Positions 1 to 64,000 of a DNA stretch of 64,000 nucleotides are shown piece by piece. Positions within the stretch are counted from its first letter, which is position 1, and every line of letters begins with the position of its first letter. This stretch comes from Pseudogymnoascus verrucosus (Eukaryota). The notes beneath the pieces are model-generated. The model did no database searches, was not told the DNA's origin, and saw only the letters and a list, made by a program, of their open reading frames with translations. The stretch is taken from NCBI GenBank assembly GCA_001662655.1, contig KV460227.1; one strand, 5' to 3'. The position numbers and the translations under genes were made by a program.

Positions 1-194
1 TCTTACAGAAATTGCACTTCACTCGAACCATAGTAGATCACTTATAGGTTCGCAGACGATGTAAATGGCTCAATCCGCTGGTAGCCGGCTCTGTCTCAAT
101 ACTGTAGATAGCCGCCCGATCTTAGGGGCGATGAGATCGTTCAGTTGCCGGCGGTGAGTGGCACTTCCAAACAAATCGCAAATGTCCAACAGCG

Positions 195-660
195 CAAAGC
201 AAGATGCTGCCTTGATAATCTGCTGTGGTACCGGCAGAGCAAGTGCATATACCCATCTGTGCGGAGCACGATGCTGTCGCCCCAATTGAGTGTAGCACGA
301 GCATAGGGAGCTCATATATCCAACCATGCCAAACATAATGCTGATAGATACTCTGTGGTGATACAGCGCGAACGCCTATACCCAACTGTGATAAGTACGA
401 TGCTGCCGCCTCAATTGCGTGAGGTGGTACAGGCATAGCGCGCGCTATAGCCAACCGTGTTGAGCACGATGCTGCGGACTTAGCTAGCTGCCGTGGTGAC
501 ACTAGTAATGCGAGCAATACGGCTAACCATGCTAAGCACGATATGCCATCGATGAGCTGTTGTGTAACAGCGAAAGCAATGCAGATACCCAGCTGTGCTG
601 AGAACGATGCTGCGGCGTCGGTTGTCTGTAGCGATACTGGAAGCGATTGTAAGTAGCCAG
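195..660. repeat. Degenerate tandem repeat, unit about 62-69 bp, about 7 copies
   Basis: Core (GA)TGCTG recurs at about 203, 270, 337, 399, 468 and 606 with similar flanks. Minus-strand translations show the repeated peptide AAS..AQLGI split across frames. Confidence 0.5.
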
Positions 661-2712
661 CCTCCTTACTTACAGTATTTGCTTGGCATCGCCGATCCCG
701 ATGAACCATCATATCCCCCGCATTATCTCTCATCACCGGTGGCTCTGCTGTTTGTTCGGTGATCAGTATGCTGTCTCGCTCCAATTTGGAATACGGCAAG
801 TCACCTGCTTATACCCTGCGCATGCCAGACGGTATACGACGTGCTCCGCTCTTACTTCTCACATGCAGCGCATGCCTTCTATCTTAGAGCCCCGCTGGGG
901 CTGAGGGAATTTGCAGTATCGAAGCAGTTGCGTAGCACCCATCGGGCCCAAGGAAACGGATCGAGATCATGTATGGGAAAAATGCGAGGGGGGAGTAGGC
1001 GCCACAGAGGTCAGCATGCCACATCTTGTGTGCTGGTTGGCTACCATGGCGGTCAGACAGGAACCACATTCTCCTTGGGACGAAGCAAGGGGGGGTGGTT
1101 CCTGGAATCACCGACCTAGAACATTGCCACCACCAACCTCGCAGAGCTCAAGACAAGGCGAGAGACAGGCGCGCGCCCTTTCTAGCTTCGTAGTCGGGCG
1201 TTGGAAGCTGCCATACTCTAGTCCTACGCCGCACAGCATCATGCGAGGTCGGCGGTGTTGCCCGTCACGCTCGTGCACGTAATGGGAATGAACCCCTGTT
1301 GTGCTCTTGGGGTGATCTGGACGACGATCTAGCGGGCTAACCGCTGTAAGTGGGGGTTTCTAGCGTCCTTTTAGTGATCAAACGGGCGGGCGGGAATACC
1401 CCGCACGCCACTACCGTTTGGTAGGCGCGCAGGGCAGGGGCCCGCTCGTTCGGGGCTGAGTTGCCGGGTTGGGATAAATTGACTATGGGTAGGCAAAATA
1501 TATCGGATTATTGATTTTCTTGGCGTCTGACTGTGTCTGACTGCATAAGAGTATGACAGGACTCGAGTAGAGTGCTTTCCTGTCCTTGACGCTTCCCTCA
1601 CTTTGGGTTTTGGAATTTCGATCTGGCCAGAATCCACAGTTCCTGCAATATTGCCAGCGTACCTGTTGGGGAACGGCGTATAACCTGTCGTTTGGCGATG
1701 CTGCAACTTTCCGTGGTTCCACACGGAGATGTCGTGTTAATGTGGCGCTGCCATGGTGTCGTGGAGAATCCCCAGCATAACACAGCAGATTACGTTACCA
1801 GGATACCCATCTGTGGGTAGTACTTGAATTTGTGCCCTATTTTGTGTTGGATTTCAAACCAGATTTCAAACACTCTATGTAAGCTGTTTTAGCCTTGGGG
1901 CAAAATAGCACTCTGCTGTCAGTTCAGCTGTCAGTTCAGCCATGCCAATCAATGTGGACCGGGTCTGTCGTAGGCACTGCCGAGCTGGATCCTCTGATCC
2001 CTGGTTCTAATCATAGATCCCCATATTTCAGCGCTACTCTATGTGCAGTGCGGCATGAGCACATTCCGCCACGGGCTTTAGAGACATAGCCATCGCCTAC
2101 TCTAACTATCACGGGAAGGTCATTCCATTTCGTCTTTGCTAGTGAAAGAGAAGCATCAGCAGCCCCGTTTGATCAGCAAAAGTAGGATTACTAACGCAAT
2201 GCGTTGGCGGGATTGCCGATCCTAGTTAGTGGGCTCTGTATGTCCAATTCCCAGCGTTGTCGAAGTGGAGGGGCGGAAGTGGCTTGGCCATGCACATAAT
2301 GGGAGAGTTGAAGCGAATGTAACACATATTTATAGAAGCACCTGTAAGCAACCTCCAACACCACCACCAATGTCAATGCTGGTACCAACACAAGTGTGTA
2401 TCGGATGTGGCAGGCGAGCGAAAAGAATGTAGCGATCGATTAGCCGGTACTTATGCATAAGCACCTTGCGCACCGTGTGGTGTGGTGTACAAGGGCTGGG
2501 CACTTGCAGGGATGCGAATTAAAAGCACCCTTCATCGCCTTTATGATAAAGCACTGGACATTTCCTGCCCCTTCACTCAACTGTCACCTTGCTCATCCAT
2601 CCCATTCATCCTTCAGACCCTTCATGGGAGTAATCATTCCCCTTAAACAACCCATATAAAAAATCTTTTCGAACTCTTCAACTTTTGCACTGCAGTCTCT
2701 CTCGAAGTAATC

Positions 2713-4212
2713 ATGGGTTCTTGCATCAGTGGGATCCCCGGGAGGGTAAAAGCCCACAAACAGGATGAGAAGAACTTCTTGGAGGCTTATCCAAAATACA
2801 AGGCCACTTCGCACATTGACGAAGTCCGCCGGTCTGAGTACCCCATTCTCGATCTCCAGGGCCACATTTACCTCGATTATACTGGTGCTGGGCTATACTC
2901 CAGCAGACAGCTCCGCCATCACCAGAATCTTCTCGGTACCAACATATTTGGGAACCCGCATTCGCTCAACCCAACATCAAGCGCCATGACAGAGTTGGAT
3001 GAGTATGCCCGTGCCTGTGTCCTCCAATATTTCAAGGCGTCACCTGAGGAGTACTGCGTGATTTTCACTGCCAACGCATCTGGCGCGTTGAAACTTGTCG
3101 GAGAGGCATTCCCATTCGACTCCAGGAGCGAGTACATCCTGTTTATGGACAACCACAACTCCGTTCAGGGTATCCGCGAGTTCGCACGCGCAAAGGGCGC
3201 CAAAACCACCTATGTCCCACTGACATCCGACCTCCGTGTGAGCGATATTGCCTTGAAGGAAGCTCTTAAACCCAAGTTTGATGGCCCTGTCGGTCCTCGA
3301 CTCTTCGCCTACCCCGCTCAGTCCAACTTCAGCGGTGTTCAGCACCCACTCGAGTGGATCGCCACTGCCCAAGCTCAGGGTTGCCTCGTCTGTCTCGATG
3401 CCGCCGCCTATGTACCGACTAACCGCCTCGACCTCTCGGTATGGCACCCCGACTTTGTACCAATATCTTTCTACAAGATGTTCGGTTACCCAACCGGCGT
3501 CGGGTGTCTGATTGCACGCAAGGATTCCCTGCTGAAATTGAAGCGTCCAGCGTTTGCTGGTGGAACCGTTTGGGGAAGCTCGGCCCTGGGCGATGGCCAC
3601 GTCCTCCTTGACCACCACGAGGGCTTTGAAGATGGCACAATCAACTTCTTGAACCTTCCAGCCGTTCACATCGGCCTCCGTCAACTCAAGGACGTCGGCA
3701 GGGATGCTGTCCATCTTCGCGTCATGTGCCTTACCGACTGGCTCCTCAAAGAGATGCTCGCGCTCTGCCATCAGTCTGGGCTCCCACTGATCAGGTTCTA
3801 TGGTCCGACAGACGTATATATGCGCGGCGGAACAATTGCGTTCAACTATATCGACGCAAACGGTGACGTGGTTGACGAGCGCATAGTTGAGCAGCGTGGA
3901 AACAAGATTAATTTGTCCTTGCGCTCTGGGTGTTTCTGCAACCCTGGCGCCAGTGAGGCTGCGTTCAACCTGGAAAAAGAGTCGCTTCTCGAGGCGTTTG
4001 AGAGCGCATGGCAACACGAGGCTGCGCACGGCAAGCGGAAGAAGTGGGATGATTTCCTGGCTGACATCGGCATCTCTACTTCTGGCGCCCTCCGCATCTC
4101 GGTAGGCCTCATGTCCAACTTCAAAGATGTGCACAGATTTCTGGAGTTCTCTCGGACGTTCCTTGATACGGTGCCGACAGGAAGTAACCTGGCAATGCGC
4201 TTGCATTGCTAG
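2713..4212 (+). CDS. PLP-dependent class V aminotransferase, molybdenum cofactor sulfurase-like (NifS-like domain only, no MOSC)
   Basis: Intronless 499 aa ORF with YLDYTGAG, GNPHS, FTANASGALKLVGE, DNHNSV, LDAAAY, SFYKMFGYPTGVG (PLP lysine) and RSGCFCNPG. Confidence 0.85.
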   Translation: MGSCISGIPGRVKAHKQDEKNFLEAYPKYKATSHIDEVRRSEYPILDLQGHIYLDYTGAGLYSSRQLRHHQNLLGTNIFGNPHSLNPTSSAMTELDEYARACVLQYFKASPEEYCVIFTANASGALKLVGEAFPFDSRSEYILFMDNHNSVQGIREFARAKGAKTTYVPLTSDLRVSDIALKEALKPKFDGPVGPRLFAYPAQSNFSGVQHPLEWIATAQAQGCLVCLDAAAYVPTNRLDLSVWHPDFVPISFYKMFGYPTGVGCLIARKDSLLKLKRPAFAGGTVWGSSALGDGHVLLDHHEGFEDGTINFLNLPAVHIGLRQLKDVGRDAVHLRVMCLTDWLLKEMLALCHQSGLPLIRFYGPTDVYMRGGTIAFNYIDANGDVVDERIVEQRGNKINLSLRSGCFCNPGASEAAFNLEKESLLEAFESAWQHEAAHGKRKKWDDFLADIGISTSGALRISVGLMSNFKDVHRFLEFSRTFLDTVPTGSNLAMRLHC

Positions 4213-5126
4213 ACCATCTTGGGGTTGAGTGAGGGCTGTACATAGGAGCTGTGAAGCACAGTCACTTTTTTTTTAGGAAGGGTTCCAAGGTTCGAAGGAT
4301 TGTTAGGTACGATTCTCCAAATAGCAAACAACTCTTTGACAAAATGAAAACTTACCAACCTACAGGATAGATGAAGCTGTTGGCGAAAAGTTCGGTCTGT
4401 TTTTGGGTTGTTTGGGGGGAACTAGTTAGGAGCATAACTATGCGTACGTGTAGTGACAGACCAATAAGAGGAGGCCAGGGTAAATAGAGGGTTGAAATGC
4501 GAGCGGGAGTTGATGGTGTTGATGGTGTTGATGGAGTTCAGTTCAGGTAAAGGGCGACAATGACGATACCAGAAAGATGTCGAAAGCGCCTCGCCATATA
4601 GAAAGCAACACAAAGTCATTTGATACGTAGAAACCGGTTTAGCCGCCAAATAATTGATAAAAATTAATCCACAAAGAAATTCAAATATTTATTTTCCACA
4701 AAAGGGCATCCATTGACAGGTCAGTAGCTGAGATGGATGATGGATGCAGTTTGAGGAGGGAGGGATCAGTCCGCTAAGCCACAATCGCGCTTACCCACCC
4801 AAATCCTGCGACAGCCAAGAGAAAACCGCGTACACCAACTACTTACGTGCGTAGGCCACGCGTCAAAGTGGTAGTTTGAGGAAATCAAAGATATATTGGT
4901 CTATATCTCACCGTGATAATTGAAGAGGGGGGTGAACCAGATAAATAATGAATACCCCCAATCCAACTTCCAATACAACCTCAGTCTCCTACCCCATATA
5001 TACCAGTACACCAGTACTCCTACCACCCATAAACTCTCCTGTACTACAATCCAAGCAACCTCACCCCCACCACGACGACCATCCACCTCAAACCCACACA
5101 ATCTCACACCCCAAACCGCATACACT

Positions 5127-5639
5127 ATGCAAATCCCCCTCCTCACCACCGCCTCCCTCTCCCTCCTCCTCGCCGTCGCAGCCGCAACTCCCCTCTCCCC
5201 CACCACCACCCCATCCGCCGACGACTCCTCCACTCCCCCAAAACCCCGCCTAGTCGCCGGACTACAAGGCAACAGCATGGCCCTAGCAGGCGCAGCAGCT
5301 GGTGTCGGAGCTGCAGGCGCAGCATGCGCGTGTTGTCGGAAGAAGCCCGCGAGAGGCGAGAAGCGGTATCGTGCGGGGCAGGATGAGAGTGGGTGTGGTG
5401 CGGCGCAGCGGAGGAGGAAGGCGGAGGATGTGGAGGAGGTTGTTGGGGGGGGAGTGGATGGGGAGGAGGTGCGGGGAGGAGGGGCGGAGGATGGGTTTAG
5501 GCATGCGGAGAGGGGGGAAAGGGTGAGTGAGATGCCGGAGACGCCGCCGCCGAGTTATGCGAGGTTGGCGGGGGGAGGAGAGGAAATTGAGTTGGAGGCG
5601 AGGCCGGTGGGGAAGGGGGGGGTTTTGAAGGAGGCTTAA
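5127..5639 (+). CDS. Small putative secreted or membrane-anchored hypothetical protein (170 aa)
   Basis: ATG at 5127. Signal-peptide-like MQIPLLTTASLSLLLAVAAA, Pro/Thr-rich segment, Ala/Gly hydrophobic stretch followed by CACCRKK, and a PPPSY motif. Confidence 0.55.
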   Translation: MQIPLLTTASLSLLLAVAAATPLSPTTTPSADDSSTPPKPRLVAGLQGNSMALAGAAAGVGAAGAACACCRKKPARGEKRYRAGQDESGCGAAQRRRKAEDVEEVVGGGVDGEEVRGGGAEDGFRHAERGERVSEMPETPPPSYARLAGGGEEIELEARPVGKGGVLKEA

Positions 5640-5855
5640 AGGGGGGGGGTTGGGGTGAGGGAGGTTGACTTATGATGTTTACATACTGTAGCGTTCGTTG
5701 TTGGCGTGGGTTGTTTTTTTGCCATTTTTATATATCGTTATTTATTTTTTGGGCTTGATATAGCTAAAACAAATTAATGCTAGCAGTTTCATATTATAAT
5801 CTCAGTCGATATTCTATTTACAGCGTCTAAAAATCCTTACTTGCACTCTTCAGTA

Positions 5856-7110
5856 CTAGTAGTTCGGCGGCGTGATTCGTCCAGTACCAAGGCTGCAAGT
5901 CCAGATACCTGGTGATAAACAATGTCCGTGTATGATCCAGTACCCAAGCTCTCCAGAAAAACCGAGTTCCTCGTGGATTGGGAGCTGCTTAGGTATTGAT
6001 CTCCAGAATTTCCGGATCATAGCAAGTCCGGGATGGCGCATTATAACTTGAGTTTTATCCATCTTATCCACCAGCTTACTTTCGAGGTCAGCAGCCCTAT
6101 CGTAAGGAAGGGTGAGTTCGAATTTCTGTAGCTGCCCACCAAACTCCCTAGCAATTCGATCTGGCGGGTCCAAGAGAATGAATTGAGGCGGTTTCGTTTG
6201 GGACGCAGCCATGATTTCGTCGGGGAACCATCTCCGCCCATCTCTGTTGTCAACAATAACAAGGACGAGTTTTTGTAGACTCTGGAAGGTTGATTTGTTA
6301 ATCATTGACATCAAGTCCTTGAAGACCTTCCAACGTTTAAGCTTGACTTTGTCAACATCCTCGCTACGGACCCATGGTATTACATCCGGAGAAGTGTCAA
6401 GATCCCACATGAATTCTAAAGACGTCATCATTGCTAAATTCTGCAGCGGTAGTATCCTTAAGATATGGCTGCTGAACGGAACGCTGTGAATATATATTGT
6501 GTTGTCCGAGTATAAAATTGGGAGTATTTCAGTGTACCTAGCGAAGGAATTAATAAAAATAAACACAAGCATAAGCATAATGAGATTGATAATGGGATGG
6601 ATAGACACACGCTTGGCGACACGACACCATCCATCCCATCACACCCACGTAACAATCATTGCGCGGTCCCGTTTCATCAGCCCGACAATAACCGTCGTTC
6701 CAGTAGCAGGCGCCGATGCTACAGTGGTCCAACCATAGGTCATGTTGGTGATACGGATTCCGATGGCAGACACAGCTCCACCAGAGCCATGACTTTGGAA
6801 TTGACACATCAAAAAGATTGTCTTCGCCATTGAGTCCTGCGTGCAAGGAACCAGGAATGTGTGGGTGTCTGTATTGAAGATCCATGTGGAGAGTTCGGTT
6901 TCCAAAGGCAGCCAGATATATTGTGCGGCGGATTTCCAAGGGCAGTTTCTGGAAGAATGGGCTCAGAGATGGAAACGGATCAAAACACAAATCCCGGTAT
7001 GACTCGGGGAGAACTGGAAGTCCCTTGGGAATGCCTGGCTCTTTCTCTTTTGTATATTTGCTTCGAGCGTGACGGAACTTCCGCTGAAGCCAAGGTGCTA
7101 GAGCAGACAT
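5856..7110 (-). CDS. DUF7730-like / F-box-like fungal protein, 2 exons
   Basis: SPFFQKLPLEIRRTIY motif. GT-AG intron 6610-6538 joins SCRQA to YTEILPILYSDNT, a motif typical of this family. Confidence 0.7.
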
Positions 7111-7575
7111 GCTGCAAGACTGCGAGATCAATGCGGATCTTTGTATTCGATATTTATTGGTATTTCTAGCATGGGCTTATTAAGTAAACTTTAGACGTTG
7201 TGTGGAAGGAAGTGTAGTTGGAGGAGGATGGATCAAAGTGCTTAAATAGGTAACCAGTTTAAGCGACTAGCCCCTCGCCCAGTATTCTTGGCATAGAGCA
7301 GCTTTGTTGTATAAAATTTAAGCTCGAGTTCATTTTCTAGTAAATGGCCCATTAAAAAATAATATAATTATGATATAAGAATTATACCCATAAATAATTG
7401 AGCGCCTTCATCCCAATAACAGTTACTATAAGCACTTTATATTGTGCATAGTCAGTCCCTCTTTAGACTCTTTATGTAGCTTCAGTATCTTTCTTCTTCG
7501 GTATATTCATCAGTCATCAAATCAAATCGTTGGCGCGAATAAACGTCAACCCCCCAAAACTCCAGTCACACCCAT

Positions 7576-9255
7576 CTACAGTGACACGCTCAGTTCAATA
7601 TGCGACTCCACCGCGTCGGCCAACAAATACGCCTGCTTAATCCCCATCCGATCCCCCACCATCCTCAGATTCCTCACCACAAACCTCCTAATCTCATCCG
7701 ACGCCGTATCATTAATCCCCACAAACCACAGAGGCCAGATCAAGAACAACGCGCCCGAGATCTTCGCAAGCGGCTTCTCTTCTCCTGGCCGGTCGCGGAA
7801 ATCCGACCACACCGTACGCACAGGTGAGTTGGTACTGGCACCACTACCCCCGCGATCGGGTATGGCATCGGTGTGCTGTGGGACGCTGTATAGGATCCCT
7901 TCTTGGGCCTCGTACATGGCGGCGATAGATTTTAGCCGCTGAGCTTCGAACTCGGGGCCGGTGAGGGGGGTGTGGAGGGGCAACGACTCAGTGGCGCCCG
8001 AGGTGGGAACGTCGCGGACAGTGGCACCCGGGGTGAGCAAGTCGCGGACGATCTCGTTGAGCATGAAACGGACGATGCGGAGGGCGTTCCATGACTGGGA
8101 GACTATGTAGTCGGTGTTGATGTGGTAGCGGCCATTGTAGATGAAATCCGGCGCGGCGTCCGTGAATACGGTGTGGATGCGCCAGTGCTCAGGGGGGTTG
8201 TTGGACAGGTTCTCTAGAATAGTGTCTAATTCGATACACCGGACGTATATGACTAGTGGGTCCGTTTCGTGACAATGGACGACGTCGGAGCGCAACTTGG
8301 CGAATTTAATCATGCACTCCAGGACGAGGAAGGCGGATTCATTGGACTGGATGTTGTTGACCAAGTCCTTGGTGCGTACAGTGTTGATAGCGGTGAAGAT
8401 CAGTTCGGCGATGTCGTCTGGGACCGGATCAGCCTTTTGGACGCACGAGATCAGCAGGTTCGAGGTGACCTGGAGCAGCATGCGGCGGCCAGATATGGAC
8501 TCGATTCCCTTGTGGCCGCGCACTTTGACGACGTCGCAGGCGCCCATAACGTGGGCGACCCAGTCGCGGAGGGAACGTAGCGAGCCGCCGGTGACCGACT
8601 CGAATATGCCGAGGATGATGATCGTGAGGAGTGTGGCATCCTTCTTTGCGGTGCTGGGATCACGCAGGGCGGCGTTCGTGTGCTGGATCGCCTTGATGTA
8701 TTGGCAGCGCGCGTTCTTGATAAGATAAGGAGAGCGTGTGGTGTGAGCAAAGCCGGCGAGGCCCACAGCCTTCATGCTGGAGAGGAGCCCTTCATCGAGA
8801 CTGTCCTTTCTGAAGACATCTGTGAGGTAGTCTAGATGACCACGAGTGTAGCCATCAAGCGCATAAACGTAGTTGGCTACAAAGAGTCCCGTTGCGCGCT
8901 CCTCAACGCTAGGGACCAATGAGAAGTGCTGCAGCGGGGTGGCCTGGGCAACGACCTCCATACCATCTTCGGACGGATCGCTGTCATCGTCGGCTGTGGC
9001 GTTAGGCGTTTGTGGGGTAGATGATTGAGGGCTTGATCTCAATGCGGCTTGCTTCGCGCGCACCTCGCCTGCCTTAGCCTTGCGGATCACATTGATAGTG
9101 ACGTCCTTGAAGAGCACATCTCCCATGGCGCGGTACCCGGGACACATGCGCTTTGCATTTGTGCACTGGGTGCAGCCGTCTGGCAGCTTGTCACAGCGGG
9201 TGCGGCGCTCTCGGCAGGCGTGACATGCCCCTGAGGGTTTACCGCAGTAGACCAT
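7576..9255 (-). CDS. Zn(II)2Cys6 fungal transcription factor (559 aa)
   Basis: N-terminal CHACRERRTRCDKLPDGCTQCTNAKRMC binuclear cluster followed by a fungal TF middle region; intact ORF. Confidence 0.92.
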   Translation of the reverse strand: MVYCGKPSGACHACRERRTRCDKLPDGCTQCTNAKRMCPGYRAMGDVLFKDVTINVIRKAKAGEVRAKQAALRSSPQSSTPQTPNATADDDSDPSEDGMEVVAQATPLQHFSLVPSVEERATGLFVANYVYALDGYTRGHLDYLTDVFRKDSLDEGLLSSMKAVGLAGFAHTTRSPYLIKNARCQYIKAIQHTNAALRDPSTAKKDATLLTIIILGIFESVTGGSLRSLRDWVAHVMGACDVVKVRGHKGIESISGRRMLLQVTSNLLISCVQKADPVPDDIAELIFTAINTVRTKDLVNNIQSNESAFLVLECMIKFAKLRSDVVHCHETDPLVIYVRCIELDTILENLSNNPPEHWRIHTVFTDAAPDFIYNGRYHINTDYIVSQSWNALRIVRFMLNEIVRDLLTPGATVRDVPTSGATESLPLHTPLTGPEFEAQRLKSIAAMYEAQEGILYSVPQHTDAIPDRGGSGASTNSPVRTVWSDFRDRPGEEKPLAKISGALFLIWPLWFVGINDTASDEIRRFVVRNLRMVGDRMGIKQAYLLADAVESHIELSVSL

Positions 9256-9813
9256 TGTGGCGTACTGTGGTTGTTGTACTGGTGTTGTACTGCAGCGGCT
9301 CCTTTGAGATCCCTCTTTCCTTAATCTCCTTCTTAGATCCTTGCCTCCTCACTATAGTTTCCCGTGCGGTTGATACTTCTGTTCTCGGCCTCTTTCTTGC
9401 TTGACACTGCTGTCCTTACTCCCTGCTCGAAGTTTCAGTTCTCAGTCTCCCTATTCCTTGACACAGTGCTTCTGTTCTTACCCCTCCCCTCTTCGTTGAA
9501 TCCTCCCTAATACAGCTGACACCTTTGGCCGCACTCAGGAAATGAGCACGAACTGGGGCATGGCTCTGGTACTCCGGGTTCAGCCTCTGGGCAATCCAGT
9601 CTCAAGAAGGAAATAAAGGTAGTTATGAGATCTTATTCGACACACTGCACTGTAGAGTAAAGGGCTTGGCCGCGTGGCTTGGCGTGTCGATGGTGACGAG
9701 GAGGGGATATGTTGACCCTGGATTTTCAGGCCATGACTAGCGCTTATCTCTTGGACCCTCAGCCGCCCAAACCGTCACAAAGCTTATCCGGCGCCAATCA
9801 ACCCAAGGAATCA

Positions 9814-9969
9814 CGCTAAACCGTATTTGGGGTACCATGAAGTTGTAAGCTGTGCAAAAATCCACTTCGCTAGTCTAAACTAGTCCACATTAGGCTACAC
9901 TAACCCCAGTAGCTCCTGCCCTGCCACAAAACTCAACAATTACCGCTAAACCGTATTTAGGTCACCATG
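9814..9969. promoter_or_regulatory. Duplicated 26-bp element in the divergent TF/MFS intergenic region
   Basis: cgctaaaccgtatttggggtaccatg (9814-9839) and cgctaaaccgtatttaggtcaccatg (9944-9969), 23/26 identical, each with a CCG triplet. Confidence 0.45.
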
Positions 9970-10540
9970 TCGTCGGCCTTTTCGCGCTTTGTATCCAGAA
10001 CAGGAAATTTGATGCGTTGCGGACGATTTATATGTGCGTCTTACATATTACATATTTCTTAATTTCTCCTTTTTCTTTGCCACGATTAAACGGGTTTCAC
10101 TGGGCATTCCGTAGGGCTTTGATATTGGATGATTCATACCCTTAGCTCTCCACCCAAAGATCCTTCTGGCGTCGTAATGAGTTGCGTTCTCCCTGTCACC
10201 GCCGCATCTGTCTCGTCCCTGTCTCCGCTCTCCGTGAGGCTGTGGCGGAGTTAGATGAGCCGCTGTTGATAGCTGGCTGCCCGGCACTTGTATATAACCC
10301 GAGGCCGTCACCATGTTCTTCTCTCGCTGTTGGCAAGATAAATCATAAACACATTTGTACACTCTACATACATCATTATCATTGCTGTGCGGCTTAACGG
10401 CTCGCCCTTTTATAAGATCAGGGTTACCATCTGTGTGTTCTCGCTGCTGGTTCTTTGACAATTAACCTCGCACTTTAAGTGCTCGATCGAGTCCCCTCAG
10501 CACTTTCTGTTTGTCGCCGGCGTGCGAGTAAAGATCGAAT

Positions 10541-12540
10541 ATGGCGTACTTGGCGTATAAATGGTACAAGAACAGGAAGAATAAACTGCCTGTCGAGTCG
10601 AGCGAGCCGGACACCAGCGAGCCCAGTTATCCCACTGAGCCAAGCAAGCTCTACGAACCCACCAAGCCCACCAAAGCCAGCAAACCAACCAAGTCCGAGA
10701 AAAAGCGTGATTGCATCCACCGTCGCGGTGTCAGCCAGATCTCAGAGTCGGCGATGGAGCTCACAGCCCACCCCGACGGCGCGCCAGAAGTCCACGAAAA
10801 GACGGACTTGGTCGATAACTCATCTCCCTGTGCGGAGTGCAAGGAGGCCAAACGAGCCGCGAGGATATACCGGTGGCGCATTATATCAGGTCTTTTCGTG
10901 CCCTTCCTAGTCCAGTCTCTCGATGTCACAATCATCGCCGGCGCACTTCCCTTCATAGCATCTGATTTCAGTAAGCCCCTCCCATCGCTCCCCCACTTTC
11001 ACGGAACAATTCCTAACACTCCACAGATCAACTCGCGCAACTCAACTGGATCGTCTCAGCCTTCAACCTCACCTCCGCTTGCTTCATCCCCTCCTGGGGC
11101 CAACTCGCCGACGTCTTCGGCCGCTACTACGCCATGCAATTTTCCCTCATCTTCATGGTCATCGGCAGCGTGCTCTGCGCCGCCGCGCCGGTGACCTCCT
11201 TCCCCATGCTGCTCGTCGGGCGCGCACTCCAGGGCATTGGCTGTGCGGGCATGCTCATCAACACCAAGGTCATCTTAGCAGACAAAGTGACGCTAGAAGA
11301 GAACGCCAAAAACAATACTATCTTCACGATCGTCGGGGGCGTAGGATACGGCATCGGGCCCGTGGTAGGGGGATACCTGACGCAAGTCAGCTGGAGATGG
11401 TGTTTCATCATTAATATTCCCTTGGGACTCATTGGGATGGTTCTCGTGCATTTCGTGCTGCGGCCTGAGCTCCTCGGCCCGCAGGAGATAAAGCGGGTTG
11501 ACGGAGTGACAGACGTCAATATCGAGCAGACCTTCAAAGCGCGACTCCTCACCATCGACTATGGCGGGCAGATCCTGTTCCTCTTCGGACTTGGGCTTCT
11601 CGTCCTGGCGCTCACATGGGCTGGGTCTTCCTACGCCTGGAACTCCGTCCAAATCCTCGCCCCACTCATCATCGGTGTCGCACTCCTTGCCGCCTTCATC
11701 GTCTGGGAATATCTCATGCTCCCCGGTCACTTCCTGTCGCGGCGCAACCCGACTCGGAAGGCCATGCTCCCCTTCAAGCTTCTCGTTGCACGCAACGTCA
11801 GCATCCTGATGTACATCTCCTTCCTAACCGGCATGGCCATGTACGCCGTCTTCTACTTCGTGGATCTCTATTTCGCGCTGGTGCACGGCAAGGACTCGGG
11901 CGAGTCTGGGGTGAACCTTCTGTACTATCTCCCCGGCCTCGCCGCGGGTTCATACATGGCCATGTTCGCGTGTAACGTGTGGCCGCTGCAGACGTTCGCC
12001 ACGCTCTTCCTTGGCGTTGTGCTTGAGCCGCTTGGGCTCACGCTCATAGCTCTCGCGCTCGACAAGGAGGGCATGCCGTTCATCATCGGTATGCTGGTGC
12101 TGACGGGTGTGGGAACCGGGGTGCGCTTCATGCCTGGGACGCTGCATGGTATCGGGTACTACCCGCGCCAGATTGCGTCGATAGTGAGTTTGATGTCGTT
12201 GATGGTCTCGTTGGGTGGCACGATCGCGACGACGCTGATGTTGAATATCTTCAACAACACGCTGAGTCAGGGGGGTATCAATTTTAGCTCTGCGGGGTCG
12301 AGTAGTTTCGATGCGATTGCGGGGCTGGGCCCGGTGGAGCAGGAGTATATAAGGGGTAAGGCGAAGAGGGGGATTGTGCTTGCGTTTTATGCGTTGAGTA
12401 GTTTTGGGTGGCTGGGATTGATTTTCACGCTGGCGCTGGGGAATGTGACGATTGGGAAGAAGGGGAAGGCGGATAAGGTTGTTAAGGGGAGTTATTTGGG
12501 GAGTTTGTTTAGGGGGGAGAAGCCGAGCGAGGTGGAGTAG
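10541..12540 (+). CDS. MFS multidrug-type transporter (DHA2 / 14-TMS-like), 2 exons
   Basis: Intron 10971-11026 gives QSLDVTIIAGALPFIASDF-NQLAQLNWIVSAFNLT...WGQLADVFGR. Also GRALQGIG and GPVVGGYLTQVSWRWCFIINIPLG, with many TM segments. Confidence 0.9.
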
Positions 12541-14944
12541 GAGTATAAAAGAAGGGGTAGATGGGCGAGGGTTTACTAGACATATATTTCTGCTTTGTTA
12601 TATAATTTAATTTTTGGGTTCGATGAGAACTAGGAAGGTCATACTCGGAAGATTTCAAACAGTTGCATCTAGTCGGAATTAGACCTCTGGAACTAATCAA
12701 CAAAACTCACAGATTCACACATATCCCCACAGCGAACGTGTTACCTTGTATGCGTTTCTTCCGCAACCGAGTCATATTCCGTAATATATTCCAGCCCCTT
12801 CCATTCCCGAAAGATGAAGTTAAAGTCTGTCCATTAAGAAACTGAACAACTGGATAATTAAAATACGTAAACACGCCGAACCAATCTGCTTATCCTGCAG
12901 TTTATCACAGAAGATCGAAATCGGATCATACCTCTCCAAATCGTATCATTTGCATTCTTTAACTGCATATTTGATAGTTGATTACCTGATTTCAAACACA
13001 TGAAAATGCCTCGTTATAATGCTAGAGATGTTAGTTTTGTGTGGAGAGATTTGAGTGGTGGAGAGAAGGGGAAGCTTGTATCTCCCATAGTGTTTTAGTA
13101 TGTACTCTACTTAGGTGGAGAGTAAAGGCCGCTAAGCCACTTCTGGATCATGCAGGGACCCCACGGTCGGCAACGCTCAGTGACGACACAAAAGGCTTGG
13201 CATACGTAGTTTTCTCTCTCCAGCGGGGAACAGATCACACTGCGCACTGCGGTCAAACAATCTCGATGCGCCTCACTCAAGGGATCAGCAGCCGGGAGAT
13301 TGGAATCAACTGAGCTGTAGTATGGCGCTGTACGGGGGGAGATCGCATCATGACGGATAGTGGAGAGAGTTGGGAGGGGAAAGGGGAAAGAGAGACAGAG
13401 AGAGAGATCGGAGATGTGGGGATTGGATTGTTGGAAGAAACAGGAAAAGAACTGAAGCTGGAAGGAGGCAACGCGAGCACTGCTGAGCCACTGAGCCACC
13501 GAGGACCAAGAGATGCGGGCCAGCGAGGTACCCGGTGCGAATATTGCCAGGTATGCGCGCTTCGTTGTCAAAAGTATTAACCAATTCAGCCAGGAGATCG
13601 TCGCGGTCAACCGGCAGGATGGCAAGAGATAGTCGCGGTCAACCGGCGGAAGGGCGATCCGAGTGCTCTAGATTCGAGACTCGAACTCGACCGTCGATAT
13701 TCATGACCTACGCCAATGGCAGCCAGACCGAGACATGACGGGCGATCAGCGGCCAGCGGACGGACTATGACCGAAATATCGAAATATTGAAATATCTGAA
13801 ACTCAAGTGACGGGGAAGGAATCGATCTCGCCCAGGAACGTGCGGCTTTAATAACGTGGAACCACTGTTTTAGTGTGTTGCAAGTGTTGCAAGTACCAAG
13901 AAAGACGGGAAGCCGCGACCCAATATCGCATCACATATGCGCGCATGGTAAACACTACGTCATGTCTACCTCGATTCAACATTTTTTCCCTCTTTTCTTT
14001 TTTTCCTACCAGGAGTTTTTCCCAGATGGGCTGAGGACCCTAGGTGAGCTACCATGTCCACGGATGCCCAGAAGGGAAAGTCGGCCATGCTGCAGGATGC
14101 ATTGGGACACGTCGACGGCGAGCTCTCAGCCCTGTTTGAGCTCAAGGGCAACTAGTACTTCTGCAAGGCGACCTGTTATGGTACAGTCACTATACAGTCA
14201 CTATACAGTACAAGTAACTGTGCAGAAATACTACGGTAGGTGACCATTCTGCAATTATCTGGTTATCTGGTTACAACTCATCCTTTTCTCGTTCCTCAAG
14301 TCGTTTCTCCGCACTTTAATTAAAGTCACTACTATCCACTTATCGTCATCCCCCCACCACCCACCACCACCATCTCACCCACCATCGCCTAACCATGACG
14401 GTCCGGGGGCGCGTATACCTGCCGCCATCGTCCAGCCCCTTATCCTCACCCCGCCGAGGCCTACGTGATCTGCGCCACGCTCGACGTCAGAATCCACGCG
14501 ATAGTGGGCCGGAGCGGTCGCCATGGGCGCCACACCCACTAGAGGTGGGGTTCTTATAAGCCTGCGAAGATCCGGCCTCATGCAGTTATTAATCACCAAA
14601 ACTTGCTTAGCAGCTTAGCAGAAGATACGGACGAGTCTCAATCGGAAGAAAACAAATGATTAACGATAACTGCGAGTAAGACAGGTGGATCGAGGTTGCC
14701 AACCTTTTACACATTCTGGGCCTTGGGGTTTGGGGCAAGACACTTCTCCTTTTCGATCGGCGATACAAGTCCGCATAGGGAGACCTTCAAAGGATATCTA
14801 AGCATCTTCATCCCCCGCGGAAATCTTCATACAAACGATAGCCAAATATTGAAACTTCAAAATTACTCTGACAATTCAACCACTCCCTCCATCTCCACCT
14901 CCACATCCCCAAACTACAACCACACAACCACACAACCTTTCACA

Positions 14945-15259
14945 ATGCCTGCCGCAACACCAACAACCGTCCCCTCGCAGGCCTCAACCACCTCAACCTC
15001 ATACTCCTCGACATCAACTCTCGGCTCGCCGCCCACGACCCTCTCCTCATACAACAACACCATGCTCTCCTACACACGCGCGCAATTCCAACAGTTCCGC
15101 GACACAGCTTCAACTACAGCACCTGAGCTAGGCGAGACGAGGGATAGCTCCAGCACCGCCGGGACAACATCGAGTAGTGGGTCAGTCCCCAGGAAAAGGA
15201 ATGAAGGTCCCGAGTCACCGGTTGCTGCGCATGATTTTGCGTCGGGGAGGAAAGGTTGA
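14945..15259 (+). CDS. Small Ser/Thr-rich hypothetical protein (104 aa)
   Basis: ATG in cacaATG context after a C/A-rich leader; no recognisable domain. Confidence 0.45.
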   Translation: MPAATPTTVPSQASTTSTSYSSTSTLGSPPTTLSSYNNTMLSYTRAQFQQFRDTASTTAPELGETRDSSSTAGTTSSSGSVPRKRNEGPESPVAAHDFASGRKG

Positions 15260-16192
15260 TAGATGGGACTGAACTGATGATTATCTGACAATGGGTGCGA
15301 TCAAAAGATGGACGATACATTATATCACACATGAGATATGAAGCGCCTTCGGGACGGATGGGATGGATTTGATGACTTGGGTCGGCGTAAAGGGGCATAT
15401 TATCGGGACGCAGCATACGGTAGCGCAGCATTTGGGGTCTGGCATTTAGGTCGGGCCTGTACTGCCGTTTGGCATACGTATTGGTTATATTGAAATTTAA
15501 TTCACTCGTTCATGATGGAGTACATTGGATGAGTAAGATGGTTGATGTGATTTTTGTTTCCATTGCCATCACATCTCGCACCACAAATTTATTGTAACAA
15601 ATCATTATGATACAGCCACATGTTGAAAGTTGATAAATTCAAGAAGAAAGGCATTTATTTTGTATGAATTTCGCATCCTGAAGGCTGTACTTCTCATGAG
15701 ACGTGTATTTCCCTCCGCCACACCACACAACAGCCATCACTAGCTTTTTATCAGGGGTACATCTTCATTTGACTAATAAATCCCTCTAGTCGCCTCAATA
15801 CACGCCACCAAACAAACTCTTAAACTATATTTCCGAGACATATCTTAAACACTTGTACAATGACGTATTCGCGCCCAACTCGCCATGAAAAAGCCACCGC
15901 CGGTTACCCCTTCCTTTCCCGACAAGCCGAGACCCGCATCGTCATAACTACTGACCGAAAGATCTAATCTAATCTAATCTATCATCGCCCCTGCCCCAAC
16001 AAGAGATCTGTCAGCCTCGTCCACCCCGAATCAGCATCAACCTACTGTATGCATACCAGATCTGCCCAATTCACGCTAAGAACCCCTACAGAACCTAAAA
16101 ATCGATTATCATTGCTAGTCTGAGAAAATCAATTCTCCCGCGCGCTCACAACCACCTGCAACTCTCCTCTCTACCCCGCCAAACCGCCCACC

Positions 16193-17224
16193 ATGGCCCC
16201 CATCCCCTCCTCGCAAACCCCCCGCCTAATTCTCTACCACCAAACCCACCACACCCCCTCCGGCGATCATGTTCCGCTCCTCCCGCTCCTCAAAACCCCC
16301 TTAACGCACCTCATCCTCGCCGCCATCCACCTCAACGGCCACCCCACCAACCCGCACTTGACGCTCAACGACCACGCGCCCTCGGATCCACGGAACCAGA
16401 CTCTCTTCTCCGAGCTACACGACTTAAAGCGCGGGGGGATCAGGGTGATGGGTATGCTTGGCGGAGCGGCGCAGGGGTCGTTCAAGGTGCTTGATGGGGA
16501 GGAGGGGGAGTTTGAGAGGTATTATAAGTTGTTGTTTGATTTTATCCGCTGGGGGGAGCTGGACGGATTGGATTTGGATGTGGAGGAGAAGATGTCGCTG
16601 GCTGGGGTGATTCGACTGATTGATCGGTTACGCTCGGATTTCGGGGGCGGGTTTATTATTACGCTTGCACCTGTGGCGACGGCGCTGGCGACGAGGGATC
16701 CGAGGGCTAATCTGAGTGGATTTGATTATGCGGATTTGGAGTCGGAGAGGGGAAGCGAGATCGCGTGGTATAATGCGCAGTTCTACTGTGGGTGGGGCGA
16801 TGTGCGGACGCCGACTGGGTATTTGAGGCTCGTGATGGGGGAAGGAGGAGGAGGAGGGTGGGATCCGAGGAAGGTGGTGATGGGTGTTGTGACGAATCAG
16901 GGGAATGGGGCGGGGTTTGTGGAGATGGGGGTTTTTGCGGAGACGCTGATGGGGGTTACGGAGTGGTTGGGGACGGGGTGGGGAGGGGTGATGGGGTGGG
17001 AGTATTTTAATGCTGTGCCGGGGGGGACGGAGAGTCCGTGGGAGTGGGCGGAGATGGTAGGGGGGTTGTTGGGTTCGACAAGAGAAGGAGGAGTTGGAGG
17101 GGTGGATGGGAGTGTGGAGGCGGCAGTGGGGGGAGGTAATGCTGATAGAGCTATTGATGGTGATGGAGAGGTTGCAGAGAAGCCGGCTGGGTTTGAATAT
17201 TTCACGGACGCGAGCGATGCATAA
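16193..17224 (+). CDS. GH18 family, probable cytosolic endo-beta-N-acetylglucosaminidase (Eng18B-like)
   Basis: Catalytic LDGLDLDVEE (DxxDxDxE), MGMLGGAAQG, WYNAQFYCGWG and GVMGWEYFN; no signal peptide. Confidence 0.8.
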   Translation: MAPIPSSQTPRLILYHQTHHTPSGDHVPLLPLLKTPLTHLILAAIHLNGHPTNPHLTLNDHAPSDPRNQTLFSELHDLKRGGIRVMGMLGGAAQGSFKVLDGEEGEFERYYKLLFDFIRWGELDGLDLDVEEKMSLAGVIRLIDRLRSDFGGGFIITLAPVATALATRDPRANLSGFDYADLESERGSEIAWYNAQFYCGWGDVRTPTGYLRLVMGEGGGGGWDPRKVVMGVVTNQGNGAGFVEMGVFAETLMGVTEWLGTGWGGVMGWEYFNAVPGGTESPWEWAEMVGGLLGSTREGGVGGVDGSVEAAVGGGNADRAIDGDGEVAEKPAGFEYFTDASDA

Positions 17225-17500
17225 GTAGGAGGGAGTTCTCACCTGGTAGGCTGGATATCCATTATGAGCCGTATTCGGAGCTTAAAACCAAAACAGAAGA
17301 TAGATTAGTGAAACGCCCTTGTATAGACTATTGTCTTTACAGCTCAAAGAGGCCTTTCCAATAACCAACGCCCAATATTAATACAGTGCTTCCAACTGAC
17401 ATATCCAGTACTGCACGCTAAACCCCGCCAGCATCAAGCAGTATCATCCAGGAAAAGGACCCACGACTGATCGATTTAATACACTCCCTCGCCACCGTTG

Positions 17501-18620
17501 TCACTCCCATACTAGTCCCGAATCCAAAAGGCACCTCCCCAGACTCTTGATGACGTCGGGATGCCTCACGATCTTCCCCGCAAGAGGGAGTTCGAGCACA
17601 ATCTTCCTTAATGCATCACGCACTACAACAAAGAGGGCTTATCAGCACCCCACCCTCTCCACAAACAAAGCAAGGTTGAAAGAGCTACGACTTACAATCC
17701 ACACACTTCTCTATCGCCTCCTTCCCCTCGGTCTCCGAAAGTCCACACTGAAATATCGCCATGCCCAGATACGTGATATGATGCGCCATCGACGACCGCA
17801 CATCCGACATCATCCCCATAACATGATCATCAAACAACTCCGACTTGCAAACCAGATCCAAGTGGGAGCGAAGCCTACTGCGATCCCGGATTTCCATCAC
17901 CGCACGGAACCCGTTCGCCTTACTCTGCTCCTCTTCCTGCGGATCCAATTCCCGCGCCCGCTCGGGGCAGCCGAAATATACGCTCACGTCCTTGCAGTCC
18001 GGATAATCCAAGCGGAGATAGTTTTTATAGACCGTAGCGAGATCGAGGCGAGCACTCCAGGAGGCGTAGAAGCCGGAGATCTGTTCGCACTGGAACGGCG
18101 ATCGGCTGCAGAAATGGTTGATATCGGCTAGGCTGAAAATGACACGTAGGATGTCCTGATTGGGGGCAGGTCCGCGCGATACACGGTTCATGAAGCCCAT
18201 GTACTCGTTGTGGTTGTGGCGGACGATGGCGAGGAGTTCGAGGTTGGTGATTATGCCCTTGAATGCTGGTTCGGCAATGTCGGGCGTGCGGATGATGCCT
18301 TTAAACTGCGGGAGTAGGACGGAGCTTTCGATGGATGTGATGGCGAGGATCTGCTCTTGGAGGGGGTTGTATGCTTCGAGGAATGCGGTTCTGAGGGCAA
18401 ATGATAGGTCGATGTTGTCGGTGTAGTCTGGTACCTCGACCCTGACGAACTGCTCGACTGAGATGGTGTTCGCGTCTACGTTGTATGGGGCTATGGGGAG
18501 GAACGTGTCGCATATTGCGGGCATAATCAATATGGGAGCAGCTTGGATGGCGATTCTGGCGAGCTCGTCGGAATCGTATCTCCAGAGGGCTGTCTTGTAG
18601 AACCTGGAACGTGGTGCCAT
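17501..18620 (-). CDS. Hypothetical protein, 2 exons
   Basis: 311 aa ORF plus GT-AG intron 17695-17623 that extends the frame (LRDALRKIVLE...VWE*) to a stop at 17501. Confidence 0.55.
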
Positions 18621-19072
18621 GATGGATGCTAACTGAGAATGTTTAGTGATTAATCAGATGTAAAGTAATGGGTATATGGGAATACTGGCGAATATCATTA
18701 TCACATGAATGTAGTAAGAGACCGGTTGAAGCCATAGATGGGTCAATGACAGAGTCCTACATTTGTTGAGGAGGGAGCGATCATCAAGAAGCAAGATAGA
18801 CGGAAATGTTATAAACTGGCTACAAAAATAAGCTAGCTAGAAAGTGATAAAGTCTAGTAATAAGCTACCGCCAGGCACGAACTTCTAAACGTGAATTTTA
18901 AGTATTAGCTCCCGGAGCTAGCCATGCCACTTCAGGAATATCCCAGGCACAGATCATTGTTAGTAATTTGCGGCAAGCATCTGATAATTTTGCATAAATA
19001 GCGTATATTTTAGGCACCATATTACAAAATATCAACCACTTTCCGCTCACTTCTCAGCCCACATGGCCCTGA

Positions 19073-20687
19073 TCACCACCAACTCCACCAGCTCTTGGGA
19101 ATCAAACTGACACATCCATGCGTGCTATCCTCTTCAAAAATCCCACCGAATATGGCTCCCTCATGAATTCCAGGCTCCTGGTATCCCTGATGAGGCATAT
19201 CCGTGAAGTTCTTCCCAATGGGTTTCTTAAGCAGTCCAAAGTGCAGCTGGCCTTGCCCAGAGATATCATTGTGAATCGGAGGCGTGACGGGAATCAGCGG
19301 CAGGATAGAAGGGGAGTAGAAAACCTGCGTGGTACTGCGACCTGTTAGTCCTTTTGCATAGAAAGCCGGAGTGAACAAAACTTACTTCTTCGTAAAATCC
19401 AGCCTCAGCCCGAAATTATGCCAATCCTTCCCGAACGGAACCTCAAACAGCGTCTTCCCTCCATTATCATTCGCCACATTCCCCACCAGCCTCAGCCAGT
19501 TCTTCTTCAAGTGACCTCTCGGATCGCTATCATCGATGATACTCCCCGTCTTCAACGCGAACTGATTCGTGCTGTAGTCCGCCGACTCGAGGAAGACGAG
19601 TTGGTACTCGTGCGTGTAGTTGAGCGGGCGCGAGGTGTCGGCGCGCACGCTGAAGTGGAGGGTCTTGATGCCAGTGGTAGAGGGGTCGGAGCCGGTGTTT
19701 GTGGTGGGCATGAGCTCGGCGCGGCGGAAGCCGATTTGGACGTTGTCTGCGGAGGGAGCGAAGATGGAGGTGTCGTCGATGGTTACTTCGATTGCTTTGT
19801 ATGTGGATCCGTCGAACTGGGGGTCGGGTTAGGGACTAGGCTTCGCAGGAGGTCTCCTATGAGTAGAAGAGTAGACTTACCAATGATGGAGGTGATACTT
19901 TGGGGAATTTCGCAATTTCACTCCACTTCAGGCCTGCAAGCAGCGTCAGCATCAAAAACTCTCTCCATTGTTCTTCATGTTTCCATATATATTCTCCATC
20001 CGCAGAAAAATTGGCAGGAGTGACCAGAGGAAGGCACTTGCCACCACTGGGTGATATTTCACTCATAGCTCCTTCCCAAATCTGCCCCTTCTGCTGACCG
20101 ATATGCATATCAAAAGCAGCAGGAGCGGCCACATAAACGCTCCTTCCGCCACTGTATAAAGGCAAAAGTGGCAGAATCGACCTGGGGAACGCTCCTGCCA
20201 CCACAGGTATCAACCCAGAGGTAGCTCCTTCCATCTGATAGCTCCTTCCCAGTTCTATCCAACCTTCTGGCTATCGCGCCTTCCCAAAGGTTTTATCATA
20301 GCTCCTGTCTGAGTGACTTATATCCGCAACTAGGCACAAGCTAGAAATCTCTAGGCCGCCCACCTCTCAACCAGCTCATTCCTTTCCCTTCCGGTTCAAT
20401 CATGCAATCCAAGGCGCTCAGAGCACTCGCCCAGTCCAATTCCTAGCTTCATTTCCACCCCATCCCCCACCCACTCTCCCTCGCAACTACAATTCCAAAA
20501 AAAATAAAAGGAAATGTCTCCAGAACTCACCAGCGCCCTTGACATAATCGGCATTAAAAGGACTCTTCGCCGTATCGAGCAATCCCAGCTTCGCGCTCTT
20601 GGGGACACGTCCATCGAATTGCAGAGGACAATTCTGCGCCGCGACGAGAACTGGCGCGACGGCGAGGAGGGTGGAGAGGATATGCAT
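19073..20687 (-). CDS. Secreted GH131 broad-specificity beta-glucanase, 4 exons
   Basis: Signal peptide, CPLQFDGRVP, IEVTIDDTSIF, QIGFRRAEL, LHFSV, LNYTHEYQLVF, WHNFG, HFGLLKKP, EGAIFGGIFEED. Introns 20530-19934, 19880-19817 and 19385 to about 19335. Confidence 0.85.
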
Positions 20688-21578
20688 GGTGATAGCTTGA
20701 CAATTGAACAAAATTCACGAAAAGCATGCGCGAGGGGAGGGTGAGAAAGAAGAGGAAAGCAGCAGTGAGAGCGCGCGGGGGGAGATTAAGTACAAATCGA
20801 ACAACACCTACCTCCCTCAAGCTTGCCCCAATTCCCCGGTCCGGGGTAATAATAAATGAATGCGATCACTTTACAGTAGAGTGGCCAGCCATACCGCTGT
20901 TCCTGCGTGTTCCGGTCTGGCCGCTGCTTAGTTGGGGGGTTTATCCATATTAAAACCCCGCGGACCCCGGGCCGGGTGAGGGATGGCCCGTGTTGTGCCT
21001 GGTCTCGCCATTGACGGGGGGGATCACGTGGCAGGGGGGCGGGGGGGAAGGGGTGTACTCTCATCTCTTGGTTGCGGTGTGCTTGGAATGATAGAATAGA
21101 GGGGGAAGAAGAAATGGGTCAGGTCAGGCGTGGTGTACGAATTCAAGTTACCAGATATACAAGAAGGAGAAAGGGCATGGAAGGTGATTACTACCCTATT
21201 CAGCCCACTATAGCATTAAACACCCCCTCCACCCCTATTCAGCAACCACCCATATCACATCCTCCCCCTCAAAGCCATTCCACTCACACAATTCCCCATC
21301 TCGCCGTGTTCATCCCGCTGCACTTGCATAATAGTTTCGTAGTCTCTGCTCTGTATACTGCACATTTCCCCGTCTACATATGTGTGTGGTATCGCTTGCA
21401 TATGCATTCGCATGTCCCTCCCCGCATACACATCCCCTCTCCCTCTCTCACTTCTCTCAACCCCAATCACTAACTCAAACTACCTCCTGCAAAAAGAATC
21501 CTACAGTCGCCATCCCTCATGCTACCGAGATGAGATGAGGGATGGGAGATAAGACGCTCCTACGTCCTCGCCACGCAT

Positions 21579-23481
21579 CTATCCACTTCTGCGCTTGCGA
21601 TCCCTACAACAGTATTAGCCTTTGAGCCCTCACAAACCACCAGAAAAGGGAAACTCACGTGCTCAACCTCCTCGACAACGTCTGCAACGCCGTATCATTA
21701 TCCGCCTCAGCCACCGCCCTATCAATCGCCGCCGCCCTCCCCTCAATACTCTGTCTCGTCACCTCCGCATGGCTAGGCGGCAGACGCTCATTCTGAATAT
21801 CCACCTTCCTCGCGTCCTCGAAGCTATTAATAGCATTCTTGATTCCCTCCGCACCCAACATGAGCGTGCCAGCCGGCAGACGCCCACCGGACGCAGTCTT
21901 GAGCTCGGTGACGCGCTCGGATTCCTCGCGCAGGACTTGGAAGACGCGGGAGAGGCGGCCGATGGCGAGGATCTTGTTCTTGATGGCGCGGCGCTTGTAT
22001 TCGATGCTCTCGGGGTCGGTGGGGAGGAGGGCGGGGGCGGCAACGGTGGTGCCGGGGACGCCGCCTTCGGAGATGGGGGAGGAGATGGGGGGGGAGGTGG
22101 AGGCTTCTTCCTTGAGTTCGTCTTCGGAGCAGGTACTGAGGATGGCGATGAGCATGTCTGTGATCTTCTCGCCGACGAAGGGGAGGGACCAGGTGAAGAC
22201 GTCCATGAAGTTGGGGAGCCAGTAGGGGTGAGGGGTGCAATTGAACTGGCGGATGTTCATGACGTTGTTCTCGTACTTGAGGACCGCGGCCTTGTTGTTG
22301 TAGACGTCGAGGTAGTTGGGGGCGGAGAAGATGGTCATCACCGAGGGGAAACCGGTCGTGCGCGTCTTGCGGTACATGCGGTAGCCGGCGTCTTGGGCTT
22401 CGTGCGCGCGGATGATGGAGAGGAGGTTGTTCTTCTCGAGGAAGTTGCAGGCGGCGGGATATGAGAAGAAGTAGGAGCATCCGCGGACGTGGTTGTGGAT
22501 GAAGTATTCAGAGGTCTTCTCTTGACCGAACTCCTCGAGGGGATCTGCCCAGAGGATGTCGCACATCAGGCCTTGGGTGGGGGGCTCGCGGAAACGATCG
22601 ATCTGGGGAAGTTAGAATGGGATATCAATGGTATCGCGTGGCCACTTACGCTCTTCAGGTCATCGAGAGTATGTAATTCGGGGCTCAGTCCACCGTGAAT
22701 GCAAAGGAACTGCTTGTTCATGACCGCAGCGAGGGGCAGGGCGCAGAAGGAGTCCATGCAGGCCTCGTATAGGTTCTCGGAGTACTTGTGCTTGCACTCG
22801 AGCTTGAAGGTGAAGTAGTCGGTCAAATGTCTGCACTCGTGGTTTCCGCGCAGGAGCCACAAGGTGTTGGGGTACCAGATCTTCAGCGACCAGAGGTACA
22901 GCACGCACTCTATACTGAAGTTGCCGCGATCCACGTAGTCACCGAGGAACAGGTATCTGGTGTCCGATGGGTCTCCGCCAACCTCGAACAGCTTCATTAA
23001 GTCGTAATATTGACCGTGGACATCACCGCAGACGGTAATGGGCGCATCCATCTCGAGGAGATTGGGCTCCTGCGAGAGGACCTTGGTTCCCTCATTGATA
23101 ATATACAGGGCCTGCTCCTCCGTAAGGCGTCCCTCTCTGTAGAAGTGCTGCTTCAGGAAAGCCAGATCGGGCTTCGCGGGGTCCTCCTTGGAGAAGAATT
23201 GCTCGTCGGTTGGCGGGCGCATCGCTGGTGCTTGGACGTCTGTTCGCACATGTTAGCCAAAGCGTCTCGTGTGTCTCGGCTCGTCACTTGATTGTAGTGT
23301 AATCCATACCTTTGCAGACTCGCTCCAGGGTGCTGACCTGGCTCCCATCCTCCATGGTGTGCAGTGTGAAGTCGATTTCGGGGATGGGCTTCTTTTCGCT
23401 CAGTGCGCGGATGGCATTGTCAATCTGGGCTCTGTTCGCGCCAGGCAGGGCTCCGGCGACGGCCTCGGTATTATCATCCAT
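21579..23481 (-). CDS. cnaA: Calcineurin catalytic subunit A (PP2B), 4 exons
   Basis: [28 protein letters not shown], CnB-binding [15 protein letters not shown], calmodulin-binding [19 protein letters not shown] and autoinhibitory [17 protein letters not shown]. Introns 23309-23240, 22649-22603 and 21658-21604. Confidence 0.97.
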
Positions 23482-24422
23482 GGTTGCAGATCTCTTGGGA
23501 ATGGAAGTCCCTTTTTCCTATGAATCTATCGCTCCCCGGAAGGTAGGTGGTGAGGAGACCGTGGTATGTCGTGTGCCACGGGTATGAGAAGGTCGTGTTT
23601 TCGTGGGAAAGTTGTGATCTTGTCGGGGTTAGATGAGGATAAGCGTCTAGAATTTTGAGGGGCAGGACGGACGAGGGTGTTGGTGGGATTCGTTGTACTT
23701 GTTATTAGCGACTGGCAGGTACGAAGACGAAGACGAAGACGAAGGCTGTCGAAGAAGGCGCAAATCAGACCGTGACAACGTTAATGGAATCGTATATCTT
23801 CAGGGTCGTTGATCGTTAGATGAGAAGTTGAATCGTAGTCTGCAATCAATGCAGAACTTTGAGGCTGTAGATGTGAAGTGGAGGAGGTAAGAGGAGGTAG
23901 TAGTAGAGTGGGAAGAGGGTTGGTAGAGTACAGTAGAGAGAGTGGAGGATGATGCTGACTTGGGTCAATGAGGTAAGTAGTAGTACTTAGTTTAGGTAAG
24001 GCACAAGCTCAGATAAGGAGGGGGAGAGGAGGTAAGAGTGTGGTAGAGGAGGATAGAATAAGTAGAGATACAAGCAGGACTACTGGAGAGCAACTAACGA
24101 GGGGCGAGGGGAGGGCGAGGCGAGCCTGAAGGTGAATTTGAGGTGAATTAGGGTGAATTGGAGTGAAATTACACTAGGAAGGGGTCACCAGCCACAGTTT
24201 TAGAGGGGATTCAGGGTATAAATGGGGTATTAATAGGGTATACAGGGCATAAAAGGGCATGAAGGGTACAGAAGGGTAGAGAGAGGCTGGGCTCAGCTTG
24301 AGATATGGGTGGCTGTGATTGGCTAGGGGATTGAACCTAAAACACCTAATGATGGGATGATGGAAGGGAAGAGAGTACTTAGCTTACTTAGTGTATATCA
24401 CGTGATGGTATATAGAGGGGTT

Positions 24423-24560
24423 GCCTTGTGGCGTTGATGGTGTGGCATCGATAGTGTGGCCTGATAAGGAAGAGCTGCTGCCTTGTGGCGTCGATAGTGA
24501 GGCTTGATAGGGACGAGCTGTTGTGTTGTGGCGTCAATAGTGTGGCTTGATAAGGGAAGA
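24423..24560. repeat. Degenerate tandem repeat with 14-bp-spaced G(T/A)GGC cores upstream of cnaA
   Basis: Three units like ttgtggcgtcgatagtgtggcttgata; cores at 24428, 24442, 24456, 24485, 24499, 24528 and 24542. Confidence 0.7.
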
Positions 24561-24909
24561 TAGACGTGCTGTTCATACGCATTCAGGGTAGCGAGTGGTA
24601 CGAATTATAGGCGGCATCATACAGTCTGTACATAGAACAATATACTGCATACAAAGAGCTGGCATCTTACTTGACTTACACTCCTCACTCTGAAGAACCC
24701 GGATAACTACGACGAATAATACCTCATCCCTCACGGCCTCGACTCGACCAGCTGTTCCGACCAAGCAACCACGACATACCTGCCCACCAAGGCCACGCCC
24801 GCCGAAATCGAACGATACGAACTCTCAACCACCTCCCCAGCCCATGCTCCACGGCTCTCCTCTGGGCACCTAGCCTCGCGCTGACCCAACTACCATGGTC
24901 TTGATCAAG

Positions 24910-25543
24910 ATGAACGACAGCAGTGAGTGCCCACTCCCCCACTCCCCCATTCCCCCAAACCCCATCTCCAGCTCCAGACAGTCAGTCACTAACACACCAC
25001 CCCCCCACAGAAGCACACCCCCTCCTCGCCCAAGTCCCCCTAACCGTCTCCCCCTTCATCTCCCTCCCGACGGCCACCACTTTGCCCTACACCTACAAGA
25101 CCCTCCCCTCCACCCTCCCCCCCTCCTCCACCACCACCACCACCTCCGCCGCGGGCTCAAGCTCAAAACCCCAATACGTGATCTCCCCCGGCACCGGACA
25201 CGCCGCGCACCCGGACGAGATCATGGCGTCGTGCAAGGCGCTGCAGGCCTACATAACCAAAGTACAAGATGACGCCGACCGCGAGTTGAGGGGGTGGGAG
25301 GAAGGGATTAGAGCGAGGGAGTTGGCGGAGAAGAGGAGGGTGGCGCCGGGGTGGTTGGATAGTGAGAGTAGGATTTTGGAGCCGGTGAGAGGGGGGGAGG
25401 GGAAGGAGGGGGAGAGTAAGAGTATAATGGATAGTGAGACGAAGGAGAAGGAGGGGGAGGGGTTGGGGGAGAGTTTGTCGGAGAGGGTGGTGAGGGAGGG
25501 GGAGGAGATGGATAGGGCGTTTGGGGGGTTGGTGTTAAGGTAG
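24910..25543 (+). CDS. Conserved-looking hypothetical protein, 2 exons
   Basis: ATG 24910 and intron 24923-25010 give MNDSKAHPLLAQVPLTVSPF...KRRVAPGWLD; coiled-coil-like C-terminal half. Confidence 0.65.
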
Positions 25544-25840
25544 GGGTGGGATTGGTGGGGGGGAATGATTAGTATGTTTATACGTATATTTGCTCTGTAT
25601 AGAAAGAAAATATCTAGCAATTCATTCCGTAATTATTTAACAACACTGTTCTGCTCACAATCGCATTGTATTATTGTTGGTGCGTCCCCATCAAACACGC
25701 CTGTCAACCACAGCCGCACACACAAGGCTGCGTTAACGAGCCGCGCCGCCGAAGTTTATTTCACGGACCTCACCCAAGCTTCCCGGTCCATCGCGACCAC
25801 TCCCGCGACCACAGCACAGCACACCACAGCAGAACCACAA

Positions 25841-27895
25841 ATGCCGCCACGACTCCCACGGCTAGCCCCCGGGCGACTGCGACTGGCGCGCACCGACAAT
25901 CTGCTGCCGAAGACGTCGAAATGTTTACTCTGCCAATTCAATGCGGCGCCATCAGCGGGTGGTGGTGGGAGACAGGTACCGCGTCGGCGGGAGCAAACTG
26001 GGATCGCAGCTATGCCGCGGGCGCGACGGGGACTTTCTACTGCGACTGCGACTGCGGTGGTGGAGGAGGAGGATATTGAGACGAAGCCACTTACGCCTAA
26101 ACAAGCAATTGCCGAGCTTGAGAAAGCACTGAGCGACCTCGAGAAACACGCAGTTGGGTACGTCAACCTCCCGCGCCTACGACTGGCGCAGCGCGGTGTC
26201 GAGCAGCAAGGTGGGCAGGAGGTTATACGCGTTGCTGTCATTGCGCTGGCGGGGCAGGGGAAGTCCACGGCGAAGAGTAGGGAATTGATACGGTTGCTTC
26301 TTGCGGATCCGTTGAAGGCGGAGGAGGAGTGGGAGAGGAGTTTGATGGGGACGGGGGATCCGGTGTTATTGCGTATCAGCCACCGCTCTGGCGGGGTTGT
26401 GGAGGGGGGATTCAAGAATCGGCTGGTGAAGGAGGTGCAGATCTCTTCAGCGATGTTGAATGACCATTACCTCGAGATTCTGGTTATTGACGGAGATGTC
26501 CTGACGGAATCCGAGGAGGGGACCGCGGGACTCACAGAGAACGTGCTGGTTCCCAATATCCAGATCCCCGCGTCATTCGGCGCGCACTACTCCCCCATAA
26601 CAGCACCAGTCCATAAAGCCCTCGTAGTAGGCGACGGCATCCTCGGCGCTGCATCGCTTCTTCGACTACCGACAATGGAGGGGGATCTCATCCAAACCGC
26701 CGTCGATCTACCATCCAGTATCCACGACACAGACGCCACCACCAGCCAATTCCACTCCGTCGACGTATCACTCGGCACTTCCGCCCTAACCGCCTTCCGC
26801 GAAGACGTCGGTAACGCACTAGCATACGAACACCAATGGACCGCCTCCGGGCTCCCCACCCTCCGCGACTGGGTCATCTCCGGCTCCTCCTCCTCGTCTG
26901 CAGCACCGCTAAAACCACCAGTCCACTCCCTCATCCGCTCCCTCCTCTCCTCCACAGAAGAGAAAATCCATTACCGCGAAGCCTCTGCCCTATCCGCCGC
27001 GCTGTCCGCAAAAGTGTCGTCGGCAACCACGCAATCTCTCCAGCGCGACCTGGATGAGTGGGCAGAAGCTGCGCACACGGAACTGCGCGACCAGCTCGAC
27101 CTCGCGTTCTCGGGACGGCGATGGCGCGCGCTGGCGTGGTGGAAGTTGTTCTGGCGCGTTGACGATGTGTCGGCTATCACATCTGATATTCTCGCGTCGC
27201 GATTCCTTACTGGGGCGGAGCAGGAGGTTATATATATCGCTGGGAAGATCGACGCAGCTGGTGTGCTTGGGGAGGCGAAGACTCCGCTGCCTTCGGGTAA
27301 GAATTGGGCGTATAAAGATGCGCCGCTGATACGCGATCCGGAGGAGGAGGTGCCTCTTGGTGTTGCACCAACCACAGAACCCCGCGTCAGGGATGTGATT
27401 CCAGTTATTGAAACACCCCTCGACGGACCCATCGCCACACCAGCTATAAAAGCACACCCCTGGCCTCTCCACATCCCCCTAACACGCTCCTACATCGCCA
27501 CAACCAGCATTCCGCGTCTGCAAGCCCTGGCGCAGAAACTCGTCGCGCAGACGCTGGGGACGACGGTGTTTAGTTCGGTGTTCGCGGGGCTGATATATGT
27601 GTCAAATCTTAGTGTTGGGATCTATGAGGCTGGGGCGGTGGCGGCGCTGGGGACGGTGTGGGCGCTTAGGAGGATGCAGGCGGGGTGGGAGGGGGGGAGG
27701 GGCTGGTGGGAACGGGAGGTTAGGGAGGAGGGGAGGAAGGCGGTTAGGGGGGTTGAGGGGGTTATGGGGGGGGTGTTGAGAGGGGGACAGGGAAGGGGTT
27801 TAGGTGGGGGAGAAGGGGAGGGGGTGAGGGAGGCGAAGGAGGCGGTTGTAAAAGCGAGGAAAGCGCTGGAGGTTGTGGAGGGGGGGGAGAAATAG
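25841..27895 (+). CDS. Mmc1-like protein with putative mitochondrial presequence (684 aa)
   Basis: Arg-rich N-terminus MPPRLPRLAPGRLRLAR; AHTELRDQLD...WRALAWWKLFWRVDDV; two C-terminal hydrophobic helices. Confidence 0.7.
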   Translation: MPPRLPRLAPGRLRLARTDNLLPKTSKCLLCQFNAAPSAGGGGRQVPRRREQTGIAAMPRARRGLSTATATAVVEEEDIETKPLTPKQAIAELEKALSDLEKHAVGYVNLPRLRLAQRGVEQQGGQEVIRVAVIALAGQGKSTAKSRELIRLLLADPLKAEEEWERSLMGTGDPVLLRISHRSGGVVEGGFKNRLVKEVQISSAMLNDHYLEILVIDGDVLTESEEGTAGLTENVLVPNIQIPASFGAHYSPITAPVHKALVVGDGILGAASLLRLPTMEGDLIQTAVDLPSSIHDTDATTSQFHSVDVSLGTSALTAFREDVGNALAYEHQWTASGLPTLRDWVISGSSSSSAAPLKPPVHSLIRSLLSSTEEKIHYREASALSAALSAKVSSATTQSLQRDLDEWAEAAHTELRDQLDLAFSGRRWRALAWWKLFWRVDDVSAITSDILASRFLTGAEQEVIYIAGKIDAAGVLGEAKTPLPSGKNWAYKDAPLIRDPEEEVPLGVAPTTEPRVRDVIPVIETPLDGPIATPAIKAHPWPLHIPLTRSYIATTSIPRLQALAQKLVAQTLGTTVFSSVFAGLIYVSNLSVGIYEAGAVAALGTVWALRRMQAGWEGGRGWWEREVREEGRKAVRGVEGVMGGVLRGGQGRGLGGGEGEGVREAKEAVVKARKALEVVEGGEK

Positions 27896-28566
27896 GGGAT
27901 AATTTGGGGGGATTGAAGGGGAACTGTACGGTATTTGTACTTTTAGGGGTGGCGCTTATAGGGAGGGGGATTGTAACAATACGAATAGTGAGCCTTTACT
28001 AAGATTTCATTAGAGTATGGATAGATGAGGAGCTTATCAGTAGATCCTCTACGATGATCCTAGATTCGCTAATACCCCTGCCATGTACATAATTGCAGTG
28101 GCTCATCCCCGCTCCCGTCGCCGTCGCGCATTAAGTGCAGTGGCTTGTGCTCGCTGCCGTCGTCGCCGTCTCAGCCATGCACTCGACGGACTCACCATCC
28201 CCATGACTCCCATATCCAAGCCTCACATTGTCTAATTGGGCGCATGCGCCCGTCTGTGTAGTACTTAGGCTTTCCCCAGTAGCCGGTGAGGAAGAGCCGC
28301 ATCGAAATGCGCTGTTATCATTGGGTAGAAACTAGATAGCTCGTGCATATTGCTGCCACGCCACACCCTGCAATGCCCGCTTTACAATCTGTAGCTCTGT
28401 GGCACGGCGCCTATAAGTTGAGGTTTCCTGTCGCAGCCTTGCGGGGGACGAAAGGCAAGCCGACTGACTAGAGAATCAAATCCACACTTTAAGCCTTGAA
28501 GCATTCTAAAAAGGTTTTGAATATTATTCCAGCGACTCGCGAGAGCCACTGCGATTCTAGACCACC

Positions 28567-29171
28567 ATGTCTCCTCCGCCACATGTTCCAGACGCCCAGG
28601 ATGACTTGGCTCGCCCGAGCAGCTCGGGTTCCATGCGCCGATTAGGCAGTATGGGGAGGCGACGGACACAGCCCCCGGAGTCGGCGTTGCGCAAGAATAC
28701 AAATTTCGCCAAGCTCGCGCGGCAGTCGACAGAGGCCAGCCTACTGCCGAAGGGGCCAAAACCGGTGCGGAATACATGCGATGCGTATGACTTGCCTTGG
28801 GAGACGCTTAGGGATTATTTGGTGGGGAAGTTCCCAGAGTATATGGTTAAGATAACAGTAGGTTATTACGTTCGAAGGCTTTCGCCTATTATTTATGATA
28901 CTTGCGACGTGTTTCTCATGCTGACTGCCACGCCTCTAATAGTTAGAAAAGGACCTTTATATCTTTAATTTGCCTGAGTTATTGACGACGGTAAGTTGCC
29001 AACACATTTAGCGCCCGACTATGTCTGCCATGTGTCGCTAATCAAATGGTTGTTGGCCTACAGGAAGACCACAAAGCCATCGACAGATTACGCGACAATA
29101 ACAACAACACCGCCAACAAGGAGGTCGTCGAGGAGCGGCTATCCCAATCACCAGAGCCCGGGGAACCATGA
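28567..29171 (+). CDS. Small hypothetical protein (about 148 aa), 3 exons, directly upstream of the CorA-like gene
   Basis: GT-AG introns 28858-28942 and 28991-29063 give one open frame ...LPWETLRDYLVGKFPEY...KDLYIFNLPELLTTEDHKAIDRLR...EPGEP*. Confidence 0.6.
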
Positions 29172-29561
29172 GAAGAGTGCTGTTGGGAGTTGGTTATCTA
29201 GGACTTATATATCCAATAAAATAAACTATCTGCTCATGCACGCTGCCTGCCTGGACCGTTTTCCGTAGCCCGTGCTGTGCTAGAGCGGCTGAGCAGGGGT
29301 GGTGGCGAAGCTGCGCCGCAACAACGTAACGGGGGTCAGCAGGATCAGGCGAGGACCTGGCAAGGCGTCGCCCAAGGTGGATCGCACTGACGTTTAAATG
29401 TGTAGCAGGGGGAAGCTCGATTCCACATAAATAGTATAACGCCCCGAGAATCGATTGCGAGGGTTAACTAGCATTGAAACGGTCAACAGCATCCCTGCAT
29501 TGAAGCAGCCCAGCTCACTTACTTTGATCGACAAAGTTTGACCTGCATATTTCCGCCTACC

Positions 29562-31496
29562 ATGGTTGTAGCTCCCGTGGTGATAGCTCCCGCGCTTCCC
29601 GACTCTTTCAAGCTCTCGTATGAGGACTTTGAGTCCTACCCTCATAACCTCATATATAGGACGGCCTGTACAGCGGTTCTCAAGGCGTACGAGTCCAGAC
29701 TAAAAGAGGCGTCATCGGCACTATTCATCGGGGAGGATGGGGAGGATGGAGCTGCAGACATTCCGTTTCGTGATTTCAGGGGACGAGGCAAGTTCTCACA
29801 TTTATATCTCAAGTTTTCAGTACTAACGCCATGTGCAGCTTTTGAGAGACGTAATATATTTAACGATTCCAAGCTAAAGGATTGGATTGGGGATCAATCG
29901 TCAATCGATCCTCTCGTGGCGACGCTTACTGGAGAGCTCGCAACGAAGTCTGATCCAAAATGCCGCTTCATGTAAGTGATAACATCCCGATGCCCCCTTG
30001 AGATTTAAGAAACTAGCTAGCCACTAACGATACATAGCTTCATACACGCGGCAAATAACTCCCGGCAGCAGCTTAGAATCACGCGAAAAATGATGCTCCG
30101 AATACTGAGTTATCACCAAGTCATGCCAGGCTATCTTGATTTCTTGTTCCCCTTCGGACTACAGAGCGTACCGCGGGATTTCAGGTTCAGTGCATTTCGC
30201 GAGCAGACTCTGCTAAATTCCCCATCTCGCGGGCCGGCTGTTCCTGGCTTGGGGAGAAGTGGGCGGCAGATTCAACTGAGCTTCAATCTCAAGGGTGTTT
30301 CCTGCACTTCGGACGCGAAAGTGTCTTTGCGGGAAAAGCGGTGGTCTCAACGGCAGGCTGCCGTTCATCATCAGTTTGATGTGGAACTTGGTACGACGTT
30401 GTGGATACTCACGAAGGGAAACCTGGAGCTTAAAGATAGGATTCAAGATGTGACTGGTAAGGATGGAAGGCTAGAAGATCGGTCTTTTGGAACAGTTGCC
30501 CAGTGCTTAATATCTAGCTTGGCAGTTCATCTCTTATTGTGTCAGTGGTCGTGTGAAGATTGGCGGTGGTATATTCTATGGCTAGAGGAAGTCATCGCAT
30601 ACGAGGTAAGCCAAATAATATACATTCCGCGGCAGATAATACTAACAATATCATGTAGACGAGGGAGGTAATCCTACCACGCGGCCCCGGAGAAGTACGG
30701 TATGAGTATAGACCGGAAGATTTTCAAGGCATTCAGCATTATGAGGACCAGGCCAGCCAAGTTTCCATGATCCTCGAAGCGAATTCGTATGTGCTCGAAT
30801 CTCTCCGCGCATACTACAAGGGCCTGTTAGACAGGAGTGACTTTGGGGTAATGGATTTATGTCGCGAAGAGGTTCTTTCATTTTGCTCACAAATCGACAA
30901 TATGATTCACAACGCCAAGATGGAGATTGTACGAGTTAAGACCCTGGTTCAAATCACATCTAGTAATAAAGCTCTGGTAAGTTATTTACATGTTATTGTG
31001 TATTTGTCGATTTTCTCATACACTAATGGAACTACAGGTCCTACAACATATCCAGAGCCAGGCAACCGAAAAGATGGAGAAACTAACAATAAGCATGCAT
31101 CAAGTCGCGGATCTGTCTCGGAAAGAAGCAATTGCAATGCGAATAGTTACCGTAGTCACACTAATCTACTTGCCAGCAACATTTGTATCCGTAAGTCTCT
31201 CATTTATCCCCTGTAAATACTCCTTTACTAACCCTCCGAAGACCTTATTTAGCACCGACATCGTGAAATTCCAGGACCAAGGAAATGGTGGCACAACCGA
31301 TTCCCTAGGCAAGGCATATGTCTCGTTCTCTAGTCTTGCTCTCGTTAGATGGATTCAAGTCACACTACCTCTGACAGCTCTGACCCTTACCCTCGGGTAC
31401 TTAGCTTTTAGAATGGCGGACAGGAAACGGAAGAGGTTCGGGTTACAACCCGAGGACTTGATGGATTCGATGGACTCAAAGGAAAGTATTGTTTAA
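29562..31496 (+). CDS. CorA-like transporter domain protein, multi-exon
   Basis: Introns 29788-29838 (GC-AG), 29972-30037, 30606-30658, 30977-31037 and 31191-31241. Motifs ILSYHQVMPGYLDFLFPFG and QAAVHHQFDV, a coiled stalk, and two C-terminal TMs (MRIVTVVTLIYLPATFVSTLFSTD; WIQVTLPLTALTL). Confidence 0.75.
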
Positions 31497-32188
31497 AAGA
31501 CTTCATAGATCCACTACTGTATATTACTTGGCTGGCCAATATCACGACGAAATGACAATAACAGGAAGTTCTTGATGAAACCTGCTCGAACATTCATAGC
31601 ACAGTGAAAAAACTCGACATTAAATTCGTCTAACCCCTAGATATCCAATCTTATTCCTCATCTCGAGAACACCCGCTAATACCATTAATCTTCTCAAACT
31701 CCACCACTCCCACCTACTCAGGCGCCTTAAATTTCACACGAGTACGCCCCATTGCTAAACGAGATATAATAAATGCATTAGCTGGTTGGCGGACGGGTGG
31801 TTATGCTTAAAATTAAAGTTAGCGGGCCGGCGGGAGGGCGGGGCTAAGTAGGGGTCTGTCGTTATGTAACTTACCTTTTTCTTAAGACGTAGATAGACTA
31901 AATTAGAGTACGCGTTCTATACTCTCATCTACTGCAAACAAACTCCTTTCCGCGTCTCTCCTCCCCCTTTGTACTTTTGTCCTAGGTATATGTAACCAAC
32001 CCTTCAGCTCCCTCATTTACCTAGCTACCTTCCCTAAAAAGCACCTCTCACCCTCATCGAAACACTAATCACTCCTAAACTCCGCTATCGAATCCTCTAT
32101 GCGTAGCTATCTCTTATGGACAGAAGAGAGACAAAAAATTCGAAGGATTTAGAGGCTCATTAAGTTTCGCGGAAATACTGTGATTGAA

Positions 32189-35100
32189 TCACCGTGGGTG
32201 ATAACTATGACGAGAGGATCGAGTAAACTGCTCCCGCTGTGGTTCTGCCGTCGCCGTGTTTCTTCGCACCTGTGACGATATGGGCTGCCTCGTTGCTAGT
32301 TCGAACAGGCCAGTCTCAGCAGTGCTCGAGGTCGGGAAATAATTTGTTGGCTGCTGCAATGGGGTCTCCGTTAGAGGGACGCCATCTAATTCTGAGATTA
32401 TAGACATAGTAGCCGGCTCCTCGTCGTCGTCGTATTCTTCGACGAAGCTTCCTAGAAGCATTTTGTTAACATCCCCCGAGCAGTGCTCGAAGTCAACAAT
32501 GTCCCTACATACGCAGTTAGTAGCTATACCTCTAGAGAATAAACTGCTACAAGGAGGCACTTACGGAATTCCAGAGTATACTAGATCGTCATCTAATCTC
32601 CGTAATCTGCTCGTCGCATTTGGGTCATGGCCGAATTGGATGAACTCTATGCTCACGGGCCGATGTTTGAGGTTGCCAAATATTTTCTGTACTTGGTTGC
32701 CAAACTCTATGATCATAGTGTCGACTCCGTTCTTGTCTTCCATGCCATCCCACTTGCCATCCGTAAGAACAATCAATGTAAGGTTTTTGCTCCAGCTCCC
32801 CCTTTTCTTCGCCACTTGAAAGTATTCGTAGAAGATATCCCCAAGTGATCCCTTCATGTCGGTGTGCAAATGATCTCTTGGCCGTGCTTCTTGATCGTCC
32901 ATGGCGTCTGTAAACTTAGATACAACGTTGCTATTCTGAACCGAAATGTTTCCGAAAGTGAAAGAGAGGTCCATTCCATTGTCGTCTTGGCCTATTGCTT
33001 TTAGTATGAGGGTTTCAAGTAGAAACTTCGCATTAGCCCAATATCGACTCATCGACTCGGCATTATCTACTAGAAATTTCTTAGAAGTATTAGTTAGGTT
33101 TTGCCATATTACTTTTATGATATGCAACTTACTATATCTCGATTACTAAAATGTCTGGAAAGGAGTTCATCTTTAGTGGTCTTTCTTCCGAACAGACGCA
33201 TCTTTGTACGGCTCTTAACTTCTTCGCGGGCTTGGAAGATATCCTGCGGCGGGTTGGTTCTCCGTTTCCGGTTCACAGGACGTTGCATAGTTGTAGCAAA
33301 TGAGCCGATTTGCATATATCGTGGGCTAAGGGGTGCTTCTGCATCTTTTCTGGTTGATATGTTCTCTTCTTGAATCCGGGAATTTCTCCGGTTTAATGGA
33401 CGTGGCTCCTCATTGACCTTCTGGGTTACCGGCTTATGAGACGATGGCACAGTTATAGAAATTTCAGGATACTCGTCATCTGTTTGGAAGTTGACATATG
33501 AATTACTCAATTCTGACTTGAGATACTCGGAACGTCGGGCCGTCATCTTCAAAGGGGCTCCAAGAAGTGCCGATTTTTGGGCTTGACGCTTATCAACAAT
33601 TGTAGGAGATTCCTTTGGCATGGTGAGTTCATGGGTGGTGCTTGCCATTGACTCCTTTGGGGGAGCTTCGTCAACCTCAAGAAGAGCCTCCATGATAGCT
33701 TTTGGGAGCGCCCGGGTTTCAGTTTGCATGTGAGACTTGATATCGTGTAGTTTTTTACAAAGCTCGGTTGCCTTGATTCGACAACCCGCGTCTCCCACAA
33801 ACATATCTTTGTCGATAAGATCAAGCACGCTGCTGGTAATAGTATCGGACTTGCGTAATACGCTTCGCAAATATGCATGCCAGCTTAGCACATCAGGGAG
33901 AACTTCTTTGCCGTTATGGAAATGGTCTAGGTCAGGGTGAGGTCTGGTGCGATGTGCAGCCTGTTCTTCGGAACTATTACGAATTGATCTTTGGCGCAAC
34001 CTCGTAAATTGCCGTATGCCTTCATGGCCTAGAACAACCCAGGTCGCAGCGATAGAAAAGACGCACCCTAGGGACCAGATGTCGATCGTTTGCGAGACTG
34101 CTCCTTCCCTTGTTCCGCTGCTAGAGTATCGGCGTTCTGGGGCACCTAAACCAAAATGTCAGAAGGCCGTGCCTTAGATTAGCATCACATTAATAATTAC
34201 TTACTATATGTCTCTGTGCCTCCAGCGACGACCTTCTTGGGCTCCGTTTCGGTATTTTTCTTTTTCACAAACGTTGCAAAGCCAGGGTCAGCTAATTTAA
34301 ATTTGCCTTGAACAATCAGAATATTATCCGGCTTAATATCCGCGTGCCACCTAAAACCGTCCGTCAGCTTCATAAAACCATTACCTAGGTTAGTACTTAC
34401 CCATTGAATTCTTGCGTTCGACCTTCCGTGTTTACCTTCAAGTGGTGGATGTGTTTCACTGCATCGGCTACATCAAACAGGCATTCCCAAAAGGATTTGA
34501 TCTCACTTTGGAAGACCGGTGGGACAAATTCCATAAAATATTCATCTAGATCGTGATCCCCATATTCCAAAATGATATTCGAGGTATTTGCCTTTATGGT
34601 CCCGGTTTCCAATGTCCCACCAGGTGTGATGATTTGGGGACTGGATGATTGGCGAATTTCAACATGCTCGTAATCGCCCAAATACTGTATCATGCCTGGA
34701 TGGTCACGAAGAGCTAGAAATGCTTCTTTTTCGTTTTTGAAAAGATCTCGTTTACCTTCGTCAAAGGTTTTTATAGCGAAGTGATATCGCTATAGTACGG
34801 TTATTACCAACACATTCTCATTCCCACTTTTGTGCTTCCGCAGCTGAAGATGAAAACCAACTTACCTGGCCAATGTCATCATTCGGGTCATTGTAGTTGC
34901 CATCTTTCGCAACAGCTCGAGCTAGATTAGGATCTACAAACTCCTCGGCGACTTCGATTTGCCAGAGTTGGGCGGTGGCACCCTTGTCGTTGATTTTCTC
35001 CTTTCTGTAGAATGGCAAAATATGGTCTACAACCAATTTGCGTCCCCTTCTCAGCTCAAATGTAGTTGGGCAAAACTGCCACTGCAAGTTGTTGAAGCCG

Positions 35101-35513
35101 TTTGCTAATGAGTTTGAGTCGCTTGTAACCATAGTTGCAGCCTTCTCTTGTAATGAGTGGAGGTTGATTGGAAGGTGTTTGTCGCAAATATCTTGTCTCC
35201 AGAATTCATCGATTAGATGGCCACAGTCAAGTTCGAGCAGTATACAGAAAACAAGAAGGCACCCATTGCGTTTATCAGACAATACATCCCGCGAGATTGG
35301 GAGAACGGGCCTATGACGGCTGCGTTTGCGGTATGCGAAATCAAGAAGATGGCTCGCCTGGGATCTACCGTCTGTTCCATTGCTCTCTAGCCAAAGCTTG
35401 AGCTTCTTCACCAGAACATAGTTTCGCCCACAGGCAGCTTTTTGGGTATATTTCTTTCGGGCAGCTCTGAAATCGGCTATGGCTGAGCTGTGATCGAGGG
35501 GAAGATTGTCCAT
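32189..35513 (-). CDS. Protein kinase fused to a C-terminal vWA domain, 6 exons
   Basis: Kinase motifs FAIK, NEKEAF, WHADIKPDNIL, KLADPG, GTETYSAPE, DIWSLGC. vWA motifs FLVDNAESM, LIVLTDG, VSIEFIQFG, LDDDL. Introns 34865-34790, 34400-34351, 34204-34146, 33132-33080 and 32564-32505 all keep frame. Confidence 0.85.
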
Positions 35514-36292
35514 CGTCGTGGGCTCGGGGTAGGGAATTCAAGGTAGGATTTAAGGGCAGACGGTCGGCGGCTTGGTCTCGAAAATGCTGCGACTGCGATC
35601 CCAATGTAACAACGGCATGCAGTCGCATAAGCCTTGTATAGGTGAGAGAACTCGAGGCTATAATCTGATGGCAGGTGCTAGGCGACTCAGACTCGGAGGG
35701 CGAAACAAATGCAATAGGATGTAGTTATATCAGTTTTGCGCGGAATGAAGAATTCGAGGCTGGGACATGCGCGCGCAGGCAGCTGGTGACTTGGACTCGG
35801 TCGGTGATGGTAGGAAACAAATGCAGCAGGCTTCAGTTAGAGTACATGAGTCGCGTATCTGGGCGCACGATTGTCACATTCAGGAGGGGCTCATCGGCGA
35901 TGTCAAGGTCCCAAAAACAAATATCCCCCGATAAAGAGATGACAGATTGAAAGAGAAAGGCGTGAGGCTGGCAGAACACGGCGATATTCCTTCAGCTGTG
36001 GCGGCTGGAGGCCTGCACCCCGCGGTGCAGGCCAGCCTTGCTACTGTCACGCAGACACACACGTGCTTTTGTGTCGAATCTGCTTTGATGTTAGGTCATT
36101 CTGTTGCATAGTTCGATCAAGATGAACAGTAATATTTCAACGTGAGAGTCTATAGAGGAAGATAAGATGTTTCTATGTTTCTTAGAGGTTGGTAGCAACT
36201 TCTAAGGGAGAAGGAGAGGGTCGAATTTAATGGAATGAGAGATTCTTGGTACTGTATCAGGCATGGTCACGTGAAAGTAGTACCATAAGCGA

Positions 36293-36804
36293 GGTAAGCA
36301 CGCTAATCTAGTATCCGCTAATCCACTTATCGTCGGAGCCGACGCCTTCAACCCGTCGGTTCCGACAATTAATCCGACAATTCCCCCCCGCTAAACCCAA
36401 CTAATCAAGGTACAGCCCTTACTGCCCCTCTTTCCCCTCTATTACCGCCTAATCTGAATGCAGCAGGAACTACTAATTACGATACGGATATCCTGTACCG
36501 CAGTGTTGTTCTAGTTTGTACCGCTAATACAAAATTACTACTGTAGGTACTTATATAGGTCTAGGTTATTGCTAATTATTAGATAAGTTGCCCTATAATA
36601 ACCTTAATGATAGAAGACAAAGGACAAACCTATATAGAACAACATAGTTACTACTACTATTAGGTATGCTGTTATACGAAAGGGGTTATATATATTGTTA
36701 GATTGCTTCATAATATGCATAATGGCTTACTATGAACGCCACAGCGTAAATCCGTAAATATAACTAGCAAAAGATCGATAAACTGCCGTTGCAGAGGGCT
36801 GATC
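36293..36804 (+). repeat. Left ~512 bp direct repeat, RIP-like mutated copy
   Basis: Colinear with 49639-50167 from ggtaagcacg to gagggctgatc; differences are mostly C>T and G>A. Confidence 0.93.
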
Positions 36805-37871
36805 CTAACCCTAAGCTCTAAAATGTCCTCTTTCTAATTAGGGACAGGGTAATATTTATAGGAACATTCTGCAACAACGATATAATGTACGATAGGATGA
36901 TCAAGGCGTTTAACAGTACAATTACGTTTGTAGGAGAGGAAGAACAGGCAAATGCATAGGAGAGGCGAGAATTTAGGTATTAGCATTTTGAGGCGTATTG
37001 TTACCGCGCGCCACTTAGGAAAGCTGTATGATACAGTGATAGTATGAGATGTATTAAGTTCCGATTTCAACCTCTCTAATCAACAAATAATCCTATTCAT
37101 CATCAGAGTCAGAGTCTCTGTTCTTTAACTCGTTGCAATAGCGGTGGGAGAAGGAGGCGCAACAAGAAAGCTCTTGGAATACAGTAAGAAAATGATAGGG
37201 CGAAGATGAGATGAGAAAATGGCTAATGATTTGAAAGTACAGGGTTCAGAAGCACGAAGCGCCCAAGGGAAATCTAGAGGGCAATGTGGATGGCAGTAGA
37301 TCCCGAAAGGAATGATTGGATCTAGTAGCATTCAGCTCCCTAGCCGTAGCTTATAGGCACATGGCCAATATAGGCGCTTTACTAGCCGCCCAAAGACATC
37401 CATCTCCTTGTATATTGTGGATGCAGTATAATAGCAGCTCCCAACAGTCACTCCGGGGTGTTGCCTGCTGTATCCCATTATTAATAGGCCTCGTGATCTG
37501 GCTGCTTTATGCAGGGGCTTCGGGGTGATAGATTAGCACCACATGAAGAACAGTTAATAGCATTAATTGTGAGCCCTCAACGCGTGTATAGTGCTCGAGT
37601 ATGAAGTCGGCCTTTACAACTATACGGATGATGGCGATTTAAAGTATTTTAGTCTACCACGTTAAAACCTCCTCATCGCCTTCACATCCCACAACCTTTA
37701 CCATAAGATATATATGTATCATTAGGGTGTATCACCCAAGCTACTACTTACATACATGTGCAAGAAAGTTGTCAAATATACATCTCTCATCATGACCGTC
37801 GTTTTACTTTGCAAAGACAGCAGCGTGTATGGTATGGATACAACCTAATTGGTACCTTTCCTGAATAATAT

Positions 37872-39852
37872 TTAGTTTTTAAGCTTAATCAGTATCCACG
37901 AAGCCACTCGATACCCAAGTACAATAGCCACCGTGATACCTATATTTCTACCAAACTGCCCCTTCTCTTCATATCCATACCGCTCCAAGACCGCTTTTCC
38001 AGCAACCTGGCACTGGTTAGCCAGGTCTGAGGCGTACATACAGCTGCAATGAGTGCCGCAGCTGTACTTTGCGCCGCGAAACTGGCTGACCATCAACCCC
38101 TGGAATGCGTAGGCGAGGTAGTCCCAATAGTGGATTCCGAAGCGGTAGAAGGGGTTTAGACTAGAGTATGAAATGAAGAAGCCCTGGCCGCAGAGGAGCA
38201 GACTGTTGAGGAACGAGGAGCAGGCTATGGTGAAGATGAAGTCGGGAAGGATGCATGCTACTACGACGACGAGGGCTTCGGCGGCTAATGCGGTGAGGAA
38301 GACCCAGAGAACCCAGGTGAAAAAGGCTGTGGCGGAGGGTACAAGGTTGGATAGCCAGTAGCAGGTGATAGAGAAGACGAGGCTCAGCAAGAAGTTGGTT
38401 GGTATGCTGATGAGGAAATTGGATACTGCAAACTCAGTGGGACCGTACAGGCCATTGTGAAAATCCTGCGCGGATTGCAGGTAATCCTCAATAAAGGCGG
38501 GCGCATAGATGATGGCCGCCATAGACATGAAGCAGAGCGCAAAGAAGATTTCGCTGACCAGGAATGAAATCGACTCCTGCTCGAGGTCGAGGCGCAGCCA
38601 TACTGTCCCAATTAAAATGGCAAAGCTGAGGGAAAACGCAAGCCGGATGCCGTAGGCCATAGGGTCGCGATAGGTCTTGACGAGGCTCCGGTGTAACAAC
38701 GTCACTGTCCGACTGCCCATTCTTGGTCTGTTGTTGCCTGACTCGATCTTCAGACATTCAGCTCCATTTTCGGCACACAAGATGGTGTCGTGGGCGGTCT
38801 TAGCGTTAGCAGATGCCTGCCAGGCAGACTGGAGCTCCACGAGTCGAAGAGCGGCATATACTTTATCTTGTGAGAAGTCAATGTTGACTAGCTCAAGAAG
38901 GAAATCCGGGACATTCGAGTGGAGTGGAATCTCGATGCCAATGTTGCTATAATACGCAACCACATCTGACACTGCGCCGAAGTAATGCGGCTTGCCTGCT
39001 GAAATTAGTAGCAACTTGTCAAAGAGGTTAAAAATCGATGTAGAGGGCTGGTGGATCGAGAAAATAATGATAAGGTTGTTTCTTCTTGCAAGGGCTTGTA
39101 GATATTGGACCACCTCAAAACTGGCGGCTGAATCAAGCCCTGACGTGGGTTCGTCGAGAAATAGAATCCTAGGTGACACTACGAGCTGTCTTGCGATTGC
39201 CACGCGCCGTTTTTGGCCGTCCGAAATGCCCTTGCGCAGCGATGTCCCGATGATTGTGTTCGCCTGGTCAGTGAGACCAAAAGATTCAAGAAGTGCGCTT
39301 ACTTGCACCAAACGTTCTGTCGATGACCTATTAATGTTTGTCAGCGTCTGTTAAGGTATATGCAGGTAGATTTCATGGCTCAATGCTTAACTTACCCATA
39401 TCTAGCAAGTCGCGAAGGAAATGACAACGTCTCATAAACGGATAGGCCTCCAATGAATACTTCTTCCTGGTTGACAAGGCAGCTGGCTTGGCGAAATTCA
39501 GATTTCGTCAACGGTCTCCCATTAACAAGAATGCTGCCTTCGATGCTCTTAGCTTTTGTTGACCGCCTGGCAAGAACATTTAATAGGGTTGTCTTTCCGC
39601 TCCCTGAAGGGCCCATTATGGCGCAGCATTCTCCTTTATAGATGTATTAGTCTCTTTCGTTGGAATACTCATTCTGGAAATTATAGAATAGAACGAACCA
39701 GCTTGTACAACTCCTTCGATATTGTCCACCAGGGTTTTTGATTGCTTGGTCTTGCGATCGGTGACGGTAACAGTAATACCACGCCATGTGATATTATGAA
39801 CAGTGGTATTGATTAGTTGCTTCTCTGAAGTAGGGCGCTGCTCTAGATCCAT
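37872..39852 (-). CDS. ABCG / White-type half-size ABC transporter (NBD-TMD), 3 exons
   Basis: Walker A GPSGSGKTT, signature variant ISDGQKRR, Walker B ILFLDEPTSGLD, SIHQP, six TM segments. Introns 39698-39634 and 39395-39328. Confidence 0.9.
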
Positions 39853-40520
39853 GTTGTTTGATATTCGGAAATCCAACCAGCACTATTTAATCAGCAACAA
39901 GGCCATATCAAACATATTTAGGGGCTGCACTAGGGAGCAAGCAACTATAGGGGAATCAGATCGTCTAACCATCCAGAGTAAAACCCTATAAAAGCGGGGA
40001 AGGTTACTACCGGTCGCGGTGAAACAGTACTCGTAGGGAAAAGGGTCTCACTTGAGGTACTTGGTTGGTAACTTGCTACGTAAAACGAACCAACTTTGAG
40101 ATGAATCATGACTTCAACTTTTTTTACCTGCATGCCCACGCATTAAACGTACGATATTGGCGCAGAGTCGCGGAATCCTCTCAAAAATTTAATTTCCATT
40201 CCTATCGACACCTCTACTCGGTGGTTTCCACATACTAGCTTCGCTCAGGTGACAGGCGTGACAGGCGACAACGCTTCGTGGATATGACAGCGGTTCGAGG
40301 ACAACACGTAAGCTTTATACGTTAATAATGACAACTTTAGTTATAACTATCAATATAATTATGATGCTATCGTGATGCCTTCCTCTCGTGACCTAGCGTA
40401 TACTTCTTGACCAATATAAAGTGGCAAGTTCTTCAAGGGAGAGGGATGCAGAGCTGTGAGATTGTCGTGTTGAAATACAGGAGTACCATCAAGAGTGATA
40501 GTGAGTTTTAGAATAGGGAC

Positions 40521-40596
40521 GATTAACATATGGGCGCAACTATCCATCACATATCAGAAACAATATGTGATGGATAGTTACTCCTGCATGTTAATC
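40521..40596. repeat. Foldback inverted repeat (hairpin)
   Basis: Perfect 17-bp arms aactatccatcacatat (40538-40554) and atatgtgatggatagtt (40563-40579), plus outer arms gattaacat / atgttaatc. Confidence 0.85.
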
Positions 40597-40839
40597 CACT
40601 AGAACCATACATAGGTATCTGAGCGCCGTTATTTCCTCTGAGGCTGAAGAGCGGTGAATGTTCCTAAACGGGTAGGTCTGAGCTTTAAGCATAAAAAATC
40701 GACAGTAAAACTGACGTGTCCCACCATCAAACCGTAGAGACCCGTCGTCTGACGACGTCCTCTACTTAGACCATTGGCTATTTGTCGACTTGTTTGTACG
40801 TATTATAGTTCATTGTTCCCACCTGAAGTCTTCTCCTGA

Positions 40840-40883
40840 ATGTCTCATTTCATCAACTGACATCAAGTTATGAAATGAGACAT
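40840..40883. repeat. Inverted repeat with 14-bp arms; the arm recurs at 41042-41055
   Basis: atgtctcatttcat (40840-40853) pairs with atgaaatgagacat (40870-40883). Confidence 0.85.
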
Positions 40884-41461
40884 CCGGGTCATTTATACGA
40901 ATTGTTGCCTATTTTCAGACCGCTAGACCATAATTAGATCTCTATGTCTCAATATATGACCTGGCTGGTTCTTGAGCCAATTTGTTCGTGCCCCGTGTTC
41001 AGATCCCCATTTTCAGATCTCTTGGTAATGATTAAATCCCTATGTCTCATTTCATGGCTAGCTGATTCCCAGACCAATTTCTTCTTGCCCAATTGTCATA
41101 TCCCCCGCTTAAACACAGAGTTAGAGATGGATATGACAAATAGCTGGCAGGAATGTGTAAATTTAGGGTACAGTTTCGTACATCATCACTAGGAGACTAA
41201 CTTGGGCATATACATCTACGTGGGTGGGTACGGTGTACGAAAAGAAAAGAGGGTGAATATTGAATCTCGCTGCATGAAACTAAGCTGAGGTAAGACAGAA
41301 CTCATAGAGTCACTAGAAAAGACTAGTCTGGCCGAAGGGTCTTTGAAAATGTGATAATGGCCCTATAGAAATGTTACATAAGACTATTATCCCTCTGTAG
41401 AGGCATTCAGCTACTCAATCACATCAGATACTTCGTCAAACCCTTGGTATATGCTTTTCAA

Positions 41462-44400
41462 ATGGATCATAGCAACGATGAACCCATCGCGGTGGTTGGG
41501 ATCGGATGTCGATACCCTGGCGGCATTTCATCCGTCACGGAATTCTGGGAGGCACTTCGAAATGGAAGCACCATGATGTCCGATATCCCACCTGATCGGT
41601 TTGACCATCATTCATTTCATGACCCTAATGGTAGGAGTCATGGTCGGATACAAAATACCAAAGGCGGCTTCATCCCAGATATTGACACATTTGACGCCGA
41701 GTTTTTTGGATACTTTCCAGCGGAAGCCTCCCGAATGGACCCTCAACAGAGGTTAGCCCTGGAGGCTTCCGTCCACGCCCTCGAGGACTCGGGGATCCCA
41801 TTGCACCAAGTAGCTGGATCATCCACTGGGGTATTCGTTGGAACGTTCCAGAATGATTACGCTGCCATACAAGTGAACGGCATGCAACGAGACCATTTCA
41901 ACCCTCATTCCAGTCTGGGTAGCGCAGCATGTGCCCTCTCAAACAGGGTGTCACATCGGCTAAACCTGCAAGGCCCCAGCATCACAGTGGACACTGCGTG
42001 TTCGTCGAGTTTGGTAGCTCTGCATCTCGCTTGTCAAAGTATCTGGACAGGAGAGAGCACGGCTGCCATTGCTGGCGGCGTAAACGCAATTCTACGGCCC
42101 GAACCTAGCATCCAACTTTCTACGTCCGGATTCCTGTCGGCGAGTGGGGCCTGCAAGTCGTTCGACAAGGATGCGGATGGTTATGTGCGTAGCGAGGGGG
42201 TTGGAATGGTCTTTCTCAAGCCCCTGAGCCGTGCATTCAAGGACAAAGACAGGATATACTCACTGATTCGAGGATCGCTGATCAATCAAGATGGGTATAC
42301 TGAGGGCGGATTCGCCGTTCCTAGCGCCAATGCCCAGATGGACCTCCTGCAATCTGTCTATCAGCGTTACGGGATTGATCCAGGTAGGGTTTGTTATGTT
42401 GAGGCTCATGGATCAGGAACTCAGATTGGTGACCCTATTGAAGCGCAGGCCCTGGGCGAGAAGATTGGACTGGCCCGCTCAAAGGAAGACGTACCTCTGT
42501 TGATTGGGTCTGTCAAAGGCAACTTAGGCCATATGGAGGGTGCCTCAGGTATCACTGGCTTTATTAAAGCTGCTCTGATCGCGTTCTACGGAGAGGTTCC
42601 CCCGCAGGCCAATTTTCAAACACCTAATCCTGCCATCAACTTTGAGAGGCTCCGTCTTGCCATTTCGACAACAGCAGCCGTTCTCCCACGAGGTATTAAC
42701 GGCGAACTAATTATCGCTGTCAACTCTTTTGGCGCAGGAGGAACAAATGCACACATCATTCTTCAAAATGCACCTCCGCAGCCATGCCAGCGTGCAAGTC
42801 GCTCTTCTCAAGCTAGAAATTGCCCCCAACTCTTTACCGTATCCGCCCGGTCTGCGGCCGCACTATCTGATACAGTCAAAGGGTTGGATCGACAGCTACG
42901 AGCGTCTCATCCTACAATAGAGGATGTTTCATACACTTTGAACATGCGACGAAGCCACCATTCCGAAATTTCCATTGTTGCGGCTTCAGGGATTGAAGAT
43001 CTCTGTTTCCAGCTCGAACAGATCGCGTCTGGGGAAGCATCGAAGGGAGTCTTGTCCTTCCGGCGGCAATCCGAAGTGAGGCCAAAGGTCGCCTTCGTAT
43101 TCTCTGGTCAGGGAGGCCAATGGGCCGGGATGGGCATGGGCCTTGCCGCTCAAGAACCTATATTTCGACAATCACTGGCTGATTTTGACGCGCATTTCAT
43201 CACTCTCTCAGGATGGTCCATTCGCGCAGAGATAGCCGCTTCCCACGATGACCCATTTTCTGCTGGCCGCACGATCGTAGTCCAACCGGCGATTGCGGCA
43301 ATTCAGATTGCATTGGCGAAGACATTGTCCTCATACGGCCTTAGGCCAGACGCTGTTGTTGGTCACTCTGTTGGTGAGGTTGCGGCCGCCCATATCAGTG
43401 GTGCCCTAACTCTTGAAGAGGCGGTAAAAGTGATCTACTGGAGGTCTCTAGTACAGAGCAAAGCCCAAGGAAAAGGGGCGATGTTAGCAGTCGGATTATC
43501 ATCTGCTGAACTACAGCACCACATCTGGCGACGCCGGTTGAAAGCACAAATTGAGATCGCTGGTATGAATGGGCCCCAGATGACAACATTAAGCGGGGAG
43601 ACAGAGGCTTTACAACAACTGCTTGAACATTTTGAGCAACAAGGGATATTTACGAGGTTTATTAAGGTCGACGTTCCATACCACAGTCGCTTTATGGACC
43701 CTCTTCGAGATGAGCTTGTAGACTCGCTCTCATCTATCAGCGGCGGAGAGGCCAATATCAGTCTCTACTCCACCGTTACAGCATCCATTGAACCTGGGAC
43801 TCATCTGACGGCAGAGTACTGGTTTGAGAACATTCGACAGCCGGTAAAATATGTGGAAACTGCGGGTAAAATATTGAAGGATGGTTATGGTTTCCTTATT
43901 GAGATTGGGCCTCACCCGGTCCTTGTCAGTGAAACCCGTCGCACTGCTGATGTTTTGAAGATGCCCGCTAATATTCTTCCCTCTATGTTTCGAGATAGTG
44001 ACACTGTACCCTTTTCACACCTAATCGGAGCAGCGCATGCCATGGGAGTTCCCGTGGACCTGGAATCGTTTGCCGGAGGTTGTGGGAAATTAATCGATCT
44101 GCCACTGTATCCGTTTCAACGCCAGCGTTATTGGTTCGAACATCCGGACGCACACCGCGTTCGTCGAGCGAAGGACCAACATCCTTTTCACAAGAGCTAT
44201 ACACGGCTGTCAGATGATGGCCTCGGTGTCCTACACCTTCGCCTTAGCACTGGGGTCTCGCCATTTCTCGCAGACCACGTCTTGGATGGAGCCGCTGTCT
44301 TTCCCGCCACTGGGCAGGCGGAGGCTGTGTTCCTAGCTGCTACAAAGCTCCTGCTTCCACAGAGTGCAACCAGTATTCGACTACAAGATATGAGATTTGA

Positions 44401-47400
44401 ACATGCCCTAGTGATGGCCGCAGCCGATGACTTCCCTCCACAGGTCCAGCTAGAAATTACCTCTGCCGCCCATGATTTCATTCTAAGCTTCCGAGCGGCT
44501 GATTCTAGCCCGGCTGATGCATGGCAAGTGATCTGTCGCGGACGGATCGACACATCTGATTCATTCTCACGGCCTAGCCTAGAAATGCTGGATACCGTAC
44601 AGTCACGAATCCAGACGGGAGAGGAGGTAGACATCAAAACATTCTATTCGACCTTGGAGAGAGCAGGTCTTCGGTACGGCGATGCCTTCCGCGGTGTACA
44701 GAAGATTTGGCGACTAGGGAACGATATCTTTGGGCTGGTAACGCTCCCCAAACTGCTTCACCAGGAGGCATCTCGCTTTAGAATTCACCCTGCCTTACTA
44801 GACGCATGTCTGCATACTATATATGTTGAACAACACTACCGTGGAAACTCCGCAGAAGTCTACCTCCCTTATGGCATCGAACATATAGAGATCTTCGACG
44901 CACGCGGGGCAACAGCTGCCGCAGTCCATGTCCAGATTACTTGTCATGACGAAATTTCGATTTGCGGCCGTATAAATGTCTACGACGCCTATGGCGAGCC
45001 GCTCGCTATTATGACAGGTGTCCGCGCAAAGCGTGTGCCAGGTCGTAGCGTTCCTAGCGTGTCTCAGTACGATATCTCTTTTCTCCCAGAGCCGGACAAC
45101 CAAATAGTTAAAATGGACTTTGAAAATGTGCTTGTACTTGAGCCGCTAGATCAAGCCTTGGACTGTACTCCCGTCATCCAAGGGGCATTTCCACATGCCC
45201 GTGTGCAGATACTCCAGCGCCCCTCCGCTCTAGCACCGCCCAAGATGCCCGTCAATCTGGATTTCCCTATGGATGGTCGCTCCCTCGTCCTTATTCCCAC
45301 TATAAGGAACTGTCACTCTGTGGGTTCAGCTGCAGACCTTCAGCTCAGTCTAGAATCGACTGTTAGCACACTTGTGGATATGGCGAACCGTCTTCACTCT
45401 CGCCAGGGGATTCCTTGGGTTATCGTTATCAGCCAGGGAGCCTGTGTTACACCAACCGATTCCCAGTGCGACCCATTCTCTTCGGCCCTACAAGCGGCAG
45501 TAAGGGTCATGGCAAATGAACTTCCATGGGTTCGAATCCGGTTGGTTGACCTTCCCCTCGGTCAGGTTCATGACTACCTCCCGTTACTCGGGGACGAGAT
45601 TGTAAGAGCACGACTAGGCCGAGATGAGAACGTAGTGGCGTTACGGTCAGCTGGAAGATTTGTCAAACGAGTTGTTCCCATCGAGACTGAGAATAAACAA
45701 AATGTAATGATGATGCCTGCTCGTGGCGGAGAGTACTTCGCGGAGCGTGATCGCGGGGGCTCCCTCGATGCAATTCATTTCCGGCAGCGTAACCCAGGAG
45801 AGGCTGTCTGCCTTGGACCGGATGATGTGAGCATCGAGGTTCATGCTGCAGGCCTAAACTTCAAAGACGCCATAAATAGCATAGGCATGCTAAGTGAGCG
45901 CGCTACCGTCGGGTCGCTGTCTGGGCTCCGACTTGGGTTAGAGGTCTCAGGAGTTGTGAGGGATATTGGTGATAACGTACAAAAGGTCAAGGTTGGGTCT
46001 CCAGTTACTGCTCGTGTGTGCGATGGGATCGCAGGGCATGTTGTAGCCCACCAGAGTCGGGTTAACCCCAAACCTACGCCGCTCGATATGGCGGAGGCCG
46101 CTGCTATCCCGGGAGCTTTTGTAACTGCACACTACGCCCTAGTGCACCTTGCTCGGCTTACACGGGGTGAGACCGTCCTCATCCATGCGGCCGCGGGTGG
46201 TGTGGGCATGGCCGCCATCCAGGTTGCTCATCTTGTTGGTGCCCAGGTATACGCCACCGCGGGCAGTCCCCACCGCCAAGCTGTCGTGGCCAAGTTACCA
46301 GGCGTTCAGGCGGTGTTCAGCTCTCGTTCCGCGTCATTTCGCAACGGCGTTAAAGCTGCTACGCATGGTCGCGGGGTAGACGTGGTATTGAACTCGCTAA
46401 GTGGAGAGCTCTTAGCTGAGTCGGTTGCGTGCCTTGCGCCTTTTGGGCGGTTTGTAGAGATTGGAAAGACTGATATCTACCGCAACATGCGGCTAGGACT
46501 AGAGCAATTCGGTCAGAACTGTTCTTTCTTCGTCGTTGATGTCGACAGATTAACCAAACAAAAACCAGCGTTAAATAGTCAGATTCAAGATGAAGTCGCC
46601 ACGTTACTCGAGACAAAGCAGCTCAAGTCCTTCCCTATAGTCAAGTTCCCCGTCATAGAACTGAAAACGGCGCTGACTGCGCTTTTACGGTCCGAGATCA
46701 TTGGGAAGGCCGTGGTTGAGATGCCTGATTTGACTGAGGTCCCCGTCGTTCCATGCGACCGACTTCACTTGCGTGGGGATCGAGCCTACCTCGTGACTGG
46801 AGGCACCAGCGGGCTGGGTTTGCATCTTGCTGCATTTCTGGTTGACCGAGGAGCGCGACATTTGGTGCTAGTCAGTCGGTCAGGCCCAAAATCGCCAGAT
46901 GACCAGGCGACGATCGACGGCCTGCATCGGCGTGGTGTCAATGTATGGGTTGAACGAGCAGATATAAGTTGCAGCGAAAAAGTCAATGCTCTATTCGCGC
47001 AAGGTAGAGAATGGCCAACGATATCCGGGGTCATCCACTGTGCCGCAGTGGCAGGAAATGAATTGATAAAGGATGTCACGACTAATACATTCCGGCAGGC
47101 CTTTGAGCCCAAGGCGATGGGGGCATGGCACCTACATGAGGCCACGAAGAACATGCCACTAGATTTCTTTGTTTTAATCTCATCTATCGCCACTTTAGTC
47201 GGATTTCCTGGACAGTTGAGCTATACAGCTGCTAACCAGTTTCTCAATGGATTGGCACATTCTCGTCGTCTCTCCGGCCTGCCCGCACTGGCTCTTAACT
47301 ACGGCGCTATGGGGAACTTTGCTGGTATTTTTAAAAATTCAACACAGGACGCTGACACCATAATCCAGCTTAATATGACCAGAGGCGTGTTTCAAATAAG

Positions 47401-48793
47401 TCTCCCGGACGTGCTGTCTACCTTAGAGCGGGCCATGCTTGAGGATGCTACGGAGCGAATGCCTGCGGATATCGACTGGCGCATGTTTATCGCTTCAGCT
47501 CCTCACCTATATCTAGACGCCACTTTCATGGGTCTTCTGCAGGACAGCGCTAACACTCGTACACCAGAAAGTTTTGGATCTGGTACCGGACCACGGACCG
47601 CCCCAGAGATCGCTGATGTTTTACACGCTGGGCTCGCAAAAATCCTAGGTGTTGAAGAGGGACGAATCTCCCGGGCGGCAGGGCTTGAGCGATATGCTCC
47701 AGACTCGCTGACCCTCGCACAGGTTCGAGGCATGATTCAACGTGATATACGGGTATCCTATCCTATCGTAAAACTCTTTAACAATCCTACTATTGAGGAC
47801 ATTGCGCAAGAGCTTGAGAGATCTTTGAATTTAGATCCCGCTGAGGCGCAGAGCTCGACAGTCGAAAACGGTCACAGCCATACTCAGCAAGATAACCATT
47901 CCGTTGCTCTAACAGTCATCTCCCCTTGGTTTATCCGAGGTTGCGACGATGCCATCGTTAAATCCCAACCTCGTCTACTCTGTATCCACCCAATGGCCGC
48001 AGACGCTTCTTTCTTCACCCCATATCTAGTTGACCCCCCTCGCGGGCTAGACGCAATTGCTGTCCAAATTCCTGGTCGCGATAACAGAGCAGATGAACCA
48101 ATCCCATCGAGCGTCTCCGAGATTGTATCAGGGCTACTCGCCGAATTGGATTCAGTTATTGGTGCCACGCACATCATTTGGGGTCATTCCTTCGGCGGGA
48201 TAGTCGCTTTTGAGGTGATCAGAGAAATGAGACGTCGTGGAGTCCACCCGCTTCCGCAATTGTTGCTCACTGGCACTATTGCCCCTCATCTAATGTCCTC
48301 CTGGCAGAGTGCAATAAGTTTACAATGGGCGTTTGCAGAGGATATTAACCCGGATTATGCCTTGGCCGTCTCACGCTACACCGAAGACCCACACTTTTTC
48401 CGGAATATTCTCCCGCTTTTCAAACGAGACTCACCTTGGTTTTCGAATTACGTCTTTGTCGAAGAAGAGCCGCTCAATGTGCCGATTACCGCGTTTGCAG
48501 CTCGTCAGGACGACATGGTGTATCCAGACCAGGTTGCGGGTTGGGATGTTCAGACGGACAAGTTCGAGTTTGTCGAGGTCGACGGGGATCACTGGTTCAT
48601 TCACAAGAACCGTCAAGTGATTCGGGGGGCGTTGGAAAGAATGGCCTCCTCACCTAGAGAGGAATCAAGGGCGGTGGAAGTAGTCTGTCCAAGTGATGCA
48701 GATAAGGTAAAGGGTGAGGTTGCGGAGGCGGCAAACGTAGTAGAGGCTAGGGTAGTGGTTATGGGAGCTGTTGAGGTAGTGGTTGAGGTATAG
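41462..48793 (+). CDS. Intronless type I reducing polyketide synthase KS-AT-DH-ER-KR-ACP-TE (2443 aa)
   Basis: KS: DTACSSS, EAHGSGT, KGNLGHMEGASG. AT: GHSVG, PYHS. DH: HVLDGAAVFP, LLDACLH. ER: HAAAGGVG. KR: GGTSGLG, YTAAN. ACP: PDSL. TE: GHSFG, GDHWF. No C-methyltransferase motif seen. Confidence 0.95.
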   Translation: MDHSNDEPIAVVGIGCRYPGGISSVTEFWEALRNGSTMMSDIPPDRFDHHSFHDPNGRSHGRIQNTKGGFIPDIDTFDAEFFGYFPAEASRMDPQQRLALEASVHALEDSGIPLHQVAGSSTGVFVGTFQNDYAAIQVNGMQRDHFNPHSSLGSAACALSNRVSHRLNLQGPSITVDTACSSSLVALHLACQSIWTGESTAAIAGGVNAILRPEPSIQLSTSGFLSASGACKSFDKDADGYVRSEGVGMVFLKPLSRAFKDKDRIYSLIRGSLINQDGYTEGGFAVPSANAQMDLLQSVYQRYGIDPGRVCYVEAHGSGTQIGDPIEAQALGEKIGLARSKEDVPLLIGSVKGNLGHMEGASGITGFIKAALIAFYGEVPPQANFQTPNPAINFERLRLAISTTAAVLPRGINGELIIAVNSFGAGGTNAHIILQNAPPQPCQRASRSSQARNCPQLFTVSARSAAALSDTVKGLDRQLRASHPTIEDVSYTLNMRRSHHSEISIVAASGIEDLCFQLEQIASGEASKGVLSFRRQSEVRPKVAFVFSGQGGQWAGMGMGLAAQEPIFRQSLADFDAHFITLSGWSIRAEIAASHDDPFSAGRTIVVQPAIAAIQIALAKTLSSYGLRPDAVVGHSVGEVAAAHISGALTLEEAVKVIYWRSLVQSKAQGKGAMLAVGLSSAELQHHIWRRRLKAQIEIAGMNGPQMTTLSGETEALQQLLEHFEQQGIFTRFIKVDVPYHSRFMDPLRDELVDSLSSISGGEANISLYSTVTASIEPGTHLTAEYWFENIRQPVKYVETAGKILKDGYGFLIEIGPHPVLVSETRRTADVLKMPANILPSMFRDSDTVPFSHLIGAAHAMGVPVDLESFAGGCGKLIDLPLYPFQRQRYWFEHPDAHRVRRAKDQHPFHKSYTRLSDDGLGVLHLRLSTGVSPFLADHVLDGAAVFPATGQAEAVFLAATKLLLPQSATSIRLQDMRFEHALVMAAADDFPPQVQLEITSAAHDFILSFRAADSSPADAWQVICRGRIDTSDSFSRPSLEMLDTVQSRIQTGEEVDIKTFYSTLERAGLRYGDAFRGVQKIWRLGNDIFGLVTLPKLLHQEASRFRIHPALLDACLHTIYVEQHYRGNSAEVYLPYGIEHIEIFDARGATAAAVHVQITCHDEISICGRINVYDAYGEPLAIMTGVRAKRVPGRSVPSVSQYDISFLPEPDNQIVKMDFENVLVLEPLDQALDCTPVIQGAFPHARVQILQRPSALAPPKMPVNLDFPMDGRSLVLIPTIRNCHSVGSAADLQLSLESTVSTLVDMANRLHSRQGIPWVIVISQGACVTPTDSQCDPFSSALQAAVRVMANELPWVRIRLVDLPLGQVHDYLPLLGDEIVRARLGRDENVVALRSAGRFVKRVVPIETENKQNVMMMPARGGEYFAERDRGGSLDAIHFRQRNPGEAVCLGPDDVSIEVHAAGLNFKDAINSIGMLSERATVGSLSGLRLGLEVSGVVRDIGDNVQKVKVGSPVTARVCDGIAGHVVAHQSRVNPKPTPLDMAEAAAIPGAFVTAHYALVHLARLTRGETVLIHAAAGGVGMAAIQVAHLVGAQVYATAGSPHRQAVVAKLPGVQAVFSSRSASFRNGVKAATHGRGVDVVLNSLSGELLAESVACLAPFGRFVEIGKTDIYRNMRLGLEQFGQNCSFFVVDVDRLTKQKPALNSQIQDEVATLLETKQLKSFPIVKFPVIELKTALTALLRSEIIGKAVVEMPDLTEVPVVPCDRLHLRGDRAYLVTGGTSGLGLHLAAFLVDRGARHLVLVSRSGPKSPDDQATIDGLHRRGVNVWVERADISCSEKVNALFAQGREWPTISGVIHCAAVAGNELIKDVTTNTFRQAFEPKAMGAWHLHEATKNMPLDFFVLISSIATLVGFPGQLSYTAANQFLNGLAHSRRLSGLPALALNYGAMGNFAGIFKNSTQDADTIIQLNMTRGVFQISLPDVLSTLERAMLEDATERMPADIDWRMFIASAPHLYLDATFMGLLQDSANTRTPESFGSGTGPRTAPEIADVLHAGLAKILGVEEGRISRAAGLERYAPDSLTLAQVRGMIQRDIRVSYPIVKLFNNPTIEDIAQELERSLNLDPAEAQSSTVENGHSHTQQDNHSVALTVISPWFIRGCDDAIVKSQPRLLCIHPMAADASFFTPYLVDPPRGLDAIAVQIPGRDNRADEPIPSSVSEIVSGLLAELDSVIGATHIIWGHSFGGIVAFEVIREMRRRGVHPLPQLLLTGTIAPHLMSSWQSAISLQWAFAEDINPDYALAVSRYTEDPHFFRNILPLFKRDSPWFSNYVFVEEEPLNVPITAFAARQDDMVYPDQVAGWDVQTDKFEFVEVDGDHWFIHKNRQVIRGALERMASSPREESRAVEVVCPSDADKVKGEVAEAANVVEARVVVMGAVEVVVEV

Positions 48794-49254
48794 GGGATGG
48801 AGCGAGCCTGTACTATACCACCTTCTACTATCCTCATTCCTAAATAATTGTGGCAATTTACTATTTTGTCAAAAAGCCCCTGCTACTACTTAACCTCATG
48901 TTATTTATGCCTTTCCACCTAAATTGGTCACTACAAGTGGGGTCAGGTTCGTGGTTGGATTGGAAAATATATTATACATAATTTTATCAAATGATAAACT
49001 TCATATATAAAATAGGCATAGCTGTACTTCTACTATACATAGAACGCACTATGCTATACTATTAATAATAAATGAAGCATGGGCGAGCATGGCTAAAACG
49101 AGAGCTGCTGGGGTAGGATACGGACTGAGAGCTTCACCTACGGTAAAGCGACGTTTGTTTTTAAATGTAGTGGGGCATTTTAAATAGAAGCATGGGACTT
49201 TAATAGTAAGGTTAAGTCATGTTCAAGCTTTCAATTCTCATCCTAGTCGTTTGT

Positions 49255-49459
49255 TTCCCAGTACTCCATTTCCCAGCACTTTATTTCCCAGTGCTCCAGT
49301 TCCCAGCGCTCCAGTTCCCAATGCTACAGTTCCCAATGCTACAGTTCCTAATGCTCCAGTTCCCAATGCTACAGTTCCCAATGCTACAATTCCCAGTACT
49401 CCATTTCCCAGTACTCCATTTCCCAGTGCTCCAGTTCCCAATGCTCCAGTTCCCAGCCG
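49255..49459. repeat. 15-bp minisatellite (TTCCCA[AG]TGCT[CA]CAG), 13 full copies plus a partial one
   Basis: Exact 15-bp periodicity from 49255. Confidence 0.95.
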
Positions 49460-49465
49460 TGTAGT

Positions 49466-49637
49466 TCTCATTTTTCGGCACAGGCCGTATCCAACACACC
49501 AAGACATTAACTGTTATACATATAACTCCAATTATCCAAATCGACTTGTCGTACTGCGTCCCGTTGTATCGAAAGATGATGCTAAATATGATGCCCCCAA
49601 GATTTCCTGCAGCCCCAACAGTGCCTGACACGATACC
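49466..49637 (-). pseudogene. Orphan C-terminal fragment of an NrtA/CrnA-type high-affinity nitrate transporter
   Basis: [24 protein letters not shown]...SIWIIGVI...WIRPVPK resembles the last two TMs and nitrate signature of fungal NRT2 proteins. The upstream part is replaced by the right direct repeat. Confidence 0.75.
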
Positions 49638-49638
49638 T

Positions 49639-50167
49639 GGTAAGCACGCCAACCCGGTATCCGCTAATCCACTTATCATCGGAACCGTTTCCTTCAACCG
49701 TCGGTTCCGACAATTAATCCGACAAATTAATCCGACAATTCCCCCCCGCTAAACCTAACTAATCAAGGTACAGCCCTTACAACCCTTACTGCCCCTCTTT
49801 CCCCCATCTCACCGCCCAATCCGAATGCAGCGGGAACTGCCAATCGCGATACGGATATCCCGTACCGCAGTGTTGTTCCAGTTTGTACCACCCAATACAA
49901 AATTACTACTGTGGGTACTTATCCAGGTCTGGTTATCGCTGATTATCGGATAAGTTGCCCCGCAATGACCTCAACGATAGAAGATGAAGGACAAATCTAT
50001 ACAGAACAACACAGTTACTACTATCAGGTATGCCGTCATACGAAAGGGGTTACATACATGCTAGACTGCTTCATAATATGCATAATGGCTTACTATGAAC
50101 GCCACGGCGTAAATCTGTAAATATAACTAGGAAATGATCGTCAAACTGCCGTTGCGGAGGGCTGATC
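49639..50167 (+). repeat. Right ~529 bp direct repeat, less mutated copy
   Basis: Colinear with 36293-36804. Contains internal inverted repeat tcggaaccg...cggttccga and small tandem duplications (aattaatccgaca; cccttac). Confidence 0.93.
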
Positions 50168-50773
50168 TCCTTTGGCTTCGTCTCCCCCGCTTGACCCCTC
50201 TTTGGCTCCATTTTGCTGCGTTTATGCCACGCCGTGAAGTAAACACAGGACACGCTGCAGAAGACCGGCAGAATACAGCAAATACAGGCAAGATATCAAC
50301 AACATCATTTTCCGTCTTCTAGTAAAACATTGTAGAATACAAGCACCTACAAAAACATACCACGCATACAGCATCAAATGCAGAATCTAACGCACCATCC
50401 ATGTCGCATCTTCTCACTCCGGTGCCTTAGAACTTGGTACTTCATCCGGTACTGTAACTGAATGTAACGGAATGTAACTGAACGCGGTCCAGTAGGAGTT
50501 ACTAGTGCAACGCCACATCTCCCCCCAAAACCTGACTAAACCGCTTACTACCACCACAGCAACAAGCCCACTGCGTCATCATCTACCCCACCGGCCATAT
50601 TAACCCCCTCCATTTATATATTCCCCTCTCTTCTCCCACAGATCCGAATCTCTTCTCTTCTTCATATTCAACTTCCATTATCCCCCCAGTCAACAGCTTC
50701 AACTCACACATACAACCTCTTCCTCCAATCACCTTCCACTACTACCTTCACTACCCTTCAACAAACCTTCAAG

Positions 50774-51838
<1,065 letters not shown>

Positions 51839-53591
51839 ATGAGTGATGATGGTGGGTTATGGGAATTTTATATATGGATATGATGGATGGATGGGGAGGG
51901 GAGCCAAGGCCTACGGGCGTGTGCTGAGGGATGGATGGATAGCAAATAGAGAATGATCTTGGTAGGATGTGGAATAAAAGCCAATTGATCCCCCCAATGA
52001 ATTTTTACGTGCTGGGTATGTGAAGTTGGAGGGTGATGATGGATAGCTAACTATGTGCTTCCTATTCTCACTTGAGATAAGTCTCGGCCGCCCTCAATCC
52101 TACACGAATGTCGAGAGTGCCCGGTGGGTATAAATACAACGCCAAACTCCCCCTTGACGTTTCTTCCTCACAGCTACAATATATTGGTTTGATTGCGGCT
52201 AGCGGAATTCGAATCGACATAAAACGTTTGAACCAGGTCGTATAGATCATTTCAGGCGGCGGGCTGTCTCGTGGAAAGTTCGGGTTCAGATTCGGTGGGC
52301 TCGTGCTGGTGCTGGTGCTGGTGCTGGTTCTGATTCCGGAATTGTTGATGTTGTTGCTGTCGAGTAGTTCTCACCGTCAACCAATGATTTTGTCGTTTAC
52401 GCATGCTGTTGTGGGCTTTTCTGTCGCCGAACAGAAGGGGAACGTTTTCGCCGGAGACTTCTCACACTGGCCTGCTCGGTGGATCGTCCCTGTACCCGAC
52501 GATCTGTGTTGTCCTCTTTCCACCCTATGACTTGCGGTATAATATATCTTCTGTGCAGAACTGGGGGTTTTATAGGCTGGTGGGTGGATTGGTGGTTTGC
52601 GGAAGTGGTTGTCATATATGTCACTGATATGTGAATAGATGGGGGCAAAACTCGGAGGTATGGATATATCTGTTTACAGTTCCTCTTCGAGGTACGTCTT
52701 TTCCACAACTCCCCCGCTCGAAGAGGATATATGAAGGCAGGTGAGTATGTCAGCGAGGAGCAGCACAGATAGACCCGTCAGACTAATAATCATGGGTTAT
52801 ATAGTGGTCGTGAGGGAGGAAGCGGCGCTATCAAAACTTTCGTCCCAATCATAGATGAGGAAGAGGCGCAAAGGAAGAGTATGAATAGAGTCCGGGAAAG
52901 AGGAAAAATAATTCCGTATTTCGATGGATGACGAGGTAGTGGTTTGGAGGGCTCTCGGTGTCGCGCTGTTGTCACCAGGCCGCTGTCACCGAGGATGCTG
53001 CAACCAGATGTTTTTGTCACCGAGACACATTCCAAATCTTGTTGTCGCCCCGAGGTTCGCTGGCTGTCAGTCGTAATATTCAGACTTGGATTCGATTGTT
53101 AACGCCCTCGGCAGCGATATCTATCAACGGCTTCTACAAACCGTACTGGGATGCCATGTAATCGTCATCAAGGTAGCCATTCTCGTCTATGCGCATCATT
53201 GCAACATACTGTGAACTATTTATACCCCCATCAATACTGTTCTAACTGTCTTTTGAGGCTAGTTCCCAAGACAAAAATGAAACCACGTGATATCGTGTCA
53301 CTAACGCGGTGCTGCCTTCCCTTGCTCTCACAAAAGCCAAAGGGTCACAATTGAACCCCGCGTGACAATAGCCACCATGCACTCTTTTACCCTGAGCCCT
53401 TGCTCTGCTCAAATTACCGCCAGCACATGAACTTCATCTCCAGGCTACAACGACAAACAGATCAAGAAGCACAGAATGAAGTTGACGCGATAGACACGCC
53501 GAGTGACAGAATTTTGTCGCGTTCTCTGCGTGTATGCAAGTCATCGCCGCGACGCAAGGGTGGCACTGACCACTCACACTTCCCGCGATCG

Positions 53592-56500
53592 ATGGCGGCC
53601 ACGACCAGCAAGGCTGGAGATCCATGTTTCTCAACCTCACAACCACTCGCACTCTGGCAAGACGGGCCATTGCACGTAACGGCTGGGTCCGAATCGCTTG
53701 ATACTCAGCTTATAAGGAATCTTCAGGAAAAACACCTCTTGGACGACTCTCAGGTTGCTTTTCTGTCGGTAGCCGTGCCTACTGTGCCTCGGCTGGAACA
53801 CGTCTTTTCACAGCCTTCTCAGGTACTTGTCGACAGGGAACCGGCGATTGATGGGCAAAGTGGTGGAAGAGAGGATACTCGGACGTCGGATATTGTTGAT
53901 TTTGGCTCCTTGCTCGAGACCCAAGCACGACGCGCGAGCACTGCGGGGAATGAAGATGGACAGGACGAAACCAGCTTGAACAGAGATCGGCCCAACAAGG
54001 AAGAATTGCATCGAAAGAAAGGCGAACCTGTGTCTATAACGACTGATAAAGATAAGGCCCTGAATCGCCGCGACGACAAACACCAGCCACGACGCGCTGA
54101 GTCACATCGTTCCGGAGAAAAATCCAATGACTCCAAGCAATCACCACGAACATACACCCAACGCTCTGCGACAAGCACCACCAAGCATGGGAAGAGCCTG
54201 AATAGGCCCACGAAACACAGCATGGATGACTGGCAGCCATCAGACGCCAATCTCGGCGAACCAGATGGCTCTCCCACACAGAAGAATAATAGCCTTGCTT
54301 ATGGCGATATGCATATGCCTTCCTCGTCTCCTGTGCCTGGTCACGATGATGAACTCCCTTTGCAAACGAATCTGGATCCCACAGCCTCTGCGAGGAGTTA
54401 CGACGAGAATGAAGCAGGCGGCGTACGCTTCTCCTTCACGACGAGCAAAGTACATGCGCCAATAAACCGCGAATCTTCTATAGGAATAGATGAGGGGTTC
54501 ACGGTCCACGAAGCGCCTATGCAATTAGAGCCGGAGACGCCTGCCCCGCCTGAAAACCCATTTGCGAAGTCGAAACCACCCTTGCAAGGGACACAGTTAT
54601 TCAATAACACACAATCGTCTCCGGTAGACCCTCATGTCTTGGAGTCTGGGTCATCTAGGCCTTCACCGGGCATGTTTGGTTTCGGGGTGCAGTCGTCGCG
54701 AAATCGCGTCCTGTCGTCAGTCACCGACCGCTTTCAGCAGGCTTCATACCATCCTCCTGGAGACCTCTCATCTCCTCTACTACATCACGCGAAATCATCT
54801 GCTACAAATCGCTCTCGCGATAATGAAGCGGCCGGCCATGGCCACCGTCTTCTTGACTTCACCTCTCCGCTATACCACCATGGCAGCAAGACACCAGCTA
54901 GCGTAAGTTACCGTGGGCACATCCCAGTTACTCACGAAACGCCGGTTCAGCGAACCTCAAAAAGCTTTCAGCACCGAGCAATCAGCTTCAAAGGGTCAGA
55001 GCCGCATGAATATGTCAGTCGCGAAGAGTCTCAACAACGCCGCTTGCAAAAGCAAGCACAAGCCGAGGCCGACAGCGATAGTGAGGAGGATTCGTTTGAG
55101 AGAGAGCAAGCAATTCGTGCCAAGCAAAGGAAAATGAGAGAGGATGCTGCCAAAGAGCTTGCGCAAGTATCTGTGACCCGCGCGCCGAAGGAGGAAGAGG
55201 AGGAGGAGGAAGAAGTCGAGGTACCAGCAACTGGCCAGAAGCGGCGGAGCGTATCTCAGGAATACGTCGCACAGTGTTACGGCGCTGATGCGAGGGATAC
55301 CCAGACCAGTACCCAAATTCGGGTCTCTATAAAGACAGATGAGAACGACCAGGGTGACACTCAGGCAGATACCCAAGCAGAGATGACTATTGTCGATTCA
55401 CAAATTCCAATCGCGGCCCCTGTTGACAGTCCATCTCCCAGTGACAGGTCATCAAGGCTAGAAAAAGGCCCCATACCTTCGAACGGCGGTTTCAATTTGA
55501 CCAACCAGTCAAACACTCCGTCTACTGACCCCAAACCTCAAGAGAACGAGGTGTTACCACCCTTACCCGCCCTTGGAAACAACTCAGATACCGAATCTGC
55601 ACATCGAGAAAGCTCCATGTCCCCAAAAACGCGTGTACCTCGCACATCCAGCGGTCGATTTGGCAAGAGTGGTCTGCCTCAAACGCCTGGTCGCCTTTCA
55701 CAGGTTGTCGCCATGCCTGCATCTACTGTTGAGGACATGGTCCCTGAGACGAGCCCAGCCAAATCAGACTATAAGCTTTTTGATATGGATGACTCCCCGG
55801 AGCCTTCTTTGGTCTCTATTGGTGGTCTTGGTTTTACCCAGGATGACCCGGAGTACGATGCGATTGCGAGCCCCATCAGAGACCTTGCTATGAAACGCGG
55901 GGTGAAGGTCGGTCTAGCCAAGGCAGTCAAGTCTAATATGGCCGCTTCCAAAAATGTCGCGATTTCAAAGAAATCACGGGTCGTATTTTCTGGGGAATCA
56001 GCTATGAGCTCTAGTCTACCTTTGATTCCTTCTATCAAACCCAATCTCGAAGCACCTTCGCAGAAAGTCCCGTCGTCGGCAGACAATTTGCAGAGCGCCG
56101 ATGTGGATGCTGCTGATTCATCGCCAGTGAGGCCTGCTGCCCGACGCGCCGCAAGGAAAGCTCGTCAATCTTCTGGTGTTATGTTTGATACCAAGCAGGT
56201 GCCCAGAGAAAGTCAAGGCAGCGAAGATGACGTGGTTATGGTTACTGCGCAAAAGTTGGTATCGCCGATTCGCCAGTCAATTGAGACTGGAGGGAACGCT
56301 CTCACAGACGAGACGGAGCTACTTCCGTGCCCGTTTTATAGCGCCGATAAGCAGTGTAATATGAAGGACCATCAGGCTTATTATCACGACGAAGAGATTC
56401 GGCAGATGTATTTGAGAAAACATCGGCCAACTGCTCCCATAACATCCAGTGGCATAGCCAGTTCCACCGGGTCAAAAGATTCGGTATCTCTGCCGTCCAC

Positions 56501-58094
56501 ACAACATAGTGGCATGGCTGGGGAAATATCATCTCATCTCCCAACTGCAGCGAATTTGAAGTCGTCGGAAAATATATCTACACACGCTACTCCTAATGGA
56601 TCGAATCTTCGGCGCTCCACCAGCTCGTCTCTCTCTGAACTGCCATCGGAGTATGACAATGATGAGTTCTTCACTGCTGTCATGGAGACTAGCAATACTC
56701 GAGGCCGTGAAGGTAGTAGCAAGTCGACAGATACATCTGCAGATACGAGTGGTAATGGAACCCCTGCGCGAGAATCTGCGGAATCAATGCCGCCGCCTAC
56801 TGTCAGGCGTAAACTATCATTTCCTCAGGGACCGCTCACGGCTAGCCAAACGAAGTCTAGAAATGAAGTATTACACAGTAGCAAGGCAGTTGAAGCAGCT
56901 GGAAAGGCAAAGCTCGGTGCAAAGAGCTCCCGTAGCAACTCCAGAGCGTCACGGAGTACTATTAGCACCACCGACTTGTCTGAGGACGATAGTAGTATTG
57001 TAGTGGAACGGACACCAGCCCGTCCTCAGCGCCCGGCTCGCTCCACACGCCGAGCCTCCATAAACTATGATACCGAATCCGACAGTTCCAAATCCAGCTC
57101 CCCAGATATCCTCACCAAAGGTCCCCCAACCGTTCCCAAAGCCACTCATCTTCAAAAGGTCACCAACCCAACCCTCTTCGCCAACATGGCCTTTGCTATC
57201 TCCTACAAAGGCGACACGGCACAAGACATCTCCGACCGCACAGCCGTCACGCGCCTCATCAAATCCCACGGCGGCCGCCTCCTCGATGGCTTCAATGACC
57301 TCTTTACTGATGGTCCCACCTCCCTCCTCACCACCCCTTCCACAGCGACGAAGCAGCCGCTACCCCCGCTCAAACATAAACAGAAACAGATTGGCGAGCT
57401 GGCCCTCGCACCTGGTGCGCAGGATCTTGGCTTCGTAGCCTTCATCGGTGACCACTACACGCGTAAATCCAAGTTCGTGCAGGCGCTCGCACTGGGTCTC
57501 CCTTGTCTCTCCGGGCGCTGGGTCACTACTTGCGTAGCGCGCGGCAGGATCGTGCCGTTCCTGCCGTTCTTGCTCGCGGCGGGGGAATCGTCGTACCTCG
57601 GAGGCGCGGTGCGGAGTCGCCTGTTAGCGCCTTATGATCCGTCGACTGCGCGGTTTGAGGAGACGTTTGCGCGAAGGGAGAAGCTGCTTGGCGGAAAGCG
57701 AGTCATTTTCCTGATGGGTCGCGGAAAGGCGGAGGAGCGAAAGAAGGCGTATCTCTTTTTGACAAGGGCGTTGGGTGCGGGTGAGGTGAGGCGGGTAGCG
57801 AGTGTGAAGGAGGCGAGGGAGGTGGTGGAAAAAGGTGGTGGTTGGGATTTGGTGTATGTGGATGATGATCGGAAGGTTGCTGGTGCCGAGGCCGAGATTC
57901 TGGGTGTGGTGGAGGCTACTGCGAAAGCGAAGGGGAAGGCCAAGGGAAAAGCGGGGAAAAGGAAGAGGGGTGAGGAAGTGGAAGATGAGAAGGCCGGGTC
58001 GGAGCAGGGGGGTGAGAGGAAGAAGGTTAGAGTTGTGGGAGATGAGTTTGTGGTGCAGAGTCTTATCTTGGGGTGTTTGATGGATGAGGAATAG
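53592..58094 (+). CDS. Rad9/Crb2/53BP1-like DNA damage checkpoint mediator with C-terminal tandem BRCT (start uncertain)
   Basis: Long disordered region with S/T-Q clusters (DTQ, STQ, DSQ). BRCT motifs LFANMAFAISY, RKSKFVQALALGLPCLSGRWVTTC and EFVVQSLILG. Confidence 0.8.
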   Translation: MAATTSKAGDPCFSTSQPLALWQDGPLHVTAGSESLDTQLIRNLQEKHLLDDSQVAFLSVAVPTVPRLEHVFSQPSQVLVDREPAIDGQSGGREDTRTSDIVDFGSLLETQARRASTAGNEDGQDETSLNRDRPNKEELHRKKGEPVSITTDKDKALNRRDDKHQPRRAESHRSGEKSNDSKQSPRTYTQRSATSTTKHGKSLNRPTKHSMDDWQPSDANLGEPDGSPTQKNNSLAYGDMHMPSSSPVPGHDDELPLQTNLDPTASARSYDENEAGGVRFSFTTSKVHAPINRESSIGIDEGFTVHEAPMQLEPETPAPPENPFAKSKPPLQGTQLFNNTQSSPVDPHVLESGSSRPSPGMFGFGVQSSRNRVLSSVTDRFQQASYHPPGDLSSPLLHHAKSSATNRSRDNEAAGHGHRLLDFTSPLYHHGSKTPASVSYRGHIPVTHETPVQRTSKSFQHRAISFKGSEPHEYVSREESQQRRLQKQAQAEADSDSEEDSFEREQAIRAKQRKMREDAAKELAQVSVTRAPKEEEEEEEEVEVPATGQKRRSVSQEYVAQCYGADARDTQTSTQIRVSIKTDENDQGDTQADTQAEMTIVDSQIPIAAPVDSPSPSDRSSRLEKGPIPSNGGFNLTNQSNTPSTDPKPQENEVLPPLPALGNNSDTESAHRESSMSPKTRVPRTSSGRFGKSGLPQTPGRLSQVVAMPASTVEDMVPETSPAKSDYKLFDMDDSPEPSLVSIGGLGFTQDDPEYDAIASPIRDLAMKRGVKVGLAKAVKSNMAASKNVAISKKSRVVFSGESAMSSSLPLIPSIKPNLEAPSQKVPSSADNLQSADVDAADSSPVRPAARRAARKARQSSGVMFDTKQVPRESQGSEDDVVMVTAQKLVSPIRQSIETGGNALTDETELLPCPFYSADKQCNMKDHQAYYHDEEIRQMYLRKHRPTAPITSSGIASSTGSKDSVSLPSTQHSGMAGEISSHLPTAANLKSSENISTHATPNGSNLRRSTSSSLSELPSEYDNDEFFTAVMETSNTRGREGSSKSTDTSADTSGNGTPARESAESMPPPTVRRKLSFPQGPLTASQTKSRNEVLHSSKAVEAAGKAKLGAKSSRSNSRASRSTISTTDLSEDDSSIVVERTPARPQRPARSTRRASINYDTESDSSKSSSPDILTKGPPTVPKATHLQKVTNPTLFANMAFAISYKGDTAQDISDRTAVTRLIKSHGGRLLDGFNDLFTDGPTSLLTTPSTATKQPLPPLKHKQKQIGELALAPGAQDLGFVAFIGDHYTRKSKFVQALALGLPCLSGRWVTTCVARGRIVPFLPFLLAAGESSYLGGAVRSRLLAPYDPSTARFEETFARREKLLGGKRVIFLMGRGKAEERKKAYLFLTRALGAGEVRRVASVKEAREVVEKGGGWDLVYVDDDRKVAGAEAEILGVVEATAKAKGKAKGKAGKRKRGEEVEDEKAGSEQGGERKKVRVVGDEFVVQSLILGCLMDEE

Positions 58095-58464
58095 ACTTCC
58101 TCCTGGCGCGTACCCTGCGGAGGCCATGTACAGATAATGGGGCATTATTAGGCGCGGGATCTGGCATCAGTTACTACCTACTACTGTACTGTACTACTCG
58201 CATATGTGGGAAGGAGGGGTGGGCGGGGATACCACTTGCTTCGGCGTTGGGAATATTGCTATTATGTAGCTTTGCTGCGTTGCTAGATTGGTAGCATGCA
58301 TAGGTGTATCAATATATAGGCAAGATATGCCTAAAATCACAGCACTATTGCATTCAGTTTACAAAACGAGTCCGTGCTGGGTAATAATGATGATTAAGCT
58401 TTTATCCTATTACAATACCTCAGGTGCGGTGGACAGAGTAGTCAGTCCACCCATAATTACAAAT

Positions 58465-61362
58465 CTACTGGTCAACCTCGACAGTGAAGTCAGCGCTCAG
58501 TCCCTTGCCAACCTGGACAACCACAGCTCCCGAAGTAGCCGTAACCGCAGTCTTGCTCGCAACGCCATTAACCTTGCATCCCTTGCCCTTGCCACCGCCT
58601 CCACCGAGGTTCAGTCCAAGGAAGGTAACCTGTCTAATCTGCACCTTGGAAGCATATCCGTAGCTTCCCTTAACCTTGAGGGTCTTGCCATCATACACGA
58701 ACTTCAAGCTGGTCGTGCCCTTCTGGACAAGGCTAATACCGTCATCGAGGTACAGCTCTCCCTCGGCCTTTCCGTTGGCACCGATGGCGACGATGAGCTC
58801 GAAATCGTTCTTGCGGAGCGCGGTGGTGGTCATGGCGCTCTCGACGCGCTGGGCGATGATGGCGCCGCCGCGGTAGTGGAGGGGGATATCGGAGGTGCTC
58901 AGGTTCTCGATGAGGACGCGCTTGCCCTGGCCCTGGACCTTGGCGTGGGTGTAGAAGTCGTAGAAGATGTCCTTGGGGAGGTAGGCGGAGACGGAGGTGG
59001 AGTCCTCCTCGATGACGGGGCTGACGAGGATGCCGGGGCCGAAGAAGTATTGGGTCTCGATGCCGAAGGTGTTGGCGTCGTTGGGGTAGAGGTAGAAGAG
59101 CGGGCTGACGAGCGGGGTGCCGTCGAGGGTCTGGCGGTGGAGAGCGGTGTAGATGTAATCGAGCAGGCGGTAACGGATGTCGATTGCCTTGCGGGCAGCC
59201 TCGGCGACGCTGTCCCAGCGGTAGAACTCCTGCGGGATCTGGGGGATGTAGCCGTTGTGGTTGCGGTAGAAGGGAGCGAAGGCGCCGAGCATGGCCCAGC
59301 GGGCGCAGAGCTTCTCGTTGGTGTCGTCGGCGAAACCGCACACGTCGGAGCCGACCATGGGGACTTGGTAGACGGAGGCGAAGGCGAGCATGCCTCTGAT
59401 GGTGATGCGGTATCCGAGCCACGAGCTGACGTTGTCACCGAGCCACTTGCCGACCTTGGTTCCGGCGCCGGCAAAGGTGCTGCGGGTAATGATCAGAGGG
59501 CGCTCGGTGGGGCGGCGGAACTGCATGGCCTCGCGGGAGGCGACGGACATCACTGGACTTGGTTAGCTGGTGTTTGGGTTTATGAGCTGGGGGGGACATA
59601 CTTGAGCCGTAGAGGTTGTGAGTGTCGTACATGGCAAGACCGTTGGCGTGGATGACATCGGTGTTGACGGTGTGGTTGGAGATACCACCGCCGGCTGCGT
59701 TATCCTCAACTGTGTATGCCGCTACGTTGTGGATGGCGTACTTGGGGTACAGTAAGTCTCTGCCTGGGAGGCCAAGTTGCTGTCCAGCTGCCTGGCGCTC
59801 GACCTTGGATGATGACACAACTGGGGCCTCGATTGCGCGTCTCTCCTTGGACGCTGTGCATGGTGTTCCCTCGGGTTGGAAATCACATGGGAAACCTGGA
59901 AGCGCTCTGGGTGGCAGGCGCACTGCTGGTGCCTCAGGAGGAAATCCAACGGCGGCAGCAAATGGGTTGTCACAAGGGAAGTTGCAAGGGAAGTTAGAGG
60001 GCTCGTTCATATCAATCCACAGACCGTCAATGTTGACTCCGTCGACGGCAAAGAAAGAAGCAAACTCGTTGTTCCACCAGTCCTGGACACCGGTATGGAA
60101 CCAATCGGGGAAGACCGAAACACCAGGCCACACAACGCCCAACCAGTCGGATCCATTGTCGCGCTTAAGGAAGATATCATCTGCAACACCGCTGTGGTAT
60201 GGCGGGTAATCTTGGTAGGCGACAGCCGGGTCCACCATAACAATCTGCTTCTGGTCGCGGGCATGGAGATAATCGTTAATCGCCTGCATCTTCTTGAGAG
60301 GGAATCGCTCGGGGTCAAGCGAGAAGACCCTTCTTCTGTCCATGTAGTCGATATCGGTCCACATTGTCTCCAAAGGAATCGCAGCCACGGAGTAGTTGTG
60401 AATCACTTCAGCAACCTCGAAGGCATCCTGGTATCCGTATCGGCAATTGTGGTAACCGAGTCCCCAGTAGGGCATCATGGCGGGCAAGCCCACGACTTCG
60501 GCATACTGCTGTGCAACAGCCACTGGGGTTGGTCCAGCGATGAAGTAGAAGTCCAAGACGCCACCAAGAGTGTTGTACTCCAAGTACTGGTTCTTGCCCT
60601 TGTCGTTGTTGATCTTGATATCCATGCCATTGGAGTTGAGGAAGAAGACACCATGGCTGCCCGTGGTCCTGTGCTCGTAGTAGACGGGGTGGTTTCCGTA
60701 CAAGTTAGCACCGGCTGGGATTCCGTAGGCATCCTGCGACCAGAGAGTGCGGATGTAGTTGGTGGTGTTGAGGCGGAACGAGTCAGAGTGCTCTCCCAGA
60801 CCGTACAAGTTGGGGTTGTTTGGGAGCTTGGTCCTCAGGCGGAGGTACTGGGACTCAAAGACGATGCTTGCGGCAGAAGAATCGAAAAGGACTTCGCCAG
60901 TCTTCGTGCGAACAATGGAGAAGGAGAACGGGTTTGACTTGTACTTGAACTGGATGTTGGACTTGGCCGACTTGATACCAGCCTTTGCCTTGGGGCGCGG
61001 GAGGACGCTCTCTGGGACCTGGTAGACGCTGTTGGCAGCATCTTGAATCTTGACGTGGATGCGGTCATCTTTGTTTACGCGTTAGGAGCCAATTGGGTTG
61101 TACGAGGGTGTCACTGAAACTTACCAGACTGGTACTCGACCTCCAAGGTCAGGCTCTTCAGGTCATCACCGTAGACATTGCAGGCCTTTCCAGCGAGCGT
61201 CAGGTCGGCTGTGATACTCGACTTGCCAACCTTGACGTTTGAGGCCTTGTAACCTGGACATTTTGCCAGAGGGTCGCCATTGGAGGTAGTGCGGTATTCA
61301 ATTGAAGTGGTGGCAGAGACAGCCGCGGCGGCTGCCAACACCCAGGAAAGTGCGACCTTCAT
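58465..61362 (-). CDS. agdC: Secreted GH31 alpha/beta-glucosidase (AgdC-like), 3 exons
   Basis: Signal peptide, [22 protein letters not shown], catalytic WIDMNEP, WLGDN, GSDVCGF, PFYRNH. Introns 61124-61069 and 59601-59553. Confidence 0.9.
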
Positions 61363-63584
61363 TGTGATAGGGATGGTGGTGAGGGTGAGGTGAGGTGAAG
61401 ATCACGAATCATCCGGGTCATACCTCGACTTTAATACTCCTTCTAGTCAGTCTACCCAGAACTGACTGACCAGACGGGGTGGAGTAACCTTGCACGGTAG
61501 GATATACTAGAGAGCTCAATGGACAATACTAAACCCCAGTACTCCAGTACTCGAGTATTGTCTTACCCCTCAATCCCCTCAATCCCCGCATACGAGTGGA
61601 TACACGTCAACTCTACTAACGGTAGGTAGAGTACTCTAGTAAAAAGTGTAAAAGGCCCGAAGATATTCCAAGGCCGGCTGGGAGCCAGAAGGGCCACCGT
61701 TCTCCGAGGCGTTCCGGTGTGCTTATGGAGGCTCATAGGGCTTATGCTTCGTACAATCTGCATGTTTCCAGCTTGATTCTCTCAGTGCCAAGAGCTCAAT
61801 CCTAGCTGATCATTTTGCCTGTGGCCTGAGAATAATATGTGACGGGCCGAATTTTAGGGATAACAAGGCCGTTGTTGGGGATGTATATGTATGTGTGCAT
61901 AAGATTGTATATTGTATTGTATGTGCATAATCTGTATATCTTCATCAGCATCATTTCTTCTTCATCTTCTTCACCTTCTTCATTTCCATCCATGGACGGC
62001 TCGGCCAAAAATTAGCAGTGATCTTAGCTTAGTGTAGCTCCCTGTGGCTTGTCGTCGGTTAGTGAAGCTCATGTCGCTATACCGAAAGAGAAAGTGCCGT
62101 GGTGGTATTTCGGCCATATCCCGCAGGAGACACTACAGCTAAATAGGAAATTCGCCGTAGTTTACCCCGCAAACAAACTTCCAACTTCCACAACTTACCA
62201 ACCTAGCCTCAGTTTAGCCGCTGTCGCCGATATCCCACAAATTTCTCCAATTCACATGTCTTACCGACCTTTTTATCTCTGCAGCTGTCAAGATGCAAAG
62301 AAATCTAGCTGTCTAGAGAACATGTCCCTAGGTTTGCAGGTCTGAGACTTGGCAGCTGCATAACTGACACATCTATAGACAAAGCCAGGCAAGGGCAAGC
62401 TCACTCATCAACATCACGGAATCACAGTGCGCCAACAACGCTGTCAGCCACTTGCCCCCCGCGCCTTCCGTTCGCCAAACGAAAATAAGATCGTCGCCAG
62501 CCTCCAACTTCCCCTCCTGCCCCAGGCAACTCCCCAACTCCACCCCCTGTCCCGTCCCCAAACGGCCCGAAAATATTCAAATTCGCCCGACGACAGGAAC
62601 TGGGCCCATCCAGGGACCCGTCTTCTGAGCCGTCCATGGAAAGAAAAAACGTTTCTCCGTCCACACGTACGTGCGTACCTGTCAGAGATCCCCCGTCTTA
62701 TTTCTAGGTTCGTCGAAATAGGGCCACGGGATCGACGAATAGGGCGCCTTACCGTCTAATGTCTATGTTGACGCTCCTTGCGTCGGCTGGTGGCCGAGGC
62801 ATCCGCGCCGCAGGTCGACCTCGTGTTTGTTACCCCTGCGCCACGAGGGTTGAGTCTCGCCGCGGTTCTGATGATGATGTCGTAGGCCCAGCTTTGTGGC
62901 TTCGCAGGTCTGCTAGTTGCCTGTGTGAAATTTCCCTGTCAATATCCACATTAGCACCGTAGACACCGAGAGTGAGTGAGTTTGTGGGTTTTTAATATTA
63001 CATGATCTTTTCGTTGAGGCTGAGCTTCAACCGTAAGGTTTATCCCTCGGTTCGCTTGAAGTCGGTCTCTGCAAATGCGAAAAGATATGTTGCAAGGCAC
63101 GTTCTTGTGCGGACCTAAATGTCCGAGGAAGCATCCGAGGGGTCGTGAAATTGTTGGAACTGCTCATCTATTCGTTACGAGCCTTACAGAGCAACTACAC
63201 GCGCAGATTAATACGGCGTGCACTATGCGCTGTAATTATTCGCTGTAATTATTACCCCCGGCATTTGGATCGACAACCAGCTTAGAAACTAACCAAAACC
63301 GAGAATCTCACCGCCTACAATCGTAAATATCATTTGTTTACCAAGCACGATCTAGCTACAACCTCGTCGTCGTCAGGGACATAGCCAATAGGTGATCTTA
63401 CGCCCATAAATTAATATATAACTTATGACCCCTACTTTTAAGAAAACAGACTTTATCATCATATCAATTTCTACCTTCTGTGACACTCATAATTTCCATC
63501 CTCAACAAGCCCATTGTGTAATTCGCTGGTAGTCACCCACCTGACTACTAATCCACTGACCTTGAGCTTTCAATAGATTCATAC

Positions 63585-63812
63585 TCAATAAGGTACGGTG
63601 AAAAATAAGCCAGTGGTCGTCGCAGCTTTATTCTTGTAGAAGCCAATGACAGACCACTCGCAAGCGGCGACAGAACATTTCCATGGTCGTTCATGGTGCT
63701 TGATATGCTTGTCTCGGTCTGACATCGACTTGAGACGACTATACGAACAAGAGGGATAAGTGAATTTGTAAAGACGAGATCCATAGTGCCGCGGCAGGGC
63801 AGCGGCACGCAT
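63585..63812 (-). pseudogene. Degenerate C2H2 zinc-finger-like fragment
   Basis: YKFTYPSC...DRDKHIKHHERPWKCSVAACEW resembles tandem C2H2 fingers with a HERPWKC linker. The first Cys position is Phe and no complete gene was seen. Confidence 0.35.
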
Positions 63813-64000
63813 TTGCTTTTGCAGCCGCCTGCCCCATGCTCGAATTTACCGCACAATAAAGCGTCGAAGCATCCGTAGACTGGCACTAGCTTTTGTGAAG
63901 TGGTCCCTCCATAAAATAATCAAGCGTATATCCACTGGACTAGGACGGGGTCAGTGCTTCAATAAGCTTCTTTGGCTTGTATGACATAGCTAGTTGGTTG

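What the first reader, a model, noticed from the sequence alone, without database searches (positions are those of the whole stretch)
28567..35513. Small protein, CorA-like protein and kinase-vWA triad: candidate uncharacterised signalling, allorecognition or defence module
Seen: three intact multi-exon genes. A ~148 aa protein and a CorA-like 2-TM protein lie in tandem, convergent with a kinase-vWA fusion, inside the accessory-looking block. Established: CorA-family membrane proteins serve as effectors in some bacterial type III CRISPR systems, and vWA plus kinase pairs occur in bacterial TerY-phosphorylation systems. Inference: a kinase-gated membrane pore or cell-death module, with the small protein as regulator or antitoxin.
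Basis: inference. Interest (0 to 1): 0.75.

Follow-up and report, generated by a model that had tools for sequence, protein, structure and literature searches.

The report
Conserved fungal CorA-like, kinase-vWA gene triad
Three neighbouring genes of this mould (a small protein, a magnesium-channel-like membrane protein that lacks the channel's signature motif, and a kinase fused to a vWA domain) stay side by side in many distantly related filamentous fungi, so they probably work together in a job nobody has yet described.

Summary
The three multi-exon genes are real, and my models are identical to the public Pseudogymnoascus verrucosus proteins VE01_05300, VE01_05301 and VE01_05302. Spliced contigs support 9 of the 10 introns of genes 2 and 3.

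Gene 2 has the full CorA fold (Z 17.1 to Thermotoga CorA). The GMN motif is replaced by a near-invariant S-T-D. Gene 3 has a fungus-specific N-domain, a TTK/Mps1-like kinase with its catalytic residues intact, and a divergent vWA domain (Z about 13). Gene 1 belongs to no known family.

I fetched metagenome contigs by the CorA-like gene alone and removed duplicates.
- 21 of 27 with enough flank carry the kinase-vWA gene next door.
- 25 of 30 carry the small gene just upstream.
- No fourth gene is conserved.

Named genomes of Leotiomycetes and Lecanoromycetes show consecutive locus tags or merged gene models.

The small protein has a recurrent RRxT motif (23 of 29, against a shuffle mean of 4).

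The function is not shown. I favour a kinase-regulated CorA-fold channel or sensor with a small phospho-adaptor. A cell-death or defence role is possible but unsupported. I found no paper on it.

The parts
28567..29171 (+). Gene 1: small protein, 148 aa, three exons (28567-28857, 28943-28990, 29064-29171 including the stop). It has a disordered basic N-terminus, a conserved domain of about 50 residues split by a conserved intron, and an acidic tail ending in SPEP.
   Evidence: The spliced model is identical to VE01_05300 / P0288. Homologues lie upstream of the CorA-like gene in other fungi. No Pfam or PDB sequence match.
28657..28674 (+). RRRTQP (residues 31-36 of gene 1): the window's copy of the recurrent RRx[S/T] / Rxx[S/T]xP motif in the N-terminal disordered part.
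   Evidence: RR.[ST] occurs in 23 of 29 family N-termini, against a shuffle mean of 4.0 and maximum of 12. R..[ST].P occurs in 18 of 29, against 3.9 and a maximum of 10.
28798..28836 (+). Motif A of gene 1 (WETLRDYLVGKFP), the most conserved stretch of the small-protein family.
   Evidence: The pattern was found 26 times in 88,864 bases upstream of CorA-like genes and 0 times in 925,350 control bases. Alignment A4.
28943..28990 (+). Exon 2 of gene 1, carrying motif B (YIFNLPELLT). Both flanking intron positions are conserved in the metagenome homologues.
   Evidence: 20 hits upstream against 1 hit in the controls.
29562..31496 (+). Gene 2: CorA-fold membrane protein of family PF26616, 550 aa, six exons (29562-29787, 29839-29971, 30038-30605, 30659-30976, 31038-31190, 31242-31496 including the stop).
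   Evidence: Identical to VE01_05301 / P0290. All five introns are joined in contigs of X1-X3. All 120 listed homologues carry PF26616. The AF2 model of the 98.5%-identical P0001 matches the CorA superfamily.
31251..31259 (+). S-T-D, at the place of the CorA GMN motif in the loop after TM1 (LPATFVS|TLFSTDIVKFQ).
   Evidence: S464, T465 and D466 are nearly invariant in alignment A2. 0 of 93 homologues with the LPxTF motif have GMN there, and 75 have [SG]TD[VIL].
32189..35513 (-). Gene 3: 1008-aa protein, six exons (35513-34866, 34789-34401, 34350-34205, 34145-33133, 33079-32565, 32504-32189 including the stop). Order of parts: fungus-specific N-domain, kinase, long linker, vWA, disordered tail.
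   Evidence: Identical to VE01_05302 / P0302. 4 of 5 introns are joined in contigs. Homologues.
34866..35513 (-). Exon 1 of gene 3: N-terminal domain of about 215 aa found only with this kinase family. No Pfam family.
   Evidence: No Pfam hit. 15 longer homologues, 14 of them with Pkinase. The nearest Atlas clusters are Ascomycota hypothetical proteins without a Pfam family (a lead only).
33800..34789 (-). Kinase domain (exons 2-4, approximate 3' limit). The catalytic loop HADIKPDN lies at 34346-34323. DFG reads DPG and APE is present.
   Evidence: The 96%-identical P0121 scores 62.5 bits on Pkinase against a cutoff of 31.7. K223, E236 and H348 are invariant, and D350, K352, N355 and D367 nearly invariant, in A3. 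The closest solved kinase is TTK/Mps1, E 5.1e-19.
32430..33079 (-). vWA-fold domain (exon 5 plus the start of exon 6; approximate 3' limit). The imperfect MIDAS reads D-N-A-E-S, followed by T (in TDM) and D (in LTDG).
   Evidence: The AF2 model has pLDDT 95.5. Foldseek: ANTXR2 vWA at E 2.3e-5. VIA: Z 13.5-12.1 to Rpn10, ANTXR2, BON1, factor B and integrin I domains. MIDAS columns.

Best explanation
The finding is one copy of a three-gene module conserved across Pezizomycotina. Its usual order is small protein, then CorA-like protein, then kinase-vWA. In Pseudogymnoascus the kinase gene is inverted.

I read it as a membrane channel or sensor unit controlled by phosphorylation.
- The CorA-fold protein presumably forms a pentamer with two TM helices per subunit. 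Its non-GMN 'STD' mouth suggests it does not have the classical Mg2+ selectivity.
- The cytosolic kinase is catalytically competent. Its C-terminal vWA domain, with 4 of the 5 MIDAS positions kept, would act as the docking or cation-sensing module that brings it to the channel's cytosolic funnel or to the small protein.
- The small protein carries conserved RRxT and RRxSxSPEP motifs in its disordered ends. It would be a phospho-regulated adaptor or gate regulator.

Shown: the gene structures, the folds, the catalytic residues, the motifs, the conserved adjacency and the co-divergence.

Inferred: that the proteins touch, who phosphorylates whom, what passes the membrane, and the cellular role.
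For: (1) Adjacency of the kinase gene in contigs anchored only on the CorA-like gene. The scan returned 80 loci, which reduce to 63 after removing duplicates at 97% nucleotide identity. Of the 27 with at least 2 kb downstream, 21 carry a gene 3 homologue. Each includes a match to the family-specific N-domain, so these are not just any kinase. In 19 the homologue lies on the same strand 0.7-2.2 kb downstream, and in 2 it is divergent upstream.

(2) Adjacency of the small gene. Of the 30 loci with at least 1.2 kb upstream, 25 carry at least one gene 1 motif on the same strand 0.5-1.4 kb upstream, and 17 carry both motifs. Controls over 925,350 bases gave 0 and 1 hits. tblastn finds the same places independently of the motifs.

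(3) Named genomes.
- Consecutive locus tags: VE01_05300/01/02, V499_01012/13/14, V501_08467/68, VE00_02666/67, V494_04413/14, V492_05363/64 and Q9169_002521/22.
- Public gene models that merge the CorA-like and kinase-vWA genes: P0005, P0016, P0030, P0100, P0114 and P0116. For example, gene 3 aligns to P0030 at 45% identity over 934 columns.
- P0025 merges a gene 1 homologue with the CorA-like gene.
- These come from Leotiomycetes and Lecanoromycetes.

(4) Adjacency survives three different arrangements: tandem, divergent, and convergent as here. No fourth flanking gene is shared by more than 3 of 23 long loci.

(5) Pairwise distances of the CorA-like and kinase-vWA genes correlate: Mantel r 0.667, with a maximum of 0.445 in 2000 permutations, on 18 taxa. 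Both trees recover the same two deep clades.

(6) Folds and residues are.

(7) RR.[ST] occurs in 23 of 29 small-protein N-termini, against a shuffle mean of 4.0.
Against: There is no direct evidence of any contact or of phosphorylation.

6 of 27 loci (L024, L031, L045, L046, L057, L066) show no kinase-vWA gene in the flank held, and 5 of 30 show no gene 1 motif. The trio is therefore not obligatory, or some CorA-like paralogues stand alone.

The reverse question, whether kinase-vWA genes always have a CorA-like neighbour, could not be tested.

The motif patterns were written from hits in these same loci. Their sensitivity is therefore circular, and only their specificity is controlled.

The distance correlation may reflect shared species history alone.

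Merged gene models are probably annotation errors. They prove same-strand adjacency, not fusion.

The closest solved kinase is TTK/Mps1. As I recall, it is not a basophilic kinase, so the RRxT sites may belong to another kinase such as PKA.

The MIDAS lacks its first serine in most members.

The tool only guesses that runs X1-X3 are RNA.
Confidence: 0.6

Rival explanations
1. One reading: a conflict module for defence, allorecognition or regulated cell death. The CorA-fold protein is a membrane-breaking executioner. It is licensed by the kinase-vWA sensor and held in check or triggered by the small protein. This would be analogous to the SAM-AMP-activated CorA effectors of type III CRISPR, or to kinase-controlled MLKL.
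For: A GMN-less CorA-fold protein is unlikely to be a classical Mg2+ channel.

CorA-family proteins serve as membrane effectors in Bacteroides type III CRISPR (PMC10600005; abstract and passages read).

Kinase-vWA fusions act in plant immunity: Lr9/WTK6-vWA (PMC10260399; passages read). The copine BON1 vWA is among the tied best structural matches, Z 13.1.

Divergent copies of the module coexist:
- Cudoniella acicularis has two merged models (P0016, P0100).
- One assembly holds L014 and L032, which fall in different deep clades.

P. destructans has only a 124-aa fragment of the kinase gene on record, which hints at loss.
Against: The CorA-like protein is strongly conserved across classes: 32 invariant and many near-invariant columns, mean column identity 40%. 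No hypervariable region was seen.

The module is present in many strains of the genus rather than patchily.

No NLR, HET, HeLo, gasdermin or protease partner is conserved beside it.

The five fungal cell-death and immunity reviews or surveys listed, like every paper listed there, have 0 occurrences of 'CorA' (search listing only).

Polymorphism, balancing selection and toxicity were not tested.
Confidence: 0.2
2. Ordinary ion homeostasis. The CorA-like protein is a transporter for another divalent cation, as ZntB and CmaX are within the same superfamily. The two neighbours are only co-regulated, or kept adjacent by shared chromatin or regulatory constraints, and there is no dedicated physical coupling.
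For: The model matches the whole CorA/ZntB/CmaX/Mrs2 fold, including the cytosolic domain. The match to the ZntB cytoplasmic domain is Z 15.6, rmsd 3.9 over 232 residues.

Conservation is strong, as expected of a housekeeping function.

6 of 27 loci lack the kinase neighbour.
Against: Adjacency is kept through three different gene arrangements and across at least two classes. That is unusual for unrelated fungal genes.

No other flanking gene is conserved.

The kinase-vWA N-domain and the small protein are known only from this context in my searches.

The two larger genes co-diverge.
Confidence: 0.15
3. Chance neighbours or an annotation artefact: three unrelated genes that merely happen to lie together in this genome.
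For: None beyond the prior that most adjacent fungal genes are functionally unrelated.
Against: 21 of 27 and 25 of 30 independent contigs repeat the adjacency. Consecutive locus tags occur in seven named genomes. The motif controls gave 0 and 1 hits in 925 kb.
Confidence: 0.02

Closest known systems
CorA / ZntB / CmaX / Mrs2 superfamily of pentameric divalent-cation channels (Pfam PF01544)
   Same: Gene 2 has the whole fold: the cytosolic alpha/beta domain, the long stalk helix and two C-terminal TM helices. T. maritima CorA matches at Z 17.1 (rmsd 6.7 over 299 residues). M. jannaschii CorA scores 16.9, CmaX 16.1, ZntB 15.3-15.6 and Mrs2 11.7-12.5. Foldseek gives E 3.5e-7. The LPxTF end of TM1 is conserved.
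   Different: The GMN signature is replaced by a near-invariant S-T-D, with 0 GMN among 93 homologues. The sequence is below the Pfam threshold on this protein (16.8 against 27 bits). A profile search of PDB sequences finds no CorA. There is an extra N-terminal extension and a longer TM1-TM2 loop. The gene sits in a conserved trio with a kinase.
CorA-family effector of type III-B CRISPR (Bacteroides fragilis; PMC10600005)
   Same: Both are divergent CorA-family membrane proteins encoded next to their presumed regulators. Both are proposed to act as regulated membrane pores.
   Different: In the CRISPR protein only the C-terminal 172 residues resemble CorA, and the N-domain has its own fold that binds SAM-AMP (passages read). 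Here the cytosolic domain is itself CorA/ZntB-like. The partners are a kinase-vWA protein and a small protein, not Cas10 and NrN, and the organism is a eukaryote. A pattern scan of one genome for each of 185,579 prokaryote species found no relative (weak evidence).
Plant kinase-vWA proteins (wheat Lr9 / WTK6-vWA; PMC10260399) and copines (BON1)
   Same: A protein kinase followed by a C-terminal vWA domain in one polypeptide. The vWA is thought to mediate protein-protein contact (passages read). The BON1 vWA is a tied top structural match, Z 13.1.
   Different: The plant proteins carry a Vwaint domain and receptor-like kinase domains, and Lr9 has two kinases. The fungal kinase is nearest to TTK/Mps1 and has its own N-domain. 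No Vwaint hit appeared among 20 homologues scanned. The fungal gene is tied to a CorA-like gene.
Bacterial TerY-P triad (vWA TerY, PP2C phosphatase, Ser/Thr kinase); recalled, not read here
   Same: A vWA domain is functionally paired with a Ser/Thr kinase in a three-gene unit.
   Different: Here vWA and kinase are fused. No phosphatase is conserved in the neighbourhood. The other two members are a CorA-fold membrane protein and a small protein.
TRPM6/TRPM7 channel-kinases and Dictyostelium VwkA (vWA plus alpha-kinase); recalled, not read here
   Same: A cation channel coupled to a dedicated kinase (TRPM7), and a vWA domain joined to a kinase (VwkA).
   Different: Those kinases are alpha-kinases and the channel has a TRP fold. 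Here the kinase is a conventional eukaryotic protein kinase and the channel has a CorA fold, encoded by separate neighbouring genes.

Membership tests
CorA/MIT superfamily (PF01544) | Fold: cytosolic alpha/beta/alpha domain, long stalk helix and two C-terminal TM helices. | tested here: met
   The AF2 model of P0001 has pLDDT 80.6. VIA ranks 1-11 are all CorA, ZntB, CmaX or Mrs2, Z 17.1-10.3. All 21 listed Foldseek rows are CorA or ZntB.
CorA/MIT superfamily (PF01544) | Sequence score above the Pfam gathering threshold (27 bits). | tested here: not met
   The window exon scores 12.8 bits, P0001 16.8 bits and P0009 26.4 bits. 15 of the 120 listed homologues carry a precomputed PF01544 hit.
CorA/MIT superfamily (PF01544) | GMN motif at the outer end of TM1 (its role in Mg2+ selectivity is recalled knowledge). 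| tested here: not met
   STD stands in its place. 0 of 93 homologues with LPxTF have GMN there.
CorA/MIT superfamily (PF01544) | Homopentamer that conducts Mg2+, Co2+ or Zn2+. | not testable with these tools
   A pentamer of 550-aa chains exceeds the complex tool's size limit. No transport assay was possible.
PF26616 (fungal 'CorA-like transporter domain' family) | Pfam hit to PF26616. | tested here: met
   A precomputed PF26616.1 hit is on all 120 listed homologues, including P0001 (99% identical over the query exon). The local Pfam copy lacks this model. The family name is as given by UniRef.
Eukaryotic protein kinase (PF00069) | Pfam score above threshold, with the catalytic Lys, Glu, HxD, Asn and DxG residues present. 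| tested here: met
   P0121 (96% identical) scores 62.5 bits against 31.7. K223, E236 and H348 are invariant, and D350, K352, N355 and D367 nearly invariant. DFG reads DPG in most members.
vWA domain (PF00092) | Rossmann-like vWA fold. | tested here: met
   The model has pLDDT 95.5. Foldseek gives 18 matches at E <= 0.001, and the listed rows are vWA domains. VIA gives Z 13.5-12.1, rmsd 2.6-3.7, with 137-161 of 171 residues aligned.
vWA domain (PF00092) | Pfam score above threshold (23.8 bits). | tested here: not met
   The window exon has no hit at E <= 0.1. 2 of 20 homologues reach 22.6 and 21.9 bits.
vWA domain (PF00092) | Complete MIDAS: DxSxS, then T, then D. | tested here: inconclusive
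   D737 is invariant. The third position is mostly A or G rather than S, and the fifth is S or T. T805 is invariant and D839 nearly invariant. Metal binding was not tested.
TerY-P triad | Separate vWA (TerY), PP2C phosphatase and kinase genes. | tested here: not met
   vWA and kinase are in one polypeptide. No further gene is shared by more than 3 of 23 long loci.
Type III CRISPR CorA effector | Linked to cas10 and NrN/DEDD, with a unique SAM-AMP-binding N-domain. | tested here: not met
   This is a eukaryotic locus with introns. The N-domain is itself CorA/ZntB-like. The neighbours are the kinase-vWA and small-protein genes.
Plant kinase-vWA (Lr9 type) | Kinase, then vWA, then Vwaint. | tested here: inconclusive
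   Kinase followed by vWA is met. No Vwaint hit appeared among 20 homologues at E <= 0.01. Common descent was not tested.

The most novel reading that the evidence does not exclude
The trio is a eukaryotic regulated membrane-pore system of its own kind. A GMN-less CorA-fold pentamer is opened or closed by a dedicated TTK-like kinase that docks through its vWA domain, with the small RRxT protein as the phospho-switch. The three genes are inherited and duplicated as matched sets, which would explain divergent copies in one genome. The system would be used for regulated cell death or defence in filamentous ascomycetes. That would make it a fungal counterpart, arrived at independently, of the bacterial CorA effectors and of kinase-controlled executioners such as MLKL.
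Probability: 0.2. Interest if true: 0.9.

Novelty: new variant of a known kind. Interest (0 to 1): 0.72.

Why it matters
Conserved clusters of non-metabolic genes are rare in fungi. This one links three families with no described function: PF26616, a kinase-vWA family with at least 605 relatives of its vWA domain at 50% clustering, and an unnamed small protein.

The linkage turns three 'hypothetical proteins' into one testable unit present in lichen fungi, black yeasts, Xylariales, Helotiales and others.

It gives a concrete handle on what GMN-less CorA-fold proteins do in eukaryotes, and on what a vWA domain does on a cytosolic kinase. The second question is also open for the wheat resistance protein Lr9.

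If the conflict reading holds, it would add a new executioner type to fungal immunity.

Tried and rejected
Calls that could not run:
I scanned with the CorA-like alignment A2 instead.

Sequence searches that found nothing useful:
- Profile A2 against PDB sequences: no CorA hit, only two unrelated rows at E 0.11 and 0.29. The fold search was needed.
- Profile A1 against PDB sequences: the best row has E 0.19, not significant.
- Gene 1 against Pfam (best E 0.025, far below cutoff) and profile A4 against PDB (0 rows).
- Protein Atlas for gene 1: first hit 0.88, under the 0.9 line, so a lead only.
- Protein Atlas for the gene 3 N-domain: only unnamed Ascomycota clusters.

Complex prediction: CorA-like residues 1-430, the vWA exon and the small protein as partner. 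The verdict was 'no answer' (score 0.01, mark 0.34). The alignments were not used and the partner's fold was uncertain. This is no evidence either way.

Sequencing runs:
- No RNA holder is listed.
- Gene 1 and the intron at 32505-32564 have no cover or joint in X1-X3. That says nothing about expression.

Prokaryote scan with A2: 11 pattern matches, none confirmed. This is weak, because the patterns are family-specific.

Literature:
- 'PF26616': 0 papers.
- 'CorA-like' with 'Pezizomycotina': 0 papers.
- 'CorA-like', 'von Willebrand', 'kinase' and 'fungi': 1 paper, unrelated.
- Six locus tags: 0 papers.
- nothing on this trio.
- Supplements were not searched, and subscription journals are not in the library.

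Rejected idea: that the trio belongs to the neighbouring polyketide cluster. The PKS and ABC genes are not conserved next to the trio elsewhere.

Full report
WHAT IS THERE

The window is fungal. Reading the region by eye and splicing at GT/GC..AG borders gives three genes.
- Gene 1: + strand, 3 exons, 148 aa.
- Gene 2: + strand, 567 aa in my first model. It is 550 aa once a 51-base in-frame GC..AG intron at 29788-29838 is removed.
- Gene 3: - strand, 6 exons, 1008 aa, convergent with gene 2.

The spliced products are identical to the public proteins VE01_05300 (148 aa), VE01_05301 (550 aa) and VE01_05302 (1008 aa) of Pseudogymnoascus verrucosus. That species belongs to Leotiomycetes, Thelebolales.

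Contigs of three runs of one study carry the intron-less form at exactly my borders. The library type of these runs is not on record, and the tool guesses RNA. The joined form covers all five introns of gene 2 and four of the five introns of gene 3. A fourth run carries the whole stretch unspliced. The start and end coordinates in the finding are the ATGs of genes 1 and 3.

WHAT THE PROTEINS ARE

Gene 2. A search with its largest exon returned 170 proteins at E <= 1e-3 among 652 candidates. The 120 listed all carry the precomputed Pfam family PF26616, and 15 also carry PF01544 (CorA). By sequence the CorA link is below threshold: 12.8-26.4 bits against a cutoff of 27. A family profile finds no CorA among PDB sequences.

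The fold settles it. An AlphaFold2 model of P0001 (542 of 550 residues identical to the window's protein; pLDDT 80.6, pTM 0.72) matches T. maritima CorA at Foldseek E 3.5e-7. In a search that does not depend on Foldseek, ranks 1-11 are all CorA, ZntB, CmaX or Mrs2, with Z from 17.1 down to 10.3. The next, unrelated helical rows score 10.1 or less. The match includes the cytosolic domain: the ZntB cytoplasmic domain scores Z 15.6 at rmsd 3.9 over 232 residues.

The protein is therefore a true CorA-superfamily fold. However, the signature GMN after TM1 is replaced by S-T-D in the conserved stretch LPATFVSTFFSTDVVKYQ. Of 93 homologues that contain LPxTF, 75 have [SG]TD[VIL] and none has GMN. Most of the other 18 look like read-through or skipped introns in the gene models.

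Gene 3. Its first exon, an N-domain of about 215 aa with no Pfam family, finds 15 longer proteins, 14 of them with Pkinase.

The kinase core keeps the catalytic Lys, Glu, HxD, Asn and D(P/F)G residues. It is closest to TTK/Mps1 among solved structures, at E 5.1e-19. The next family is at 4.8e-11.

The fifth exon has 605 relatives at E <= 1e-3 in the 50%-clustered library. Pfam VWA is missed on the window's exon and nearly reached in 2 of 20 homologues. The model (pLDDT 95.5) is nevertheless a vWA fold: Foldseek gives ANTXR2 at E 2.3e-5, and VIA gives Z 13.5-12.1 to Rpn10, ANTXR2, BON1, factor B and integrin I domains. The MIDAS reads D-x-[A/G]-x-[S/T], then T, then D. Four of the five positions are kept.

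Gene 1. It has no family in Pfam or PDB. Only two close homologues turned up among proteins of similar length.

IS THE TRIO LINKED ELSEWHERE?

The first hint came from public gene models. Six proteins in the CorA-like hit list are merged models that also contain a gene 3 homologue: P0005, P0016, P0030, P0100, P0114 and P0116. Gene 3 aligns to P0030 at 45% identity over 934 columns. P0025 begins with a gene 1 homologue. Such merges need same-strand adjacency.

Locus tags are consecutive in P. verrucosus, in five other Pseudogymnoascus strains and in the lichen fungus Polycauliona sp. 2.

I then scanned JGI metagenome contigs with the CorA-like alignment alone. This gave 80 loci, which fall into 63 groups after merging those at least 97% identical in nucleotide sequence.
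- Of the 27 groups with at least 2 kb downstream, 21 have a gene 3 homologue with a match to its specific N-domain. In 19 it is on the same strand 0.7-2.2 kb downstream, and in 2 it is divergent upstream. The exceptions are L024, L031, L045, L046, L057 and L066.
- Of the 30 groups with at least 1.2 kb upstream, 25 have at least one of two gene 1 motifs on the same strand 0.5-1.4 kb upstream, and 17 have both.
- In 925,350 control bases the two motifs occur 0 and 1 times.

The motifs were derived from these loci, so only their specificity is controlled. tblastn with gene 1, P0285 and the P0025 N-terminus points to the same places. Both intron positions of gene 1 are conserved.

No other flanking ORF family is shared by more than 3 of 23 long loci, so the unit is exactly these three genes. 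The usual order is small, then CorA-like, then kinase-vWA. Pseudogymnoascus has the kinase gene inverted, and two loci have it divergent. Adjacency has thus survived rearrangement.

Pairwise distances of the two large genes correlate (Mantel r 0.667, maximum of 2000 permutations 0.445, 18 taxa). Both trees recover the clades {L005, L032, L069} and {L007, L047, L049, L065, L079}. Shared species history could contribute to this. L014 and L032 come from one assembly and fall in different deep clades, which suggests an old duplication of the whole unit if that assembly is a single organism.

A NEW DETAIL

The disordered N-terminus of the small protein carries a recurrent basic phospho-acceptor-like motif, often RRxT[L/I]P.
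- RR.[ST] is present in 23 of 29 sequences, against a shuffle mean of 4.0 and maximum of 12 in 1000 shuffles.
- R..[ST].P is present in 18 of 29, against a mean of 3.9 and maximum of 10.

The sequences are related to one another, so these counts are not independent events. Four loci have RRxSxSPEP at the C-terminus, and the window's protein ends in the related LSQSPEP. As I recall, RRxS/T is the consensus of basophilic kinases and RxxpS/TxP is the mode-1 14-3-3 motif. Neither point was tested here.

HOW IT MOST LIKELY WORKS

Shown:
- a CorA-fold membrane protein without GMN
- a catalytically intact kinase with a vWA domain
- a small protein with conserved phospho-site-like motifs
- tight, rearrangement-resistant adjacency of the three genes across at least Leotiomycetes and Lecanoromycetes, with CorA-like family members also named from Dothideomycetes, Eurotiomycetes, Sordariomycetes and Geoglossomycetes.

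Inferred: the three act together as a phosphorylation-controlled channel or sensor. The vWA domain would be the docking or cation-sensing part, and the small protein a phospho-adaptor.

My confidence that the three are functionally coupled is about 0.75. My confidence in the stated mechanism as a whole is 0.6.

The defence or cell-death reading (0.2) draws on analogies: the CRISPR CorA effectors (PMC10600005) and the plant kinase-vWA immune proteins (PMC10260399). It also draws on the coexistence of divergent copies. Against it stand the strong conservation and the wide presence within the genus.

The plain-transporter reading (0.15) fits the full CorA/ZntB fold but does not explain the conserved partners.

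Chance is excluded.

COMPARISON AND NOVELTY

The parts belong to known superfamilies. The combination matches no described system that I could find. The TerY-P, CRISPR-CorA, Lr9-type and TRPM7-type systems each fail on defining features (see the membership table).

My literature searches found nothing on PF26616, on the locus tags or on the trio. Supplements and subscription journals were not covered.

I rate it a new variant of a known kind: a CorA-superfamily membrane protein with dedicated regulators. The bolder reading is given separately as the novel case.

CONTEXT

Upstream of the trio lies an Mmc1 homologue. Downstream lie an ABC-2 transporter gene and a highly reducing polyketide synthase. 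G+C drops from 0.60 to 0.42-0.51 across 28-42 kb. The trio is not part of that cluster elsewhere.

Noticed in passing
window 41369-48793 (+) and 37872-39350 (-): A highly reducing polyketide synthase in one 2474-aa ORF (KS-AT-DH-ER-KR-ACP-TE). An ABC-2/ABCG-type transporter gene lies 2 kb upstream on the other strand. Together they look like a secondary-metabolite cluster directly beside the trio.
   Followed up: partly
window 53355-58094 (+): An open frame of 1579 aa with no Pfam family at E <= 0.001. Not examined further.
   Followed up: no
window 25544-27895 (+): An Mmc1 homologue (Mmc1_N and Mmc1_C, E 4e-24 and 2e-55). It is a conserved gene immediately upstream of the trio. G+C here is 0.595, against 0.45-0.51 in the trio.
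   Followed up: no
window 5856-6638 (-); also P0114 residues 1354-1553: A DUF7730 protein is encoded in the window. The same domain is merged onto the C-terminus of the Teloschistes CorA-like/kinase model P0114, probably from a third neighbouring gene there.
   Followed up: no
P0300 (VC83_08986, Pseudogymnoascus destructans): In the 90% cluster of the kinase-vWA protein, the only P. destructans member is a 124-aa piece, 112 of 124 residues identical to the N-terminal part of gene 3. The gene may be truncated or decayed in the bat pathogen, or the model may be incomplete.
   Followed up: partly
P0016 (Cudoniella acicularis), residues 1362-1485: One merged CorA-like/kinase model ends in ankyrin repeats instead of a vWA match. 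This is either a paralogue in which the C-terminal interaction module was swapped, or a further merged neighbour.
   Followed up: no
window 29788-29838 (+): An in-frame 51-base GC..AG intron in gene 2. It is invisible to frame analysis, retained in some public models (P0004) and removed more widely in P0001. One contig of run X1 joins across it.
   Followed up: yes
L014 (contig of 1.44 Mb) and L032 (281 kb), same assembly: Two divergent complete trios occur in one assembly and fall in different deep clades of both gene trees. This suggests that the whole unit duplicates together, if the assembly is one organism.
   Followed up: partly
window 36001-38000: The lowest G+C of the window (0.423) lies between the trio and the ABC transporter gene. 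There are no long ORFs here.
   Followed up: no

What the first reader, a model, noticed from the sequence alone, without database searches (positions are those of the whole stretch)
41462..48793. Intronless, bacterial-style reducing PKS with a C-terminal thioesterase in a fungus
Seen: a 7.3 kb ORF without introns, domain order KS-AT-DH-ER-KR-ACP-TE, no C-MT. Established: fungal highly reducing PKSs usually contain introns and lack a fused TE. Motifs such as GHSVGEVAAAHISGALTLEEA and LPLYPFQRQRYW, and a GrsT/TEII-like TE (AVQIPGRDNRADEP, WGHSFGG, GDHWF), read like bacterial modular PKS. Inference: horizontally acquired synthase that releases its own reduced polyketide or fatty-acid-like product, with no tailoring genes in the cassette.
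Basis: partly seen in the sequence, partly recalled or inferred. Interest (0 to 1): 0.8.

Follow-up and report, generated by a model that had tools for sequence, protein, structure and literature searches.

The report
Bacterial-type reducing polyketide synthase in fungus
An intact, intron-free 2443-residue lipid-making polyketide synthase in a Pseudogymnoascus fungus belongs to a small group of fungal enzymes whose nearest non-fungal relatives are bacterial, so the family most likely entered fungi from bacteria long ago and then spread patchily among fungi.

Summary
Window 41462-48793 (+) is one uninterrupted 2443-aa ORF with the order KS-AT-DH-psiKR-ER-KR-ACP-TE. It has no methyltransferase, every catalytic motif is intact, and the thioesterase resembles type II thioesterases.

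The enzyme is not a canonical fungal HR-PKS. It belongs to a family of about 2400-aa single-module PKS-TE proteins found mainly in Planctomycetota, also in Bacteroidota, Verrucomicrobiota and Myxococcota, and in a patchy set of Pezizomycotina. In trees all fungal members form one clade nested among the bacterial ones. An AU test rejects a separate bacterial clade (p 1e-5).

It is not a private, recent bacterial acquisition. The nearest relatives are dermatophyte proteins (65% identity), and the window copy sits inside an otherwise Eurotiomycete subclade, away from other Leotiomycetes. That points to later movement between fungi, or to paralogue loss.

The PKS and a divergent ABCG half-transporter lie between 530-bp direct repeats. 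No tailoring gene lies inside that unit.

The product is unknown. The inferred product is a reduced fatty-acid-like chain freed by the TE, but an editing role for the TE is not excluded. No canonical fungal HR-PKS sequence could be put in the trees.

The parts
41462..48793 (+). PKS gene: a single exon of 2443 codons plus the stop
   Evidence: a GenBank protein of the same length is 98-99% identical
41480..42616 (+). Ketosynthase (res 7-385). Cys in DTACSSS, His in EAHGSGT, His in GHMEGASG
43094..44050 (+). Acyltransferase (res 545-863). GHSVGE is present. The second specificity motif reads VPYH(S), which is non-canonical but conserved in the family
44180..45043 (+). Dehydratase (res 907-1194). 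HxxxGxxxxP and the HPALLD motif are present
45044..45811 (+). Linker and structural psiKR (res 1195-1450). No methyltransferase signature
   Evidence: no meaningful Pfam hit at E<=10; aligns to the psiKR-ER part of MAS chain 5bp4
45815..46717 (+). Enoylreductase (res 1452-1752). The AAGGVGMAA nucleotide-binding motif is present. Best PDB match is the CurK ER, 197 bits
46784..47311 (+). Ketoreductase (res 1775-1950). GGTSGLG is present, and the Ser, Tyr and Asn are present
47621..47812 (+). Acyl carrier protein (res 2054-2117), with the DSL serine
47972..48619 (+). Thioesterase of type II kind (res 2171-2386). Ser in WGHSFGG (S2243), Asp in ARQDD, His in GDHWF
37872..39882 (-). ABCG-type half-transporter (nucleotide-binding domain then ABC-2 membrane domain). 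It is read from three ORF pieces and is divergent from the PKS across a 1.6-kb spacer
   Evidence: a 615-aa GenBank protein is 99% identical and is recorded on a longest contig of the same length (32093 bp) as the PKS orthologue
36293..36804 (+). Left copy of a direct repeat that brackets the ABC and PKS genes. It carries the excess of T/A at mismatches
49639..50167 (+). Right copy of the direct repeat (84% identity over 535 aligned bases)

Best explanation
The gene encodes an intact, single-module type I synthase. It presumably works iteratively and reduces fully. It has the MAS-like layout KS-AT-DH-psiKR-ER-KR-ACP with a type-II-like thioesterase fused at the C-terminus. Most likely mechanism, all inferred: the AT loads malonyl units; KS, KR, DH and ER build a largely saturated, unbranched acyl chain on the ACP; the cis TE (Ser2243-Asp-His) hydrolyses it to a free fatty-acid-like product. 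The divergently placed ABCG half-transporter may export that product. Evolution, shown by trees: the enzyme belongs to a family of about 2400-aa PKS-TE proteins whose diversity lies in bacteria, above all Planctomycetota. One branch of that family entered Pezizomycotina once, long ago. The Pseudogymnoascus copy sits inside an Eurotiomycete subclade next to dermatophyte copies. It reached this lineage either by fungus-to-fungus transfer or by survival of one of several old paralogues. In the window it lies with the ABCG gene between 530-bp direct repeats.
For: MAS-like layout without a methyltransferase: PDB best match is MAS at 887 bits. NCBIfam best match is Pks2 at 1097 bits, below its cutoff of 2400. 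psiKR evidence is.

TE of type II kind.

Family: a search with the C-terminal 494 aa found 130 proteins at E<=0.001, of which 120 were listed. Nearly all share the full domain set and a length of 2350-2530 aa.

Bacterial genomes: 41 loci, of which 33 are Planctomycetota by record title, 5 Bacteroidota, 1 Chthoniobacteraceae, 1 Myxococcota and 1 unclassified.

Full-length identity to the window protein: Nannizzia 64.7%, other Eurotiomycetes 47-55%, Tricladium 47%, Roseimaritima ulvae 42%.

Trees: in the 105-row full-length FastTree the 24-row fungal clade has support 100. In the 90-row KS tree rooted on 28 KS domains of modular PKSs the family has support 93, and the fungal clade (98) lies inside two starred bacterial nodes. 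An AU test rejects holding the 38 non-fungal family rows together (delta lnL 128, p 1.1e-5). In the 34-row full-length tree the window with the dermatophytes (100) lies inside a 17-row clade that is otherwise Eurotiomycete (100). An AU test rejects window plus the Tricladium group as one clade (p 1.9e-5).

Not contamination: genes split into several ORFs, as expected for introns, a fungal-specific transcription-factor domain, GH31 and other fungal genes lie on both sides in the same window. The same protein occurs in three named Pseudogymnoascus records. A 12.2-kb contig of another run spans the ABC and PKS genes.

Codon use differs from the neighbours: GC3 is 0.50 against 0.53-0.84, and the RSCU correlation with pooled neighbours is 0.25 against 0.47-0.87 for the other genes.

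Direct repeats flank the two genes.
Against: No canonical fungal HR-PKS, 6-MSAS or animal FAS sequence could be placed in the trees. Their distance rests only on PDB bit scores, and for the KS alone those differ modestly: 393-352 for bacterial chains against 322-316 for PsoA and LovB.

The sister of the fungal clade, P0148, is an unnamed metagenome protein. No donor lineage can be named.

Both AU groups were defined after the trees had been seen.

Odd codon use can also reflect low expression.

No RNA data were found, so expression is unknown.

The second AT specificity motif, VPYH, is non-canonical, so the malonyl prediction rests on GHSVGE alone, which is a recalled rule.

In the Helotiales subclade (Tricladium, Hyaloscypha, P0141, P0143) the TE serine is glycine. 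The TE nucleophile may therefore be dispensable, which weakens the idea that the TE is the releasing step.

The nearest relatives of the ABCG gene are Sordariomycete proteins, not dermatophyte or Aspergillus ones. The two genes therefore do not share one history.
Confidence: 0.65

Rival explanations
1. The TE is an editing (proof-reading) domain, not the releasing step. It would clear mis-primed or stalled acyl-ACP. The mature chain would be taken off by a trans-acting enzyme encoded elsewhere, or passed directly to an acceptor.
For: The TE is closest to stand-alone editing type II thioesterases. The cis type II TE of CylH has editing, not terminating, activity (PMC5707447, abstract and passages). 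The catalytic Ser is Gly in the Helotiales subclade while the rest of the protein stays intact.
Against: No other release domain is present in the protein and no release enzyme lies in the repeat-bounded unit. The TE is highly conserved from fungi to bacteria, with a mean column identity of 61%. Other cis type II-like TEs (AjuTE, JerTE) are reported in the same paper to terminate. Human TE II, which is among the hits, releases chains from FAS (its role is recalled).
Confidence: 0.25
2. The family is ancestrally fungal. It was inherited vertically with many losses, and the bacterial copies descend from a fungus-to-bacterium transfer.
For: The root of the family rests on distant modular KS domains only. 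The closest outgroup to the fungi is unnamed.
Against: Bacterial members span at least four phyla, branch below and around the fungal clade, and cannot be forced into one clade (p 1.1e-5). The closest structures and profiles are bacterial. The best 150 of 1.84 billion representatives for psiKR-ER-KR include only two entries known to be fungal, P0123 and P0162, both members of this family. Of the other 148, only 10 were looked up, 2 of those carry a telling name, and both names are bacterial. The fungal distribution is patchy.
Confidence: 0.08
3. A recent, direct transfer from a bacterium into this Pseudogymnoascus lineage. This is the simplest reading of the first reader's text.
For: The ORF has no introns. 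Its codon use is unlike that of its neighbours. It lies between direct repeats.
Against: The nearest relatives are fungal at 47-65% identity, while the best bacterial protein is 42% identical. GC3 of 0.50 is below that of the neighbours, which does not suggest a GC-rich planctomycete donor (planctomycete GC content is recalled). None of the bacterial loci carries homologues of the window's neighbouring genes.
Confidence: 0.03
4. An assembly artefact or bacterial contamination.
For: None found.
Against: The gene is contiguous with fungal genes on both sides. The same gene occurs in three named Pseudogymnoascus records. Contigs of two other runs cover it.
Confidence: 0.01

Closest known systems
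Uncharacterised single-module PKS-TE of Planctomycetota (for example Roseimaritima ulvae P0171, and Limnoglobus roseus PX52 locus L006)
   Same: The same eight regions in the same order. Length 2400-2450 aa. 40-42% identity over about 2360 aligned columns. The same TE motifs (WGHS[FY]GG, AARQDD, VDGDHWF) and the same AT motif V[PA]YHS.
   Different: In bacteria the gene is usually followed by a giant Ser/Thr-kinase-GAF-histidine-kinase gene. That gene is absent from the window. No function is known for either the bacterial or the fungal proteins.
Mycobacterial MAS-like PKSs (mycocerosic acid synthase, Pks2)
   Same: KS-AT-DH-psiKR-ER-KR-ACP, a single iterative module with full reduction. They are the best PDB and NCBIfam matches.
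   Different: MAS has no fused TE. The window protein scores 1097 bits against a Pks2 cutoff of 2400, so it is not an equivalog. Its AT carries GHSVGE rather than the methylmalonyl-type motif (recalled rule).
Cis type II thioesterase domains in type I PKSs (CylH-TE, AjuTE, JerTE)
   Same: A type-II-like alpha/beta-hydrolase TE fused to the end of a type I PKS (PMC5707447).
   Different: Those sit on modular assembly lines. Here the TE ends a single reducing module. Its role, editing or release, is untested.
Canonical fungal highly reducing PKSs (LovB, LovF, PsoA PKS part)
   Same: A single-module reducing type I PKS in a filamentous fungus.
   Different: Those have a C-MT or its remnant between DH and ER and no TE. 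Their PDB scores against this protein are lower (537-577 against 887 for MAS). This protein shows no MT trace.
Fungal 6-MSAS-type partially reducing PKSs
   Same: They are the precedent for a fungal type I PKS lineage with bacterial affinity and a proposed bacterial origin (PMC9146135 and PMC12953777, passages).
   Different: Their layout is KS-AT-(DH/TH)-KR-ACP, with no ER and no TE of this kind. They are a different clade.
Animal fatty acid synthase
   Same: The same order of catalytic domains, ending in a TE.
   Different: FAS has a psiMT. The KS score is only 261 bits. The FAS TE is not among the TE matches at E<=0.001, whereas the stand-alone TE II is.
Bacterial mono-modular PKS/FAS families (SwfA, SupA, WcbR/RkpA)
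   Same: SwfA is KS-AT-DH-ER-KR-ACP, a single module expected to make an acyl chain (PMC3908369, passages).
   Different: SwfA has no fused TE and works with a reductase-sulfotransferase partner. Its relationship to this family was not tested.

Membership tests
Type I reducing PKS of MAS-like layout | A single module in the order KS-AT-DH-psiKR-ER-KR-ACP | tested here: met
   Pfam order; psiKR-ER aligns to MAS; MAS is the best PDB match
Type I reducing PKS of MAS-like layout | Catalytic residues of all domains present | tested here: met
   Motif check on the window protein and 14 family members
Type I reducing PKS of MAS-like layout | Iterative chain extension on one module | not testable with these tools
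   Inferred from the single module only
Mycobacterial Pks2/MAS equivalog (NCBIfam NF041183) | Score at or above the curated cutoff | tested here: not met
   1097 bits against a cutoff of 2400
Planctomycete-type PKS-TE family | Full-length collinear homology including the fused TE and its motifs | tested here: met
Planctomycete-type PKS-TE family | Placement inside the family in trees | tested here: met
Planctomycete-type PKS-TE family | Adjacent giant kinase/GAF/histidine-kinase gene | tested here: not met
   No homologue of the window's neighbours in the bacterial loci. Pfam finds no such gene beside the window PKS
Canonical fungal HR-PKS | C-MT or its remnant between DH and ER | tested here: not met
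Canonical fungal HR-PKS | No fused thioesterase; release in trans | tested here: not met
   PF00975 domain at 2171-2386
Canonical fungal HR-PKS | KS nests in fungal HR-PKS clades | tested here: inconclusive
   No HR-PKS reference sequences could be obtained. The only proxies are PDB scores (LovB 316 and PsoA 322 against PikA1 393 and CurL 383) and the family trees
Type II thioesterase (PF00975, editing TEs) | Sequence likeness to RifR/RedJ-type TEs and a Ser-Asp-His triad | tested here: met
Type II thioesterase (PF00975, editing TEs) | A free-standing protein | tested here: not met
   It is fused to the ACP in one ORF
Type II thioesterase (PF00975, editing TEs) | Editing activity on mis-primed carrier proteins | not testable with these tools
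   Needs an enzyme assay

The most novel reading that the evidence does not exclude
The PKS-TE family makes a lipid signal rather than a toxin or a storage lipid. In Planctomycetota the synthase is hard-wired to a giant sensor protein (Ser/Thr kinase, AAA16, TPR, GAF, histidine kinase, two receiver domains, Hpt) that could sense or control its product. A branch of this signal synthase was captured by Pezizomycotina and kept, patchily, as a self-contained one-enzyme pathway. In this fungus it is paired with an ABCG exporter. The fungi would then make a bacterial-type signalling lipid that could act on, or eavesdrop on, bacteria carrying the cognate sensor.
Probability: 0.1. Interest if true: 0.8.

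Novelty: new variant of a known kind. Interest (0 to 1): 0.55.

Why it matters
Bacterial origin has been proposed for fungal 6-MSAS-type PKSs and for one hybrid NRPS/PKS. A fully reducing, MAS-like PKS with a fused type II thioesterase, shared between Planctomycetota and a scattered set of ascomycetes including dermatophytes, Aspergillus, Penicillium, Fusarium and Ophiocordyceps, did not turn up in the eight literature searches made here.

If the reading is right, it adds an independent route by which fungi gained polyketide or lipid chemistry. It also gives a one-gene pathway, with no tailoring genes, that is easy to express. And it links an uncharacterised, widespread planctomycete synthase to a testable product.

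On the ordinary reading, it is one more orphan PKS with an unusual ancestry.

Tried and rejected
- A whole-protein homology search timed out. It was replaced by region searches.
- The KS-region search was dominated by multi-module actinobacterial PKSs, because the scores of several KS domains add up. It was used only as a source of outgroup KS domains.
- No whole genome is held for the window, so native HR-PKS genes of this fungus could not be used as references.
- The metagenome scan aimed at fungal-like contigs gave 26 loci. Only two short ones were Helotiales-like: L042 (2.4 kb) and L046 (1.9 kb), at 75-80% to P0143. Synteny among fungal orthologues therefore could not be examined.
- No RNA holder was listed for the gene, so nothing can be said about expression.
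- The joint '36501 to 49894' in contigs of runs X1 and X2 first looked like an allele lacking the ABC-PKS segment. It lies inside the two copies of the direct repeat, and the contig ends 95-100 bases later. It is not taken as evidence for an empty site.
- A fragment at 49284-49748 (-) looked by eye like the end of an MFS transporter. Pfam does not support this, so the idea was dropped.
- The representatives search and two name look-ups gave no named canonical fungal HR-PKS sequence.
- The protein-atlas look-up lists only bacteria-dominated clusters for KS-AT. It is treated as a lead only.
- Literature: the eight searches found no paper on this fungal clade. FgnA of fumigermin (PMC7034978), the medaka and sea-urchin PKSs (PMC4604110) and the myriocin PKS (PMC13612406) were checked and are unrelated.
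Full report
**What is there.** Window 41462-48793 (+) is one open frame of 2443 codons. Pfam finds the following:
- KS at residues 7-385, with its C-terminal extension to 518
- AT at 545-863
- DH at 907-1194
- ER at 1452-1752
- KR at 1775-1950
- ACP at 2054-2117
- a PF00975 thioesterase at 2171-2386

No methyltransferase is found. The 256 residues between DH and ER give no meaningful Pfam hit even at E<=10. They align with the psiKR-ER part of mycocerosic acid synthase. The layout is therefore KS-AT-DH-psiKR-ER-KR-ACP-TE. All catalytic motifs are intact and conserved in the family: KS Cys-His-His, AT GHSVGE, DH HxxxGxxxxP and HPALLD, the ER and KR nucleotide motifs, KR Ser-Tyr-Asn, ACP DSL, and TE Ser-Asp-His.

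**Which organism, and is the gene really part of it.** A GenBank protein of the same length from Pseudogymnoascus sp. 24MN13 is 98-99% identical. Its 90% cluster also holds proteins of Pseudogymnoascus sp. VKM F-103 and P. verrucosus. The window carries ordinary fungal genes on both sides:
- a class V aminotransferase
- a gene with a fungal-specific transcription-factor domain
- an MFS transporter
- Mmc1
- a GH31 glycosidase
- a 1579-aa ORF ending in a BRCT domain

Several of these are split into pieces, as expected for genes with introns. A 12.2-kb contig from another public run covers the ABC transporter and the PKS in one piece. Contamination is not a serious option.

**What kind of synthase.** For the whole protein the best solved relative is mycobacterial mycocerosic acid synthase, at 887 bits. 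Scores for other chains are: Dictyostelium PKS16 652, pig FAS 598, PsoA 577, LovB 537. The best NCBIfam model is mycobacterial Pks2, at 1097 bits against a cutoff of 2400, so this is a likeness and not membership.

With the KS alone the order is as follows:

| PDB chain | bits |
|---|---|
| PikA1 | 393 |
| CurL | 383 |
| Pks13 | 364 |
| GfsA | 358 |
| MAS | 352 |
| DEBS | 333 |
| PsoA | 322 |
| LovB | 316 |
| FAS | 261 |

One higher row, 7zma at 619 bits, matches in two stretches, so its score is a sum. The gradient favours bacterial KS domains but is not steep.

The TE matches 14 PDB sequences at E<=0.001. Almost all are free-standing type II thioesterases: 6vap, RedJ, RifR, human medium-chain TE II, TesA, YbtT and the surfactin TE subunit. 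The weakest row is a PKS chain. The thioesterase of animal FAS is not among them.

**The family.** A search with the last 494 residues found 130 proteins at E<=0.001, of which 120 were listed. Nearly all are 2350-2530 aa long with the same Pfam set, including PF00975.
- 23 carry fungal names: Pseudogymnoascus, Nannizzia, Trichophyton, six Penicillium, eight Aspergillus, Exophiala, Fonsecaea, Fusarium oxysporum, Hyaloscypha, Tricladium and three Ophiocordyceps.
- 11 carry bacterial names: Planctomycetota including Roseimaritima ulvae and Gemmataceae, Chthoniobacteraceae, Flavobacteriales, Bacteroidota and Cyclobacteriaceae.

A scan of one genome per prokaryotic species, using a TE alignment as the query, gave 41 loci. 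By record title 33 are Planctomycetota, 5 Bacteroidota, 1 Chthoniobacteraceae, 1 Myxococcota and 1 unclassified. One locus lies in the complete genome of Limnoglobus roseus PX52.

Full-length identity to the window protein is as follows:
- Nannizzia 64.7% and Trichophyton 64.0%
- other Eurotiomycetes 47-55%
- Fusarium 50.6%
- Tricladium 47.0%
- Ophiocordyceps 45-46%
- Roseimaritima ulvae 42.0%
- Bacteroidota 35-37%

The alignment is collinear through every domain.

**Trees.**
1. Full-length FastTree. It uses 105 rows, namely P0001 and the proteins P0122-P0240 that are at least 2200 aa long. 15 shorter rows were dropped, and the near-identical P0026 was left out. All named fungi, with four unnamed proteins, form one clade of 24 rows (support 100). 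Its successive sisters are P0148 (unnamed), P0223 and a Flavobacteriales group. P0223 is the PKS of a Myxococcota MAG.
2. KS tree by IQ-TREE. It has 62 family rows and 28 KS domains taken from the modular PKSs: the 12 best-scoring and 16 drawn at random out of 364. Rooted on those, the family holds together (support 93). P0239/P0240 and a Bacteroidota group branch first (100 and 99). The fungal clade (98) lies inside the remaining bacterial rows.
3. AU test on the KS tree. It rejects the best tree in which the 38 non-fungal family rows are held together (delta lnL 128, p 1.1e-5).
4. Full-length tree of 34 rows. The window protein with the two dermatophyte proteins (100) lies inside a clade of 17 rows (100). 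Its other named members are all Eurotiomycetes, and it also holds two unnamed proteins. The Helotiales-type proteins (Tricladium, P0141, P0143) branch at the base of the fungal clade. An AU test rejects window plus that group as one clade (p 1.9e-5).

Both AU groups were named after I had seen the trees, which weakens the p values. The trees contain no canonical fungal HR-PKS, because no tool gave me such a sequence. A search of 1.84 billion representatives with psiKR-ER-KR returned 150 best hits. The only entries in that list known to be fungal are P0123 and P0162, both members of this family. Of the other 148, I looked up ten single-module hits of 2239-2805 aa. Two of those carry a telling name, and both names are bacterial: Kiloniellales and 'myxalamid-type MxaB'.

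**Reading of the history.** The family's diversity is bacterial. The fungal branch is single and nested, so one old transfer from a bacterium into Pezizomycotina is the best reading. The donor cannot be named.

The Pseudogymnoascus gene does not group with other Leotiomycetes. It sits within Eurotiomycete copies. This needs either fungus-to-fungus transfer or old paralogues with many losses.

Two local features fit a later arrival without proving it.
- The PKS has GC3 of 0.50 against 0.53-0.84 for eight neighbouring ORFs. Its RSCU correlation with the pooled neighbours is 0.25, against 0.47-0.87 for the others.
- The PKS and the divergent ABCG gene lie between direct repeats, 36293-36804 and 49639-50167, which are 84% identical over 535 aligned bases. 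Of 59 mismatches in 511 compared columns, 51 are transitions, and 42 have T or A in the left copy where the right copy has C or G. That pattern is the one expected from repeat-induced point mutation.

The nearest named relatives of the ABCG protein are Beauveria (60%) and many Sordariomycetes (51-56%). No dermatophyte, Aspergillus or Penicillium protein is among the 120 listed. The two genes therefore do not share one history.

**Mechanism.** What is shown: a complete set of active-looking domains for full reduction, a carrier protein and a hydrolase triad. What is inferred: the single module works iteratively on malonyl units and gives a mostly saturated, unbranched chain. The malonyl prediction rests on GHSVGE, a recalled rule. 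The second specificity motif reads VPYH, which is neither of the two classical forms, though it is conserved in the family. The TE would then free the chain as an acid, and the ABCG half-transporter is a plausible exporter.

The main functional rival is that the TE edits rather than releases. This was shown for the cis type II TE of CylH, while AjuTE and JerTE terminate (PMC5707447, abstract and passages). In the Helotiales subclade the TE serine is glycine. That fits a dispensable TE nucleophile.

No tailoring gene lies inside the repeat-bounded unit. The SDR gene at about 50774-51838 lies outside it.

**A hint from bacteria.** Of the 41 loci, 33 have at least 2.5 kb of sequence downstream of the TE. 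In 21 of them my script found a homologue of a roughly 2130-aa protein starting within 1.5 kb of the TE end. Three more (L009, L017, L022) have full-length matches ending at the same place. The script missed them only because a second kinase upstream widened the hit span. That gives 24 of 33.

Pfam reads this protein as Ser/Thr kinase, AAA_16, TPR, GAF, HisKA, HATPase, two receiver domains and Hpt. In L001 and L006 it is followed by a receiver-HATPase_c_2 protein. In two Bacteroidota loci a phosphopantetheinyl transferase and a GAF protein lie nearby. This linkage suggests a signalling role for the product in bacteria. Nothing like it lies beside the fungal gene.

**Literature.** Eight full-text searches found no paper on this fungal clade. 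Bacterial affinity of fungal 6-MSAS-type PKSs is discussed in PMC9146135 and PMC12953777 (passages). SwfA is a mono-modular KS-AT-DH-ER-KR-ACP synthase of sponge symbionts without a TE (PMC3908369, passages). Subscription journals are not covered by the library, so a description elsewhere is possible.

**Verdict.** This is a bacterial-type synthase and a real member of a bacteria-centred family. It was acquired by fungi long ago and is shared with many other ascomycetes. It is not a private acquisition of this fungus, and its product and the role of its TE remain untested.

Noticed in passing
L001:10820-17218, L006:10330-17010, L018:10903-17304 and others: In planctomycete genomes the PKS-TE gene is followed by a giant signalling gene of about 2130 aa: Ser/Thr kinase, AAA_16, TPR, GAF, HisKA, HATPase, two receiver domains and Hpt. 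In L001 and L006 a receiver-HATPase_c_2 gene comes next. The giant gene is present in at least 24 of the 33 loci that have enough downstream sequence.
   Followed up: partly
Proteins P0146, P0140, P0141, P0143 (TE motif): In the Helotiales-type subclade (Tricladium, Hyaloscypha and two metagenome proteins) the TE nucleophile motif reads WGHGFGG, with Ser replaced by Gly. The rest of the protein is intact.
   Followed up: partly
window 36293-36804 and 49639-50167: Direct repeats, 84% identical over 535 aligned bases, bracket the ABCG and PKS genes. The mismatches are mostly transitions, with T/A in the left copy, as repeat-induced point mutation would give.
   Followed up: yes
window 49255-49456: A tandem array of a 15-bp unit (13.5 copies, 86% matches) lies just downstream of the PKS stop, inside the repeat-bounded unit.
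   Followed up: no
window 51600-52263 (loose ends at 52185 and 52230): Contig depth in run X2 rises to 372 here against about 18 elsewhere, and contigs break at 52185 and 52230. A short high-copy element probably lies here.
   Followed up: no
window 30000-38000: A low-GC stretch (0.42-0.47) lies upstream of the unit. It includes a kinase-like gene at 33115-35537 (-) whose pieces give no Pfam hit at E<=0.01.
   Followed up: partly
window 53355-58094: A 1579-aa ORF with no Pfam hit at 1e-5. A BRCT domain is found in its last 364 residues (E 9e-5). It is probably a checkpoint-type housekeeping protein unrelated to the PKS.
   Followed up: partly
L038:4430-9967 and L038:10013-10702: In a Cytophagales MAG the thioesterase is a separate 230-aa ORF directly after an 1845-aa PKS ORF. 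This is either a natural split form or a frameshift.
   Followed up: no
L001:18361-19554; L026:11125-12957: Other neighbours of bacterial family members are a NAD_binding_4 ('male sterility', fatty-acyl reductase type) protein in L001 and a sulfotransferase in the Myxococcota locus L026. They hint at further processing of an acyl product.
   Followed up: no
window 37872-39882: The nearest named relatives of the ABCG half-transporter are Sordariomycete proteins (Beauveria 60%, Fusarium and others 51-56%), not Leotiomycete ones. Its own history may also be unusual.
   Followed up: partly
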